A stretch of 63,042 bases of DNA, filler included, from Folioceros fuciformis (Eukaryota): assembly GCA_049999805.1 (NCBI GenBank). It is 6 parts of 6 records of this genome, joined end to end, with 100 filler letters (N's around TTAATTAATTAA, not from the genome) between each part and the next. Parts side by side here need not be neighbours in the genome. Positions count along the whole stretch, not along the records: positions 1 to 10,837 come from JBNGIO010005214.1; 5 more parts are not named here. One strand, written 5' to 3'. The position numbers and the translations under genes are program-made. Shown one piece after another: positions 1 through 63,042 of the stretch (positions within the stretch are counted from its first letter, which is position 1; each line of letters starts with the position of its first letter). Under the pieces are notes generated by a model. That model did no database searches and had not been told where the DNA came from. It worked only from the letters and a program-made list of their open reading frames with translations.

Positions 1-1826
1 AGCTGCTGATGGTACTATTGCACGATACAAAGCCAGACTGGTTGCACGCGGATATAGCCAAGTAGAAGGACTTGACTACCAAGAGACTTTTTCTCCAGTG
101 GTTAGGGCAACATCCATCCGCACTCTATTGGCAATTGCTGCTCAACACGATTACCTTCTACAGCACATGGACGTTAAAACTGCATTCCTCAACGGAGACC
201 TAGAGGAAACCATTTATATGCGTCAACCAAAGGGGTACATTGACCCCAAGAACCCAAACAAGGTATGTAGACTAATTAAAACACTGTATGGGTTAAAGCA
301 GTCACCACGAGAGTGGTACAAAAGAATAGACACGTACCTCTAGAAGTGTGGTTTTGTGCAAAGTAGTGCAGACTTGAATGTCTATCAACTCTATGATAAG
401 AATGGGGTAGCCTACCCGGCCTTATACGTAGACGATGCAGTAATAATATCCAGCAGTACGTCTCAAATGAATAAGGTCAAGGGTATCCTTACTCCAGAGT
501 TTTCCATGACGGATTTGGGGCAGCTTACCTGGTTATTAGGTATTCAGATCCATCAAAACCTGAGCAAGCACACAATTTTTATACACCAGGCTTAGTTTGT
601 TGTCCAAGTCCTAGCACGGTTCAGAATGCAGAATGCGAAACCTGCAGCAACACCCATGGCAACGGGCGAAAAACTTACACTAGAGCAGTGTCCACAAACT
701 GAGAAGGAGCGTATGCAAATGGAGAAAGTACCCTATGGACCAGCAGTGGGAGTACTTATCTATTTCTGGAATTGGACACGCCCGGAGCTTTCACATGCTG
801 TGGGGGTGACTTCACAGTTCCTCTCCAATTATGGTGCAGCTCATTGGATGGCTGTTCAACGGTGTATGCGTTATCTTGGAGGTACGCCTAAGCTTGGCCT
901 ACTGTACAGACAAAGACCACAGTGCCTGCTCCTTACATGCTATTGCGACGCCGACTGGGCAGCCGACGCTCAATATCTGCACACTGTTTAATGCTGGGAC
1001 AAGATGAATCACAATCCACAATTATTACTTGGCATTCAAAGAAGCAGTCAATGGTGTGGTAGCTTTGTCCTCGACAGAGGCAGAGTACATCTCTGCAACT
1101 ACAGCAGCACAAGATATCATTCAAGGCAGGGAATTGCTAGCATCTCTCGGTGAACCTCAGGAAGCACCAACACTCCTTCGGAGTGATAACCAATCGGCGA
1201 TAGCTCTAGCACAGAACCCTATTATGCATGCCAAGACAAAACATATTGACATCAAGCACCATTTTATACGACAAGTGATCACTGATGGACATGCTAACCT
1301 ATAGTTCATGTCAACACATGACAATATTGCAGACCTGCTCACAAAAGCACTTCCCAGAGAGAAGCATGAGAAATTTGCAGTTGCAATGGGGTTAATGGAG
1401 GACCCAGAGTCCTAGAAGAAACTTGCACTGTCCACCTAGCTAGTAACCAGACTCTCACTCTGCAGCATCTCAAGCCGGATAGAACCTTCTGGATGGCATC
1501 CTTGTAGTGCAATGCCACCAAGGCTCTGCACATGAACATTAAAGGCATGCAGTCAAAAGGATCTACCTACAAAGGCTGCAGTGGGAGGACCAATTGTAAG
1601 CACAAGGGAGCGTACCATAACGAATTATCTGGTGGCCATCTTCCGTGAAGTCACAGCCGGCGTACATAAACCTATCAAAGCAGTTTGGCAAACATCTGAA
1701 CAGAGCTCCAGCTGTAAGGCGAGAAAAGCCTTGCGCAAGCCGCCATCGACTGTGACCTAGCTCGGCGCCGTTTTTTTTCAGCTATGGTTACAAACCCTAG
1801 TCAGCGTAATGCTGGCTAAGTGGGAG
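1..1826 (+). mobile_element. Ty1/copia element 1, 3' part: decayed RT-RNase H (1-1415), 3' UTR and PPT; 3' LTR probably starts at about 1827
   Basis: [62 protein letters not shown] motifs, with in-frame TAG stops (341, 593, 1302) and a frameshift near 990; PPT AAGTGGGAG at 1818-1826. Confidence 0.93.
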
Positions 1827-4800
1827 TAAAGGTTAATAATAATAGCTATTTATCCAGCATTACTTAATTACATAATAATTAGGGCAGATAGTAAATGGGT
1901 AGATTACAATCGACACAACTAAAGGGTTCCGACTCAAAACACAACAGTCACGCACTTTCACGGCCACGGGACACCACAACGGTTGGTCTCGTGACTATTT
2001 AAAGAGCCACATGGCTCTTCCTTAATCTATCCTTCTATTCTCTAATCTAGCTTGCCTGCTCTCTCCATCCTACAAGCTTTATGAAGCTCTTGAGACACTT
2101 CAAGGGGCACTTCAGCAGCTTTCAACAGTGATCACCACTCGTCCTAGAGCCACTGGAGACGATGTTCCTCTCTTTGTCCGCCCACCAGTTGCTGCTCTCT
2201 ACATGCTAACACTGACTCCAACTACCATGCCTCCAGCACAGGAGAATGGTGGATTAGTACCCCAGTGACATTGCCAATCTTCAAATTTCCACACCTTGTG
2301 CTTCCTTCGCCATTCTGTGGAGGCCATCAGAGGTAGATTTCAAGTGATGTGTGAGTGTGAGAGACGGTTAGTCTTACACGCTGGAGGAGTCTAGGTCTTC
2401 CCTTCTACCTTCAGCTGGAGGTGCAGGTAGTTATGTTAGTTAATTGTCATGGGACTTAGAATTAGGGTTCAGTTTCCTTTTGGAGTCAATCATGACCCAA
2501 CTTCCATTTTTACGTACCTTTTCAATTCTGGGCTGGCCTCCTCGCACCTCTTGATGTCACTGCTATGCTGAGATCTCCTACGGAGAGTGATAGTGATTCG
2601 GATGTCGATGTACTCTCTTGGCTCTACTATGTCTCCCCACCTGTGCCAGCTCTTGGTGTTGTCAATACGATGGCGGGTACTAATCCCCCACCACCTCCAC
2701 CTCCACCTAATCCACCTGTAAATGTTCAAGTGGGAAATTCATATTCTGGGGAGTTTAAGGAAAAGGACCGGTTTGATGGGAAGCCATCCCAATTTGAGAG
2801 TTCGAGAGCTCGTATGAAGGCCAATTTGAAGGCCCAAGATGTCTGGGAGTATGTCGATGGCTCCCTTCTTGATCCTGCCGCAACATTTCCACTAGGATCA
2901 GCAGATGAGATAGCAAAGTGGAAGAAGGGGAATAATGTCGCATTTGCAATTTTACTATCTGGCCTACACGAGTTCACAGTAGCTGAATTGAACTTCCTCG
3001 ACACAGTTGCAGTAGTCTGGGATCAGCTCACGCAGACAAGATGATGATATCAAGATCTTGGTGGCTGCTATACAGAACTTTTATGGATTAAGAATGAAGG
3101 AAGGGGACTCGATTGGAGCACACGTCACTCAAATGCGCACCCTACAGGCTTAGCTAGCCGCATTAGGGAGCAAGATGTCTGACTTGGATGCCACTGCTCA
3201 GCTCTTGACCAGCCTTCCATCATCTTACCAGACCTTTGTCTCCAGCCAGAACTCTACGTTGCGTGACTCCTACAAGGTTGTGGCTGCTGGTCATCGTGCT
3301 GCTGTCAACATTAATGAAGTGATTGGTGCTATCCTGCAAGAGGAGCAAAGCCAAAGCAATGGCAAGTCAGGCAATCGTCAACGAGGCGACAAGGTCCTCT
3401 ATGCTAAAGGTAAAGGCCCTTGGAAGGGGAAAGATAAGGGAGCGAAAAAGCAGCAATCCAGCGACTCAAGCTCATCTCCAAATTCTTCTAATAAATGATA
3501 AGGTACCTGCCACTGGTGCCAGATCCTAGGGCATTGGGAAAGAGACTGCCGTAAGAAGAAGGCTGGTGAGCCTAAGAGGGAGGCCAAGCATGAGGTTCAT
3601 GCTACTTCAAAGGAGAAGAAGTCCTCAGTTGGCTCCAACAATAACTCACAGCAACGCAGTAGGAGTGCTACAACTTTGACAGTTTGCCTATCGCTGTCCA
3701 AAGGTAGCTCTTTGCAGTGGTTTGTGGATTTAGGAGCCACGTCACACATCTACAACAATCGTGGACTCTTCTCAAAATTCCACAAACAGACATTACCGTA
3801 GTTAGTTTTTGTGGGTGATTCCAGAGGAGTACAGGTCAGAGATTCTGGTACAGTAGAATTAACTTTGCTAGAAGGGTCTTGTCTACTACTAGAGGATGTC
3901 ATGTTCGTCCCTGACATGAGCAAAAAACTGTTGTCAATTCGTAGTCAAATTATGGTTTTAGGTTTGAGAAGAATATCTGCTTTGTTTATCTTCTTTCTAA
4001 TCTTGATAGCCATGTTGCTAAAGCAGTGTTAGTAAACGACCTCTGCCAGCTTGTTACAATTCACAAGTCTAAGGCTAGAGCCCTACTTACTGCTTACAGA
4101 GCACAGGCTAATGTTTGGCACACCAAGTTAGGTCATGTCAACCGTGCTAAGCTGGACCTGATGGCTGATTCTTCGTGTTATCGAGAGAGTATGCCTTCTT
4201 GCTTTAAACATCTTGCATCCTGCAGCTCCTGTATCTTGTCAAAACAGAAAGAGCTTCCTTTTAAAAATTGGTTTGCTAATCGTGCTAAGCAAGTGCTAGA
4301 GCTTGTTCATGCAGACATAGCAGGAAAGCTACCTGTCAAATCGTTGGGTGGAGCAGAGTACTACCTGTCCCTTACATATGACTACTCAAGATATACATGA
4401 ACTTTCCCAATCAGGCAGAAGAGCGATGTGTTCGACACTATTTCCTCCTGGATCACCATGGTTCAATGACAGACTGGTCAGCTAGTTAAATGCTTTCGAA
4501 CCGACAATGGCAGTGAATTCACTGGACGGCAGTTTGATAATCTATTTGACTCCCTTGGCATTGTGAGACAGCAATCTGTGCCCTACACACCGTAGCAAAA
4601 CGATGTGGCAGAGCACAAAAATCATACTTTGATGGGAATGGTCAGGAGTATGTTGTCATGGGCAGCTTTTTCTAAGAAGTTCTGGGGAGAAGCCATAGTC
4701 TGCGCCACTTACATTTTAAATTGAGTTGTCACTTTTGCCCCTCCCGGCAAGATTCCCTATGAAGCCTTTTGGGGTCGAAAGCTGAGTCTTCCTCATCTGA

Positions 4801-7137
4801 AGGTTTTTGGGTCTCGTGCTTTTGCTTGTATCCCTAGGCCTAAAAGAAAGAAGTTAGATGCCAGATCTAAGCCTCTTATCTTCCTACGTTATTTAGAAGA
4901 GTCGAAAGCCTACAAGTTATATGATCTTACCACACCACGAATTACCTTGTCTCGGAGTGCCACATTTCTCGAATTTACCTCTCCTTGACCAGATTCGTTT
5001 GTAGATCAGTTGTATGCTGCAGATGCTCTTACCTCCTCCCCAGATGAAACTTCCCCTGGTGTGGACATAGATGACTTTGAGCTAGCTATTACTTACCCAG
5101 ATTCAGATGGTGAGGTCACGGTTCCTGATGCTCTGCTGGATGCTAATCCACTTCTACATGGGCCCTTACCAAATCCAGTAGGGGACGCTGCAAGTCAAGA
5201 TGACGACTCCCAGTCACAGCACTCTTCTATTGCTAGTGTTGATCCTCCTCCCAACTTGGCTGAGCCTGACTTGTTTGGTGTTGACGGTTTTGAGGATGAT
5301 TCTGCTGTAGAGGGAGCAGAGGGGGATGACCCTGAAGATGAAGTTCCCCCTCCACCAGATCCTCCTCGTTATCCTCCCAGAGAAAGGTGGTCAAGAGAAA
5401 ACTGAATTGAGCCTCCTTACCAATCAGTGGATTTTTGAAGACATGCAGCAAATGTGTTTGACCTTTATGTTCCTGACGTAAGGCCAGATCCTCAGACCTA
5501 CTCGAAGGCCATCAATGGCCTTGATGGTAAGCACTAGAGGATCTCTATCGATTATGAGTACACCTCACTTATCAAGAACAAGACTTGGGAGTTGGCTAAC
5601 CTGCCTCCTAGAAGAAGGCCAATCACGTGTAAGTGGGTGTTTAAAACAAAGTTGAAGGCAGATGGCACAATTGCGAGGTATAAATCACGTTTGGTTGCAA
5701 GAGGTTTTTCTCATATACCTGGCATTGACTATGGGGACACTTTTTCTCCGGTGGTTAAGCCTCCTTCTGTGCGTATCTTACTAGCCATGGCTGCTGAATT
5801 CGACCTTGAGCTTCACCAAATGGATGTGTGTACGGCCTTCTTACATGGTGAGCTTGAAGAGGTCCTTTACATGGAGCAGCCTAAAGGGTTTGTAGATAAG
5901 CGCTAGCCGAAGAAGGTGTGCAAGCTACTGAAGACCCTCTATGGTCTGAAGCAAAGTCCTCATGCCTGGTACAAATGCATTATGAATTTTTTAAGGAAAA
6001 ATGGCTTTGTGCAATCACATGCTAATAGCAATTTATCCTACCTTGCTTCTGAGGGTCTGTTTGTGATCTTGGCGCTGTATGTGAATGATGCCATCCTGCT
6101 CAGTAGCAACCCTCCTAAGCTTGATGAAGTAAAGGCTCTTCTCCGTTCAAAATTCAAGATGACCGATCAGGGCCCTTTGCGATTCTGCCTCGATATTTAG
6201 ATCTTGCACAATAGAGAACAAGGTACCATTATCCTGCATCAAACTAAATACGTAAAAGAGATCCTGAAGCGTTTCAGCTTGGATGCTGCCAAGTCAGTGT
6301 TGACACATTCTGCAGTAGGGGAGAAGCTTACTCGTGAGCAGTTACCTCTGAATGAAGCTGAGCAGAATGCTCTCAATGGTTCCTTATGCAGAACCTCTTG
6401 GGTGTTTAATTTTCCTGGCCAATTGGACTCGACCTGACATATCATATGTTGTTAGTGTAGTCTCCCAGTTTCTTAAGAATCCTGGCAAGCTCCACTGAGC
6501 AGCTGTAAAATGCATACACAGGTACTTGAAGGGGACCATTACCTTGGGGTTGCATTATACTTCCTTTGGCCAGCATGGCTTCACCTTGTCTGCTTTTACT
6601 GACGCCAACTGGGCATCCGATGTTGACTCCCGGAAGAGTCTCTCAGCATATGTGTTCTTACTTGCAAGTGGTGCTGTGAATTGGTCATACAAGAAGCAAA
6701 CGTCCTTGGCGTTGTCCTCAGTTGAGTATAAGGCCCTGACATACACATGCAAGGCGTTAGAGTGGGAAAGGAAGTTCTTGGATGCAATAAACTTACCTTA
6801 GTTTGGCCCTACTACTCTTTTATGTGATAATATGTCAGCTATAGCACTTGTATCATCACTACATTCGTGATGTGGCTGAAAGGGGCATGGTGCAAGTGCA
6901 ATATGTTAGTACGTATGAGAATACAGCTGATATTTTTACTAAGGGACTCTCAAAGGAGAAACATTACAAGCATCTGGCAGCTATGGGTTTGAGGGTTTTC
7001 ACCATCCCACCACCCAGTGCCCAGCCTACCTGGTTTGGAGTCCCAGGGCAGCAGTCTGCCCTAGCAGTCATTCTTCAATATGCTAGCCTAGGTTAGGACT
7101 GATTTCTTCTTTGCCCTGCACAGTACAAGTCGAGGTA

Positions 7138-7191
7138 TGGCACACTCAGTGGATGAAGCTAAAGTGCAGAATCAAGTCGTGAGTGGTGCCA
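7138..7191 (+). other. Conserved 3'-UTR stem-loop with GGATGAAGC core (copy 1 of 5)
   Basis: TGGCACACTCA / TGAGTGGTGCCA arms enclose GTGGATGAAGCT...AGTCG. Confidence 0.6.
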
Positions 7192-7205
7192 CAAGTCTTA
7201 CCTTT

Positions 7206-7758
7206 CTACACATGGCAATGCCTTGCTGTTGGAGGCCTGTAGACATAGCCAAGGTTCTCTAGTTCTCTTATCATTGCCTTGCACTCTTCAGAAGTTAGTA
7301 TTCAAGATTCCTCTGGGTTCTTAGGCTCATTTGCCGACATTTCCTACAGCTCGCGAGTGCGTGCCCTAGCAGTTGTGAGTAGGTTCTTCAGTTCGTCGCA
7401 CTTCTCCGGAGTCTTGTGCAAATGCCATAGTAGGTCTTTGTCAGCTGCAATCGGTCGTCCTATCTTGTCTACTTCAGAAGCCAATGCAGAGGGAGCTGTG
7501 GCGGCGGCGAGTTTGCTGTGGGGCGTCTTCATCCTGCTGGCGATGCTCTTGCTGACTACTTCTAGCTCCATTGATGCCTCGCCGCTTTCCGTAAGCTACT
7601 GAATTTCCTCCATCTCACGCTCTGCCACTAGCCTCTTCTGATTAGACAGACCACAGCTCCTTGAGCAAAAAATCCACCTTTGAAGCTAGAATCACGAGCA
7701 AGATGACTGCTGTGACTCCTGCCATAGCTGAGTTTGATATTTCAAGGGCGTTTGCCAT
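7206..7758 (-). pseudogene. Decayed antisense accessory ORF of copia family A (N-terminal hydrophobic helix, C-terminal helical domain)
   Basis: Translation MANALEISNSAMAGVTAVILLVILASKVD... (frameshift) ...RPIAADKDLLWHLHKTPEKCDELKNLLTTARARTREL*...ILTSEECKAMIRELENLGYV aligns by eye with ORF 34437-35060. Confidence 0.7.
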
Positions 7759-7870
7759 TACAGGGGCAATCTAAGCATCAGTCACAAGAGGGAGATGTTT
7801 GAGCTGGGCGCTCAAATGCAGCGTGCGCTTTTAAGGCTCTTTGTTTTAACCTCCGCAGGTTAAGAGGGAG

Positions 7871-8050
7871 TGTTGGAGTATTTATTGGTTTAACCTGCTT
7901 AGGTTACTTATATATATATTCATACTTTACCCTGTTTAGGGTTTATCGTACATTTGAGTATTTAAACACTATTTTTTTGACATTCAATATATCAATTGCT
8001 ACTTTGAGCAAAGTGTCTAGTCTACCTCTAGACCTTTACATAATTCAACA
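7871..8050 (+). repeat. 3' LTR of element 2 (about 180 bp)
   Basis: Follows PPT AAGAGGGAG; starts TGTTG, ends TCAACA; AT-rich. Confidence 0.75.
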
Positions 8051-9172
8051 TAGGTTTTTGGGCGATAGCCAATCTCAAGTGAAGACAATCATTGTGCGCA
8101 CCAAGAGATTGTGGGGCCTAAAGATGCTGCAGAAGACTTAGTAGATCAAAATTGCTTGAGGGAGGCTTTAGTGAGTGTGGCTAGGAGGTGCGCAAGGCAC
8201 TGCAAGATTGAAGTTGCCCAGATAATTGCAAACACCGTCAATGGCTGTAGGAAATGGCACCAAACAGCAAGCATTGGGTGAGGAATGCAAGGAGGATTAA
8301 TGTGGTGGAAAAAATCCGGGGACACCCAAGGGCTTTCCTCTAGCGGCCACACCTATCCCGTTGTCGTGTAGTCTAGCAGGTTTTGTTCCCTCGAAGGAGG
8401 GCCTGTCCCAGTTGTGCGTGTGAACGACTCAACTCGTACCTCTCTTCTACCACGATCCTCGCGAGCCTGAATACACCTCCTGCCTGCCAACCACGCCTCT
8501 GCTGCCGGCGACTCACTCCGGTAGGACACCCACGTTCCTCACTCTCTTCCCAGGTTACTTCCTTGTGTCCAGTCCAACACTTCCTCCCTTGCTCTCGTCT
8601 TTTCTTCTCCTCGATCTAATCCTCTTGGACTAGCCTCCCCCTCTCAACTCAACTCCCTCAACTCCTCGACTCCATACCCACCTGACTTCGTTCACGAGGA
8701 GGACCACTGATGCGGTGGTAGCGAAGACCTCCAGTCAGCTCGCGCTGAGTCGAAGACCCGGGCCCTTCTCGACAAACTCACCCAGGTCGGACACCACAAG
8801 TGTGCGTGTGAAACACGGCACCTCACATCCACGCGTCTGGGCCGTCACAATCCCCACCAAGCTACCAGACACTGCAGACAACGCAGCCGGTAGGAGCGCA
8901 CTCGTTGGAACACGAACAAGTGTGCTCAGGCTTGGAGAGAAACAGGGAACGGCCACTTTATCTCTTGAGCCCTATGACTCTTATAGAGTTCCTAGCTACT
9001 GTCGGTTGGGGTGGTTGATCGGGTAGGCAGCCATTGATGGTCTCTCTCACCTGCCACAGTGCTTAAGCGCATTAAACAATGTCTTTAAACGCTTAAACTA
9101 CCCCCTCTACCACGTCTATCCTAACTACCCAACTCTATTGGGGACGCTTCGGTGGTTCGAATGGGCAGGTCA
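8051..9172. repeat. Unclassified repeat, probably the LTR or UTR of another retroelement; it truncates the MET1 fragment
   Basis: No credible ORF; pyrimidine tracts; ends ...GGTCA where MET1 similarity stops. Confidence 0.35.
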
Positions 9173-10837
9173 GAATGGCAATCTTCGCATCCTTTTCCTT
9201 GCTTGTTTCTTCACACGCTAGACACCTACCGTCACCGCGTGCCAACTTTTCAGTTGGGAGGCGAAGAAAACATCCCTTTCCAGCGGAATATAGAGCTCGG
9301 CAGAAAAATTGAACAGGAAGACCACTCTGTTCTCTTTCTTTGGCTAGGGCCGTATCTGCTTCATCGAGCTTGGCATTGTCTTTCCTGTTGGCATGTCCCC
9401 ACGGTCGCTTCCTGATCTCAACAGCGAGGGTTCCTGAGGTGTCCTCTATTTCAACATCCATGCACTCCTGCACCAAAAACAGCTCCCGATCGTCAGCAGC
9501 ATTGCCGAGTACAGTGTTCATGCCCCGTTCCAGAATCCTCCCGTGAATCATGTGCAGACCCTTCGTTGTTTCATACAAGTACTCGACAAGGAGAATGACA
9601 GACTGATCCTGCCCGCTCCCATCTACGAGGACAGCGGCCCCAGCACATATCTCTTCGTCGTTGTAACGAGCTTTCTGGTACAGGAGAAGCTTCGAGCTCG
9701 GCACACTCTCCGGCTCCCCCATCCATGTCAATGGTTTCGAACCTCTGGTTTCTTTTGTCTTCCACCTTTTGGGCACTATGGGCTTCACCTTGATGTCGCT
9801 AGAAGGCTGAAACACCGTATCCTCCTCAGACTCACTACCGTCCTCTTCGTCTACTTCATCGTTCTCCTCCACACACACCTGATCTGCTACCTTCCCGTCC
9901 TCCTCAGTATCAAGTTCCATCAGTTCCAATCTCTTGTAGTAGGAGCTCCAGATCCGATTGACAAGGTCGGTGGTTGTAGCCCGCATGGGTTTCTGCTTCT
10001 TGACATCAGGCCCCAGATAAGCCCTGGGATTCAAGTTTCTCCCCTTTTTGACAATGATGGTCTTCTTCTTGGACACTGACAGCTTGGTGTGATGCCTCTG
10101 TTCCATCTTGCTGGCCAGGCCAGAAATAAATGCACAGTTCTTAATCCTGGGATCAGGAAATTCTTCAAACTGCTGCAAAATGATTTGGCCATGGACGACA
10201 ACATATCTCTCCATGTCCGCGACCTTGGAAGAGATGAAGGTTTTGGCATCTGTCGACTGCTCAGCGAGCTTCTTAATGACATCGAGGAAGAATAAGCGAG
10301 AGACCCTCAACTCTTCCTTCAACATGGTGATGATTTTGATGGTCAACTCAGCAGTCCTCAGTTTAGGACTGTACCAGAGCAAATACTGCTGAGAAGGCTT
10401 TCCGAGCTGGTACCAAGCCCCATCTGTCCGTATGGAAATTGACAGATACTGTGAACCAAACTCGATCACCCATTCTTTCACTGCACTCAAGTAAAGAGGA
10501 ATACCCGATGCAGCTGACTCTGATGCACCAACGTCAAAGTATGAACCGTCATCCTCAGTCATCAGTCCAGACCCAAAAATCTCGACATCTGTTTCGGTAC
10601 CGGCAAGCATGGGGAGAAGCTCCAAGGATATGAGCCAAGAATCAGAGTTGTACAGTGCCCAATCGTGCAGCATGCGACGGGGCAGGTCCTCTGGAAGGAG
10701 CTCAGCTACGTCGTCCTCCAAGATGAGGTACTCATCCACCTCGTCCTACTTTGGTTTATAGTAGGCAGGCAGAGGATAATCAGCTGCAATCTCATCCTCA
10801 TTTATCTTAATATACGGCTTGCTCTTCCTCTTGCTCA
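9173..10837 (-). pseudogene. MET1: DNA (cytosine-5)-methyltransferase 1 fragment: RFTS (DNMT1-RFD) domain, acidic linker and BAH domain; no catalytic domain in window
   Basis: EDEIAADYPLPAYYK, PRRMLHDWALYNSD, LELLPM, IFGSG, YLSAVKEWVIEFG, SIRTDGAWY.LGKPS, YVVVHGQIILQQF, KPMRATTTDLVNRIW, TVLGNAADDRELFL, FFCRALY; in-frame TAG at 10746-10748; runs into the gap at its 5' side. Confidence 0.93.
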
Positions 10838-10937
10838 NNNNNNNNNNNNNNNNNNNNNNNNNNNNNNNNNNNNNNNNNNNNTTAATTAATTAANNNNNNN
10901 NNNNNNNNNNNNNNNNNNNNNNNNNNNNNNNNNNNNN
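10838..10937. other. Artificial contig spacer
   Basis: N44-TTAATTAATTAA-N44 (stops in all six frames). Confidence 0.97.
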
Positions 10938-13380
10938 CGTAATGTAGCCCTTGCAGACTTCACATCATCCACCACCATCCTCCTCGCCTCCTGCTCGTTT
11001 GCTTGAGGCTACAAGCACCCGCTTTTATCCCATTCCATGCACCCCACTCTCCTACCTCTGCCTCCCCGTCCACCTTCAATTCCCCTGGCCAGTCGGCCAC
11101 ACCAGGCCGCCCCAGCTCAACCAGCCGCAGCCAGCCTACCATGCGCCCACAAGCCGGCCTTCTACCACCTGCTTCTAGCCGCCTGCCAGAGGCTGCAAAG
11201 TGGCCTCCCTCCTTCCGGATCCGGCTAACCCGCCACCACATGGCCTGCCTCAGCCCTACCCCAGCCTGCCATGCCCAGAGCGCCCTGCCGACAGCCCACC
11301 TCCAGCGTCCCGCCTGGCCTGCTTGCACTGCTGGTTCGAATCTGGCCAGCCTACTTGGATCTAGCCAACCCCTTGCACCACGACCTTGGCCACAACTCAT
11401 CCAGCCCGCCGACTGGCCATGGTCCAGCCAGTTAGCCTGGTTGGCTGAATCCTCCGCTCCCTGACCTGCCTGGATCCAGCTGCGACTAGCTCGCCCAAAG
11501 GCCGCACACCGACCTTCCGTCCTCATAGATTTGGCCAAGCAACTAGCCCCCCCCAGATCCCGTTGAGCCAACCGCCAACTGGGACACTGGATCCCGTTGA
11601 GCCAACCGGGTACCTACTCTGGCAGCGCCCCCTGCTCCTCACCCTGCCGGCCAGGTTCTCCTCCAGCCAACCGGCCTGCACCAGGCGGCTGCCTAGTCGG
11701 ATCCACCTGCCGGCTGCTTGCTAGATCCACCCTAACGTCTTGCGGAACCCTCCAGTTAGGTCAGCCAGCCTCCTGCCTGCCCAGATCTAGTCGCCATCCG
11801 CTACTTGGGATCTCGAAGCCAGGCGGCTGCCTGGCTTTCGGATCCAGCGTCGGCTAGCCTGCTGGATTCACCCGCCAGCCAGGATTCCCTCCCTGGCCAA
11901 CCGCCGCCTTGATCCGCCTCAAACTCACTTGCCAGCCATCACAGCTTGGATTAGTTTGAGGCCCGCCTGGCCTGGATCTAGCGCCTGGACCATACTAGCC
12001 CAAAGTTTGGGCTATCTGCCTGGCCGCCTCCAGTTACAGCCAGGCCGGTCCCCTGGCTGGCTAAATCCAACTTGCCAGGCCTGCCAGCCTTCCCCGGCCA
12101 CTTGCTCGCCCAGGGCCGACTGGCCTGCCCACCCGCTGGGCTGCCTGGCGATCCGGCCAGCGCCTGCCTAGACGGATCCACCTGTAAGGTTGCCTTCAGC
12201 CGGCCTGCCATTTCGACCAGATCCGCCCCCTATAGCCTGGCTTCTTCGGCAACAACTTAGCCAGCCCACCAATCTGGCCATGGTCCAGCCAGTCAGCCTG
12301 GCTGCCTGGATCCTCCGTCCCCCAGAGGCCGCGAACCGGCCTCCTACCTTTCGGATCCGGCCAGGCAGCTAGCTTGCCCGCTTAGAAGCCGGAGGCCAGC
12401 CTGCCTGGGTGCTTGAGTTCCTACAACCACGCCGTTGCCTGGCTTCCGAATCCAGCCACGACTAGCTTGGATCCGACACCGCTCCCAGGCCTGGATGCAG
12501 CGCCGCCACTGGACTGCCGTGAACCCGCCGCCAATGTGGCCAGCCAACCAACCAGCAAGCTTGGCACCCAAGTCAACTCGCCTACCTACATGCTGGCCCC
12601 TGGATCCATTCGAGTCCGCAGCCGGATCCAACTCCGGCCCGCCATGCATGCGGATCCGCCTACTAGCTAGGTCCATCTTCTGGCTTGGGCTCCACCGATC
12701 TAGGCCTGGATCCACCAGCCAACCAGCATCCAGCCCATCAGTCGCCTGTGACAGGCCGGATTCGCCTGCCAGCCTGCCATGACCAAGCCACTTGCCCAGC
12801 CGAATGGATCTGCTGCCTAGTTTCGCCAGCACCCTACCGACCAGCTTAGATGGCTCTTGCTTCGATCCACCTGCCTAGCTGCAAGCTTAGATCTGTTGCC
12901 AGGTCGCCCCGCTGATCCAGCTAGGCCTGCCTGTCGATCCGGCCTCTTGGCTTATTAGATCCGCCAACCCATCTTCCCCCCATCCTGCTAGCCAGCCGCC
13001 GCAGCCCATCTTGCCGACGCCTGATCTTGCTAGGCCTCCTGGAGCCTGCCAGCCACGCGCCCTCCAGCCCTGACTAGCGCCTGCCAGGAGCCTGCCACCG
13101 ACCCGCCTGGCTGCTACCTGCTTGGAGCTGCCATCGCCAGCCGGCCTACCTGATCTCCAGCAGCTGGGCCTAGCCTGCATTAGGCCTCCCCGGATCCGCC
13201 AGTTGCCTGCTCTCAGGATCCTCAGCCCCCCGGCGCACTTGGGCTAGGCCATGGCAAGTCTAAGCACGGCACCCACACGCCTATGCCCAACCCCTTTCGC
13301 ACACTCCCGAGGCCACAACTTGCCCTCACACGCCCGACTTAGGGCTCCACACACGCCGGCATCCCTCTCCACGGGCACAC
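10938..13380. repeat. GC-rich degenerate repeat (GGATCC / GCCAGCC / GCCTGCC motifs), C-rich on + strand
   Basis: Internal duplication 11401-11460 vs 12261-12320; the last ~170 bp match 24973-25131. Confidence 0.75.
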
Positions 13381-13773
13381 TAAGAAAAATAAGGAATGCT
13401 AGAAACGTGTCAAGGCAGCTTGACATCGTGTGTGCAATAGCCAGCAAGCAATAAGGAATAACAAAATAATGAATTGGATAAACGTCAATGAACATAGAGT
13501 TTTATATAGTTTAAACCTAATACACCTAGGTTAACATTAATATACTTAACGTATATTTTTCATACTCCCACATAACCTAGGTAGTATTTAAGAACTGAAT
13601 AAAACGTGCATCACGTGAAACAGTGAGCATTATGCTTTTGAAAAAAGAATGGGAAGCTCAAACAACGGGGTCTTCCACTCGCAGAGAGTAGTGCCAACAC
13701 CATGTCTCAACTACTTGCCGTCATCGCACTCGTAATAACTGTGTTCTGTATCATCATCTAGTGGCAAGAGTCG

Positions 13774-14208
13774 ATGACGACGAGAAGCGGAGCGAACTGC
13801 CAGCCTGTAGAGGGTGAGGAGCCGAGCGCCAGAGAAGGAGGCAGAAGGAAGAAGTCTGCGCTTAGGGGAGAGCGGCGCAAGCCCATGGAATGGAAACCTT
13901 TCAACCTGCAGCACTATTTGAGGAGCTGCGACCGGGAAGTGGAGCTGGCGGTAAGTGTTACTGTGAGGAAGACCTCAGAGACTAACAGGCGCAACTTGCC
14001 AACTGTGAAGGAAGAGGTGGTTGACCTAGGAGACATTCCTGCAGTGGACCCTCTCAGGGGCGTGAGAGTGCGACGGCGTGAAGTGGTCAACACTCCACTG
14101 CCCGCCGAAGATGGGGAAGAGGAAAAGGTTCCTGCTGAAGTTGTAAAGCTATCTCAGGAGATGTTCAGGCTTTCACAGAGAGACAAAGGGAAAAGGACGC
14201 AAGGTTAG
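13774..14208 (+). CDS. Antisense ORF (144 aa, charged) in the 3' region of element 3, function unknown
   Basis: Open frame between pol stop (14421) and 3' LTR; basic cluster GGRRKKSALRGERRK. Confidence 0.4.
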   Translation: MTTRSGANCQPVEGEEPSAREGGRRKKSALRGERRKPMEWKPFNLQHYLRSCDREVELAVSVTVRKTSETNRRNLPTVKEEVVDLGDIPAVDPLRGVRVRRREVVNTPLPAEDGEEEKVPAEVVKLSQEMFRLSQRDKGKRTQG

Positions 14209-17200
14209 GTAAGGCCATGTTCCTTTTACTGTGTGCCAAAAGCAGGAGGGTAATGACTGACATGTAGATTGTGTTTGTGTGTATCGTAGGACACAAGTAG
14301 ATAGGAAGTGTAGGAAAGTCTGTCAGTTGAGGCTGCAATCTGTAAAACCTAAATTATAAGGGGGTTTTTGAGATCAGAGGACATAGGCTCTCACCCCTCC
14401 CACACACTCCATGTCAGTTGTTACCTTCCAAGTAGGTGGCTGAAGTCTTGAAGTCCAAGCGATTCCATGTGCAATCTGTGCTTCAGCTTAGGCAGCGCTT
14501 TTGTCAAGATATCGGCTGTGTTCTCAGCAGTGGGAACATATGCCAATTGGATAACTCCTCTTGCAACTGTGTCTCTAATATAATGGTGCTTGATCTCGAA
14601 GTGTTTCGTCCTTGCATGAAATCTTGGATTGGCGACCAAGGCAATTGCGGAAATGTTGTCACAGCGGAGGATTGTGGGTTCCAGCTGCTCAACATGAAGA
14701 TCCTTAAGATAAGCACGCTCCCACTCAGCCTCCTTTGCAGAATGAATAAGAGAGATGTATTCTGCTTCAGTGGAAGACAACGCAATTGACTGCTGTTTCT
14801 TGCAAGACCAACTGGTTCACTGCAGCACCAGCTAATAGGAAGCAGTATGTGGAAAGACTCTTCCTAGAGTCAGAGTCTGAAGCCCAATTAGCGTCCGTGT
14901 ATGCAGATAATTGAAGACCTGAAGGTGACCCAACTTGATAGAAGAGTCCAATTGTCATGGAACCCTTGAGATAGCGGTAAATCCGCTTCACAGCTGCCCA
15001 ATGCACACGTCCAGGCTTCCCCATGAATTGAGATACAGCACTAACTAAGTATGAGATGTCTAGCCTGGTCCTATTAGAAATGAAGATTAAGTAGCCTACT
15101 GCATGCCTGTAAGGTACGTTCTCCATATCAGCAATCTCCATAACAGCAATCAGCAGATGTGGCACATTGGTCCACAGTTAACTTGACTCCCACAGAGCCT
15201 GGTGTCGAAACTAGACGTGCTTGATCAAGTTGAAACCTCTTTAGAATCTCAGCCAGGTATTTCTTTTGATGAATCACGATCAGACCTGCGTCTCTGTGAC
15301 GTAGAACCTGAACACCTAGGCAGAATTTTAACTCTCCCACATCCTTCATCTCAAACTTAGTGCTAAGGAGATTTTTAAGGGTGGCTAAGATGGATGTGTC
15401 TGTGCAGGCAAAGATACAATCATCTACATAAATGGCTAAGATGCAAAAGGCTGAACCATCTACAAGGTAGTATATAGAAGAGTTTGCAGCACTTTGAACA
15501 AAACCGAGCTTCTTGAGATGAGTATCCAACCTTTTGTTCCAAAGCATGGTGCTTTGCTTTAAGCCTTAGAGGGCCTTAAGGAGTTTAAGTAACTTGTTGG
15601 GCCATTGCTTGTGAACATAACCTTGTGGCTGCTCCATGTATATCTCCTCTTCAATTTCACCATGTAAAAATGTTGTACAAACGTCCATTTGGTGCAGTTC
15701 TAAGTTGAGCTCAGCAGCAAGAGCAAGGATAATTCTAATACTCTAAGCTCTGACTACAGGAGAAAAAGTCTCCTGGTAGTCAAGGCCAGCAACTTGACTG
15801 AATCCACGAGCACAAAGTCGAGCCTTGTAGCGGGCGATTTCACCATCAGCATTCACCTTTGTTTTAAAAACCCATTTGCAGCTAACTGGTTTCCTCCCTT
15901 CTGGCAAGTCTGTAAGTATCCAAGTATTGTTCTTAATGATGGATTAATATTCCTCCTCTACTGCAGCTTGCTAGTGATGAGCATCAGGTCCAGAATAAGC
16001 TTCATCCATAGAGGCAGGTTCAAGATGGAGAGGAGCACTTCCAGGGATTGCTATATGAGCTGAGGGTTTATGCCGAAAATCAAAAGACTCATAAGGTGGC
16101 TCCTGCTAGTGATCCCAAGGAATTCGGGCTCGCAAAGTATAACGAGGAAGAGGCGCAGCCTCGACAAATAGTAAGGCCTCCTCCTCAGAATCTATAGTAG
16201 TAACTTGGGATTCTTGAAGCGTAGGTAGGTTAGGTTGCAAGTCATTGTCTAATGGTGGGATTGGATATGGAATTGCATCAACATGCTCATCAATAAGATC
16301 AGGAGGGTGATCAAAAGGGTCAGGATGGTCTAGTGGATCTGGAAGTTGCACATAAGGTAGCTGATCGGGTGCAGGATCAGCAGTGCTGGGAAAGGTAGTT
16401 TGAGGAGTGGCAAATATGTCTGTTGTGGATGATTCGTCATTTGATATATCAGAATCAGAAGAAGGGTGAATGCCTGCGTCTTGGGAAACTGAGGTCAACA
16501 GCTCCTTAAAGACAACACTCCTAGCAAGAACAGGGGTAAGAGATGCAGGGTCAATCAGTTTGTATGCCTTGGCTTCATCCCCATAACCTACAAAAATCAA
16601 AGCTCGTGATCTATGATCAAGTTTCTGACGCTTCTTAGGTGGGATGTAGGCGTGTGCAGGAGAACCGAATACCCTGAAGTGCATGATACTGGGCTTACGT
16701 CCCCAAAACATCTCAAAAGGAGTTTTACCTAGAAGGGAAGTTGTGAGAAGGCGGTTGAGGATGTAAGTGGCTGTGGTGAGGGCCTCTACCCAGTACTCTA
16801 TTGGAAGTGAAGCCCAACTAAGCATGCTACGGGTCATGCCCATAAGGGTTTGATTCTTTCTTTCAGCAACCCCATTCTGCTGGGGAGTGTAAGCAACTGT
16901 CAGTTGTTGTAAGACACCATGATCTTGGAGAAAGACATCAAAGGTATTGTTGCAGAACTCTGTTCCATTGTCAGTACGTAAGCATTTGAGAAAACAGCCA
17001 GACTATCTTTGAGCCATGAAGAACCACTCTTTAAAACAGGGAAAGGTCTCACTTTTACGAGACATAGTATACGTCCAGGTAAAACGAATAAAATCATTTG
17101 TTATTGTAAGGTAGTATAAAGCTCCTCCTAAGGATTGTGTTTGCAGTTTACCAGAGATGTCGGCATGCACTAGATCTAACAGCCCTAAAGTTCTGTAGGC

Positions 17201-17614
17201 ATGTTGTGGAAACAACTTCTCCTTTTGTTTGGCCAACAAACATGCTTCGCATATGGGTAAGTCCTTAAAGCAAGAAGGTAGAGGCTCAACATAGCAGTCG
17301 TGTGTCGACATCTTAATGAGTGAAGTTTTATTGACATGTCCAAGGCGGGCATGCCATAACTTGGCTTGTTCGCTGGCAGGTAGATATGCTGGTGAAGTTG
17401 ATGTAATTATTGGTGCTGGAGATGAAGTCTCGCAGATCACATCCAAACGATATAGCTCCGAATCGGGGACACCTCGACCAATATACTGCTCAGATGAGGT
17501 ACGTCGAAAAACTTCATATGTGGTGCCATGAAAACGAAACTCCAGATTGTGATGAATCGCCAAGAGCCTAACTGACAGCAGATTTTTGGCCATGCGAGGA
17601 ACATACAGTACGCC

Positions 17615-17809
17615 TGTACACAATATAGCAATATATGAAAACAACATCCTTGTAAGAAGAAAAGGAAGTGAATTAAACAAAGTACAACACATGAACACAT
17701 ATATAGTCTTGGCAGTTATAACCGCCTTTGAAGAGTGCCCTAATTCTTTAAAGGGTGCCCTAACTAATACTAGCACAATGTATATTAAATAGGACTTATT
17801 TTTCTAACA
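17615..17809 (-). repeat. 3' LTR of element 4
   Basis: Direct repeat of 23682-23876; adjacent PPT TGAGTGGGAG at 17810-17819 (minus strand). Confidence 0.95.
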
Positions 17810-17943
17810 CTCCCACTCATTGTCTAGTAATTAATAACATAAATACGCTCCTCGTAAACTCCAGAACGGCAAGTACACACAGCGTAACACATCCCGTTAA
17901 GCGCACATATCCCGTTACGCTCGTTACACACCACACGCTCCAC

Positions 17944-18466
17944 TTGAGAAAGCAACACTGCGAGGACGACACTGCTCAGTTGCAGAAGCCCAGGAAGATG
18001 GCGAATACTCCCGCAGAGGGTTCCAAGCGTGCTTCGATCTACATCTCAGACACAGATGAGCCTCAAATCGCCAAGCATATGGCAACACACCTGGGGATCT
18101 CAGCGCCTTCAGAAACCCCAGCATCAGCTCTGCAGAACACACGCGTTCATTCAGCCACAACCTCCAAGGTATGCGTGTGTCCTGACAGTCCACCCTTCAG
18201 CCCTGTGCTCTACCATCTGTCAAAGTGGACGGAAGCATGTGTTGGTGCCTGTAGACTTCAAGCCGAGACTCTACATCCTTCCCATAGGACATCCAACAAG
18301 GACAGTCAAGCTGATATCAGATGGAAATGGAATTGACGATCCTGAGACTCCGCTGGGTTTTGTATGCTGTGTGACGGAGATTGCAATGGTGAGGAACAGA
18401 TGCTACAGGTGGGGAGGACTGGACGAAAACTTCATCTCCTATTACGGTCAGTATCATCTCATCTAG
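17944..18466 (+). CDS. Overlapping antisense ORFs (17944-18336, 18029-18466) in the 3' region of element 4, function unknown
   Basis: Occupy most of the 0.8-kb pol-LTR interval; may be joined by a frameshift or splice. Confidence 0.35.
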
Positions 18467-18617
18467 CATCTCTGAATTTTTCTCCCACTGTTGTTGTGGT
18501 TCGAGACATGCTGATGACCTAACAACACTGAAGGAAAGAAGTAGATTTGTAAGTGAGTAATCTTCTGACTCTGACACAGGTGCTTAGCCTAGCTGAACAG
18601 TGACTGCAAAGTGAGAT

Positions 18618-21600
18618 TTAGATACTAGAAGAAACTGTTTGAGTGGAGTCCAAGACTCCAAGAGACTCTCGAAATAGGTAATGTTTCACCCTCCCCAAAG
18701 CTTTGGTTAAAATATCAGCTGGATTGGAATCTGTTGAAATATACTCCAGCTCAATTTGCTTGGTTGCCACTGCATCTCTGATAAAATGATGATGGACTTC
18801 AACATGCTTGGTACGGGCATGAAAGACTGGATTTTGTGCAAGTGTAAGGGCTGACTGGTTATCACAGAAAATCTTAGTGGGTTGTGTCTGCTCTTGTCCC
18901 AAGTCTTTTAGCAACCGACGCAGCCATATTCCCTCCTTAGCTGCTTGTGTGAGAGCAGCATACTCTGCCTCAGTCGATGACAAGGAGACAGTTGGTTGTT
19001 TCTTTGATGACCAGGTCACCACACCACCAGCAAGCATAAAAGCATAAGCCGACACAGACTTGCGCGTGTCGGGATCTGATGCCCAATCAGCATCACAGTA
19101 ACCCACAAGAGTAAGTGGCTGTCCATCAAAAGCTTGTCTTGTGTAATGAATTCCATACTTGCTCGTCCCTTTAAGATATCTCAAAATGCGTTTTGCTGCA
19201 GACCAGTGAACCTGTCCAGGCTCCTTTAAAAACTGTGACGTCATGCTGACTGGAAGGGAAATGTCCGGCCTTGTATGATTGGAACAGAAGATCAACGAAC
19301 CAATAGCTTGTGAATATGGTACGGACTTCATCTCTTCTACCTCAGCAGAAGTTTGAGGAGACTGGTTCTTCAACAATTTGCAGCCAGCCTCCATAGGGGT
19401 CGCAGCAGGCTTTGCATCAAGTAGCTTGTACTTGTACAACATGTCAAATATGTATTTTTCTTGATGAATAATGAGAGTGCCAGTATCTGGAATGCGTAAC
19501 AACTGCGTACCCAAACAGTAAGACAGCTCACCAATATCAACCATATCAAATCTTTCTGACAGCTGCACTTTAACTTTCTGTATACTTGACAGGTCAGTGC
19601 CAAGAAGAATACAATCGTCAACGTAAAGGGCGAGTATAACAAAAGAAGACTTATCACGATAAGTATACACATTAGAATCTGCAGTGGACGTAACAAAGCC
19701 CAAATCAAGTAAGTATTCATCAATACACTGATACCAGGCTCGTGGACTCTGCTTGAGGCCGTAGAGAGTTTTAAGAAGGTGGCAAACCCAATCTAGTTTG
19801 CCAGCAACCTCATGACCTTCAGGCTGTTGCATATAGATGTCTTCCTCTAACTGTCCATGAAGGAACGTCGTTTTAACATCCATCTGGTGGATGATGAGTG
19901 AGAAAAATGCAGATAAAGCAAACAATACACGAAGAGACTGCGCCTTCACAACAGGTGAAAAAGTGTCGTGGTAGTCCAGGCCAGGGACTTGAGAAAAGCC
20001 CCGTGCAACGAGCCGGGCCTTATAGCGTGCAATGGAACCATCAGCCCGATATTTGAGTTTGAAGACCCACTTAGAGGTCACAATCTTCCTCCCCTGAGGG
20101 GGTCTGCAAAGCTCCCAGGTATGATTTGAAACCAAGGAGTCATATTCCGATTTGATAGCAGCTTTCCAGTGAACAGCATCAGGACCTGAAATAGTTTCCT
20201 GATAACTTTGAGGTTCATAGCCAGGATTAACTGTTACTTGAGCAGAATGTGAAGGTAAATCTGTCAAGGAACTCAAAGAAGCGCTGCTGTAAGGAGGTTC
20301 CAGCCACTGATCACGGGAACGATGAACATGTGCAGAACGTCGAGGGCCAGGCTCGGGCGCAGGAGGAGGCAAAACATACTCAACAGGATCATCTCCAGAA
20401 TCCTCAGTAAGATCATCTCCAGACTGCTCAACAGGTTCATCTGCAGACTCCTCAACAGGATCAAAACGTAGAACCTGTGTGCCAGGATCTGCAGCATCAA
20501 TTGTAGGCACAACATCACCATCATCCAGAGGAAGAGGATTCATATCCTGTGGAATGTGTAGGGGAATGGATTCCGCAGAAGGAAAGGAAGCATCATCAGC
20601 TGGAAACTCAACATAATCCATAGTGGACAAGTCAGAAGGATCAGCATCAGGAGGAGAAGCAAGAGGATCAGCCGAAAGATCGGGCGTAGGAGCAACTTCA
20701 GTTGTAGGAGGAGGCTCCATAACCTTACGCTCATCAAACACAACTGTGCGAGCATGAGTAACTTTCCTGGTGAGTGGGTTAAACAACTTATAGCCGTGAA
20801 TGCCAGCAGTATACCCAATAAAAATATGTCTCTTAGACTTGAAGTCAAACTTACGACGAAGTTTATCAGGAATATGAGCATATGCAGGACACCCAAGAAT
20901 GCGAAGATGAGAAACATCAGGCTTCACTCCAGTCCAGGCTTCAAAAGGTGTACAACCTTTCAATGAAGACACAACTGTCCGATTCTGTAAGTAAGTAGCA
21001 GCTTGTACAGCTTCTGCCCAAAATTTCACTGGTAATCTCCCCTGGAAAAGCATAGCTCTAGCTGCATCCTGAATAGTCCGATGACGCCTTTCAGCACGAC
21101 CATTCATATCTGAATGGTATGGAATAGTAACTTGCCTAGTGATTCCACGTGCCTGACAGAACTCTTGAAATGCTGTGGACAGATACTCCTTCCCATTGTC
21201 GGAGCGGATACATTTAAGTTTAAAACCCGTCTGACGTTCAGCATAAGCTAGATAGCGTTTAAAGCTATCAAAAACATCACTCTTAAGCTTCAAAAGCTCA
21301 GTGACTGTAAAATGAGTTCTGTCATCCTCAAATACCACAAAATAACGAGCACCTCCCCAGCTAGGTACTGACATAGGCCCACAGATGTCAGTGTGAAAGA
21401 GATCTAATACCTCTGTGGCCTTCCTAGGTTTACCAGAACCAAAGTGTGATTTAAATTGCTTGCCATGAACACAAGCTACACAAAGTTCTAAGTCAGGTAA
21501 TTCTGCTTCTGTAAATCCTGTCACCATTTTCTCCTTTAATAACCTACGCATGGCTTGAATATTGGGATGACCCAAGCGGCAATGCCACTGAAAAGCTTGT

Positions 21601-22649
21601 ACAGACTTTGAAGACTTTGCTGAAGCTACATGAACTGTAGGACGTGAAGGGGCTGATACAAAATCTAAAAGATAGAGATCATATAGTGGCGTTCCCCTTG
21701 CTACCACACAAGTAGGGGCATCAACTCTGGTAATTGCACACTCTAAACCTTCGAAAGCAATCTTATAAAGGCCTGTTTTCCCAAGTGCCATAGTACTTAC
21801 CAGATTTTTCTTTAAGGCTGGAACATGAAGAGTATTCTCTAACTCCCATGAATTCCCATTTTGCAGGATAACTGATACTGAACCAATCCCTTTAATGGGT
21901 ATATTCGAATTATCTCCTAACACCACTGCATGATGACTAGGAACAGGCTGGTATGTAACAAAAGCCTTGCGTGAAGCACACATATGGTTGGAGGCTCCAC
22001 TATCAAGAAACCACAAATTCTCATCTTTTGAAACAGAGGTAAGACACATTACTAATAGGCCAGGAGTAGAAGTCCTAGCAATATGTGTCTCTGAAGTTTG
22101 TTTTCCCCTGCCAGATTCATCAGCCTTTTTCTTTCTACAGTCTCTGATCCAGTGACCAGGCTTACTGCAATAATTACATACTCCAGGTTTCTTGCCTTGT
22201 TGTGCGTTGTTGGAATTTTGATCAGCATTAGACGTTTGTCCTCTGCCTCTACCAAAATATCCTCGCCCACGTCCTCGAGCTCTGCCGCGGCCTCTACCAC
22301 GACCAGAGAAGAGAGCTACATCACTCTGTTTGTGAGAACTGCTTGAACCACCCTTGTTCATAATCTTCCTGTTGGTCTCTGCTTGCAGGAGAGCACCAAC
22401 CAGCTTCTGAACTGTAAGGGAAGAGGTTGCAGGCTGTGTAGCTGTAGCTGGAGTAATTACTGCTGCTGATTGTTGGCTTACACTCCACTGTTCATAACTA
22501 GGAGGTAAAGAGGCCAACAGCTGAATTGCTGCTTTAGATTCAGAGATAATAGTACCACATGCTGCCAATTTGGCTCTTGCTGCCCTAAATTTGGCTATGT
22601 GACTCTCAACTGAATCAGTCTCCTTCATACGGAGATTCTGAAAATGCAA
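18618..22649 (-). CDS. Copia gag(C-part)-pol polyprotein, 1343 aa, uninterrupted
   Basis: CNYCSKPGHWIRDC knuckle; WFLDSGAS; HHCC; D-D-E (HTDICGP, RSDNG, GRAER); QMDVKTTFL, LYVDD; CDADW, TEAEY, CDNQS, ADILTK. Confidence 0.97.
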   Translation of the reverse strand: MHFQNLRMKETDSVESHIAKFRAARAKLAACGTIISESKAAIQLLASLPPSYEQWSVSQQSAAVITPATATQPATSSLTVQKLVGALLQAETNRKIMNKGGSSSSHKQSDVALFSGRGRGRGRARGRGRGYFGRGRGQTSNADQNSNNAQQGKKPGVCNYCSKPGHWIRDCRKKKADESGRGKQTSETHIARTSTPGLLVMCLTSVSKDENLWFLDSGASNHMCASRKAFVTYQPVPSHHAVVLGDNSNIPIKGIGSVSVILQNGNSWELENTLHVPALKKNLVSTMALGKTGLYKIAFEGLECAITRVDAPTCVVARGTPLYDLYLLDFVSAPSRPTVHVASAKSSKSVQAFQWHCRLGHPNIQAMRRLLKEKMVTGFTEAELPDLELCVACVHGKQFKSHFGSGKPRKATEVLDLFHTDICGPMSVPSWGGARYFVVFEDDRTHFTVTELLKLKSDVFDSFKRYLAYAERQTGFKLKCIRSDNGKEYLSTAFQEFCQARGITRQVTIPYHSDMNGRAERRHRTIQDAARAMLFQGRLPVKFWAEAVQAATYLQNRTVVSSLKGCTPFEAWTGVKPDVSHLRILGCPAYAHIPDKLRRKFDFKSKRHIFIGYTAGIHGYKLFNPLTRKVTHARTVVFDERKVMEPPPTTEVAPTPDLSADPLASPPDADPSDLSTMDYVEFPADDASFPSAESIPLHIPQDMNPLPLDDGDVVPTIDAADPGTQVLRFDPVEESADEPVEQSGDDLTEDSGDDPVEYVLPPPAPEPGPRRSAHVHRSRDQWLEPPYSSASLSSLTDLPSHSAQVTVNPGYEPQSYQETISGPDAVHWKAAIKSEYDSLVSNHTWELCRPPQGRKIVTSKWVFKLKYRADGSIARYKARLVARGFSQVPGLDYHDTFSPVVKAQSLRVLFALSAFFSLIIHQMDVKTTFLHGQLEEDIYMQQPEGHEVAGKLDWVCHLLKTLYGLKQSPRAWYQCIDEYLLDLGFVTSTADSNVYTYRDKSSFVILALYVDDCILLGTDLSSIQKVKVQLSERFDMVDIGELSYCLGTQLLRIPDTGTLIIHQEKYIFDMLYKYKLLDAKPAATPMEAGCKLLKNQSPQTSAEVEEMKSVPYSQAIGSLIFCSNHTRPDISLPVSMTSQFLKEPGQVHWSAAKRILRYLKGTSKYGIHYTRQAFDGQPLTLVGYCDADWASDPDTRKSVSAYAFMLAGGVVTWSSKKQPTVSLSSTEAEYAALTQAAKEGIWLRRLLKDLGQEQTQPTKIFCDNQSALTLAQNPVFHARTKHVEVHHHFIRDAVATKQIELEYISTDSNPADILTKALGRVKHYLFRESLGVLDSTQTVSSSI

Positions 22650-23020
22650 AGTTGCAGCAACATGACGTCCTTGGATTCATATGTTTCAGCAAACGTTGAC
22701 TAGATTTCGCTTGAAAGTCTGGCAAGCTTAATGTGTGGTATCATCTCTGGCGATATAGTTGAAACCAAAATTGCCTTAGCCTTCTTGTCTGACTTATGCC
22801 AAAGGTCATCCTCTTTGTGAGTCCAGTTAACAGGAGTACTGCCTCCAGGTGACATAACACCTGAAGGCTTGCCGGCCACACGCTCTGGATTTGTCCCATC
22901 AACAATATCCATCAATTGTTTATCTTCCAAAATAGTTTTGACTCTAAAACTCCAGTGATCATAATTGGAGGAGGTGAGTCTATCCTTCTCCAACAGTCGA
23001 TCAGACGCATCTGTCGACAT
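22650..23020 (-). pseudogene. N-terminal gag of element 4, separated from the rest by a TGG>TAG stop (22700) and a small frameshift
   Basis: MSTDASDRLLEKDRLTSSNYDHWSFRVKTILEDKQLMDIVDG is a typical copia gag N-terminus. Confidence 0.85.
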
Positions 23021-23043
23021 GATACACTGTTCTTATTTATGCC

Positions 23044-23565
23044 TCAAGAAGATTTAGTTACCCCTAAAAGTGCCATTTGCTCCTTTAGGGATTGAATATC
23101 TTTAGACTGCTGCTTAACCTCAAGCTCTTGTGAAACAACTACAATCTGATCTGACTCTCGAGCTTTCTCCAAACGCTCTTGTCTTTCAGCCAGATTATAC
23201 AGTTTACATGAAATTTCAAGAAGTGCACTCTTTAAGTTCAAAACTGAATTTAAAAGAACTTCAATATTGGCACCACCATCTTGATGAGATTTAGCATGAA
23301 CATTAAAAGGCAAAGAATTAGAAACAAATGCAGATTGTTTGCTTGAAGATATTATCTCAGGGTTATCAGTAATGTAGAAATCTACAAATGATTTCAAGAA
23401 ATGAAGCCTAGACTGCTCCTCAGAAGGTGTCAAATGTTTCTTGAAATATAACTGCTGAAATTCATCTATGAAATTGAGTCGCCCAAGAGAGTCATAATCT
23501 CTGGGACCCAATAATCTCTCAAAATTAGACCATTGAGATTGCTTAACCTGAGATTTGCGAGGCAT
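23044..23565 (-). CDS. Extra sense ORF (173 aa) between PBS and gag of element 4; C-terminal coiled-coil
   Basis: ATG-initiated and intact; heptad-like LLNSVLNLKSALLEISCKLYNLAERQERLEK and IQSLKEQMALL. Confidence 0.65.
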   Translation of the reverse strand: MPRKSQVKQSQWSNFERLLGPRDYDSLGRLNFIDEFQQLYFKKHLTPSEEQSRLHFLKSFVDFYITDNPEIISSSKQSAFVSNSLPFNVHAKSHQDGGANIEVLLNSVLNLKSALLEISCKLYNLAERQERLEKARESDQIVVVSQELEVKQQSKDIQSLKEQMALLGVTKSS

Positions 23566-23668
23566 CTTATAAATTTTTCATAGCAATGACTAAAAGCCAA
23601 ATAATAACAATGAAAACATTGCTATGAAGTTGCAGACAACTGCATAATTAAATAAAGAACAGGTATAT

Positions 23669-23681
23669 GGCTCTGATACCA
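23669..23681 (-). promoter_or_regulatory. Primer binding site (tRNA-iMet) of element 4
   Basis: TGGTATCAGAGCC directly after the 5' LTR. Confidence 0.95.
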
Positions 23682-23876
23682 TGTACACAATATAGCAATA
23701 TATGAAAACAACATCCTTGCAAGAAGAAAAGGAAGTGAATTAAACAAAGTACAACACATGAACACATATATAGTCTTGGCAGTTATAACCGCCTTTGAAG
23801 AGTGCCCTAATTCTTTAAAGGAGGCCCTAACTAATACTAGCACAATGTATATTAAATAGGACTTATTTTTCTAACA
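23682..23876 (-). repeat. 5' LTR of element 4
   Basis: Direct repeat of 17615-17809. Confidence 0.95.
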
Positions 23877-24559
23877 ACGCCTGGCACATTGAGAATTGAA
23901 TTGTCAGTCATAACGAATCGACAAGTACCATAGCCTTTAATAGGTAAGCTTGTTGATCGTTGTTCATCTCCAAGCAAGACAGATTGTGTGGAATCTGTAA
24001 GTTCCTTGAAGCTGCGAAATAATTGTTGATCTTTGCAAATATGTGCTGTCGCACCAAAGTCCAGAAACCAGCTACTAGGATCACTCGAAGAAGAAGACAA
24101 GCAAATGGTAAGAATCTTCACCATTGCCTTGCCATTGTCATGTTGAGGTCTTTCCTTTGCAACTGAATTGACTTCAGGCTTGGGACGACGGGGCTCGCCT
24201 GCCTTCTTTTTGCGGCAGTCCCTCTCCCAATGTCCTGGCACATTGCACCAATTACAGTTGTTTGGTTTCTTTGTAGATGGAGTGCCAGCAGGGGAGGTTT
24301 GTGGGTGAGAAGCAGGTCATCCGCCTCCTCTGCCCCTCCCTCTCCCAAAACCTCCACGCTGACGGGAGATATAGAGAACTCGATCAGTGCGCAGCTTGCT
24401 GGAGCCGCTCGAACTGATACGAAGTCGGCTTTGCTCCTCTTGATAAAGGGTAGCAATCACGGCCTCCAAGGAATAATTACCAGGGTGACCAGCAGCAACA
24501 TTCTGGCAAGCAATGGCCAAGGGACCATTTTGTAGAGATACAAAAGTCTGATATGATGG

Positions 24560-24659
24560 NNNNNNNNNNNNNNNNNNNNNNNNNNNNNNNNNNNNNNNNN
24601 NNNTTAATTAATTAANNNNNNNNNNNNNNNNNNNNNNNNNNNNNNNNNNNNNNNNNNNN
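24560..24659. other. Artificial contig spacer
   Basis: N44-TTAATTAATTAA-N44. Confidence 0.97.
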
Positions 24660-25310
24660 CCCCCGCTGTCTTGTTGTTGCCTGGTTAGGTTTGGCGCTTG
24701 CAGCGGCTACTTGCTTGCCTGCAGCCGGACAGGGCTGCCAGCTGCGTCTCGGACTGGCCGCTTCCTGCCCAGCCAGCCCCTGTCTAGCCCATCCTCAACG
24801 AGCCAGCAGACGTGCTGGCTGGCTAGATTCAGCTACCTTGCCACCACAACCTAGCCTGCCTAGAGCCGCCCTACGGTCACCCGGCTTGTTGAATCTTGCC
24901 TGGGCTTACAGCCACCGATCCATCCGCCCGTCAGGATCCATCCCAGCAACAGGCCGGCCCGCCTACCAGCCAGGATCCTCAGCCCCGGCCACCTGGCCGA
25001 AGGCTAGGACAGGCCTAGGCACCCTACCTCCATGCCTATGCCCAACTGCCTTCCGCATCCCGAGGCCCCAACTCACCCTCACACGCCCAACTTAGGGTTC
25101 CACACACGTGGCGTCCCTCTCCACGGGCACACCCTACCCCGTACTTCACATTTTCCACGGCCACGGGTTAGCTAGACGATTGTTGTCTTTCTAAACTGCA
25201 TCACCACTATCCCCTGATCATCCTATTTAATCTAGCCTTATCTAACATAGTTTCCTACTTACCTCTCCAAGGAATTCTATCAAAACTCCAAAAAAAACAA
25301 ATACCACCCA
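24660..25310. repeat. Second copy of the GC-rich repeat, with its downstream continuation
   Basis: GGATCCTCAGCCCC...GCCTATGCCCAAC...CCCTCACACGCCC.ACTTAGGG...CCCTCTCCACGGGCACAC shared with 13216-13380. Confidence 0.75.
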
Positions 25311-25710
25311 TTTTCTAAGAGGCTTATCTACCATGTGGTCTCCACACATCTTTATGACACAAACCTCTGCAACTCAACTGCTATGTGATAATATGTCTGC
25401 TATAGCCCTTGTGGCTAATCCACGATTCCATGCAAGGACAAAGCACATAGAGCTTTATCACCACTACATTAGGGACGTGGTGGAGAGAGGTGTGGCTAAG
25501 GTGGAGTATGTAAGCACAGATGAAAATACAACAAACCTACTGACTAAAGGGCTTTCTAAGGTCAAGCACTACAGGCATCTTACCTCTATGGGCTTAAGGG
25601 TGTTTGCTATGCCGGTACAAGAGAGTACAGCATAATGTGTGTTCTACTGACAGGAAGTGAATTAAGTGGTTTACTACAGGCCTGACCTTCCTGTCCAGCA
25701 CACAACCCAT

Positions 25711-25763
25711 GAGGATAGCTCAGTGGATGAAGCAACCTGCATATTCAGTCGTGAACTGTTCTC
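25711..25763 (+). other. Conserved 3'-UTR stem-loop with GGATGAAGC core (copy 2)
   Basis: GAGGATAGCTCA / TGAACTGTTCTC arms enclose GTGGATGAAGCA...AGTCG. Confidence 0.6.
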
Positions 25764-25834
25764 TACATCAACGAAAAGCAAAGAAAAGCAAAACTTCACA
25801 GCAGTGACTTACCTCTCTCAGGCAGACAAGGGAC

Positions 25835-26270
25835 TTAGTCATCACTAGCTTCAGGCACACCGCCGACTACTCCAGTATATCCCAGCATGTTCAGTTCCTT
25901 CACAAGATGCTGTATTTCACACTCTAATTGTGGAAACATGGTTGGATCCCGTGGTGGGAACTTGGCGACCAAGTCTCGAAGCTCCAAGACCCGACACTTT
26001 GTGGCCTTGATTGCTTCTTTGACCTCCTCGCACTTCTAAGCAGTCTGAAGCAGACGACACACCAAGTTCCTATCTGACTGTGTAGGCCACTCCACAGGCT
26101 TCTTCGATACTTGAGTCTTGCTAGGCTCAACAGAGTTACTATGCTGCTGTGACGACTCCTTCCTTGGATCCTTCTGACAACTCAAGCCGCAACCCTCTTG
26201 CGTGCCATTTCTTCCTGCACCAGAAGACGGAAGACTGAGAATTCCCTCTGCAGTGTGTGGTTGTTCTTAG
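25835..26270 (-). pseudogene. Decayed antisense accessory ORF of copia family A
   Basis: VEWPTQSDRNLVCRLLQTA*KCEEVKEAIKATKCRVLELRDLVAKFPPRDPTMFPQLECEIQHLVKELNMLGYTGVVG aligns with ORF 34437-35060. Confidence 0.75.
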
Positions 26271-26680
26271 CCCTGGTACCGCGAGAGCAAGGCACCACAA
26301 CCAATCTTCAGCTTGCCCTGAGTCTTCACGTCTATCCTTGTCTGAAGTTGGATCATCCGTCATGCTCCCTGCATGATTTTCACACTTGTGCCACACAACA
26401 ACTTCGCACGACTGCTTCATCATGAGGGGGTGACGGGGTTTATAGCCTGTTAGGGTTTAAGCACTTACTTTAACCTCGTAAGGTTAAGAGGGGGTGTTAA
26501 GGTTATTTAGATAACCATGGGTTAGATTAACCTAACTCGGTTAAACACGTGACTTTTGGGTTTAACAAACTTGACACTATAAAAGCTACAATTTTGTATT
26601 TATTGAATTAAATTCTTTTTGCTGCATTGTCTCAAGTATTCTTTGTCTAAATAATCCTTGAACAAATGCATAAAATAACA

Positions 26681-28510
26681 GTAATTGGTGCCGAATACCT
26701 GGTCATTTTGAGCATGAGTGCAGGAAGAAACACGCAGGGTGGCCTTGCTGCGAGAGACCTGCAGGGGAGTCACACATGGTAGTCAGAGGCCAATCCTGTA
26801 ACTTCCACAACATTAACAAGGCACCAGCAATTCTAGCTATATGTCTAACTTTAACAAAAGTAGATGCAACTATGTGGTTCTTGGATTCAGGAGCTACAAA
26901 CCATATTTGTTATTCAAGAACCAGCTTCCTTACATATAATGATCTTCTGCCTGGATAGTTTGTGCTACTCAGAGACGATAGTGATCTAGCCATAGCTGGT
27001 CACGGGGAAGTTCTTTTACCTTTCAGAGGTGGCAAATCTTTTCGCTTACAGCATGTACTCCACGTCCCAAAATATGAAAAAGAATCCTCTGTTAGTACAG
27101 TGCCTGGTTAGTGATCATAATATCCATGTTAATTTCTTACCAACATGTTGTCTCATCACATCTAAGGATGATTCCAGCCAGGTTGTGGCACAGGGGACAC
27201 TTTATCATGATCTATACAAGTTTGATACCCTACCCCTATCTCAGAGTTTAGTTGTCGATGCACGACCCGAAGTTGACAAAACCTTTCTCTGGCATTGTCA
27301 TTTTTGCCACCCTAGTCTCACATACGTTCGCCATCTAGTACAGAATGAAGCCCTATACAAAGACCTTGTTAGTTTCACAATTAAAGACACCATGTTTTGT
27401 AAGAACTCCCAGCTAGGCAAGCTTGCATGGAAGCCATACAATGACCCTAACCCTACTAAAGCCAAAGGGTTGCTTGACGTTATAAATACTGGTATTTGTG
27501 GACCAATGTCCACCCATTCTTTCAACGGAGCAGTCTACTTCCTTATTCTTTCCCTTCCAGAATACTTGAGTTACGATTTTCAAGCTTTACTTAAATCCAA
27601 AGGCATACTTCATTAACTTACAGGACCTTATCATCCTGCTCAAAACTCCTATGCCGAATGCTATAACCATACTTTACAAGAACGTAGTCGTACTATACTC
27701 TCACTTGCCGATCTGACTCGTGGATATTGGGCCGAAGCTCTTGCTGCTATCAACTATACCCATAACCGACTTCCTATTAAGCCCTTGAATGACTATACTC
27801 CGTTTGAAAGGTGGACTGGAGACAAACCACGTATTAGTCATCTTCGCATCTTTGGCTCAGCTGCGTATGCCTATGTTCCTGCTGGCAGACGAGGTAAGAT
27901 GGATGATAGAGCCACTAGACTTATTTTTGTCGGTTACTCTAAGCAATCCAAAGGTTACAAACTCTTGAACCCCTCTACGAGACATCTTACCTTAGCCCGC
28001 AGTGTTAGCTTCAACAAAAATTCCATCCTTCAAGCCCACATCAAATCCTCTCAAAGTTATACTCCATTGCCACAACCAACAGCCTATGGCCATTTCCCTC
28101 GCAACTCTACCAGCAATGATGACCTCACAGATCCTCTCGTTTCTTACTCGTTAGATATTCCATCGACACTACATGAACCTAAACCCATTGTACACCAAAT
28201 ACATGATCACTCCTATGCTCCTGCTGAAATTGAACACCATGGATACCAACCTAGATTGTTACCAGATCTTCCATACCCTGATGACTCACCCATACCAGCC
28301 ATACTCCCTGAACTTGAGCCAGCAAACCTTCCTTTGCCTCTCTGACGATCTGCCAAGACGCACCGTCCACGTTTGGAATAGCTTGAACCTCCTTATTCAC
28401 TTGGAGATACAATTACATCTACCTCCCAAGAGGCCACTACAACACCTGAATTAGAAGAACAACCACATCCTACCCTTGCCGCTTTCCTCAACTCAGTCGC
28501 TGCCACTCTT
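26681..28510 (+). mobile_element. Ty1/copia element 6 fragment (zinc knuckle, PR, integrase with internal deletion)
   Basis: NWCRIPGHFEHEC, WFLDSGATNHIC, ICGPMS, TPFERWTGDKPRISHLRIFGS, FVGYS. Confidence 0.88.
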
Positions 28511-29399
28511 TTAGATCCACCACATACCCTGGTGCTCTGAGAGGTGGGAATAGGCCGGGGCATTTATACTCAAGACCTCCTTGGGTCTCGAAGTTTTGAG
28601 GTAGGAGCAGGGTTGACCAATAATTGGTCCGTGGACCAAGTCGGGGACGGGGGGGGGGGTGCTACTTGTTCCTTGGCCCTCGGTACTTGAACAAGTTCTA
28701 GGAAGCCTATATAAATACAAAAAATATGCAAATTCTAGATGCCCGGAAAGGAGAGTGGAGAGGATAGCTCGTGTTCATTCAAAACTCTAGAGTTAAATAC
28801 CCTGGCTTGGGATTAAGTTCCGGATGGGAGACTGACCACGATGCCTTATTTTATAGAGAAAATTTTGATATCATTTTCTAAGCCTAGGCACTATTTTTCC
28901 TAGACATTCTAGGACAAAAAACTTTCTTTTGGCTTAGATTTTCCCTATTCTAGATTGATAGGTCTCGACTAGCATCTGTAAGAAAAAAAAAAAATCGTAG
29001 TTCAAATGAAAAAAAGACTATCATGATCTGATACATGATTTCTTTTGCAGTGCCGGAAAAAACTAGTTGAGAAGGTCTATCAGCAAGCAACTAAGGTTCT
29101 CAAAACTCTTGGATATCAGCTTGCGCAACCTTACCAACATGTTTCTAGCCATGATCAGGAGACCAAGTGAGCTAAGGCTCTCATACCATGAGAAAATCCT
29201 AACAGTAAGATTGTGTAGCATGCATCTAACCCATGATGCTACGCAAGATATGCTCTTCGTTAATTAGTGAGATAAGAGGTACACAAGGTGTGTTTTAAGG
29301 TGGTGCAGGGTGTCCGTTCATGAAGAGGCACACCCTTTTGTAGTGACCTAACCCTATTAACGGTAACTAGATTACGGGCAGGGTTACGGGTAGATTAAC

Positions 29400-31538
29400 C
29401 TTTTCATAACAAAGCAAAGTTCATCACATTAGCTAGAAGAAATTTGCTTTCAAATTTTGATCTTTATCAAATAAGATGCATTGAGTGTACAATTATTCAA
29501 TTCATTAATAAAAAGTCTAGAACCTTCTTCCCAAATCCAGACAAATTACAGCAAACACTCAATTCCATCAGATCAAAAGCCATCCAAATTCATTCTTCTA
29601 CTGATGAGAGATTAAATTATCTTACCCAAGAGATACATTCAATCTCTAAAGCTATTGAGAAACTACCTGTTGAAGAAGTTGATACTTCTGACCTTTATGT
29701 CTGGAGCAATATAGATACTTGCGAAAGAACAATAAAGAAATGCAGCACGTGCTCTCGCGTTACGCCCAAAACAATAACGAGGACTTTGCGCCAAGCACGA
29801 TCAAGCTATCTTCATTAAAGTTGAACATCATCTGCAATGTCTGAAGAGCAAGTAATTGACGAGGTTACACACTCAGACGAGGACGCCAAAAAACTTAAAA
29901 AATAGCTTGCTAAAGAAAGAGTTAAGTGGGAAGAAGAGTGGAAAAGAAAGACTTCTGACTCTGTACATGCAACTGTGGTTTATGGAGAAGGCTTCAAGGA
30001 GAAAGATAGATTCAATGGAAAAGGATATGACGTTTGGCAAATACGTGCCAAAGGTGTACTGCGACAACGTGACTTATAGGATATCATTAGCGGTGATATT
30101 GATCGTCCTCTCCAGAATCAGGATCTAAATCAAACTGGGACATCAAGGATCAGAAGGCACAAGATATCATCATAAGTGGACTTACTGAATCAATGGTCCG
30201 ACAAGTCTCAGAAGCAGATACCTCTAAGGAAATGTGGGACCGTCTTGCTCTTATATATGCTTCAAAAGATGTGATGAGCATATTGACGGCCACCCAAAAT
30301 TTCCAGAATCTCAAGATGAAGGAAAATGATTCCATTGAGAGCCATATAAGTGCTTTTAGATTGGCTGAAAATAACCTTGAAGCAGCATCTGGCGAGAAAA
30401 TCTCTGAAAAGAATGCATTCATTAATTTCTTATCCACTCTACCACCTTCCTATCGGGCGTTCATGACAACACAAAATACCATCCTTTGTAATGCACAGAA
30501 GACAATGGCATCTGACGGTTCCTCAACGCTGAATATCACCTTAAATGAGCCCATAGAAGCCATAATACAGGAGGACTCCAGCCGTCATCACGACAATTGC
30601 TCCACCAGACAGCATGTAATGTTCACTGGAAGAGGCAGAGGTAGAGGCCGAGGCCGTGGCCAAGGCAGAGGACCCAATACCTCTCGCCCATATATCAACT
30701 CCTCTCATGGAGACTCTACATTTTCTTCAATGCTTGCAATAGGTAAAAAGAAGATTGGAGTTATTTGTAATTGGTGCAGAATACCGAATCATATGGAATA
30801 GGATTGCAACAAGAAGAATGGCGAGCCTAGAAAGGAGGCCGCACCTAGAGCACATGTTGTTGTGAAGAAACAATCTTCCTCAACACCATCAGCTCTCATT
30901 GTATGCTTGGCATCATTGAAGCCAACAAACCCATATTGGTACTTGACAGTGGAGCTACATCACACATCTGTCACAACAAAAACTCTTTTGAGTCCTATTC
31001 GCCAGTCACAAGACACCAGACTGTCCTACTGGGTGATGACCACAACCTCCCCATCTTTGGTGTAGGTTCAGTCGTTCTTAGATATTCTTCAGGCCAAGTT
31101 CTCTCTCTCTCTCATGTTCTTCATGTACCATCCATGTGTAAAACTTAGTGTCTACATCTAGCTTATGTTCCGAACATAGTATACAGGTCATTTTAAACGC
31201 AGATAATTGTCTTATAGTTATCTTCCAAGTAAGTCCTATACCATCCGCTTAAGCACTTTAAAGGACGGGTTATACAAATTGTCTATCAAAGTGGGTCCCT
31301 TACATGATAGGATATATGTTGCTTCCCAAAATTCTGCAACATCCTCCAACACCATACTTTGGCACTGTCGTTTAGGTCATCCTAACAGCTAAAAACTCAG
31401 TTAGATATCTAAGGGAAACCTCTATAGAAGTCCTTCCCTTTCCATGATAGAACCACTGTCCTATGTGAAGCTTGTGTCATTACCAAAAGACATCAAGCTC
31501 CCTTTCAAAATCGCTCTCCACAGCGGGCTAAAGCAACC
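29400..31538 (+). mobile_element. Ty1/copia element 7 fragment (upstream ORF, gag from ATG 29837, PR, start of integrase)
   Basis: GFKEKDRFNGKGYDVW, FQNLKMKENDSI, CNWCRIPNH, LDSGATSHIC, LWHCRLGHPN; ends at poly(T). Confidence 0.88.
29444..29818 (+). CDS. Extra sense ORF upstream of gag in element 7 (coiled-coil-like), possibly decayed
   Basis: LQQTLNSIRSKAIQI..ERLNYLTQEIHSISKAIEKL; stop 18 nt before gag ATG. Confidence 0.45.
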   Translation: MLSNFDLYQIRCIECTIIQFINKKSRTFFPNPDKLQQTLNSIRSKAIQIHSSTDERLNYLTQEIHSISKAIEKLPVEEVDTSDLYVWSNIDTCERTIKKCSTCSRVTPKTITRTLRQARSSYLH

Positions 31539-32208
31539 TTTTTTTTTTTTTTTTTTGTGCTAACCCATAGAGGAGGAGCAGGACTCTGTCTGCAATATGG
31601 TCTGTCTTGGTTACGAGTAGCCAATTGACGATGAGCTTGACTAACTCCCCTGATTCTTGGGTCCAAGATATCGTAGATCAACCACTAGTTGGTGGTCTTC
31701 ACAGAGTCCTCCTCCTGAAGCGTTGTTGCTAACTCCTTAACCTTGTCTTTGCTACGCTGCAAATTGAGGTAGAGGCCACCGCGCTCCTTGGCTAGCCTCC
31801 TATAGACCTCTCACATCATCTGCACAGTCCAGAGTGTGGGATTATCCCGAACTCTGGTAGAGGAAGCCTTCCCACGGGCACATAACAACATGGTCTTGGC
31901 GAACTCGCAAATAGTGATAGGGGAATAAATGCCCCACAGAAATTGGAAAACCCCGAGCTCCCACTACTCCATCAAATCGCCGGCCACCATAATGTCCGGA
32001 TCAGTACTAGGATGGGAGACTTACCGAATGTCCCCTTTTGAAAAAATGATTGAAATAATAACTTATAGATAAGTCGAGGCCCAACAAATAAGGGCCATAC
32101 ATAGGCCCTAAGACCAAAACATGCCTAAAATAATAAAATAAGCCAAAAAGCCCGGAACGGGTTGATCCGCTCATAACTACCCATGCCCTAGACATAAAAT
32201 AATGGTTG

Positions 32209-32418
32209 TGTTAAGATAACAAGCTCGATCACACTTAGGGTTGTATATATTTAATTTAGATTAAATATGTTTAGTTGAAGTGAAATAACATGACTCTAGG
32301 TCATGAGTATTTAAACACATCTTTGTAAACATTTTGTATTGTATTATTCATTTAGTTTTGGCAGCAACCGCTTGCACAACCTCCACATCTTGCACACCGT
32401 TCACATGGTATCAGAGCC
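32209..32418 (+). mobile_element. Orphan 5' LTR (about 32209-32405) and tRNA-iMet PBS of a truncated element
   Basis: AT-rich TG..CA segment followed directly by TGGTATCAGAGCC (32406-32418); left boundary approximate. Confidence 0.7.
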
Positions 32419-33092
32419 ATCCATTGGCCACACAAGATTTTAGAAAATGTCTAGGTGGGATGACATCCGAGAATTGCAAAGTTGAAGACGGGATGGAAGG
32501 GGAAATCGCTCCCGTGGGCGTTTTTCTCCCGGATCCCATAACTTTTTCAATAAAAAGCTGGATTCGATTTGAGGATGCGATCCCGACTACGAGGTTGAAG
32601 ATCTTGTTGGCTGCATAAGACACATGCGGTGTGGAGGCATGCATGCAGCAAGACTCGAACCCGCAACCACCTATTGAATGCATGGCTCTAAAACCACCAT
32701 AGCCCACTCGGCTGCTTGAAAGATATGTATCCTTGGAGATACTAGGCTTTATCACAGAGACTCAAGCATGGCTCCTGCGAGGATCTCTACCCCACCCCAC
32801 ACTACCTGTACAGCCTGCCATCCACACAGCCCCTTCTTCGAACGGTGGTTCCGGGTGATGGAGGAGTAGGAGATGACTAGGTGAGAGGTGCAGGAGGAGG
32901 CATTTCTTGTAGAATGCCGTGCTCGGTGGAATTGAGCCTTGGCAGAAGGTGGAGGACTTGGTGGCTGCCGAGTCGCGTGCAACACAGGTAGGAGCCCAGA
33001 TCAGCCAGGCACTACTTTTTTTGCTTGGAGATCTAATGCTGGGCACCACCAAAGATGGTGGTGCCTCATCCCCCTAGCTTTTTTGCTTCCGC

Positions 33093-34107
33093 TGTAGGGG
33101 GAGGCCGAGATTCGAACCGGCACATTCGATCTGGCCTAGGCATCGATCTTCGACGAGCGTGCTAGGATGCTCCCGTGACAGTTAGAAGGAGCGGCACACT
33201 GCTGGGATTTGGTGCGGTGCACGTGTTTTTTGGACTTGGCCTATGACAGTTAGGTTTATGCATCTGGTGCAGTAAGCTTGGTTTATGCATCTGGTGCGGC
33301 GGGCGTGGATGCTAATGCCACGAGCGTGGATCTGGTGCGGCGAGCGTGGATGCTGGTGTGGTGCGTGTGGATCATAGGTGGTAGTTGAAGGATTGCTAGA
33401 GGAGCCACATGGTGAAAGAGGAGAGGAGGAAGCAAGGAGGAGAAGAGAATGAGAGGTCTCACACTCTCACAATGTCTCTATTGCAAGGGAGCTCAAGGGG
33501 GTATTTATACCCTCAAGAAGAGCTCCCAAGGAAGTTGCGCAAGAAGCTTCCTATAGATTAGCTTAAGCTAATCTAAACATATGATACTTAACTAGACATT
33601 AATCTTAGACTAAACACATTAGTTTAAACCACATTGGGCTTTAATAACCCTACAACCTCCCACTTAAAGACCAATTTACCTTCATAGGAGAGTGGTCTAC
33701 CTCATGCCTATGAGTGTCTGAGCTTGTGCGAATTGCTTTGAAGAGAGCCACTTAGAAAGAATATCTACGGGGTTCTGACTAGTGTGAACTTTGACAAGTT
33801 GTACCCTCTTGTCTTCCAACAGCTCTCGAATGAAGTGACACTTCACTTCCACATGTTTGGTCTTTGCATGAAACACTAGATTCTTTGCCAATTGGATAGC
33901 ACTCTGGCTATCACAATGCAACACTGGCAGCTCAACCTTGATCCCCAAGTCTCCCACTAAATGAGCAAGCCACATGGCTTCCTTGCAAGCCTTAGTCACT
34001 GCAACATACTTAGCCTCTGTGGTATATAGCGTTATGCACGATTGCAAACGAGATTGCCATGAGATTGCCCCTCCCGTGCACATGAAGACATAACTTGATG
34101 TGGACCT
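33093..34107 (-). mobile_element. 3' remnant of a different (Tork/Tnt1-like) copia: RNase H 33697-34107, PPT and about 560-bp LTR 33093-33654
   Basis: GGAISWQSRLQSCITL.TTEAKYVA..ACKEAMWL, LHCDSQSAI; LTR termini TGTAGGG...CCCTACA; TATAAATA near 33500; short GGTGCGGCGAGCGTGGAT tandem repeats. Confidence 0.75.
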
Positions 34108-34436
34108 TGACACGAATTAAAGAACACACACAAACATGTACTCAACAGAATGATTGATTAAATTAATGAACAAAATTGTGTCTTATATATTGTGTTAAAT
34201 ATAAACCCTAATGTGAGGTTAACTAACCAAGAGTAACAAACTCTAACACCCCCTCTTAACCGAACAGGTTAACGGAACGGGGTTCTTAAATAAAACGGGG
34301 TCATAGGGTTACGCTCCCGTCATCGCTGTGGTCTTCAGGCGTAAAGGCCTAAACAGGCAAGCGGAGCGTGAGTGACTGTTGAGCTGAAAACCGAACGATC
34401 TCGAGCGTAAGCGAGGAGAATGAGAGCCGTCTAGCT

Positions 34437-35060
34437 GTGCGGGAAGCCATGGAGATAAATACTGAGCTTGCGCTCACAGTCCTATGTGTCGTCATAGCTA
34501 CCAGCATCGCCACAGGCTGCAAGGTGGAGGCTTGGCGCAAGCAAAACCGAGCTATCAAAGATGGCGTTGCTGCCACCGCCAAGGTTGGGTCAGACCCGTT
34601 CCTGAACAGAATGGTCAACCCCAGCCCGTATAGTGCTGTAGACAGAGCTCGGCACCCGGATGGCTGGCCTACTCAGGCAGACCGCAACTTGGTAGGACAC
34701 TTGTCACTGACGCTGAAGAAGATGGAGGAGCTCGACGGCATCCTGCAGTCTGCTAAGTTGAGATCGATAGAGCTGGAAGACTTGTGCAGGACGATCCCTC
34801 CTCATGAGCTAAGAATGTTCCCACTCACGGTGCCTGAGATAAAGGCCATGGTCGGCGAGTTGGAGAAGATGGGGTTCGTAGGCACCCTAGGAGACATCGG
34901 GCCTGGTGTAGGTCCCACGTACAACCCATATCCACATCACCACCTGCAGGGCCTCCTGTTGGACCAACTTGGCATCCAGAGTCACCATCTCAGTCTGGTA
35001 AGCAGCTCAGCAGTATGTTTGTTTGAAGGGATCACAGAACCAGCTCACGACAAGATGTGA
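34437..35060 (+). CDS. Intact antisense accessory ORF (about 203-207 aa) of copia family A: N-terminal TM-like helix and conserved helical domain
   Basis: Hydrophobic LALTVLCVVIATSIATG; WPTQADRNLV...ELEKMGFVG domain conserved in two other elements; ATG at 34449. Confidence 0.75.
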   Translation: MREAMEINTELALTVLCVVIATSIATGCKVEAWRKQNRAIKDGVAATAKVGSDPFLNRMVNPSPYSAVDRARHPDGWPTQADRNLVGHLSLTLKKMEELDGILQSAKLRSIELEDLCRTIPPHELRMFPLTVPEIKAMVGELEKMGFVGTLGDIGPGVGPTYNPYPHHHLQGLLLDQLGIQSHHLSLVSSSAVCLFEGITEPAHDKM

Positions 35061-35092
35061 CGTGACAGCTTCATCCACTGAATTGGGTCTGT
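35034..35092 (-). other. Conserved 3'-UTR stem-loop with GGATGAAGC core (copy 3)
   Basis: ACAGACCCAATTCA / TGAGCTGGTTCTGT arms enclose GTGGATGAAGCT...TGTCG. Confidence 0.6.
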
Positions 35093-35474
35093 TTAAATGT
35101 GCAGGAGAGGAGAGCACACCGAAGCTTTTCATGGAGGGCTTTGACGCCTAGGAGGCAGCAAGATAATAATCCTGTAGAAGACCTCCTTCCTAGGTCAGGC
35201 GTCCATGTTAAGAGCTAACAGGAGTAGGTAGCACAAACTCCCAAAGCCCTAAAGCTTCCATGTGCTTGTAGTGCTTGGAAGCAGACAGTCCCTTGGTGAG
35301 AACGTCTGCTGTATTAGCATCAGTGTTTATGTACTGAACTATTGCAATTCCTCTTTTTGCCACATCTCTTATATAATGGTGATAAAGCTCAATGTGTTTT
35401 GTGCGTGCATGGAATCTGGGGTTGGCCACCATAGCTATTGTAGACATATTGTCACAGTACAGCTGTGTAGCACC

Positions 35475-35687
35475 TATTGACGCGCAGTCGTTTTTACACA
35501 CACGCCAGTAAACTTGAGTTTTAGGGCACGTTTTGCTAGGGCTGATATAAGAAAACAGTTTAAGCAGTTTAAGTAGTTTTATTAAAACAGTTATATAGCA
35601 GCAGTTACGAATCGCTTTATGTAAGCCTATATAAGGGCACTTAATACCCCTTTCTAATATGAGATTATTACTATTACCGTATCTACA
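35475..35687. mobile_element. Solo LTR (213 bp) inside the RNase H of element 9
   Basis: TSD GCACC at 35470-35474 and 35688-35692; termini TA..CA; host reads HMTQPGA|TQLYCDNMS when removed. Confidence 0.8.
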
Positions 35688-38600
35688 GCACCTGGTTGGG
35701 TCATGTGGACAGAGTCGAGAAACTGCCTTTCCCACTCCAACTCCTTACATGCATCAGTCAAAGCTTTGTACTCAGCTTCTGTGGATGAAAGTGCTAAAGA
35801 CGTTTGCCTTTTACATGACCAGTTAACAGCCCCAGAAGCAAGAAGGCACACATAGGCAGAGAGGCTGCGACAAGTATCTGAGTCGGAAGCCCAATCTGTG
35901 TCTGCAAAAGCTGTAAGTAGGAAGTCTCGATTTCCACTGGAAGTATAATGCAAGCCATAGGTTATGGTGCCCTTTAAATAACGATAGATACGCTTGACAG
36001 CTGCCCAGTGCGAAGGCCCAGGGTTCTTCAGAAATTGAGCAACAACACTGACAACAAAGCTGATGTCTGGACGGGTCCAATTGGCCAGAAAAATCAGGCA
36101 CCCAACAGCTTCAGCATATGGAACACTAGACATATGATCTTCCTCCTCTGCTGTGCAAGGTGACTGATCGGCTGTGAGCTTCTCACCAACGACACAAGGA
36201 GTAGACATAGGACGAGCCTCATGTAAGTGAAAGCGTTTTAAGATCTCCTTAAGATACTTGGTTTGATGTAAGATAACAGTGCCCTGACTTCTGTCCCGCA
36301 AAATCTGTATGCCCAGACAGAACTGAAGAGGGCCTTGATCTGTCATTTCAAACTCGCTGCGAAGGAGGGCCTTAACCTTGTCGAGCTGGACCAAACTGTT
36401 GCTCAGAAGTATGGCATCATCAACATAAAGGGCCAGCACTATGAACAAGCCTCCCTCAGATAAGTAAAAGACATTACTGTCAGCAGGAGACTGCAGAAAG
36501 CCTGACTTCATAAGGAACCTTCATAATACGCTTGAACCATGCTCGTGGGCTTTGCTTCAAGCCATATATTGTCTTAAGCAATGTACAAACCTTGTTGGGC
36601 CACTGCTTGCTAACGAAGCCCTCGGGCTGCTCCATGTACAGAACCTCCTCTAGCTCACCATGAAGAAATGCTGTACAGACATCCATCTGGTGAAGTTCTA
36701 AGTCGAGTTCTACTACCAGGGCAAGAAGGATGCGAACTGAAGGAGGTTTCACAACTGGTGAAAAGGTGTCACCGTAGTCGATGCCAGGTATCTGTGAGAA
36801 CCCCCTCGCAACAAGTATGCTCTTGTAACAAGCTATTGTTCCATCCGCTTTTAACTTGGTTTTAAATACCCACTTGCAGGTAATAGGCTTCCTGCCCGGC
36901 GGGAGATCAGCAAGTTCCCAGGTGTGATTCTTGATAAGGCTGTTGTACTCATCATCAATAGAGATACGCCAATGAGCACCATCAGGCCCATTCAAGGCTT
37001 CGTCATAAGACTGAGGATCAGGCCTTATGTCAGGAACATGTAGGTCAGTAACATGAGCTGCTGGCCTTCTAAAGTCGATTGATTGGTAAGGAGCCTCCAC
37101 CCACTAATCTCTTGGCCTCCTTTCTCGTGTAGGGTATCGAGGTGAATCAGGAGCCTGGACTACTGGAAGGTCAGCAGGTGCTTCCTGCTGAACATCATCA
37201 TCACTGAGAGCACCAGCTGACCCAGCATCATGATCCGAGAAGAAACCAAGGTCATCATCAGTCACCTCCTATGCAGGGTCAACAGCAACTGCATCCTGAA
37301 CAGGTGGAGCATCCCCCTCGTACGCAGCATCAAGTAGCTTGTAGGCTTTTGACTCTTCTGAGTAACCTACAAACACTAAACGCTTGGCCCTGTTTTCTTA
37401 CTTATTGCGTTTGACTTCAGATATGTACGCATATGCAGGAGACCCAAAAACACGTAAGTGCTTCAAACTAGGCTTTCTACCCCGAAATGCTTCATAGGGA
37501 GTTTTGTTAGGTACAGCTGATGTGACCAAACGATTGTGTATGTAGGTAGCAGCCACCACTGCCTCCACTTTGGCAAAGAGGCCCAAGACAGCATGCTCCT
37601 AGTCATTCCCATCAACGTCTGGTTCTTTCATTCAGCAACTCCATTCTGTTGCTGCGTATAAGGAACAGAGAGCTGCCTTGTGATTCCATACTGCTCAAAG
37701 AGATCATCAAGGTTATGACCTGTAAACTCCCCTCCGTTATCGTTTCTAAAACACTTGACCAACTTTTCAGTCTGTTTCTGAACCATGGGGATCCATTTGG
37801 AGATCAGTTCATAGACATCACTCTTCAGCTTGAGCAGAAAGGTCCAAGTGTATCTGGAGTAGTCATCAGTCAAGGACAAATAATATTTAGCGCCACCCAA
37901 GCTCTTAACAGGTAACTTTCCTGCTATGTCTGCATGTATAAGCTCCAGAATTTCTTTAGCACGTGTTGGCTCTTTATTTCTGAAGGGCAGCTCCTTTTGT
38001 TTTGACAGAATGCAAGGAGCACATGTCGACAAATGCTTGAAACAGCTAGGCAACTTTTCTCGATAGAAGTTTGAGTTGGACATGAGGTCTAACTTAAATC
38101 TGTTCACATGCCCAAGCCTAGCATGCCAAAGGTTAGCCTGAACATTAAAAGCAGCAAATAGCGCTCTAGCCTTGGACTTAGCAACTGTAACTAGTTGATA
38201 CAAGTCATTTACTAGAATGGCCTTTGCTATGTGCTTATCAGGGTGTGACAGGTGATACATATAGCATTTGCTGTCCTCAAAACGGAACCCATACAACTTA
38301 CTATGTGCAATGGCTCTTATGGACAATAGATTTTTACTCATGGCTGGAACATACAACACATCTTCCAGATGCAAGGTGCTGCCGTCTAACAAAGGTATGT
38401 TAACGACACCCACCCCTTTTACCTCAACACCACGAGAGTCGCCAACAAACACCGATTGTGGCATTGTCTGTTTGTGAAATGTTGAGAAGAGCTGACGAGT
38501 ATTGCACACATGCGCAGTAGCTCCAGGATCAAGAAACCAATGGTTGAAGTGCTCACGACAAGAGGTAAGACAAACAGTTAGAACTGAACTACTGCTCTTG

Positions 38601-39255
38601 TGTGCTGGGTTCGTATGCTGACCAGCCTTAGCTGCCACGTGAGCTTCAGGTTTGGATTCCCGCTTCGGCTCACCTTGTTTCTTCTTCCGGCAGTCCCTTT
38701 CCCAGTGACCCGAAATACCACACCAGTTGCAATTACCCTGGCGTTTAGTGGAGCCAGAAGAGGTACTCTTGTTCTATCCACTGTTTGTATTGGTTGAATT
38801 GTTGCTGCTGGGCTTCTTCTTACTGTCTTTCCCCCTCCAAGGGCCTTTTCCTCTTGCAGCAAAAAGGACCTTGTCACCTTGAAGGCGTGAAGAAGAACCA
38901 GTCTTGCGACTCTGCTCTTCCTCGAGAAGGGTGCCAATCACCTCATTGAAATTGATGGTAGAAGGTTTCCCAGCAGCGACAGCAGCATATGAGTCCCTGA
39001 GAGATGCATTCTGGCTAGACACAAATGTCTGATAGGAAGGAGGAAGGCTGGCAATGAGCTGAGCTGTCATGTCCACCTCAGAGACTTTACAGTTGAGCCC
39101 AGACCACTGCGCTCTCAAGTAACACAGCTTGTTCAAATGGGCTCCAATAGGTTCACCATCCTTTAGACGCAAAGCATGAAACTGATTCCAAACAGCTACC
39201 AGAGTAAGGATATTTTGTACTTGGTACGTGTCCACAAGTTGTTTCCATGCAGCTG

Positions 39256-39355
39256 NNNNNNNNNNNNNNNNNNNNNNNNNNNNNNNNNNNNNNNNNNNNT
39301 TAATTAATTAANNNNNNNNNNNNNNNNNNNNNNNNNNNNNNNNNNNNNNNNNNNN
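39256..39355. other. Artificial contig spacer
   Basis: N44-TTAATTAATTAA-N44. Confidence 0.97.
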
Positions 39356-40227
39356 GAGAGTGTTTTAAAGGCAAAAATGCCTCGTCGTAATTCTTAGAGG
39401 CGTGCTATTGTTTTCAGAGAAATTCTAGACATAGAAATTTAGAATAGTGGGTGCGTAGTCCCTGCACAAACCCAAACCCAAGACTCCAAAATCCCTGTCA
39501 AAGTACAACACATTTAGAGCCTAGGTTTGTTGGACGAACGGAGCGATTTCCATTTCGTCATGCAAGCACTTATCTTGGACAGGGTTGCGACAATTACTAT
39601 ACTCAACGCGCAGAATTTGGCTTGCCTGGAAGATGACCTATCAACAATTTCTCCTACACATCTGATCCCGTGTGGGATTTAGGGTGGCAATCCGTTTTGC
39701 GCCCTTTCGACATCAAAAACTTGGCAAGACAGATCCAAGATTTTACTGATCAATATAAGAAGTTGTCCTCTCAATTTGAGAGCAAACTCAATTCCCTGCT
39801 TCAAAGTGTGGAGTCGGTGTGTGAGATATTTTGGCGAGGTTGCTCATTGTTCCCTCGCTGAAATTAGAGATTCACCATTCTATTGCTTTGGCGCCACCCC
39901 AACGCACACCACCCTGGCGCACGCCCAGCCTGCAGGAGCAATTTCCAGAGGTTAGATTCCAAGCGGTGCTAGTATTTCTGTGAAGAGGCACCAACTAGGA
40001 TTCATCTGAAAGACGTGAGCTACCCTCACAACTGCTCTAATCAAGGATGGATTGCAATCGATGTGTTCCCTGGAAGGACGCAAAACCTGCATGCATCCGG
40101 AACCGACACGTCCCGTGACTCGCGACCTTTCACTACTCTTCATTACAAACGGCTCCATGGCCAACACTCTCCGAGAGCACTCTTCCTCTAACAATTTGAA
40201 CAAATCATTTCAGGGAAGCCAGACACG

Positions 40228-41136
40228 ATGAGCACCTCCGCTGGCATCCTCTTCGGCCTAGGTGCCAGTGGCTCAGCAGCACGCGCTGCAAGCACTAAGA
40301 GCTCTACAGCAGTCGCTGTAGGCATTGGGGGCTTAGCTGCTAGCTCCCCTAGCACTGGTGCCCCTTTGGCAAGTGCAGTAAGCACTGGCGGGCTTACTGC
40401 TTCCTTGCTAGGAGTGCCTTGGGGAGGCCTGCCGCCTCCAGGACCCGCTGGACATCTGCCTTCTCCTCCTCCAGGACCAGGACCTCCCTCATTCCCACCA
40501 CCTCTACTCACTAATCTCACTCACATGTATCAACTTGCTTATACAATTGAATTCAAGGAACGTGACAGATTCAATGGTAACAAGTACCCTATGTGGAGTG
40601 TGCGGATGCGCGCTGCCCTTGAAGCTGGGCACGTTTGGAGCGTCATGGCTGGCCAGTATCTGGAACCTGCATCAAATTCCAGACAAGATGATAAGGATAG
40701 GTGGGCCAACTCTAATAATGTTGCTCGTGCCCTGCTCATAAGTGGATTGGATGAAGTCTTGGTTCCAGATGTTGTTTACCTACTCAAGGCAAAAGACATT
40801 TGGAAACAATTGTCACAAACTTACGATGTCAAGAACATAATTACACTCTGCGCTGTACGAAGTGAGGTGTTCTCACTTAGGATGCGTGAGGGGGAGAAGG
40901 CAGCTGTTTTTGTGGCCAAGTTCAGACATTTAAGATCACAACTTATCTCAATTGGGTCACAAATGCTGGACCTTGATGCTGTTGCTCAATTGCTAACAAG
41001 CCTTCCTTCCAGTTACCAGCCTTTTGTATCAAGCTATGGTGCAACCCTCCGTGCTGCTGAGCAGGCTACGGCTACAGGACAACCACCCAACATAACTTTC
41101 ATTGACGTAGTGGGTGCTTTATTCCAAGAAGAGTAG
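40228..41136 (+). CDS. Copia gag with A/S/G/P-rich N-terminal extension (premature stop at 41134)
   Basis: EFKERDRFNGNKYPMWSVRMRAALEA, FSLRMREGE, LLTSLPSSYQPFV. Confidence 0.85.
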   Translation: MSTSAGILFGLGASGSAARAASTKSSTAVAVGIGGLAASSPSTGAPLASAVSTGGLTASLLGVPWGGLPPPGPAGHLPSPPPGPGPPSFPPPLLTNLTHMYQLAYTIEFKERDRFNGNKYPMWSVRMRAALEAGHVWSVMAGQYLEPASNSRQDDKDRWANSNNVARALLISGLDEVLVPDVVYLLKAKDIWKQLSQTYDVKNIITLCAVRSEVFSLRMREGEKAAVFVAKFRHLRSQLISIGSQMLDLDAVAQLLTSLPSSYQPFVSSYGATLRAAEQATATGQPPNITFIDVVGALFQEE

Positions 41137-42594
41137 AGCAGAAGCTCTCACACATTAGTACGAACCAAAGCTGACAAAGTGCTGTTAGCATCTAAGAATA
41201 AATTTCTAGGGAAAGCAAAGCATTCACCTGGTGTTGGTGTTGCCAAGCCAGGGCAAGGTAGAAGAACTGGAGCCTGCAATTGGTGTGGGGTTCTAGGGCA
41301 TTGGGAACGCGAATGAAGGAAGAAGAAATGTGGAGAACTGAGAAAAGCCAAGAAGCCCCATAGAGCGGTTGAGGCACACTCAATTTCCAAGGACACGTCT
41401 TCACAGGCCTCATCTTCCAGCAAGCAACCCGTGGTAATGACCGTTTGCCATTCCACCACAGTCTGTGAACCAGACTCTTAGTATCTGGATTCGGGTGCCA
41501 CATCCAATATATGCCACAATTGACACTTGCTCAATGATTTCACTCCAACACACGCTAATGAAAAGGTGCTATTGGGAGATGAGCTTACCCGAACAGGTTT
41601 GAAGATCCTTGGCACAGGATCTTGCACTTTTCGACTTGAAGATGGCTTTGCCCTTCGCCTAGATAATGTACTCTACGTTCCTAGCATGGCCAAGCATCTT
41701 CTCTCTGTCAGTCAGTTGATGAAGCTACAACAGTATGATATGTCATTCACCTTTGCTAGTTGTTTTCTTTCACATAAGGGTGCCCATGATTCCGTCACTC
41801 GAGGTCTCTTGGTGCATGACTTGTATAGGCTCAACATATGTTGTCAGCCCGCTAAAAGTGCTTTTTTGGTTGCAAGGACACAATCGGCTTTAGCACAACT
41901 GTGGCACGCTCGTTTGGGACATGCCAATAAAGATAAGCTTATAAAGATGTCTAATTTGGAATGTTACAGAGAACCACAGCCTAAATGTTTCAAGGAACTT
42001 CCCTTATGTGATTCTTGTATCATCACCAAGCAGAAAGAGATTCCCTTCCCGTTTGCTGTTGCGCATCGTACCTCTCATGTTCTGGACCTTGTACACACAG
42101 ACATATCAGGAAAAATTCATGTTCCTTCTTTGGGAGGCTCCCAATATTACCTCACACTTACGGACGACTATAGTAGGTACTCTACGACCTTTCCCCTAAA
42201 GCGGAAATCAGATACTTTCCCTGTATTTCAAGAGTGGCTCACCATGGTACAACGCCAGACAAGTCGACTCCTTCGTTGCTTGAGGTCTGATAACGGCACT
42301 GAGTTCGTCAATAACCTCTTTGATTAGTATTTGTCCGACCAAGGCATCACTCGGCAACTTATCATTCCCTACACTCAGCAAAAGAGCGGTGTTGCTGAGA
42401 GACAAAATCAGACTTTATCAGGTGTGACCCGCAGTATGCTTCAATGGTCAGGATTGGATAAGGCTTACTGGGCTGAGGCGGTCGTGACTGCTACATACAT
42501 ACTCAACCGTCTTCTTACAAGTGCAGTTGAAGGCCGAACTCCTTTTGAAGTGATATGGCAACGTCGTCCTAGCCTTCTCCACTTGCGTGTATTC

Positions 42595-45500
42595 TGAAGC
42601 TATATATATATATATATATAGTACAGTCATTAGGTTAGTTAAGTCAAGTATAAAATAAGCCCTAGGTTGACAGGTTCTTATGGTTATAACCTGTAACTGC
42701 TTCCAGGCACCTACACACATAAGAGTGTGGCCGTGCTCACGTTAATGTAATGAATCCAAAACCATTCATGGTATCAGAGCATGTGTTTGCGGTGATTCTG
42801 CTCTGCTTGCAATTGTGCCATATTCGCTAATGCTATCTTCATTGTGGAGCGTGTGAGGATGGTATTCTTGGTCAACGATTCTTGGCCAAGAGGCGCGCCA
42901 GCTGCAGTCTGGGAGATGGTCTGTACAGACTATTCTTCCAGGCGTAAGGATTGACAGGAGCGATGCTTTCAATCCTGTATCGTGCCAACCAGGCTATCCC
43001 CTATTCTGCTCTTTAGCCAAGCATGGCACACTACGACCTGCACACAAATGCGCTTCTGGAGCAGTCCTTGGAGTAATGTCGTGCAGTCCAATAGTGCACC
43101 ACGCCTGGCCTACGCAGAAGGGAGTGTCTGGCGAGGCGCGCGCTAAGGCTGGCTGCTATTGCAGAGTATGAATGCATGAGAGAAACTATCAGGAACAGCT
43201 TGCACCTGGAAACAGGTGGCAACAGGAATGGTTTAGAATATGCATTATTTTGGAGTTGATGGCGACAAACCTACTGCAAGGAGTGCCTGCAGGTGAAGAC
43301 TATGAATGGAGCCAAATATATGTGTCTGGCCTTTACCTGTGGAACACAATGTCGGCCCCTTCAACCTCCACTTTTGAAATTAGCCTACCTGCAACACCTG
43401 AAAATGTTTTCCAGGGTATCCTTTTCCAGCTAGATAGCCTTTTTAGACAACAACCTCTCACACCTACACTTAGCTACATTTATGACTATGCATCTTATGT
43501 AGTCCATAAAATTCATTTTGAGTACTCCTTCTCACAAACCCTTAATCTCCTAGTCTCCCTTGAAGTAGAAGGTCTGCTAGATTTCAAAACATCCTGCAAG
43601 GCCAGATTCCATCTAGTCTAGCTGTCAGCCTGTCCAGCCAAGAGTCATGGCAACTCAGTAGCCCCCAACACCTGTTGCCTTGGCCAAAGAAGACAAGTTC
43701 GATGGAGAGAGCTTCAACCTCTGGAAGTTCAGAATGGAGGAATTGCTGAAATCCAGGAATCTATAGGAGCAGCAGTCATTAAGCTTGAACCACCCGCAAC
43801 CGCACCAGCCGACGAGATTGTAGCATGGAAGGCTGCCAACCAGCAAGCAAGGAGCTCGCTCACAATGAGTGTGAAGAGCTCCAATATTGCCACTTTGATG
43901 GGCGACATTACATCTGCAACCACATTGTGGCAACAACTGTTAGAAGTTTATGATGCCACGGATCTCATGCTCAAAACCCACACGCTTAAGTCCTTGGTGG
44001 GATTGAGGATGTCGGAGATAGACAACGTGGCAGAGTATGTGCTTACCTAGAGGAGCTGGCAGACCAAGTTCCTAGCATTAGGGCTCAAACTAGAAGAAGA
44101 AGTGATGGCGGTTATTCTTCTGTCACAATTGCCTGAAAGTTGGACAAATGTTGTCCAGTCCCTGCAGAGTGTAGCTGCCATCACGGTTAATCGTGTCATC
44201 TCCACGATGCTTACCGAGGAGAATCGACGGAAGATGGCTTCATCTTCCATAGCTATAGGGGACAAAGCCTTGTTGACCAACAAGTTTGGTTCAAGCAGAG
44301 GCAGGGGCAGAGGAAAGCCCATGTTCAGAGGCAAAGGACATGACCGAGGTTTCCCAACTCGTTCGACCTCATTTAACCCAAGCAGACCAAAGCCATCATG
44401 TGGCTATTGTGGTATCCCAAACCACACATGGGAGGTCTACAGGAAACGGTTGGCAAATGAGTCAGGTGGCAGGCACACTGGTGGAAACCTAGCAGTCACT
44501 ATGAAGAAGTACTCGAAGGCCTTTACAGCAGCTGTGCATTCTGAACCAGCTAAAATCTCACATGCAGGAAGTTCTATGGCATTGGTAGTTACCTGTTTTG
44601 CAACCAAGGCAAAGCATGCATGGTACATCGACTCCGAAGCCTCGCAGCACATCACACCACATCATTCCTACTTCACTAGCCTGCAACCAATGCCAAGTGA
44701 GAGATATGTGTGTCTAGGAGACAACTCCAAGCATAGGATAGAAGGTCAAGGTACGATCAAGCTGGATCTTGAACCAGATCCGTACCTGGAGATTCTAGAT
44801 GTACTATACGTGCCAGGTTTAGCCAAAAACCTGGTGTCGGTGAGAAAGATTGATGAACCGGGCTGCTTTATATGCTTTGGCAGTAGAAGGTGTGTAGTAG
44901 AGACACCTGAAGGTAAGCTAATGGCCACTGGAGGGCTTAGAGGTGATGACCTCTATCACTTGGACGTTAAGAAGGATCAGGCCAACGTTGCATCAGCACA
45001 CATGGTCAGACCTTCCCTTACAGATTTGTGGCATCTTAGATTGGGCCACTTAAATTTCCAGAAGCTTGTAAGAATGCACCAAAACAAGCTAGTAGAAGGT
45101 CTAAAATTGGATACCTTCTCGGATTTCGGAGTGTGTGATGCATACGTGATTGGGAAGCACCACAAGTCAGCATTCCCAACAGAACCAGCTGAGAGAGCGA
45201 CCAGGGTTCTTGGTCTGGTGCACAGTGACCTGTGTGGGCCTCTGCCCACTTCTCTTGGAGGCAAGTCCTATTTTATTACCTTCATAGATGACTTTTCACG
45301 CTTTACTAGTGGTCTACAACATAAGACTCAAATCTGCAACCCTGGAATGCTTCAAAGAGTACAAGGCTTGGGCAGAAAGGTAGAATGAACAATCACTGAA
45401 GGCTCTCCATACCGACAATGGGGGAGAGTACATATTTGGTGAGTTTCAAACATTTTGTTTGAAGCATGGCATATCTAGGCAGCTGACCAATGCACGGACT

Positions 45501-48428
45501 CCACAACAAAACGGAGTGGCTGAAAACAAGAACAAGGCACTTGAGACTTCAGCATCAAGCATGCTAGCATATGCAGGCCTTCCCAAAAGCTACTGGGCAG
45601 AGGCAGTTGCTTATGCAACTTATATTCAGAACTGGATTGAGCACTCATCTATGCAAGGGAGAACCCCGTTTGAAGTCTGAACTGGAGTGAAACAAGACAT
45701 CTCTCATATGAGAGTCTTTGGATCCCCTATGTATGTGCATGTCCACAAGGAGCTCAGGAAGAAGTTCGATCCAAAATCGACATCTTGCATATTTATCAGT
45801 TTTACAAACAGGATAAAAGGATATAAAGTGATAGACCTACGTACCATGAAGGTGATGCATTCAAGGGATGTTATTTTTGTTGAAGGAATAAAATCCCATG
45901 ATTCAGTGGGAGCTGCTGTCCAAGACCAAGAGTCGGATGAAGAGCCGGAAATCGGCTCCTACAAGGATGTAGCCCCAATGGCTGCAAATCCTACACTACA
46001 GCCTGTACCTATAGTTGTAGCACCAGCAGCGCCACAGCAAGTCCTTGCAACACCAGTTGTACAAACACCTGTCAGGCCAGTTAGCAGCACAGAAAGTGAG
46101 CCAATCGTTTTTGGAGACTTTTATGTGGAAGGTGTCGTCTCACCTGGAGACATATTTGCTACACCTTCGAACTACCAGCCTGTGTCTGCATCTGGGATGG
46201 TACAGCGAATGAAGATGGGAGTTAGTGTTCCTACTCCACCAAGGGACAGACCAGTCCGTACAACAGCTGGAAAAATCGACCTGTATAAAGTGCATGATTG
46301 GAGGCACCCGAAGAATACAAGTCATTCAAAGTCAAACCTTACCTACTGCCTAGCAGCCTCTGTGGAGCACTTCGAACCTCAAACGTATGAAGAAGCCCTT
46401 TCCTGCCCAGATGCTGAACATTGGAAGAAGGCCATAGCATCGAAACTGAATTCCTTGAAGGAAAATGAAACTTGGCAACTTACTGAATTGCCAGCTGGCA
46501 GGAAGGTTGTAGGCAGCAAATGGGTCTTCAAGATCACATTGAAAGCTGATGGTAGCATTGAGAGGTACAAGGGAAGAGTCGTGGCTAAAGGCTATTCACA
46601 AATTGCAGGAATTGATTACACAGATACCTTTAGCCCTGTTGTAAAAATGAGCACACTTAGACTCTTCCTGGTACTAGCTGCTGTCCATGATTATGAGCTG
46701 GAGCAATTGGATGTGACAACAGCCTTTCTTTATGGCAGCCTGCATGAGGAGATATATATGGAGCCACCAGCTGGTCTTGTAGCACAAGACAAAAATCGTC
46801 AGTATGTGTGCAAATTGAGAAAAACCTTGTATGGACTGAAGCAAAGTCCACGTGCATGGTTTGCACGAATTCATAGCTTCCTAGTGTCACATGGATATCT
46901 GCCCATCCATGCTGACAGCAATGTGTATGTGAAACAAGGAAATGGCAAGGAGTTTCCGGCTCTAGCTATATATGTGGATGACCTTATCATCATGTCCAAC
47001 AATTTAAGCATGATTGAAGAGCTAAAAGGGCAGTTGCGGTCAGCATTCAAGATGACAGATGCAGGAGCACTAGCTTTATGCCTGGGTATGCAGATCAGCA
47101 GAGATACGAAATGAAGGAGAATATTCATGCATTAGTCAAAGTATATACGCCATATCCTTGCACGGTTTCAGATGACAAACTGTAAGCCAATATCAACTCC
47201 CCTTGAGCAGAATGTAAAGTACAAGGCACAAGTGGGGGAAGTGGAGCTTACTGCTGAGGAAGATCGCCTGATGACAAAGTTTCCATATGCATCCCTCAGC
47301 GGCAGTGTGATGTACCTGATGTTGGGGACACGACCAGATCTTGCATATGCTGTTGGTATGCTGTCACAGATCCTTTCAAATCCAGCGATGGCTCACTGGC
47401 AAGCAATGCGAAGAGGGTTTAGGTACATCAAAGCAACTGAGGACTGGGGCTTACTGTACAGCGCCAATGCAGCGAGAGCTCTTACATTAACAGCATACAG
47501 CGACGCTGATTGGGCAGGTGATCAGGACACAAGGCGTAGCATCTCCAGCTACGTTCTTCTGCTGGCAGGTAGTGCCATATCCTGGAGCAGTAAGCGTCAG
47601 CCCACCATAGCACTCTCCTCCACGGAGGCTGAGTACAAATCTTTAACTGAAGCTTGCAAGGAGATTATCTGGGCTGTACGAGCGCTCGTTGAGCTTGGGT
47701 CCCAAGCAGCTACCAATTAGCTTGAAGTGTGATAATTAGAGTGCAATCGCACTCTCAGAATCCAAGGTACCACGCAAGGACCAAACACCTGGAAGTACAG
47801 CACCACTTCATTAGGGAGCAGGTGTCAAGCGGGCTGCTCCAGATGGTTTGCTCTCCAATGGATGTGATGACAGCGGATGTTCTCACCAAGGCCTTGAGCA
47901 AGGCGAAGCACCACCGACACATCCAAGGTATGGGAATTCGAACCGCATCAAGAGGGCACGTCTGGACAGCGGATCCAGTTGAAGCGAGCAGTAGCCGCCA
48001 AGTAGGCAGCGGCGACGGAGAGCGGTCTTTACCAACAAGTAGCGCAGGCAGCTTGAGCGGATCAGCATCTCACGGCAGTGGCCTGGACGAATGCGGCCAC
48101 GAAGAAGATGAAGATTGAAATCACTTTTTGATAGTGTTTCTTTGGTGGCAAGTTTCTTGTAGGTGTTTCAATTTCTAGTTGAAGTTTCTTAGGGCGTCTA
48201 TAGGAATAGTTATCAAAATTATATAAACTATCCTAACCTAACTCCTGAGTGGGAGTGAAGCAATATATATATATACAGTAGTACAGTCATTAGGTTAGTT
48301 AAGTCAAGTATAGAATAAACCCTAGGTTGACGGGTTCTTATGGTTATAACTTGTAACCGCTTCCAGGCACCCGCACACATAAGAGTGTGGCCGTGCTCAC
48401 GTTAATGTAATGAATCCAAAACCATTCA
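42595..48428 (+). mobile_element. Full-length decayed Ty1/copia element 11, nested in the integrase of element 10
   Basis: LTRs 42595-42768 and 48256-48428 (several mismatches); TSD TATTC; PBS TGGTATCAGAGC 42769-42780; PPT TGAGTGGGAG 48246-48255; gag ATG 43647; pol fragments 44102-48118. Confidence 0.96.
43172..43621 (+). CDS. Extra sense ORF (149 aa) upstream of gag in element 11
   Basis: Open frame in the 870-bp leader; stop 25 nt before gag ATG. Confidence 0.5.
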   Translation: MHERNYQEQLAPGNRWQQEWFRICIILELMATNLLQGVPAGEDYEWSQIYVSGLYLWNTMSAPSTSTFEISLPATPENVFQGILFQLDSLFRQQPLTPTLSYIYDYASYVVHKIHFEYSFSQTLNLLVSLEVEGLLDFKTSCKARFHLV

Positions 48429-49278
48429 TATTCGGCTCTCCAGCCTACGCATATGTACCTGCAGAATTGCGAAAGAAGCTTCAAGACAGAGCTAAGCCTC
48501 TTATTTTTGTTGGTTATGGAGAAGAAACGAATGCTTACAAATTATATGATCCTTTTTTGAGATCCTCTATTTTTGCACGCAGTGTTACCTTCAAGGAGCT
48601 TGTCAAGCCAGATCAGTCTCACTTTGCGGACACTTCTGCTGTCCTTGATGATTCGCTTGCTGACGACTTTAACACTACAGCCTCTACGTATCCTCAAGAT
48701 ATCTATGTCGTTCCGTCTTCAGGGGTGCTCCTCTTTTTGCAGCTAGTGGTTCAAGGGGTGGCACTTCGTCATCCACACAGGCTGGACAGCCTGTACATCT
48801 TGCACATGTTCTAGTACCACATGTTCAGTTTCAGGCCCCTGTACAACTTGCTCAGCCGTTGGATGATGATACAAAACCCCTTGCTGCTACTGAAGACATT
48901 GAGGAACTCATACATGTCGAGGGCATAGGTCAAGAGGATCCTGCTCCTGTTCTTGAAAACCAACTTGCTGTGTCTGAATTTTCTGATGTTGATAAGGATC
49001 TCCCTATTGTTGAAGATCTACCTGAGATCTCAGCTCCTGCCCTTGAGGAGCGTAGATACACCAGCAAGACTCGCAACCCTAGAGACCAGTGGCATGACAA
49101 GCCATATGAATCCATAGACTTTAGGCTTCCTAAGTCAGCTAGAATGTCAGTCTACTCATCTGTAATCCTATCCTCTACTGTTGAACCTCTTGTTGAGCCC
49201 AGAACTTATCAAGAGGCCATAAATGGTAAAAACAAACAACACTAGATTCCTTCTATCCAAGATGAGTATAACTCACTC

Positions 49279-50790
49279 ATGAAGAATGAGACTTGGGAGT
49301 TATGCCCGTTACCTGCTGGCCGTAAGGCTGTGAGCTGCAAATGGGTTTTCAAACATAAACTTAATGCACATGGACAGATTGCACGTCACAAATCTCGTTT
49401 GGTAGCACGTGGTTTCTCACAAGTTGCTGGCGTTGATTTTAATGAAACATTTAGCCCTGTAGTCAAAACGCAATCTATTAGAATGATTCTAGCTTTGGCT
49501 GCTGCACGAGATTGGGACCTAGAGCAGATGGATGTATCTACTGCATTTCTCTACGGGGAATTAGAAGAAGAAATATATTTGGTCCAACCTGAAGGCTTTG
49601 AGGATCGCGAGCACCCTGACTGGGTCTGCAAGCTGAAGAAAACTCTGTATGGGCTCAAACAAAGTGCCCGTGAGTGGTATAAATGTATAGACAAATACCT
49701 GAGATCAATTGGTTTCCTTCAAAATCCTGCAGATGCTAACGTCTACATGTATACCAAAGGTGGGCATATCGTCATCCTGGCTCTCTACGTAGATGATGCC
49801 ATCCTCGCGTCAAACAACAAAGAGATACTGGAGTGGGTAAAGGCAATGCTACATAAGGAATACGACATGAAGGACATTGGACAACTTACATTTGCCCTAG
49901 GTGTCCAGTTGCTTAGGGACAGGGCCAATAGAACCCTTGTCTTCCATCAAACAAAATATATCAATGAGACCTTACGTCGTTTCAACCTAGATCAAGCCAA
50001 ACTAGTCAGTACCCCTGGCAGCATTGGAGTCAAGCTTACTTCTGACCAATCCCCCCATGATGAGCATGAGAAGGCAGCTATGTCTGAAGTCCCTTATCGT
50101 CACGTTGTGGGCTGCTTAAACTACATAAGTTGTTGGACTAGGCCTGACATCCAGCATGCTGTTAGCTGCGTGTCTCAGTTCCTGGAAAACCCAGGTAAGG
50201 AGCACTGGGGAGCAGTGAAGCGCATCCTAGGATATTTAAGAGGAACTTCAACCTATGGATTATGCTTTAGAGGGAAAGGACAAGATATCACCTTGGTGGG
50301 CTATGCTGATGTAGACTGGGCTACTAATCCTGAGAGCCGTCGAAGTCTCTCAGCATACTGCTTCTTCCTTTCAGATGTTGTGGTAAACTGGAGCTCTAAG
50401 AGACAATCGTTAGTTGCTCTCTCATCTACGGAGGCTGAGTATAAAGCCCTTACAGCCTCAGCCAAGGAGGCCAAGTGGGAAAGGACATTCCTTGCTGCCT
50501 TGTCCTTCAAGCAACCTGCACCCACTGCCATATACTGTGATAATCAATCGACAATAGCCCTGGTAGGAAACCCTCGATTTCATGCCCGGACTAAGCACAT
50601 AGAAATCCAGCACCATTTTGTGCGTCATTTTGTTGAAAGGAAATTTGTCAAGGTCGAGTACATCCCTACTGACCTCAACACGGTAGACCTGCTTACTAAA
50701 ATTCTGCCTACTACTAAGCACAACTTTCACATGGAAGCTATGGGTCTCATCAACTACTTAGCTGTAATCCCTTCCAGCTCTGAACAGTGA
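49279..50790 (+). CDS. Copia RT-RNase H of element 10 (503 aa open stretch)
   Basis: KSRLVARGF, QMDVSTAFLYG, LYVDD, SSTEAEY, CDNQS, TKHIEIQHHF. Confidence 0.95.
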   Translation: MKNETWELCPLPAGRKAVSCKWVFKHKLNAHGQIARHKSRLVARGFSQVAGVDFNETFSPVVKTQSIRMILALAAARDWDLEQMDVSTAFLYGELEEEIYLVQPEGFEDREHPDWVCKLKKTLYGLKQSAREWYKCIDKYLRSIGFLQNPADANVYMYTKGGHIVILALYVDDAILASNNKEILEWVKAMLHKEYDMKDIGQLTFALGVQLLRDRANRTLVFHQTKYINETLRRFNLDQAKLVSTPGSIGVKLTSDQSPHDEHEKAAMSEVPYRHVVGCLNYISCWTRPDIQHAVSCVSQFLENPGKEHWGAVKRILGYLRGTSTYGLCFRGKGQDITLVGYADVDWATNPESRRSLSAYCFFLSDVVVNWSSKRQSLVALSSTEAEYKALTASAKEAKWERTFLAALSFKQPAPTAIYCDNQSTIALVGNPRFHARTKHIEIQHHFVRHFVERKFVKVEYIPTDLNTVDLLTKILPTTKHNFHMEAMGLINYLAVIPSSSEQ

Positions 50791-50883
50791 TGTGCAGAAG
50801 CTAGATGTTACAGAACCTGCATACAGACTAAGTTTTTCAGTTAGCAGGTCTAGATAGGTGTTTGTTTTTCATAAACAAATCAA

Positions 50884-50933
50884 CAGACAGTGGCGGATGA
50901 AGCTAACCATCCACATCCAATCACCACTTGCTG
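50884..50933 (+). other. Conserved 3'-UTR stem-loop with GGATGAAGC core (copy 4)
   Basis: AGTGG / CCACT arms enclose CGGATGAAGCT...CATCCAATCA. Confidence 0.55.
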
Positions 50934-51290
50934 CTGCTACTAATCTGGGATGTCAGCTGCATCGCCTGCTTGCCGTCTCCGTGCCCATTTTTTGCTCTTG
51001 TTGCCAGTATTTGGTCATGAGGAATGCTGCTATTGCAAGCGCGCAAGCGGACAACACCAAGTGGAGCATGCTCGTCATCTTCGGGCTATGCCTACTGCAT
51101 TACTTTGTCGTGTCGTGGTTAAGAGGGTGTGTTGAACCCGGTTAGGGTCCCCTGATAACCATGTCACTTGGACTTTAATTAAACATATAAGTTAGGTCAA
51201 GTAACCAACCCCAAGAATGAAAAGTCACTTAGTTATTTACGATTTTGTACTTAAAGACTTTTTCCTTTAATTAAATGTATTGTTGTTTCA

Positions 51291-51760
51291 TGAGACCAAA
51301 TCTCTTCTCTCCAACGCTCTCCACTCTAGGAAAGTTTACACTTTGTCTACACTAGAAGAGGGAGTTAGGGATGTGAAGAGGGACTCATCCCTGCATATAT
51401 GGGCTGTAACCCCAGAATCCAGTTACCAAGCTACTTCATCACCTATTAAGGTAGACAAGCAGACTGTTAGGATCTTAACTAATGGCTTGTGGAATCTACA
51501 GGCTTGTCATGGACAACAGTGCTGGCAGTAGAGCGGGAAGGCTTGCGTGCCTCCCCAGCTTTCTGTTTCCTACATTCATTGGCCCAATGCCCAGGTTTGC
51601 CGCACCAGTTACAGTTTCCAGTGCGTTTTGTGGAAGGTCCTGCATCATTGCGTTGGCCTTTATTTCTGTTTCCCTGGTATGAGGACTGCATCCGCATCTT
51701 GTCTTTTGTGGAGGCAAAACCCCGGGCACTGACTGCCAACGGGTTCCACCTTTAGTGGCC
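51291..51760 (-). mobile_element. Copia gag-knuckle/protease fragment (element 12)
   Basis: CNWCGKPGHWANEC, ILTVCLS, LDSGVTAHIC. Confidence 0.85.
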
Positions 51761-52319
51761 ACACTTATCCCACTGTCGTTGAGACATTGGGTTTCGTTCC
51801 CACGAAGGAGCGATGGGGTTCCTTGCTGCTGTGGATGGAGGGTCGGACTTGATCGACTCAATGATGGATTCGAGGGCTCCCCTCCTGTTCCGATCAAGCG
51901 TAGGACATGCCTTGCTATCCAGTGGTCTGCTGCACTTCTCTCGGTGCCCACAAACTCACTCCAGTCACTACAACGACCCTAACCTCTTAGATCTGCGACT
52001 TCCCTCACTCACTTCACTCACTCTCTCACTCCAGCACCAACACCAGCAACTAACAACGACACCACTACCTTCTACACTTCCCTACTAACTCCTCCTACCC
52101 GGCAAGAGTCACTAGACTAACCCCAAAGAAAAGAAAGAAGGGAACACACTCCCCTCTCAGGTATCTCCTCCCCACAACCTTACCAGACGCCATGAAACAT
52201 GGCCGGCCTACAGCAATTGTCCAAACAGGGAACAAGAGTGGACAGGTCGAGAGAAAGACACATCCTTTACAATTAAGAGCTAGGGGCAAACCCCTACACC
52301 CTGGTCATTACACCTTGTG

Positions 52320-52422
52320 ATCCTACCAGACACTATACAACCGGCAACACGCTGCCCGCAATCCTACCAGACACAGTACAGCCGGCAACACGCGGCTTGC
52401 GATCCTACCAGACGTTGCACAG
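52320..52422. repeat. 41-bp tandem repeat (2.5 copies) running into the gap
   Basis: ATCCTACCAGAC starts at 52320, 52361 and 52402. Confidence 0.8.
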
Positions 52423-52522
52423 NNNNNNNNNNNNNNNNNNNNNNNNNNNNNNNNNNNNNNNNNNNNTTAATTAATTAANNNNNNNNNNNNNNNNNNNNNN
52501 NNNNNNNNNNNNNNNNNNNNNN
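52423..52522. other. Artificial contig spacer
   Basis: N44-TTAATTAATTAA-N44. Confidence 0.97.
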
Positions 52523-54556
52523 GTTAGTGGCTCGTGGTTTTACACAAAGACCAGGCCTAGATTACCATGATACATTCTCGCCAGTTGTTAGGTTTACCTC
52601 AGTCCGTGTCCTCCTAGTATTCGTAGCTCAAAATGATCTCACAGTCCATCATATGGACGTGAAGACAACCTTCCTGCACGGGGAATTAGAGGAGGACGTG
52701 TATATGCAACAACTTGAGGGTCATGTAGATAAGAAACACCCTAGCTATGTTTGCAAGCTCATAAAGACAATATACGGCCTTAAGCAGGCCCCAAGGGCAT
52801 GGTTCCAGAAGTTTAGCACATTCCTCAAGTCGTTAGGATTCAAAGAAAGTGATGCAGACTCGAACGTTTACCTTTGCACGGATGGGGAGATGTTCGTCAT
52901 CATAGCACTCTATGTTGATGATGCTCTGCTGATAAGCAACAGCCCTGGAACTCTGCTGCCAAAGGTCAAAAGTCTGCTGCGCAAACACTTTGAAATGACA
53001 GATCTTGGAGTCATCCGATTCTTCTTGGGAGTGCAAGTGCTGTTAGTTCTAGAGGAACAATGTGTGCTACTGCATCAAGCACACTATGTAGACTTGATGC
53101 TCAGAACATTCAACATGGAAGATGCAAAGCCAGTCAGTACACCAATGGCCACTGGGACTCGACTGTCCAAGGTGGACTGTCCCAAAACTGAGGAAGAGAG
53201 AGCCACCATGCTGGCAGTTCCCTACAGAAAATTTGTGGGGTTTGCCGTGTACATGTCAACCAAAACGAGGTTCGACCTGAGCCAACCCTGCGGCATCCTT
53301 GCTCAGTTTGTTGAAGACCCTAGCAGCACTCACTGGACAGCAGGAAAACGAGTCATGAGGTATCTTAAGGGTACCAGAAACTATGGACTTTGATATCGCA
53401 AAGATCCAATAGTCAAGACTCTGTTTCTGCAAGGCTACACAGATGCTGACTGGGGAGGTGATCCAAACACACGAAGGTCAGTGTCTGCTTACTGTTTCAC
53501 TCTTGCTGGAGTGGCAGTTTCCTGGCAGTCGAAGAAGCAGACCTTCGTCAGCACCTCCACAACAGAAGCTGAGTACGGAGCAGCTGCAGAGAGCTGCAAG
53601 GAGGTTGTCGCCAATCGCAGGCTCCTGGCTGATATTTCTCAAGATCAGACTGAACCAATGCCAGTGTACTGCGACAACCAGTCGGCACTACTTCTGGCCA
53701 GTAATCCTGTTTACCACGCACGTACAAAGCACATAGATCTGCATCTTCATTATGTTAGACAGTCTGTTACACGTAGAGAGGTTGCACTTATCTACGTGCC
53801 CACAGATGCAAATTATCCAAACCTGCTTACAAAACCATTAAGCTGAGAACGGCATGAGTCTCATGTCCAGAGCCTAGGGATGATAGACACCACACCGCTC
53901 CTGGCACATGCTCTAAAGCCAAGTTAGGTCAGTCCGTGTCATAGTCTGATTCTGACCAATTCATTAAGGTGATAGGTCTAGAGTCGGGTTTCCACAGAGA
54001 GCATTCACACCCAAAGTCGCTGTCAAAAGTCATGTAGGTGCATTCCCGCAAGTACCCTGCCATCTGGAAGACCTGCAATTCCGTAACTGCAAATTACAGG
54101 CACTTTGTATCAAGCCACAGAAGCGGATCTTGCTAACATTCCAGACAATGGAGAAAGGAGAACCACTCACAGTAATGTGAACGAGCTCACCTTCAGCATC
54201 AGCTCAGACGTGTCCTGGTCTCGATACTAGTCTGGAGGGCCAACGGCAGTCGGCTTCCAGCCACCACAGAACGAGAGCAACATCGCGTGCAAGCCGTCGT
54301 AGGTAGTAATCAAAGTCGGTGCGAAATTAGGTTAGAAAACATGCGTCTAAGAGGGAGTGTCGAGGGCCTAAGTGTTTGGGCCTTAGGCATTAAGTAGCCG
54401 CATATCATAACCTAAACCTAACCGCCACCAGGACCAACCGCTGCCGGGTAATGACGGTTGAGTCAAGGGACACGTCCCTAGACCTGGATGTGTCCGCTGA
54501 CCCTTATGTATCGCGCTGCTCGTGTGAGCTAATTTAATCTTGTCTTTCTGCTAGCA
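52523..54556 (+). mobile_element. Ty1/copia element 13, 3' part: RT-RNase H, 3' region, PPT, LTR from 54358 (right end approximate)
   Basis: HMDVKTTFLHG, LYVDD, TDADWGG, STTEAEY; PPT AAGAGGGAG followed by TGTCG. Confidence 0.9.
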
Positions 54557-54964
54557 TGCGTATGATCTCTAGTTTTTTGCCTATCTCCTATGTTGCCATA
54601 ATGCGATACTGAGGTGGCTAGCATTTAGGGCTGAGAGTGGAGGCCAAGGCTAGGGCTGGGACCTCCTCTCAATTGCTGAGGTGGCTGATACTTGGAGCTG
54701 TAAGTGGGAGCTAAAGATGATGCTGGAGTTCTCATTCAGCTGGAGTTGTGGTTGGCGTTGAAGACAGGGCTAAGGATTCTGATCTTTTTTGCTGTAGTGA
54801 GGCTAGGGCTAGGAGCCGGCTGATAAATAGGGTTAGATTAGGGCAGTGTGGGAAGGTTGTAGAAAACCTTGACACTAGTTCACTCCCTTGGGAGCGAATC
54901 ATAGTACTGCAACGATAATAAGGGGATGTGTGGCCGTTTGGTGGTTCTTGGGTGCAAGAAATCA

Positions 54965-57281
54965 CTCCACACTAACCATGATCGCTCGTTATATAAACAT
55001 AATCCTACGGGGACTATCTTAACACACCCCCTTAACCACGACATTGGTTAGGAGATAGGCGTTAAACGCAACTAAAGACAAGGACACGAAGGTGCGAAAA
55101 TGGCTGGCACACTTGGTTGCAGCTGCAAAGCTGCCCTTGCTAGAGGACAAGTAATTCCGGCTGATTAGATAGAGCAGTCGAGCTTCATCCGGCCAGACAG
55201 TCCAAATATCACTCCACGCTAACACTGTAGAGAAGAGCTGGGCAGGTAGGAGTTGTAGGCTACCAAGCCCAAGGCTTCTGTATGAAAATCGTGCTTGAGC
55301 GTAGGTAGACTTTTTGTGAGGACGTCTGCCATATTTAGCTCTGTAGGGATATGCTCAATGCTAACCACCTTCCACTGCACTGAGTGCCTCACAAAGTGAT
55401 GGTGGATTTCTATGTGCTTCGTGCATGCATGGAAGCGGGGATTCCCAACCAGGGCAATAGTGGACATGTTGTCACAATAGATGGTGGTAGGGATCTTCTA
55501 TGGAAAGTTTAAGCCAGCAAGGAAAGTGCGTTCCCACTCGGCCTCTTTTGCTAAATCTGTTAGTGCTTTATATTCCGCTTCCATTGAGGAGAGTGCTACT
55601 AAGACCTGTTTCTTTGAGCTCCAGTTGATAGCTGCTCCAGACAGGAGGAAGCAATAAGCAGAGATGCTGCATCTTTGATCTGAATCTGTCGCCCAGTCCG
55701 CATCACAATAACCCTGCAAGCTAACAGTCTCATTTGTGCCTCGGAAGCAGAGTCCAAGTGTGGAAGTACTCTTAAGGTAACGCACAATTCTTTTGACTGC
55801 AACCCAGTGAGTATGGCCTGGATCTTCAAGGAATTGTGAAACAGCACTGATCGAGTGCTGAATGTCTGACCGTGTCCAACAACTAATGTAGTTGAGGCAC
55901 CCAACAGCGTGCCTATAGGGCACCATGCTCATAAGCTCACGATCAACCTCATCTTGAGGGCTCTGCATAGAGGTAAGTTTCAAACCAACGCTGCCGAGAG
56001 TGCTTACTGACTTTGCATCCTGCAGATTAAGTCTTTGGAGAGTCTCACCAATGTACTTGGTCTGGTGCAGGATGAGAGTATGATTAGTCATGTCACGGAT
56101 GAGCTGCACACCTAAAACAAAGGTAAGAGAACCGATATCCTTCATGTCATAGCGCTTGTGGAGCATCCCTTTTACCCAGTCTAACAACTCCTAATTGTTT
56201 GATGCAAAGATCGCGTCATCGACATAAAGAGCCAAGATAACCATGTATCCTCCTTTGTTGTAGACGTAGACGTTTGCATCTGCAGGGTTTTGGATGAACC
56301 CAATAGATTTCAAGTATTTGTCAATTCACTTGTACCATTCTCATGCACTCTATTTGAGGCCGTACAACGTCTTCTTAAGCTTGCAGACCCAAGTAGGATG
56401 CTCAGGGTCCACAAAGCTTTTAGGCTGTTCCATGTACATGTCTTCCTCGAGATCCCCGTAGAGGAAAGCCGTTGAAACATTCATTTGTTCCAAGTCCCAG
56501 TCCCTTGCTGCAGCCAGGGCCAGCATCATGCGGATCGATTGCGTTTTCACAACAGGGCTGAAAGTTTCATGGAAGTCCACTCCAACCACTTGAGAAAAAC
56601 CTCGGGCTACAAGACGACTCTTGTACCTAGCAATCTCTCCTTGTGCATTCAGCTTATGTTTGAAGATCCATTTACAGCTCACAGCTTTGCGTCTAGCAGG
56701 TAAAGGACACAGTTCCCATGTTTCATTCTTCATGAGGGAATAGTATTCATCTTGAATGGAAGGGATCCAGTGATGCTTGTCCTTGCCGTTTATAGCCTCC
56801 TTATATGAGCGTGGTTCAGCAGGGTGAACAGTGCTGGTGGAGAAGGCCTCACAGAGTCGAGCTGAACGAGGCTACCAAAAATCTTCAGGTTGATAAGGTC
56901 GTTCACTCCATTGATCTAGTGGAGGACGCAACCTGATGGGGTATCTTCGTGCTTCCACAACAGGTTCGAGAACAGGAGATGCAGTCACAGCTGGTTCAGG
57001 CTCCAGATAAGTGAGAACCTATTCAGCAGCCTGCTCATGTTCATAAATAGGTGAGAGGGATTGATCTCTGAAATCTAAATGCTGAACGTGCTCAAAATCA
57101 TCCACTGCAGGATCAGCTGTTGGTATATCAGCTTGAGAAGTTGCATCATCTGTCTCATCTACACCAGGTGTAGCATCACTAATCTGTTCTACAGGTAAGT
57201 GTGCAACTGGCTGAACAACTAACTGATGTCGAGCTGAGGTTGGCTGTGACTGTGAGTCAATAGTATGGGCAGGTGATGGAG
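54965..57281 (-). mobile_element. Ty1/copia element 14 (family B), 3' part: RT-RNase H 55219-56800, PPT, truncated LTR with its 5' terminus at 55024
   Basis: RT very similar to element 10 (VVKTQSIRM.LALAAARDWDLEQM, CLNYISCWTR). Confidence 0.92.
55156..55197 (-). other. Conserved 3'-UTR stem-loop with GGATGAAGC core (copy 5)
   Basis: TCTGGC / GCCGGA arms enclose CGGATGAAGCT...TATCTAATCA. Confidence 0.55.
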
Positions 57282-57381
57282 NNNNNNNNNNNNNNNNNNN
57301 NNNNNNNNNNNNNNNNNNNNNNNNNTTAATTAATTAANNNNNNNNNNNNNNNNNNNNNNNNNNNNNNNNNNNNNNNNNNNN
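57282..57381. other. Artificial contig spacer
   Basis: N44-TTAATTAATTAA-N44. Confidence 0.97.
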
Positions 57382-57705
57382 GCCGGCGCCCTCGTCAGAC
57401 GGGCGTCCTGGCCACGGCGCCCTAGCCACCACCCTGTCGGCCTGGCACCCTAGCCGCCACCCTAGCCAGCGGTCTAGCACCCTAGCCGGCGGCCTGGAGC
57501 CCTAGCCGCCGCCTTGACCGCCGTCCGGGCGGCCTGAAGCCCTAGATCCGTGGTAGCAGAGGGCCTGACGCCCTCGGGGCTTGGCCACACCCTAGGCACC
57601 CCTAGCGCCCCTGGCGCCCCACTTGGGGTCTACTGGCGCCCGTGGGGTCAAGCGCCCCCGGTGGAGTTGCCCCCTTGGCAGCCGGGGCCTGCCCGCTAAT
57701 TGACA
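57382..57705. repeat. GC-rich repeat (CCCTAG/GGCGCC motifs) inserted in the integrase of element 15; probable LTR end
   Basis: Abrupt composition change; ends TTGACA at the junction with YILNRVITS. Confidence 0.55.
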
Positions 57706-60700
57706 ACTGGTAATGACACGATTAAGGATGTAGGTTGCCGCCACTATGGCCTCGGCCCAATAGCCCTGTGGTAAGTTTGCCGATAAGAGCATGCTTCTTG
57801 TCATTGAAAGCAAGGTTTGGTTCTTGCATTCTGACACAACATTCTGTTGCGGTGTGTAGGGCACTGTAAGCTGGCACAAGATTCCTTAAGCTTGCAAGAG
57901 GTCATTAAAGGATGAGTTGACAAATTCAGTGCTGTTATCAATTCTGAGGGTCTTCAGAAGCTGTCTTGACTGTCTCTGGGCTATGGTAAGCCATTCCTTG
58001 AAGCAGGCATAGGTGTCACTTTTCAGCTGCAGGGGGTAGGTCCACGTGTAGCGGCTGTAGTCATCATTGACTGTTAGAAAGTAACGAGCACCTCCAAGGG
58101 AGGGCTCATGAACTTTGCCTGAGATATCTACGTGGACTAGCTCAAGGACTCGGGTGGCCCTCTGTGCAGGTGAATCAGGGAAGGGTGACTCCTTCTGCTT
58201 AGCAAGGATGCATGATTCGCACACAGGTGACTGCTTGAAGCATTTGGGCAGAGGTTCTCAGTGGCACTCTAGGGCTGACATGTTAATAAGCTTCGACCTA
58301 TTAACGTGTCCTAGGTGGGCATGCCATAATAGGGCGTGCTATGCTTCACTTAGGTTAGGACCTGTGGTTGAGTGGATGACCTCTGTGTGCGGGTCTAAAC
58401 TGTGACAGGTGATGTTCAGCCTGTATAGGTTGCTCTCGGCAGTCCCTCAAAAGCACATGTGTGGGGACATGACTGCCTGTAGAAGCAGCAATGCTCAGAG
58501 GTCTGCTTACCTGTAGAAGACCCGCTGTCTCATGAGGTGGCTCATGGACATGAGGTTCTTGGCCATGCCTGGGGCATAAATGACATCTATCAAGGTTAGT
58601 TTAGTGCCATCGTGGAGGCAGAAGACACAGGTACCCTTGCCCTCAATGCGTAGACTTGTCTTGCTCTGCTCATCTGCAAGAATACTTGACCACTTTTTTG
58701 TGTTAGGTCAAGGGTACTAAAGAGGTCCCTTTTCTTGCAGATATGGGTCGTTGCCCTGGAGTCGAGGTACCAGCAGCTATCATCACTGAGAGTGCTGGAC
58801 AAGCAGATTGTCAGTATCTTCACGGGAGCCTTCGAGTCTCCTAGTTTGTTTTGCCTCACGGCCACGTTTGCGGCTGGTTTTTGCTGTCTATAGGGCTCAC
58901 CGACCCTTCTTTTCCGGCATTCTTTGGCCCAGTGGCCGAGGAGGCCACACGAATTGCAGTTGTTAGGTCTCTTGACAGGGCTTGAAGGTTCCCCCCTCTG
59001 TCCCTGCATTGCTGTGCTTCTAGGTCTGGTTCTTCCCTTGCGGAAGTTTGTGGCTAATACCTTCTCTCCCTTGTTCCTAAAGGTGGATGAGAAGGCGCGG
59101 CTCTGCTCTTCCTGGAATAGCGCACCAATCACCTCCTCCAAGGTGATGGTCGCTGTCTGGCCATAGGCAGTTGCGGCAGCGCGTATGGGGCCGTTTTGGC
59201 CCGTAAGAAAGGTCTGGTTGGAGGCAGGAAGACTGCTCAGCAGTTGGGCTACAGCGTCCACCTCTAACATCTTCTCTCTTGTCATCGCAGTGAGTTGGGC
59301 ACATAGGTGCCGGAACTTGCTGACATGTGAGACCACCTTTTCTCCCTCTTTCATTTTAAGGGAGAAGAACTCTTGCCTGACTGCGCATAGCGTCATCATG
59401 TTCTGGATTTTGTATGTCTTTTCTAATTGGTCTCATATGCCATGCGCAGATGTGAGGTACTCTACCTCTGGGACCAAGTTTGCATCCGGCCCACCTATAA
59501 TTAGGGCAACAGCAATGGCAGTATGTTGTTCCCACTTGGCAATTTCGTCAGCTGTGGGGGTAGGACTGGTGTTGGGGTCAGGTTTGGGGTAGGAGCCGTC
59601 AACGACGGCCCAGACTCCCTTGGTCAGCAAGGTGGCCTTCATCATGACTCTCCATACAATGTAGCCAGACTTCTTAAACCTGTCCTTCTCCTTGAGTTCT
59701 GAGGTGAAGGTAGGTGTGCTTGACGATGCTGCCATTGCTGATTGTTGGGCTTGGGTATGTAGAGAAAGGTGATGGAAGCCACTGATGAGGGAGTTGAGTT
59801 GTGCAGGGGTGACCATGTACGCCTACACCGACCAAGGGAGCTATGGCTACGGTGGTACGAGGGGGTAGGTGCGCGTGTGACTCCTACTATTGTACTATTG
59901 CTGGGACGTAGGTGGCGGAGCCTAGTTGGGCACAGAGTTCGGGTGCCATCGGGGTGGTGGCTTCTCAATCCTACGCCTAGTTGAAGGCTTTGCCACTGAC
60001 GACCGCAGCATGGGTACCCCTAGGGTGACGAGGGAGCTAACACAGCCTGTTAGGCCCGGATGGGGAAATAATGTTCTTATTGCTATTATTTCCAAGGGGC
60101 GGACCGAGGGGTTGAGCCCTAGGGTTTGAGTCCATGTGGGCTGTTACTAACCGTCATGTCCCAGCAGCGGGAAGAGGTTCACCAGGTGGCCCAATGGGGA
60201 GGCATCGAGGTCGATCTCAGCGAGGGGCATGGAGCGCATTGCACCGGTTTGCGTATGGGACGCCGAACCTACCCATTCGCCTGGGTCGGTGCTCCCTGGC
60301 AGCGGAAGTGTCTAGGGCCCAAGGCCGTGTGATCCGGACTTGGTAGGCAAATCCCTTGAATTTCGCCTCTGTTGATCAAGGTTCTTGAGGAAATCTGCAA
60401 CCTGGCAGATGCTCTCACGGATTTTGTTAGAGGTGGGAGACTCAGGGGTCTTAAGTTCGAGGTCGGAGCATTGAGCGTGGATTCTGGAGGAAGCCTGATA
60501 CGAGAGCAAACTGGACAGCAATCCTCCACGTGGTTGGGGATGTTGTGGGACCTATCAAGAATCTTCCTCAACCCTTTGTGTGGGTTGATGTCTGCGTTGC
60601 CCTGGTGTGTGGCACGTGTTCTAGGTGCTGGTAAGGGCCCCCAAGCGTTGAGCGAGTAGCGCGCCGGCGTGGAGTGTTCGCAGGCACAGTGGGTGCCGAA

Positions 60701-61163
60701 GGTGCGGTCGCGTTGCAAGGGGAATTGCTGGCATTGGGGAGGAGAGTACTGCCGTCGCGGGAGCCGGGCTCTCCCTCTCCTAGGGACGTGCGCACTTTCT
60801 GCTGAGAGGTGCGCCAAGCGATCAAGTGGGCAGCCTGCGGCGGTGAGTCTCCTTTCTGGCGCGCACTCGAATCTGCCCCTACTGGGAGCGCCCTGCCTCG
60901 GCATGGTTTTAGGATTCCTCTGGAAGTTTCAGCATGGCTCTAATACCATGAGAACAAAGTGATTAGGGAGCATAACAATTCTTGGAATAGTTCTCTATGT
61001 GTTTTACAATTGAATAATAAAATCAAGTTTTATAATAGCGTTACTGCTTAAATAGCAGTTTATCCACCTAACCAATTTACCCTCAAACAGTTGTGCCGTT
61101 TCATCTGTGTTTACCTAGCACTTATGTTTAAATATAGTTAGAGGCACTATATATTCTCTAACA
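57706..61163 (-). mobile_element. Ty1/copia element 15, 5' part: 5' LTR 60949-61163, PBS 60936-60948, 1.1-kb leader, gag from 59816, PR, IN
   Basis: PBS TGGTATTAGAGCC; ELKEKDRF, CNSCGLLGHWAKEC, WYLDSRAT, HVDISGK. Confidence 0.92.
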
Positions 61164-63042
61164 TCCTAGCCACACCTTTTTGGAGAAAGGGTCAACGAAT
61201 CTTCTATGGCAGCGCCAACAGTCCTAATCTTCAACGGCGCGCACTGCCCTAGCAATTATTGGTAGGTTAAGGCCTCTTGGTAGGTGTGCACAATTAAAGT
61301 TGGTGGCGAGAAGAGAGCTAGTGTGAGAGAAGGGTAGCCCACCACCTACATGTAGGAGAGGGTTCATGTGTCGATCTCTCCTATAAGAAGGGGCTACACA
61401 AAGAAATGAACCACCATATTCTACACTCTTCTCATGGCGAGTTCTCATGCTTAGCAGAGCGTAGGAATCTCGTTGCCGGCTGTGTGCCATCACAGCTCCT
61501 GGTTGTGGCTAGAGTTGCAGTGGTCGAAGGACTTGGCGAAGGCCTCATATTCTTGCATGGGCACCCCTGCAAGTTGCTTCCCTTGTGAATGGTTGTTGTG
61601 TTGCTGTAGCTATGTGGCAATACCTATGCGATTTTTGGCTTGAGGGTAGACTCTAGGGAAAGACTTCCTTGAAGTTCTCGCTAATAGGCACAAGCACGCA
61701 GCAACCGGCCCAAGGAAAAACTTCTTGGTCGTTGAATGTAGGGAGACGAGCAATTGGATCGTTGTGGAAGGTGTTGTAAGGAGACTTGTGAGGAAAGGGG
61801 TATTGGGTGTAGGTAGTTAGAAATCGGTAGGGGGAGGTACTAGGGCCCTTCCAAGTGACGGAATGGTGCCTTCCTACTGACAAGACGGGTTGAAGGAACG
61901 CACGCGTTAGGGAAGGTTGAATGTCATAGGTGAATGATAAACACAGTTGGTGGGAGCTGACCAGGCTCGGAGGGGAGCGGTACTAGGGAAGCCTACAACG
62001 ACCGTGGGATTGATGTGGCCATGATACATGTGAGTGGGTGCTTGGTAGGGGTACCATACCCGCTTGCCCACAATATAATTAAAGATAATTGTTAGGATCG
62101 AAACAAGATTCATCTTTATCTATGTTTTGTGAAGTGGAAACCTTATATATGTATACATAGGCTACAAAGGTCTGAACTTGAGATTTACCTTCGAGAGATT
62201 ATCTGCCAATGTATAGGAGACTTACATTAGTGTGTTGATCTGGATCCCTCAAAGGTTAACTTGAGGAGTGTGATACGAAACACCTCAACCGTATAGGGAG
62301 CTAGCCCGAGTAACGAGGGCCAAACAAGATGTCTTGCACTGGTAATAGCCCCGATGACTTGGCTTGTCCTCAGACCGCAAGACCGTTAGATGCTACCAAG
62401 GCCGGGGAAGAAAATATGTTGATCAAGCTTCCACTAGAGCTCTCCACGCGATGGGAGAAGCAGTTGCGCACAGGATCACAAGAGCCCTTGGGTGTATTGA
62501 CCTTCAAGATTGATCTGCATAAACCTATGGCTCCTCCACAGGTCATTTCATGACTAAAACACATCCACATCTCGCACTTTCCCGGGCCCAGTTGTGTGTG
62601 TAGCCAATTCAATAGGGTTGTACATGAAGGACTTGGTGATGAGTAGACTAGACTAGGATTGATGAGCTCACTCTTTTCCTTGCCATGTTGCGCAGTGCAC
62701 GATGAGGGTGGCTGGGACCGATGGACAGTCACCGGCCACGTATGTGTTGATCAATAGATCCCAGGAGTCTCAGCCATCAATGATGACATTTTCCAAGACA
62801 CCTGGTCGTAACTCCTAGTGTAAGACGTGGTTTAGCTCACGTTCTTGGCTAGTACCTTAGGCCTAGAGTGTTGGTGGTCGCCAGCAATTTTTGGGCTATG
62901 TTGTAATTGTGTTGGAGATTGAGTTGAGCTTCTTCTTTTTTTTTTCATGAAGTACTGAAGCCCTTTCAAAACAAAATGATAAGTACAAAGAGCCCCTGTG
63001 AACCTCCAAACTTTGGGGTAGTAGTTTGTTTTGGTTGAAAAA

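Follow-up and report, generated by a model that had tools for sequence, protein, structure and literature searches.

The window analyzed here is a stretch of 63,042 nucleotides from Folioceros fuciformis (GenBank assembly GCA_049999805.1), made up of six contigs joined by five artificial linkers, each a run of N's around TTAATTAATTAA (10838-10937, 24560-24659, 39256-39355, 52423-52522 and 57282-57381). Ty1/copia-type retroelements crowd these contigs, and 11 pol 3' ends are located among them by tblastn with the C-terminus of pol as query. Only one host gene is clear, a DNMT1-type fragment on the minus strand (9135-10745), which comprises RFD and BAH domains and whose nearest protein-atlas clusters are mostly streptophyte.

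Three diverged copies of a Ty1/copia element, referred to below as family A, bear a hairpin of 54-59 nt just after pol. In copy 1, the pol 3' end occupies 6845-7096 (+), with the stop codon at 7094-7096, and the hairpin lies at 7138-7191 (+), where an 11-bp outer stem with one bulged G encloses the invariant TCAGTGGATGAAGC...GTCGTGA. The hairpin of copy 2 (25711-25763, +), downstream of a pol 3' end at 25246-25635 (+), has an outer stem of 12 positions including two G.U pairs and one C.A mismatch, and its interior is 2 nt shorter than that of copies 1 and 3. Copy 3 is in the opposite orientation (pol 3' end at 35208-35744, -; hairpin at 35034-35092, -) and combines an outer stem of 14 positions, two of them mismatched, with an inner helix GGAUG:CAUCU. 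Counted from the respective pol stops (7096, 25635 and 35208), the hairpins start after 41, 75 and 115 nt and are all in the sense orientation of the element, just as the original prediction had it when it placed three sense-oriented sites 40-120 nt after the pol stop.

In family A, the spacer from pol to the polypurine tract that precedes the 3' long terminal repeat (LTR) measures 760-950 nt and holds an antisense open frame convergent with pol. In copy 3, this frame is open over 34383-35060 (+) and, when read unspliced, enters the hairpin. The other copies retain remnants of the same gene: that of copy 2 (25856-26122, -) shares 39% identity over 89 amino acids with copy 3 (E=2e-16) and contains one in-frame stop, and that of copy 1 (7242-7460, -) shares 38% identity over 73 amino acids (E=4e-9) and contains two. 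The antisense protein is an orphan: it matches no Pfam family, and relatives were found neither in a word-indexed search of proteins of near length nor among 1.84 billion representatives.

Conservation of the hairpin core far exceeds that of the pol coding sequence next to it. The exact 14-mer TCAGTGGATGAAGC occurs at 7146 (+), 25720 (+) and 35081-35068 (-); with up to two mismatches allowed, it has five matches in the whole window against 0.71 expected, a number reached in none of 100 shuffles. The two further near-matches (15999, -, and 41712, +) fall in the coding sequence of other elements and are devoid of the stems. When the family-A copies are aligned, invariant runs of 14 (TCAGTGGATGAAGC) and 7 (GTCGTGA) positions stand around a variable interior of 29-31 nt, whereas the longest invariant run in the best-conserved 162 nt of the adjoining pol is 6, with 83 of 164 columns invariant and pairwise identities of 64-68%. 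The flanks around the hairpin barely align. Both the invariant core and the otherwise unalignable flanking untranslated region that had been claimed for these sites are thus upheld.

The 14-nt flanks of the three cores differ in sequence yet fold together, and in this they surpass 98.1%, 95.8% and 95.6% of 5000 flank pairs picked at random, with the same spacing, from the window (p = 0.019, 0.042 and 0.044 for copies 1-3, with a product of about 3e-5). RNAalifold, run on the three copies, finds 18 pairs, six of which show compensatory changes. It also recovers the base pairs proposed between GGAU(G) and AUC, AUUC or CAUCU further downstream, and the earlier statement that the stems diverge while preserving their pairing agrees with these results. 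RNAalifold arrives at its consensus despite a one-base shift of register that stems from the bulged G of copy 1. In an alignment of the four sequences that score significantly with the covariance model described below, 82.9% of cells are paired versus 67.0 +/- 3.6% after shuffling, and changes on both sides are seen in 9 of 18 pairs versus 3.8 +/- 1.4, with none of 500 shuffles reaching the observed value in either case; these figures are indicative only, the four rows having been fitted to the structure by the model. All of the both-side changes are among the 11 outer pairs (9 of 11), the variation in the inner helix being exclusively from G-C to G.U. Control alignments in which the pairing partners were slid by 1-3 columns have at most 52% of cells paired.

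The thermodynamic z-scores on the sense strand are modest (-2.00, -1.34 and -0.99 for copies 1, 2 and 3), and since the folding energies by themselves are unremarkable, the case is built on covariation and conservation. By these measures, the conserved covarying stem-loop downstream of pol is confirmed as real. Its predicted layout consists of a basal helix, a bulge of 1-2 nt on the 5' side, the GGAUG inner helix and an apical AAGC(U)... segment, with 5-6 nt unpaired on the 3' side; in the folds, the two helices are stacked and no junction is seen.

The core extends beyond family A. Its 9-mer GGATGAAGC occurs seven times in the window, well above a background expectation of 0.64. Five of these sites lie 28-127 nt after a pol stop, invariably in sense, namely the three of family A and two others at 50895 (+) and 55190 (-); the remaining two are in-frame coding sequence of another element, as judged from the context of one of them. 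Accordingly, 5 of the 11 pol ends carry the core, so that the original grouping into a family of three copies stands as regards the three sites themselves but not as regards a restriction of the core to them. The first of the additional sites belongs to a distant element without an antisense frame and forms a related hairpin (50884-50933, +), in which 8 of 10 positions of the outer strands CAGACAGUGG and CCACUUGCUG are paired, the inner helix is GGAUG:CAUCC and the core GGATGAAGC begins at 50895. The second belongs to another distant element, with a probable related hairpin (55156-55197, -) made up of an outer UCUGGC/GCCGGA, an inner GGAUG:UAUCU and a core at 55190-55182. In these two elements, the hairpin core lies 28-105 nt after pol.

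A covariance model was built from the three family-A copies only and run on the whole window with filters off. Copy 1, as a training sequence, scores 64.2 bits, and the 50.9-kb copy is recovered as an independent match with 19.4 bits (E=0.0026). The 55.2-kb copy obtains only 10.4 bits (E=1.4), and three unrelated matches rank between the two distant copies. The folding z-scores of both distant copies are near zero and non-significant. In view of this E-value and its z-score near zero, we consider the 55.2-kb copy only a probable fifth member of the family, its membership being indicated by the 9-mer, by a location 28 nt beyond the stop of pol and by possession of the same polypurine tract.

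This tract is a feature of all five elements, which share the polypurine tract and LTR start GGTTAAGRGGG followed by GTGTT or TGTGTT. Just five sites in the window fit the GGTTAAGRGGG pattern, where 0.04 would be expected; they fall in these five elements and in no others, and four of the other six elements carry a AGTGGGAG-type tract instead. In copy 1, it takes the form GGTTAAGAGGG at the start of the 3' LTR (7858-7868, +); its counterparts are at 26482-26492 (+) in copy 2, 34251-34261 (-) in copy 3, 51117-51127 (+) in the 50.9-kb element, 326 nt after the pol stop, and 55027-55037 (-) in the 55.2-kb element, 181 nt after the stop. The hairpin is situated 143-760 nt upstream of the tract. 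Because the same five elements hold both, hairpin and tract mark one lineage. The spacers of the two distant elements (326 and 181 nt) contain no antisense gene and can be aligned only at the hairpin core and the tract, a pattern to be anticipated if the sense RNA needs a signal there for its replication or expression. No LTR pairs were found within the window for the five hairpin elements. Two of the six pol ends that lack the core (18654, -, and 14409, -) were folded and have no analogous hairpin (z = +1.00 and +0.33); the remaining four were covered by motif scan only.

The five copies also bear on two details of the core. The idea of an AGCU palindrome exposed in the loop, where it might serve dimerization as a kissing-loop site, is weakened: AGCU is indeed present in four of the five copies, but copy 2 reads AGCA at this place, and in the predicted consensus fold the G and C form pairs with a GC or GU further downstream; the palindrome itself is only 4 nt long. 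The AUG within GGAUGAAGC, on the other hand, is invariant in all five, raising the question of whether it could be a translation start from which a short peptide (MKL...) begins. Copies 1 and 3 have nine-codon frames that end at the invariant UGA, and the 50.9-kb element has a frame of 83 codons; however, in copy 2 the frame is shifted by 2 nt, and the 55.2-kb copy stops after 7 codons. Moreover, the invariance reaches bases that are free under codon degeneracy, and a coding role would leave the covarying stems unexplained, for which reasons we assign such a mini-ORF a probability close to negligible. A conserved sense ORF starting at the core AUG was also considered and rejected, as the two distant spacers are unalignable and one of the frames contains stops.

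With respect to known RNA families, Rfam 15 gives no match at gathering thresholds over the whole window, and when E-values up to 10 are admitted on the three family-A sites, a hairpin is overlapped by a single match, to Giardia U4, whose 14.2 bits fall far short of the gathering threshold of 100. Hence, the earlier statement that it belongs to no known Rfam family is sustained, and the hairpin represents a novel RNA family, of a type already familiar, for which Rfam has no model. ARAGORN predicts no tRNA genes in the window, and the matches to the three sites with E-values of up to 10 do not include the Rfam tRNA model; the 5' arm of copy 2, taken alone, resembles a tRNA 5' end. Several specific classes were considered and dismissed by comparison with their general consensus features. 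A box C/D or kink-turn motif is at odds with GGAUGA and GUGA, which depart from the consensus boxes, and with a bulge that would be 6 nt rather than 3 nt; C/D models, too, give no match on the hairpin itself at E up to 10. In the case of SECIS, AUGA and UGA are both present, but the bases after AUGA are not paired with those before GA. A target site for miR165/166, suggested by the likeness of GGAUGAAGC, fails in that the bases that would face the miRNA seed appear to be mismatched.

A size of 54-59 nt, conserved internal nucleotides in variable helices and a position between convergent genes would also be compatible with an RNA-processing signal or a small self-cleaving ribozyme that generates the 3' ends of both convergent transcripts. 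Even with E-values of up to 10, the three sites draw no ribozyme model. The core boxes of the hammerhead consensus are missing, and the folds have no three-helix junction; the plain two-helix layout gives no sign of any junction or pseudoknot, and the two distant copies are without GTCGTGA. We thus regard this function as extremely improbable.

Outside the window, the 21 invariant bases, with a gap of 10-25 nt, find three matches in metagenomes, five in prokaryote genomes and none in viral contigs, which is about the number expected by chance. All eight have 0-1 flanking pairs, and the three metagenome ones are apparently in coding sequence; one match (L001) attains 21.5 bits with the hairpin model, solely from the invariant bases. 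The polypurine-tract pattern has 24 matches in prokaryote contigs, none accompanied by the hairpin at E up to 1, and no viral match, and the pol C-terminus and antisense protein recover no related loci in viral contigs. In these three public collections (metagenome, prokaryote and viral), no relatives of the hairpin were found, and the family is represented by five decayed copies, all in one 63-kb window. Literature searches on copia antisense ORFs, introns, stem-loops and the 9-mer, covering main texts, found no description of it.

One possible role on the sense strand is in splicing, with the purine-rich GGAUGAAGC acting as an exonic enhancer downstream of a 3' splice site for a subgenomic gag mRNA. 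A pyrimidine-rich tract (12 of 15 positions) with a CAG is present 28-34 nt upstream of the core in three of the five copies, compared to a background of 4.1%. A precedent exists in Drosophila copia, where removal of pol gives a subgenomic gag mRNA. The intron of Drosophila copia is roughly 3 kb long, whereas the plant copia elements studied to date splice around the protease region instead (PMC5580714). The two other copies have unremarkable scores of 9 of 15 and 6 of 15, the tract of the 55.2-kb element is pol coding sequence and an enhancer would have no need of a covarying basal helix. Taken together, these points make an enhancer function very unlikely.

The invariance of the sequence across diverged elements suggests an invariant host partner, which brings to mind a helper in reverse transcription: the hairpin might bind either the primer tRNA or the 5' end of the genomic RNA and so draw the two ends together when synthesis starts or strands are transferred. 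Elements in the window do have a binding site of the initiator-tRNA type (three exact matches). The core, however, presumably resembles parts of the initiator tRNA rather than complementing them, and its complementarity to the two available 5' regions is unexceptional, being equaled by about 31-33% and 69% of shuffles. The closest model is the 3' half of the bipartite primer-binding site of Ty3, likewise a short conserved cis sequence in the 3' untranslated RNA of an LTR retrotransposon, which, in the account given in PMC5371799, owes its definition to complementary pairing with the initiator tRNA, through the T and D arms of the latter, and is required together with this host RNA partner. In contrast to the self-folding hairpin, which precedes the polypurine tract by 143-760 nt, the Ty3 site is in U3 (PMC5371799). 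Such a helper role accordingly receives little probability from us.

The antisense strand presents a further set of signals in family A. In all three copies, a donor-like GTAAG is found 5-44 nt beyond the hairpin and an acceptor-like CAG/G 12-22 nt before it, so that GT...AG boundaries with consensus flanks (/GTAAG and CAG/G) bracket the hairpin and delimit a putative intron. In copy 1, sequence signals alone mark out a candidate of 86 nt (7116-7201, -; AGAAAG/GTAAGA...TGTGCAG/GG), 54 of which are hairpin; the putative introns of copies 2 and 3 measure 122 nt (25691-25812, -; AGAGAG/GTAAGT...TGGACAG/GA) and 107 nt (34998-35104, +; AGTCTG/GTAAGC...TGTGCAG/GA), and they too consist largely of hairpin. 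A sequencing run presumed to be of RNA has no contigs over 25634-26120 or 34887-35373, which carries no information on expression, and DNA runs yield nothing specific to the hairpins. On the sense strand, these signals appear as CTTACC within 60 nt, with p=0.019 per site (6.5e-6 when cubed), and as a block CC[TA]GCACA within 40 nt, with p=0.0035 per site for a pattern chosen post hoc; both are improbable by chance. In copy 3, the spliced frame, as read from the sequence, would continue for about 35 codons to a stop beside the pol stop. The family-A hairpin would thus lie within a putative intron of the convergent gene and not at the 3' end of that gene.

This arrangement gives rise to the main alternative to a sense signal, in which the hairpin would be an element of the antisense intron, whose covarying stem zips up the 86-122 nt intron while the invariant ...CAUCCACUGA supplies or masks the branch point, thereby promoting or gating splicing. 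The A of the invariant CUGA is 23-30 nt upstream of the putative acceptor, the usual distance for a branch point; invariance of TCAGT and GTCGTGA is limited to elements that also have the antisense gene and splice-like motifs (three of three elements versus none of two), a distribution equally consistent with a role on the antisense strand; and the outer helix pairs equally on either strand. Yet the 9-mer core and the inner helix also occur in the two elements without an antisense gene, and on the antisense strand the inner helix drops 4 of its 23 pairs. The candidate branch point would itself be base-paired (UGA:UCA), and in copy 2 AG is absent at the aligned acceptor position. Further, the antisense frames of copies 1 and 2 end 7 and 25 nt before the putative donor, which would put the intron in the 3' untranslated region. 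We see a role in the antisense intron as rather unlikely.

A comparison of the two strands gives the sense RNA a slight advantage. The outer helix is equal on both, with 35 of 42 cells paired, whereas the inner helix has 23 of 28 cells paired in sense and 19 of 28 in antisense, where four G.U pairs become C.A; over all helices, the figures are 58 of 70 and 54 of 70. The G.U pairs of the inner helix would mildly favor the sense RNA as the active form. Copy 1 folds better in antisense (-20.8 kcal/mol, z -4.17) than in sense (-19.1 kcal/mol, z -2.00). The lower minimum free energy belongs to the antisense strand for copy 1 and the 50.9-kb copy and to the sense strand for copies 2 and 3 and the 55.2-kb copy, and these calculated energies do not decide the strand.

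Since nothing in the spacer but the hairpin and the polypurine tract is conserved when elements with an antisense gene are compared with those that lack one, a sense cis-acting signal is the most economical explanation. In retroelements, conserved structures between the last ORF and the 3' LTR usually serve export and stability or packaging. The constitutive transport element of simian type-D retroviruses and the RNA transport element of IAP are export and stability elements in just this location. The hairpin likewise lies between the last sense ORF and the 3' LTR, with conserved unpaired nucleotides displayed by freely varying, covarying helices, presumably for protein recognition on the unspliced genomic RNA. 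It differs from those elements in being much smaller and, given the negative Rfam result, shares no similarity of sequence or structure with them. We know of no comparable element or export adaptor in plant lineages.

Other 3'-terminal structures offer more remote parallels. The stem-loops in the 3' untranslated regions of LINEs and SINEs, as outlined in PMC5135761, are recognized by the reverse transcriptase of these elements; they, too, are conserved near the 3' end of a retroelement RNA and are thought to be protein recognition sites. Nevertheless, the non-LTR elements prime on their own 3' end, which LTR elements do not, and for this reason the mechanism cannot be shared. The antisense gene of family A, in turn, recalls the additional antisense ORFs found between pol and the 3' LTR in the plant Ty3/gypsy elements Grande, RIRE2 and Retand, which are also convergent and lineage-conserved, with no assigned function. 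Those ORFs are in spacers of 3-6.5 kb and mostly encode a TRP28 domain (PMC11963269), whereas the elements described here are of the copia type, with spacers of 760-950 nt that encode an orphan protein; a putative intron holding the hairpin likewise sets family A apart from the gypsy cases.

By analogy with the export and stability elements, we tentatively favor, as a plausible reading, that the hairpin is an old cis-acting, protein-recognized element of the genomic sense RNA of one Ty1/copia lineage, which was later enclosed by an antisense intron. The basal helix would present the invariant nucleotides of the internal loop and inner helix as a recognition site, for which the cognate protein could be either the element's own Gag or reverse transcriptase or a host factor. 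Once bound, this protein may mark the unspliced genomic RNA for post-transcriptional handling, that is, export and stability or packaging. We infer that the hairpin predates the antisense gene, which in family A would have been inserted between the hairpin and the polypurine tract. A short 3' intron of this gene may now surround the hairpin, with the effect that the constrained sequence would be removed from the antisense mRNA.

The readings of the hairpin as a sense signal and as part of an antisense intron are compatible and not exclusive. They could even be united in a two-strand device, in which a protein-recognition signal acts on the sense strand while the helix masks the branch point within a short intron of the antisense pre-mRNA, with expression of the orphan protein gated by whether the helix is open or closed. 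We deem this decidedly unlikely; if true, it would couple the sense and antisense output of a plant copia element in the manner of a retrovirus-like accessory circuit.

Retroviruses and yeast Ty elements have well-charted cis-acting RNA structures, but very few have been mapped in the copia elements of plants, which account for large fractions of plant genomes. A sense signal of the kind favored here raises the question of how an intron-bearing antisense gene survives reverse transcription around a constrained stretch of the genomic RNA. The hairpin could be useful for annotating this copia lineage and provides a handle on what the genomic RNA of such elements requires after transcription.

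The three diverged Ty1/copia copies of family A all keep a convergent antisense open reading frame between the hairpin that follows pol and the polypurine tract, namely at 7242-7460 (-) in copy 1, 25856-26122 (-) in copy 2 and 34383-35060 (+) in copy 3. This product is an orphan: it matches no Pfam family, and a search of 1.84 billion representative proteins gave no relative. By eye, a hydrophobic stretch resembling a membrane anchor can be read near its N-terminus in copies 1 and 3.

The core 9-mer GGATGAAGC of the hairpin also occurs twice on the minus strand inside the pol of another copia element (15999-16007 and 16572-16580). The occurrence at 15999 reads in frame as ...SMDEA..., with which the reverse transcriptase region usually begins, and one frame of the hairpin cores gives ...SVDEA...; the likeness between the two is probably a coincidence. 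In three of the five core-carrying copies, a sense-strand pyrimidine-rich tract followed by CAG (12 of 15 positions being pyrimidines, background 4.1%) lies 28-34 nt upstream of the core, at 7100-7122 (+), 25676-25696 (+) and 55222-55242 (-). This tract resembles a 3' splice site of the sense strand; the last of the three is pol coding sequence. In the 50.9-kb element, one of the two more distant core carriers, an 83-codon frame open from the core AUG (50897-51145, +) crosses the polypurine tract, enters the LTR and has a terminal hydrophobic stretch, a frame that is not kept in the 55.2-kb element, the other distant carrier. The 5' arm and core of copy 2 (GAGGATAGCTCAGTGG..., 25711-25733, +) resemble the consensus of a tRNA gene 5' end with its A-box; neither ARAGORN nor the Rfam tRNA model finds a match there, and the likeness is confined to copy 2, being absent from copies 1 and 3.

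Linkers of artificial origin, each made of N's on both sides of TTAATTAATTAA, occur at 10838-10937, 24560-24659, 39256-39355, 52423-52522 and 57282-57381; hence, the window consists of six separate contigs placed end to end, and adjacency across these points is not real. The host contributes a fragment of a DNMT1/MET1-type DNA methyltransferase gene with RFD and BAH domains (9135-10745, -), whose closest protein-atlas clusters are mostly streptophyte. The summed contig depth in DNA runs is extreme at 33426-34399 (~36,900 and ~7,200 in two neighboring bins), as against tens to hundreds elsewhere, which points to a very high-copy repeat; this stretch overlaps copy 3 on its 3' LTR side, and also the end of a further element. 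Across the whole of 24660-39256, C>T (649) and G>A (758) differences in the sequencing run X4 strongly outnumber all others, a pattern like that of a bisulfite-treated library.

Two elements of other copia lineages retain both LTRs and an exact primer-binding site of the initiator-tRNA type. The first (LTRs 17615-17809 and 23682-23876, 98% identical; primer-binding site 23670-23681, -) encodes an intact 1352-aa ORF (18618-22676, -) and has antisense frames of its own after pol. The second (LTRs 42619-42769 and 48279-48429, 95% identical; primer-binding site 42769-42780, +) appears to have inserted into the carrier of the 50.9-kb hairpin.

What the first reader, a model, noticed from the sequence alone, without database searches (positions are those of the whole stretch)
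34437..35060. Conserved antisense accessory gene in a Ty1/copia family: predicted membrane anchor plus conserved helical domain
Seen: three family-A elements on two contigs carry an opposite-strand ORF between the pol stop and the PPT. The C-terminal ~75 aa align with at most a 1-aa indel although the DNA is divergent: WPTQADRNLVGHLSLTLKKMEELDGILQSAKLRSIELEDL..PP...MFPLTVPEIKAMVGELEKMGFVG (here); WPTQSDRNLVCRLLQTA*KCEEVKEAIKATKCRVLELRDL..PP...MFPQLECEIQHLVKELNMLGYTG (25835-26089); RPIAADKDLLWHLHKTPEKCDELKNLLTTARARTREL*...LTSEECKAMIRELENLGYV (7206-7460). This copy is fully open while its own gag-pol is frameshifted. Known: 3' antisense ORFs are described mainly in Ty3/gypsy Tat-clade elements (Grande, RIRE2, Retand), and the copia env-like ORF of SIRE is sense. 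Inference: a selected, separately expressed accessory protein (membrane-associated movement or env-like factor, or anti-silencing factor), possibly undescribed.
Basis: partly seen in the sequence, partly recalled or inferred. Interest (0 to 1): 0.85.

Follow-up and report, generated by a model that had tools for sequence, protein, structure and literature searches.

The report
Backward accessory gene in copia retrotransposons
Three related copia-type jumping genes in a plant-lineage genome carry a small extra gene written backwards between their polymerase gene and their end repeat; its protein sequence has been kept by selection, which is known for gypsy-type elements but was not found described for copia-type ones.

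Summary
The 207-codon frame at 34437-35060 (+) lies opposite a frameshifted copia gag-pol, between the pol stop (35208) and the polypurine tract (34249-34261). Two diverged copies sit at the same place in two other elements (25838-26122 and 7218-7490, both -). A gapless 73-codon block is 27-42% identical in protein while the DNA is only 42-55% identical. Codon-position identity runs pos2 > pos1 > pos3 (.56-.64 / .45-.56 / .25-.44). Re-dealing the same base changes never reaches the observed protein score in this frame (0 of 2000 per pair, z 5.4-5.7); the other five frames give z 3.5 or less. This is a protein-coding accessory gene of one copia clade. Two sister elements with the same polypurine motif have spacers of only 181 and 326 nt and lack it. 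The conserved part is a two-helix domain with no detectable relative in any library searched. The membrane anchor is in frame only here, out of frame in one copy and absent in the third. The last ~50 residues of this copy are not conserved. Expression and function are untested. I file it as a copia counterpart of the antisense extra ORFs of Ty3/gypsy Tat/Retand elements: a new variant of a known kind.

The parts
34437..35060 (+). Antisense extra ORF of copy c3, 207 codons, first ATG at 34449 (GCCATGG context), stop TGA at 35058-35060
34461..34520 (+). Hydrophobic segment, residues 9-28 (best 19-residue Kyte-Doolittle mean 1.93), followed by K/R-rich stretch
   Evidence: controls
34662..34880 (+). 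Conserved 73-codon core (WPTQxDRNL ... ELExxGF/Y), predicted long helix plus short helix
34881..35060 (+). Non-conserved C-terminal extension of this copy; the other two copies stop 12-19 codons after the core
35068..35081 (.). Exact 14-nt box GCTTCATCCACTGA shared by all three copies, with TCACGAC 14-16 nt away; role unknown
35208..39235 (-). gag-pol of copy c3 (copia type), at least 4 frame changes; 5' end cut by the contig end
34249..34261 (-). Polypurine tract GGTTAAGAGGGGG of c3
34108..34248 (-). 3' LTR of c3, 141 bp, TG..CA, with TATATAAG; abuts an RNase H piece of another, very abundant copia
25838..26266 (-). Copy c2 of the antisense ORF: 143 codons with one TAG and no in-frame ATG; conserved domain at 25838-26122
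25720..25733 (-). 14-nt box of c2
25246..25635 (+). RNase H end of the 5'-truncated element c2
26482..26494 (+). Polypurine tract of c2; LTR starts at 26495
7209..7595 (-). Copy c1 of the antisense ORF: ATGGAG start as in c3, two stops inside; conserved domain at 7218-7490
7642..7758 (-). c1: ATG-led 38-codon frame with a strongly hydrophobic segment (Kyte-Doolittle 2.21), upstream of and out of frame with the domain
7146..7159 (-). 14-nt box of c1
2565..7096 (+). gag-pol of element c1 (degenerate)
7858..7870 (+). Polypurine tract of c1; LTR starts at 7871
50788..51133 (+). Sister copia element: pol stop to the same polypurine motif, spacer 326 nt, no antisense-ORF homologue and no box
55021..55221 (-). 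Second sister element: pol stop to the polypurine motif, spacer 181 nt, no homologue

Best explanation
A clade of Ty1/copia retrotransposons in a streptophyte genome carries a cassette of about 500-750 nt between the pol stop and the polypurine tract. It encodes, on the opposite strand, a small protein of roughly 130-200 residues. Shown: the cassette sits at the same place in three elements whose pol proteins are 61-73% identical. Its C-terminal ~75 residues have evolved under purifying selection on the antisense reading frame, at about the rate of gag. Inferred: the gene is transcribed on its own from a promoter in the ~200-nt stretch next to the polypurine tract or in the 141-bp 3' LTR read backwards, because the sense genomic RNA cannot encode it. 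Inferred: the conserved domain is a long amphipathic helix followed by a loop and a short helix. My best guess for the mechanism (about 0.25) is a trans-acting helper or regulator of the element's own cycle. It would be held at a membrane by an N-terminal anchor, with the helical domain in the cytosol contacting an element or host protein. The confidence of 0.7 given here is for the gene being real and selected, not for this mechanism.
For: Three copies at E 1.8e-16 and 2.4e-9; tblastx gives 8e-19 and 1.7e-12 in the antisense frame only, and every other frame pair has E >= 0.009. Codon-position identity in the 73-codon block is .56/.64/.44.48/.63/.32 and .45/.56/.25; positions 1+2 against 3 give p = .021.0008 and .0002. 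Nei-Gojobori pN is .38-.49 against pS .69-.87, and dN/dS is about 0.28 for the one pair that is not saturated. Re-dealing the same base changes gives 0 of 2000 per pair reaching the observed score in this frame, z 5.4-5.7. The wobble-sharing sense frame gives z 0.8, 2.9 and 3.5, and the other four frames give z <= 0.5. Replacements are more conservative in the antisense reading (mean BLOSUM -0.33 to -0.49) than in that sense frame (-0.80 to -1.47). Calibration between c3 and c1: pol is 63% identical over 1039 codons with position identity .71/.80/.41, and gag segments are 45-48% identical. Clade-specific gain: two sister elements share the polypurine motif but have 326- and 181-nt spacers with no homologue. 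The AlphaFold model of the domain has a helix at residues 15-54 with block pLDDT 80-94 and a second helix at 67-79. c3 and c1 both start with ATGGAG in a good context.
Against: Only three copies were available, and only one is intact: c2 has one stop and no in-frame ATG, and c1 has two stops. All three host elements are dead. The alignment was found by protein similarity, so the codon statistics carry some ascertainment bias. There is no RNA or protein evidence of any kind. The N-terminal region is not significantly conserved. Differences between this copy and near-identical copies in the source sample fall 4/5/5 on codon positions 1/2/3 and include a frameshifting insertion; that is neutral decay after insertion, which is expected but gives no support. 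No homologue or fold match exists to anchor a function.
Confidence: 0.7

Rival explanations
1. The conservation is a by-product of constraint on the sense strand: a sense-coded peptide in the frame that shares its wobble position with the antisense frame, or an RNA structure in the 3' untranslated region of the genomic RNA.
For: The wobble-sharing sense frame also exceeds its null in two of three pairs, z 2.9 and 3.5. Short exact DNA motifs nearby show that nucleotide-level constraint exists in this spacer.
Against: That sense frame scores 42-51 against 77-142 for the antisense frame. It has 2, 2 and 1 stops in 72 codons and reads as serine-rich low-complexity sequence. Its replacements are less conservative. 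Its position identity would run pos1 > pos2, unlike pol. An RNA structure would not leave every third base free.
Confidence: 0.06
2. The cassette is a captured piece of a host gene or of another mobile element that was once selected but now rides along passively without a role in the element.
For: Capture is a known source of extra ORFs (PMC7264820, passages read). The sister elements lack the cassette, so it was gained once. None of the three copies sits in an intact element.
Against: Selection on the protein continued while the three lineages diverged to saturation at silent sites, which means it acted during the element's own spread. No cellular homologue was found among 1.84 billion representative proteins or in Pfam, although land-plant proteomes are in those collections.
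Confidence: 0.1
3. The working product is the antisense RNA itself (double-stranded RNA and small-RNA trigger, or copy-number control as for Ty1 antisense RNAs), and the open frame is secondary.
For: Antisense transcripts with regulatory roles are discussed for LTR elements (PMC7264820 passages; PMC11624286 passage). Conserved short DNA motifs at the end of the cassette could be processing signals.
Against: An RNA-only function does not predict the codon-phase pattern, the conservative replacements or the z 5.4-5.7 signal confined to one frame. The two roles could coexist.
Confidence: 0.07
4. Chance open frame and chance similarity, or an assembly artefact.
For: The window is a string of short repeat contigs, and the 207-codon length of this copy is partly fortuitous.
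Against: E-values of 1e-9 to 1e-19. The same order pol end - box - ORF - polypurine tract - LTR appears three times on two contigs. Independent contigs of two DNA runs cover the ORF at about 97% identity.
Confidence: 0.02

Closest known systems
Antisense extra ORFs between pol and 3' LTR (aORF-3R) of Ty3/gypsy elements: maize Grande gene23, rice RIRE2, Silene Retand, the bean ORF2 families including pvRetro13
   Same: Place (pol stop to 3' LTR), opposite orientation, conserved within a lineage, no database relatives, function unknown, presumed own promoter (PMC7264820 passages; PMC4093653 passages).
   Different: Those are all Ty3/gypsy (pvRetro13 is listed as Ty3-gypsy), and the bean ORF2s are 211-939 aa. 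This one is in Ty1/copia and its conserved protein is about 130-160 aa. I could not compare sequences directly. Pfam reported no family above threshold for the three copies, so none of the families the REXdb paper names for gypsy extra ORFs appeared.
Env-like extra ORF of SIRE-clade Ty1/copia elements (eORF-3'F)
   Same: An extra ORF in a copia element between pol and the 3' LTR; fast-evolving (PMC6317226 passages).
   Different: SIRE ORFs are in the sense orientation and were scored at 250 codons or more. Here the ORF is antisense and shorter, so that survey's length filter would have missed it.
Retroviral antisense genes (HTLV-1 HBZ, HIV-1 ASP)
   Same: A gene at the 3' end read backwards. 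The HTLV antisense promoter in the 3' LTR is cited in PMC7264820. HBZ as a coiled-coil protein and ASP as a hydrophobic one are recalled, not from a call.
   Different: No sequence relation. The only hint is a non-significant profile match to Fos leucine zippers (E 0.15-0.39). No basic DNA-binding region is visible.
sORF2 / FAST-like small transmembrane proteins of Drosophila MDG1-group Ty3/gypsy elements
   Same: A small accessory protein with one hydrophobic helix, basic residues after it and an amphipathic cytosolic tail (PMC11952523 passages).
   Different: Those are all in forward orientation, 63-107 aa, mostly with an N-terminal MGxxxS/T motif and an ectodomain of about 30 residues, and occur in insects. 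Here the ORF is antisense and longer, has no such motif, has only about 8 residues before the hydrophobic segment, and that segment is not shown to be conserved.

Membership tests
Ty1/copia LTR retrotransposon (the host elements) | copia-type gag and RVT_2-type reverse transcriptase | tested here: met
   The c3 and c1 gag frames match PF14223. All 120 listed relatives of the c3 RT/RNase H frame carry PF07727.
Ty1/copia LTR retrotransposon (the host elements) | polypurine tract followed by an LTR starting TG and ending CA | tested here: met
   GGTTAAGAGGG(G/A)G|TGTT is present in all three copies. The c3 LTR is 34248-34108, TG..CA. No 5' LTR lies within the contigs.
Antisense extra ORF between pol and 3' LTR (aORF-3R class, as used in PMC7264820) | lies between pol and the 3' LTR | tested here: met
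   3 of 3 copies.
Antisense extra ORF between pol and 3' LTR (aORF-3R class, as used in PMC7264820) | opposite orientation to gag-pol | tested here: met
   3 of 3 copies.
Antisense extra ORF between pol and 3' LTR (aORF-3R class, as used in PMC7264820) | present in all or most copies of the family rather than in one transduced copy | tested here: met
   Present in 3 of 3 clade members in the window, intact in 1 of 3. A fourth, more diverged member in the sample shows a matching 28-nt patch.
Antisense extra ORF between pol and 3' LTR (aORF-3R class, as used in PMC7264820) | own antisense transcript | not testable with these tools
   No RNA run holds the stretch.
SIRE env-like ORF | sense orientation downstream of pol | tested here: not met
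   The ORF is antisense.
sORF2 / FAST-like | forward orientation, 63-107 aa, N-myristoylation motif MGxxxS/T, transmembrane helix | tested here: not met
   Antisense, 203 aa from the first ATG, starts MEINTE; the hydrophobic helix is in frame in c3 only. Criteria taken from PMC11952523 passages.
bZIP (HBZ/Fos-like) | basic region plus leucine zipper recognised by a profile | tested here: not met
   No Pfam family for the c3 ORF at E <= 10. PDB profile matches to Fos have E 0.15-0.39.
copia gag-derived duplicate | profile similarity to the elements' own gag | tested here: not met
   hhalign of the domain against six gag sequences of the window gives probability 0.07%, E 0.68.

The most novel reading that the evidence does not exclude
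A plant-lineage copia clade has acquired its own antisense-encoded, membrane-anchored two-helix accessory protein. Its architecture recalls retroviral Vpu or the FAST-like sORF2 proteins: a short N-terminus, one transmembrane helix, and cytosolic helices. It would act at membranes, for instance to move particles between cells or to divert a host restriction or silencing factor. That would be the first accessory gene of this kind in Ty1/copia. The exact 14-nt box beside it would be part of its expression signals.
Probability: 0.12. Interest if true: 0.8.

Novelty: new variant of a known kind. Interest (0 to 1): 0.5.

Why it matters
Antisense extra ORFs are a recognised but unexplained feature of Ty3/gypsy elements. 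The copia superfamily is described as structurally uniform, with only the sense env-like ORF of SIRE set apart (PMC6317226 passages). A copia clade with a selected antisense gene shows that this genome layout arose independently in the other superfamily. It also shows that surveys using long-ORF cut-offs (250 codons) miss such genes. Finally, it offers a compact case (a conserved domain of about 75 residues, sister elements without it) in which the function of an antisense retrotransposon gene could be worked out.

Tried and rejected
- **Homology searches, none gave a relative.**
  - Pfam: no family for the c3 ORF; two sub-threshold chance hits for the other copies.
  - Word-indexed search of 5.8 billion proteins: 195 candidates, none at E <= 0.01.
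  - Profile search of 1.84 billion representatives: one hit, E 2.8e-6. It is a 946-aa repeat protein matching only profile positions 108-136 in three stretches, which I judge a motif coincidence.
  - ESM Atlas, twice: no usable hit.
  - PDB sequences: best E 0.098.
  - Foldseek on the domain model: 4 matches at E <= 10, none at E <= 0.001.
  - hhalign against the elements' own gag: E 0.68.
- **More copies elsewhere.**
  - Metagenome contigs: 260 pattern matches, none confirmed.
  - Viral contigs: 94 pattern matches, none confirmed.
  - Box-pattern scan of metagenomes: one hit, L001, a contig with long frames of bacterial type and no copia; I take it as chance.
  - No whole genome is held for this window.
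  - Earlier findings of the scan: nothing relevant.
- **Expression.** No RNA holder is listed. The one run guessed to be RNA laid a single contig on pol and none on the ORF.
- **Self-association.** The complex job for two copies of the domain gave no verdict.
- **Full-length fold.** The model of the whole ORF was poor, pLDDT 51.
- **Selection from near-identical copies.** Differences fall 4/5/5 over the codon positions. This reflects decay after insertion and cannot test selection.
- **N-terminal homology between c3 and c1.** Not significant, p about 0.12.
- **RNA structure for the box region.** Weak: -9.4 kcal/mol with a positive covariation term.
- **Conserved sense splice donor near the end of gag that could pair with the box region.** Candidates in c3 and c1 lie 18 nt apart in an unalignable linker; nothing can be concluded.

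Full report
**What the window is.** The 63-kb window is six contigs joined by N-TTAATTAATTAA-N spacers: 1-10837, 10938-24559, 24660-39255, 39356-52422, 52523-57281 and 57382-63042. It is packed with Ty1/copia elements. No whole genome is held for it. One non-repeat gene piece, a 534-codon MET1/DNMT1-type frame at 9135-10739 (-), is 50-53% identical to land-plant MET1 proteins from lycophyte, Ginkgo, fern and liverwort. The host is therefore a streptophyte with no close relative in the protein collection.

**The observation.** ORF 34437-35060 (+) is open for 207 codons, with its first ATG at 34449. It lies antisense to a copia gag-pol at 35208-39235 (-). That gag-pol is split into five ORFs with at least four frame changes.
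- On the element's sense strand the order is: pol stop (35208), 127 nt, an exact 14-nt box (35081-35068), the ORF region, about 190 nt, the polypurine tract GGTTAAGAGGGGG (34261-34249), and a 141-bp LTR TG..CA (34248-34108). The LTR abuts an RNase H piece of another copia.
- tblastn finds two more copies: 26122-25856 (E 1.8e-16, one stop) and 7460-7242 (E 2.4e-9, two stops). A profile of the domain finds the same three and no fourth.
- Both extra copies lie between an RNase H end and the same polypurine/LTR junction motif.

**Is it more than chance, and in which frame?** Over a gapless 73-codon block the DNA is 42-55% identical and the protein 27-42% identical (20-31 of 73).
- Codon-position identity is .56/.64/.44.48/.63/.32 and .45/.56/.25 for the three pairs. 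Positions 1+2 against 3 give p = .021.0008 and .0002.
- Nei-Gojobori pN is .38-.49 against pS .69-.87. dN/dS is about 0.28 for the only pair whose silent sites are not saturated. Four of the other five frames give pN/pS near or above 1; the sense frame that shares the wobble position (pS .51-.83) also keeps pN below pS.
- I re-dealt the same base changes over the block at random. The observed BLOSUM score in the antisense frame was reached 0 times in 2000 in each pair (z 5.4, 5.7, 5.4). The sense frame that shares the wobble position gave z 0.8, 2.9 and 3.5, and the other four frames gave z <= 0.5.
- That sense frame has stops in all three copies and reads as serine-rich sequence. Its replacements are less conservative, mean BLOSUM -0.8 to -1.5 against -0.3 to -0.5.
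- tblastx over the whole spacer finds only this domain, in this frame.
Caveats: there are three sequences, and the alignment was found through protein similarity.

**Calibration.** Between c3 and c1, pol is 63% identical over 1039 codons, with position identity .71/.80/.41. The gag segments are 45-48% identical. The three elements are old relatives with nearly saturated silent sites, and the antisense domain (38-40%) has evolved at roughly the pace of gag.

**Distribution.**
- c1, c2 and c3 are each other's nearest relatives in the window: RT/RNase H 61-73% and RNase H end 64-66% identical to c3.
- The next nearest elements (pol ends at 50790 and 55219; 53-57%) have the same polypurine motif. 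Their spacers are only 326 and 181 nt, with no homologue of the ORF and no 14-nt box. The spacers in the three carriers are 946, 846 and 761 nt.
- The cassette was therefore most simply gained once in the ancestor of this clade (a loss in the sister elements is not excluded), and the box came or stayed with it.
- In the source sample, contigs of two DNA runs cover the ORF at about 97% identity. One 1256-nt contig matches the pol end at 82% and then only a 28-nt patch inside the domain, so more diverged members exist.

**The protein.**
- *Conserved part.* Only the C-terminal domain is conserved: W-P-T-Q-x-D-(R/K)-(N/D)-L ... K-(M/C)-(E/D)-E ... R-x-x-E-L ... P-P ... E-(I/C)-(K/Q)-x-(M/L)-(V/I)-x-E-L-x-x-(M/L)-G-(F/Y).
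- *Predicted fold.* AlphaFold on the 95-residue domain gives a 40-residue helix (block pLDDT 80-94), a loop and a 13-residue helix, with mean pLDDT 72. The full-length model is poor, pLDDT 51.
- *C-terminal tail.* The 53 residues after the domain in this copy are not shared. The other two copies stop 12 and 19 codons after it. The conserved protein is nearer 130-160 residues than 207.
- *Hydrophobic segment.* In c3 it covers residues 9-28 (Kyte-Doolittle 1.93), is followed by K/R-rich sequence, and is in frame. c1 has an ATG-led frame with an even more hydrophobic segment (2.21) upstream, but out of frame with its domain. c2 has nothing comparable and no in-frame ATG.
- *Test of the anchor.* The c3 and c1 N-termini are not significantly similar (p about 0.12). 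14% of random 400-nt stretches of the window give a segment this hydrophobic. The anchor is possible but not established.
- *No relatives.* No relative or fold match turned up in Pfam, 5.8 billion and 1.84 billion protein collections, the ESM Atlas, PDB sequences, Foldseek/PDB, or the elements' own gag.

**How it most likely works.**
- *Shown:* a protein-coding frame on the strand opposite the genomic RNA, kept by selection in one copia clade.
- *Inferred:* it needs its own transcript, starting in the ~200 nt next to the polypurine tract or in the LTR read backwards. TATA-like runs are present there in c3 and c2, but that is weak evidence.
- *Inferred, about 0.25:* an N-terminally anchored protein whose cytosolic helical domain binds an element or host protein and helps or tunes the element's cycle.
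- I could test none of this. No RNA run holds the stretch.

**Unexplained.** In DNA that is otherwise near saturation, all three copies keep several motifs between the ORF end and the pol stop. In antisense orientation they read GGTAAG, then TCACGAC, 14-16 nt, the exact box GCTTCATCCACTGA, about 25 nt, and TGTGC(A/T)GG.
- Read on the sense strand, the box region gives W-M-K-L-x-x-(H/R)-I-x-S-stop in c3 and c1, with third-position differences. It is preceded by a pyrimidine tract plus CAG. This looks like a 3' splice site with a terminal mini-exon, of the kind Drosophila copia uses for its spliced RNA (recalled, not from a call).
- Read on the antisense strand, the motifs look like a donor and an acceptor.
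- The predicted hairpin is weak. RNA data are needed to decide.

**Comparison with what is known.**
- The review of extra ORFs in plant LTR retrotransposons (PMC7264820, passages) names antisense ORFs between pol and the 3' LTR in Grande, RIRE2, Retand, PvRetro13 and fungal Boty, function unknown.
- The bean paper lists pvRetro13 and the other 14 ORF2 families as Ty3-gypsy; its two copia families carry sense env-like ORFs (PMC4093653, passages).
- The REXdb survey (PMC6317226, passages) screened only extra ORFs of 250 codons or more. It found them in 582 copia elements in 45 groups and singles out only the sense ORF of SIRE for copia. Its per-lineage tables are in supplements I could not open.
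- Eight full-text searches found no paper describing an antisense ORF in a copia element.
- Small transmembrane accessory proteins of Drosophila gypsy-type elements (PMC11952523, passages) are all in forward orientation.
- I therefore file this as a copia counterpart of the gypsy antisense extra ORFs: a new variant of a known kind, not a member of any named protein family.

**Verdict.** My confidence that this is a real, selected protein-coding accessory gene is about 0.7. The proposed mode of action is a guess.

Noticed in passing
35068-35081, 25720-25733, 7146-7159 and flanks: An exact 14-nt box with TCACGAC 14-16 nt away, plus GGTAAG and TGTGC(A/T)GG, is kept in all three carriers and absent from the sister elements. 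It could be a sense-strand 3' splice site with a 10-codon terminal exon, or processing signals of the antisense RNA.
   Followed up: partly
9135-10739 (-): A 534-codon open frame with DNMT1-RFD and BAH domains, 50-53% identical to land-plant MET1. It lies next to the c1 element in a GC-richer stretch and places the host among streptophytes.
   Followed up: partly
17615-23876 (-): A seemingly intact copia of another family: 195-bp LTRs 98.5% identical and a 1343-aa polyprotein. Its ~800-nt spacer between the pol stop and the 3' LTR holds stop-free antisense frames of 190 and 172 codons, with no similarity to the ORF studied here and no Pfam match.
   Followed up: partly
34249-34275, 26470-26494, 7848-7870: The polypurine tract is preceded by TTAACCT and starts with GGTTAA. 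This inverted repeat could fold over the start of the tract, and it is conserved in all three carriers.
   Followed up: no
34000-34173: The RNase H piece of another copia, into which c3 is inserted, has word depth of 2,400-18,600 in two DNA runs. The antisense ORF has depth 20-70. So this is a far more abundant family.
   Followed up: no
runs laid on 34000-36600: One DNA run of the same sample shows mostly C>T and G>A differences (145 and 112 places), as a bisulfite-converted library would.
   Followed up: no
13214-13380 and 24971-25132: A GC-rich 169-nt stretch, 80% identical, is shared between two contigs, in both cases beside a copia RNase H end.
   Followed up: no

Follow-up and report, generated by a model that had tools for sequence, protein, structure and literature searches.

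The DNA analysed here, a window of 63,042 nt from Folioceros fuciformis, consists of six contigs joined by 100-nt spacers. The contigs are dense with nested, mostly broken Ty1/copia elements, among which we located 11 RNase H ends; the corresponding copia 3′ ends are labelled A1, A2, A3, B1, B2, C, D, E, F, G and H. Their assignment to Ty1/copia, elements with the order gag-protease-integrase-RT-RNase H, follows from the Pfam domains RVT_2, Retrotran_gag_2 and gag_pre-integrs, together with a polypurine tract (PPT) and an LTR starting with TG. In element B1, the pol end at 49246-50790 (+) encodes reverse transcriptase (RT; RVT_2, E = 3e-74) and RNase H and finishes with a stop codon at 50788-50790. 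The 3′ UTR of 339 nt (50791-51129) ends in a PPT, with the LTR beginning at 51130. Element B2 lies on the minus strand. Its RT-RNase H region (55219-56805) is broken by stops and frameshifts, and its 3′ UTR (55025-55218) spans 194 nt, again with a PPT at its end and an LTR from 55024. These distances from pol stop to LTR bear out the short family-B 3′ UTRs described in the initial annotation. The pol ends of B1 and B2 share 75% amino acid and 70% nucleotide identity, whereas families A and B are 52-57% identical in RT-RNase H; the closest proteins to B1, which are protein matches without DNA context, show 73-78% identity.

Several other features of the window can be noted here. Element H (42589-48429, +) sits inside the integrase region of B1, flanked by a 5-bp target duplication and with LTRs that are 94% identical, and this nested insertion accounts for the split in B1. 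Element D is nearly intact, with LTRs 98% identical and a frame of 1352 aa. An intron-less MET1/DNMT1 fragment of 536 aa with RFTS and BAH domains occupies 9135-10745 (−). It is 42-47% identical to its best flowering-plant matches and 60% identical to one further protein, is cut by a contig end and is followed directly by LTR-like sequence; it could be either a host gene or a captured copy. The identities point to a host that probably belongs to the streptophytes but not to the flowering plants.

Downstream of pol, B1 and B2 share a 30-nt core (50894-50923 (+) and 55191-55162 (−), respectively) that begins 104 nt after the pol stop in B1 and 28 nt after it in B2. In the predicted fold, an outer stem (P1) is followed by a 5-nt RRUCR bulge that faces one or two unpaired bases on the 5′ side; an inner stem (P2), in which GGAUG would pair with YAUYY, then leads through an AA internal loop to an apical stem-loop, which is weak. 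In the B1 copy (50889-50928, +), P1 is formed by 50889-50893 with 50924-50928 and is followed by the unpaired C50894. Within the remainder of the core (50895-50923), P2 joins 50895-50899 to 50914-50918, enclosing the AA internal loop and the weak apical stem-loop, and the 3′ bulge AAUCA occupies 50919-50923. The B2 copy (55156-55197, −) has P1 at 55197-55192 with 55161-55156, the unpaired C55191, and a core at 55190-55162 that includes a P2 with two G-U pairs, an apical stem AGC/GCU with a 6-nt loop, and the same AAUCA bulge. The two sites, with outer arms AGTGG/CCACT in B1 and TCTGGC/GCCGGA in B2, had been proposed in the initial annotation and were confirmed, as was its inner helix, which forms five of five pairs both in B1 (GGAUG/CAUCC) and in B2 (GGAUG/UAUCU). 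Family A contributes three further copies. That of A1 (7138-7191, +; core 7151-7179) has a P1 of 11 bp with one bulge, that of A2 (35034-35092, −; core 35076-35048) carries the stop codon of an antisense frame inside its core, and that of A3 (25711-25763, +; core 25725-25751) has an apical loop shortened by 2 nt.

The core is thus present in 5 of the 11 copia 3′ ends, three of family A and two of family B, and nowhere else in the window. The pattern GGATGAAGC-N8..12-ATYHWRTCR, which was derived post hoc from these same copies, gives 5 matches in the window against 0.01 expected from shuffles, with starts at 7151 (+) in A1, 25725 (+) in A3, 35076 (−) in A2, 50895 (+) in B1 and 55190 (−) in B2. 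All five copies lie on the sense strand, 28-131 nt 3′ of the pol stop (the offsets for A1 and B2 were counted by hand), and core matches are confined to pol-proximal 3′ UTRs, as anticipated when the motif was first noted. The distance from motif to LTR varies from 138 to 800 nt, such that position tracks the pol stop and not the LTR. The bare 10-mer is weak on its own, yielding 11 matches at no more than one mismatch versus 5.5 expected. One of its 5 exact matches (15998-16007), inside the pol coding region of element C, is a chance occurrence.

To what extent the hairpin is real can be judged from how its arms have changed. In family B, 24 of 26 cells are paired and four of six P1 pairs have changed on both sides, compared with 27-46% pairing in slid controls. 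Six pairs have changed on both sides in family A. Shuffle controls for covariation are borderline, at 14-30 of 500, values that by the method used are not probabilities. The cognate 5′ and 3′ arms form the best of 120 pairings, and the duplex of each copy ranks within the best 0.03-6% of 5939 random arm pairs; the 5′ arm of A3 pairs equally well with the 3′ arm of A2 as with its own. An anchored stem of at least 3 bp combined with a dG of −8.8 or below, thresholds set from the weakest of the five, is found in every copy; of 81 chance matches to the pattern in viral contigs, not one has both. Short stems are nevertheless common, since four anchored pairs arise in 4% of random arm pairs.

The composition of P2 bears on the strand. 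Among its 25 cells, 18 are Watson-Crick pairs, 5 are G-U and 2 are unpaired, and the excess of G-U over A-C pairs (5 to 0) favors the sense strand. In A1, A3 and B1, the antisense strand folds just as stably as the sense strand. Isolated family-B hairpins fold with z-scores of −1.8 and −2.2, which become −0.04 and −0.49 in a 131-nt context, and A2 takes another fold in a 149-nt context. B1 contains two CAUCC words, of which the minimum-energy fold uses 50908-50912, whereas the register homologous to B2 uses 50914-50918. The apical loop is different in all five copies, with no conserved self-complementary loop, and P1 is offset by one base between families A and B. As judged from its pairing and substitution pattern, the motif is a selected sense-strand RNA hairpin with a copy-specific outer stem and a G-U-tolerant inner stem.

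Two other small hairpins are predicted in these UTRs. A palindromic CAGCTG lies in one of them 35-40 nt 3′ of the motif, at 50963-50971 (+) in B1 and 55128-55120 (−) in B2. The second (TAACC ... GGTTA with a 5-6-nt loop) is directly 5′ of the polypurine tract in A1 (7848-7870, +), A2 (34271-34249, −), A3 (26472-26494, +) and B2 (55048-55025, −). In B1, the 3′ arm of this pre-PPT hairpin is kept and the local 5′ arm is absent; a complementary word occurs in the apical loop of the B1 motif.

Conservation of the core stands out against the divergence of its surroundings. The cores of B1 and B2 are identical at 21 of 30 bases without gaps, whereas 102 of 149 four-fold degenerate RT sites differ between them (47 identical, 68% different), a contrast with a binomial P of 1.7e-5 for a window that was chosen post hoc. 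Between B1 and A2, 83 of 105 four-fold sites differ (79%), which is near saturation. Thirteen core columns nonetheless show no change among the five copies, the 5′ nonamer is invariant and followed at nearly fixed spacing, and the core is kept while the flanks of A and B cannot be aligned. These substitution patterns show the core to be under purifying selection. The hairpin, kept by two distantly related copia families, is a real RNA motif that had not been catalogued before, although its broad kind is known, and it is represented by five decayed copies in one genome.

A sister copy of B1 is found in contigs from two runs of one sample, possibly the one from which the window derives; the contigs end at 50920 and resume at 50938. 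Upstream, over the 186 nt that finish at 50920, the sister copy differs from B1 by 10 substitutions and 1 gap, and downstream by 21 substitutions in 273 nt from 50938. Among the changes listed, one falls inside the core, A50923G, which is the family-A base. The contig ends lend modest support to the suggestion that the sister copy has an identical core, given that an identical run of 31 nt has a ∼5% chance of arising alone. A deep contig from runs X1 and X2 spans 50636 to 51109, matching the RNase H end and the PPT while skipping the 472 nt between them, with 25 letters on the short side. It perhaps represents an abundant related family with a different UTR, or an artefact.

The three family-A elements also share an antisense ORF. 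In A2 it occupies 34383-35060 (+) and measures 225 aa from stop to stop, with broken homologues in A1 and A3 (38-40% identity over 73-84 aa; phmmer E-values of 2e-11 for A1 and 9e-18 for A3). The ORF has no Pfam or Atlas match, lies between motif and PPT, and is confined to family A. Family-B UTRs lack an A-type ORF by phmmer (E of at least 3), their longest antisense stop-free frames being 54 aa in B1 and 31 aa in B2. The initial annotation had described a second copia family that carries the motif without the antisense gene, and this holds. Because family B keeps the motif without the ORF, the motif is independent of it, again as proposed. Long antisense frames occur as well in the 3′ regions of D (18617-17810, −; 190 and 172 aa) and C (14420-13400, −; 148 aa); no resemblance of these frames to the family-A ORF could be detected. 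Antisense ORFs between pol and the 3′ LTR are, by the available portion of one report, additional genes of Grande, RIRE2 and Retand (PMC7264820); the likeness there is to the family-A ORF, a neighbor of the motif, and not to the motif.

A further proposal, that the motif is not constrained by protein coding, stands with respect to pol and to the antisense ORF but carries two caveats. The motif follows the pol stop in all five copies, and the A3 copy has a 2-nt deletion inside it. We rejected frame coupling to pol, as the copies are spread over three frames and stops separate them from pol, and likewise a D-E-A coding frame, whose third codon positions never vary although four-fold sites are saturated. 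The first caveat is that the A2 antisense frame ends with a stop inside the core, the sole overlap of an antisense frame with the motif. The second is that the core ATG opens a frame M-K-L-x-x-x-I-x-S in four of the five copies.

This short frame raises the question of whether the hairpin houses a 9-codon micro-ORF 3′ of pol that acts as a translational control element, a reading we regard as improbable. In the ATG frame, codon positions 1 and 2 are where the invariant dinucleotides CT, AT and TC sit, a coincidence that we estimate at about 1 in 9 by chance, and variation at Leu (CTA, CTG, CTA, CTC) and Ser (TCG, TCA) is synonymous. The frame closes at codon 10 in A1 and A2, and A3 retains that TGA out of frame. 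However, A3 carries a frameshift, the B2 frame already closes at codon 8 and B1 lacks the codon-10 stop, differences that decay of old copies could explain. Moreover, Lys is AAG in all five copies and Ser ends in a purine only, and coding leaves unexplained both the invariant GG 5′ of the ATG and the compensated outer stem.

The order of events was examined with RT trees, from which 22 of 104 rows with fewer than 250 aligned residues were dropped. Element C is sister to family A (SH-aLRT/bootstrap 98.4/98) within an A+B+C clade (97.9/97), and a tree that unites A with B but leaves C outside is rejected (AU p = 0.016). That test was run on 18 rows, with A3 and G left out, under LG+G4 only; the larger tree gives the same topology. 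Searches of element C yielded no significant motif copy. Since C nests between A and B, either the motif was present in the A+B+C ancestor and C lost or replaced it, or recombination carried it from one lineage to another, and its absence from an element closer to A than B is implies that it is dispensable or replaceable. The proposal that the motif is older than the antisense gene is the simplest by parsimony, although motif-less C leaves the order unproven. With the A-type ORF confined to family A and sited between motif and PPT, the motif most simply came first, and the finding thereby suggests an order of events in family A, in which the antisense gene would have entered between motif and PPT. 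Element C carries a different predicted hairpin (14421-14330, −) ∼25 nt after its pol stop, with a GGGG/CCCC outer stem and an A-rich 3′ bulge, which is possibly a replacement for the motif and possibly a chance structure.

Covariance-type models were used to look for more copies. A model built from the five cores scores the five copies at 37-44 bits and everything else in the window at 11.4 bits or less. The initial annotation had made the shared motif depend on a family-A model finding the family-B copies, and it found one of the two. B1 ranks first among the non-training matches (17.2 bits, E = 0.04; next 11.5 bits), whereas B2 lies in the noise (10.4 bits, E = 3). A family-B model brings no family-A copy above noise, the best being A2 (E = 2.2). 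We do not take this weak cross-family recovery as a refutation, because each model was trained on two or three sequences and P1 is shifted by one base between families. A possible diverged copy, to be treated as a lead only, comes from outgroup element F (1524-1561, +), in its 3′ UTR ∼110 nt after the pol stop and with no outer stem seen; its 11.4 bits correspond to E = 0.9 across the window and 0.006 in a 421-nt stretch. A candidate in D (18443-18410) was rejected at E = 1.2. A relaxed descriptor that matches the F and D UTRs was given no weight, since it was written post hoc and its gap range missed four true copies. The UTRs of E, G and H were covered by whole-window searches.

Beyond the window, metagenome loci were scanned for an RNase H end, and three motif models applied to the best 80 of 460 confirmed copia loci (40-64% identity; 65 of the 80 with at least 300 nt downstream) gave nothing below E = 1.5. 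None of these best 80 loci placed in the tree belongs to the A/B/C clade, so that absence is shown for distant copia only. A protein scan of viral contigs gave no matches. The motif pattern matched these contigs 57 times, and of 81 loci, including those of a shorter-gap control pattern, none lies beside a copia RT or RNase H. Rfam 15 has no match in the window at the gathering threshold, and E-value searches of 50790-51130 and 25640-25860 returned chance matches only (E of at least 0.5), none centered on the core. Our literature search, largely of non-subscription papers and excluding the original ENE survey, found no description of the motif.

Several known RNA classes share features with the motif. 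It may resemble tRNA arms, a miR166 target site and box C, with the miR166 seed side being variable here; a tRNA origin was rejected for lack of a tRNA gene or an Rfam tRNA match. Hammerhead ribozymes carry CUGANGA, GAAA and UH around three stems. Against this consensus, the motif has G at the second position, GAA in A1 only, no stem III and no Rfam match, and it was therefore rejected as a hammerhead. Eukaryotic SECIS elements have an AUGA/GA quartet, then a helix of 11-13 bp before an apical AA. We likewise rejected this class: the motif has AUGA with AA immediately behind it, no GA is conserved on its 3′ strand, and Rfam gives no match.

Closer parallels come from LTR retrotransposons, the nearest in function being the ENE (element for nuclear expression), a triple-helix element that protects RNA from deadenylation. 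The accessible part of one study describes an ENE in the 3′ UTR of Arabidopsis Evade/Copia93, removal of which lowers RNA stability and transposition, and places ENEs also in other plant and fungal LTR elements (PMC12501189). In all five copies, our motif likewise sits between ORF and 3′ LTR. The defining feature of an ENE, however, is there given as internal loops rich in U to which the poly(A) tail binds (PMC12501189), whereas the loops of the motif are AA and RRUCR, with no U tract in ∼40-55 nt; for want of U-rich internal loops, identity with the ENE was rejected. Two facing U runs at ∼50833-50869 (+), upstream of the B1 motif, pass a crude ENE-like U-run descriptor; this match, in 1 of 11 UTRs, is not conserved, and the other 10 UTRs gave none. 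The RTE of mouse IAP, the MTE of musD, the CTE of MPMV and the RSV direct repeats, all from animal elements, are structured RNAs acting in cis on unspliced retroelement RNA, and are bound by host factors, with NXF1 and RBM15 serving the animal elements, to the extent given in the accessible text (PMC12786077, PMC3856414). Covariation in its five copies supports a structure for our motif, which may act in cis in a comparable way. The RSV direct repeat is ∼115 nt, and no Rfam family of this kind or any other matches the motif. The GalEa Conserved Hairpin Site is, by the part of the report available, a short hairpin common to distant copia families with a variable loop (PMC5445492), as is our motif, but it is fungal and consists of a palindromic 9-mer that adjoins the 5′ LTR and replaces the primer-binding site. 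The present motif is not palindromic, and its location in the 3′ UTR excludes identity with that site. Sireviruses, which are plant copia elements, have a conserved inverted repeat in their non-coding 3′ part that folds back and, in the available portion of its description, flanks the terminal PPT at the 3′ LTR junction (PMC2829016), while our motif is 138-800 nt upstream of the LTR.

These comparisons suggest what the motif might do. We propose that it is a cis-acting structure on the sense (genomic and messenger) RNA of one Ty1/copia clade, in which the variable outer stem and short inner stem would present two conserved unpaired patches, the AA internal loop and the 5-nt RRUCR bulge, as a putative protein-binding site. 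Since Gag identity between A2 and B1 is only 42% and yet 13 core columns are unchanged across the five copies, a host RNA-binding protein that evolves slowly would be a likelier partner than Gag. The job of the motif may be to stabilize the intron-less genomic RNA or to aid nuclear export, in the manner of the ENE for Evade and the RTE and MTE for mouse LTR elements; a host factor for stability or export is favored since elements of such a kind are documented in the same position. A candidate host-protein-binding stability or export element is the reading we prefer, though we hold it tentatively, at slightly less than even confidence. More speculative, and to our minds rather unlikely, is the broader idea that the ∼40-nt hairpin is a host-protein-binding module, unrelated to the ENE, that forms the plant-lineage counterpart of the retroviral CTE and RTE and that is either old and diverged in outgroups such as F or exchanged among copia lineages without following RT. 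Whether an LTR retrotransposon is mobile can hinge on structured 3′ UTR elements, and a 40-nt motif with invariant loop bases across silent-site-saturated families is a small candidate for an RNA stability or export signal. A CTE/RTE-like module, if true, would offer a minimal handle on the export or stabilization of intron-less LTR-retrotransposon RNA in plants, where, in the accessible text of a 2025 review, the export of LTR-retrotransposon RNA is said never to have been directly studied (PMC12786077).

The same sense-strand structure could instead be read by the element's own Gag/nucleocapsid or reverse transcriptase, for packaging, dimerization or strand transfer in the particle. The structural and selection evidence would apply equally to such a role, the motif occurs once per genomic RNA and outside the LTR, and the RSV direct repeats of the 3′ region are pleiotropic, with a packaging defect among the titles cited in the part of the source available (PMC3856414). 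Gag would also suit as a partner in that the nucleocapsid zinc knuckles of A1, A2 and B1 are alike, those of B1 having been read by eye. Yet the motif offers no conserved self-complementary loop for dimerization, the core is nearly fixed while Gag identity has fallen to 42%, and sister element C does without the motif; we consider a Gag or RT partner unlikely, if still a serious alternative. A function at the level of DNA, either as a host-factor site (an enhancer or an antisense-transcript terminator) or as a hairpin in single-stranded cDNA, has a slim chance of being right. It would suit the invariant 5′ nonamer with its nearly fixed spacing, the A2 antisense frame that ends exactly in the motif, and the matching stability of antisense folds in A1, A3 and B1. 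A double-stranded site, however, needs no compensated flanking stem, the 5:0 bias in P2 points to the sense strand, and family B has no antisense gene to terminate.

Neutral descent or chance, by which the motif would be a remnant of an ancestral UTR with fortuitous stems, draws on the B1 and B2 UTRs being loosely alignable 3′ of the motif and hence homologous, on the modest z-scores of individual folds, and on how common short stems are. Neutrality is nevertheless very improbable, as the core has been kept despite saturated four-fold sites and unalignable A/B flanks, and its stems are copy-specific. Least probable of all is that the motif represents an undescribed class of small ribozymes and processes the element RNA. 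Small ribozymes typically have conserved internal-loop bases between variable stems, and the YGGAUGA of the motif resembles the hammerhead strand CUGAUGA. But four of the five copies have no GAAA strand or stem III, Rfam provides no match, and a genomic RNA cut between pol and the PPT would be destroyed; that ribozymes occur in other retroelements is nonetheless on record in the accessible parts of two reports (PMC4918200, PMC8501958).

One further set of reads covers the B1 3′ end. Run X3 on 50450-51250 shows C>T or G>A at 78 of 108 changed places, a bisulfite-type pattern, and the run could serve for reading methylation across these elements.
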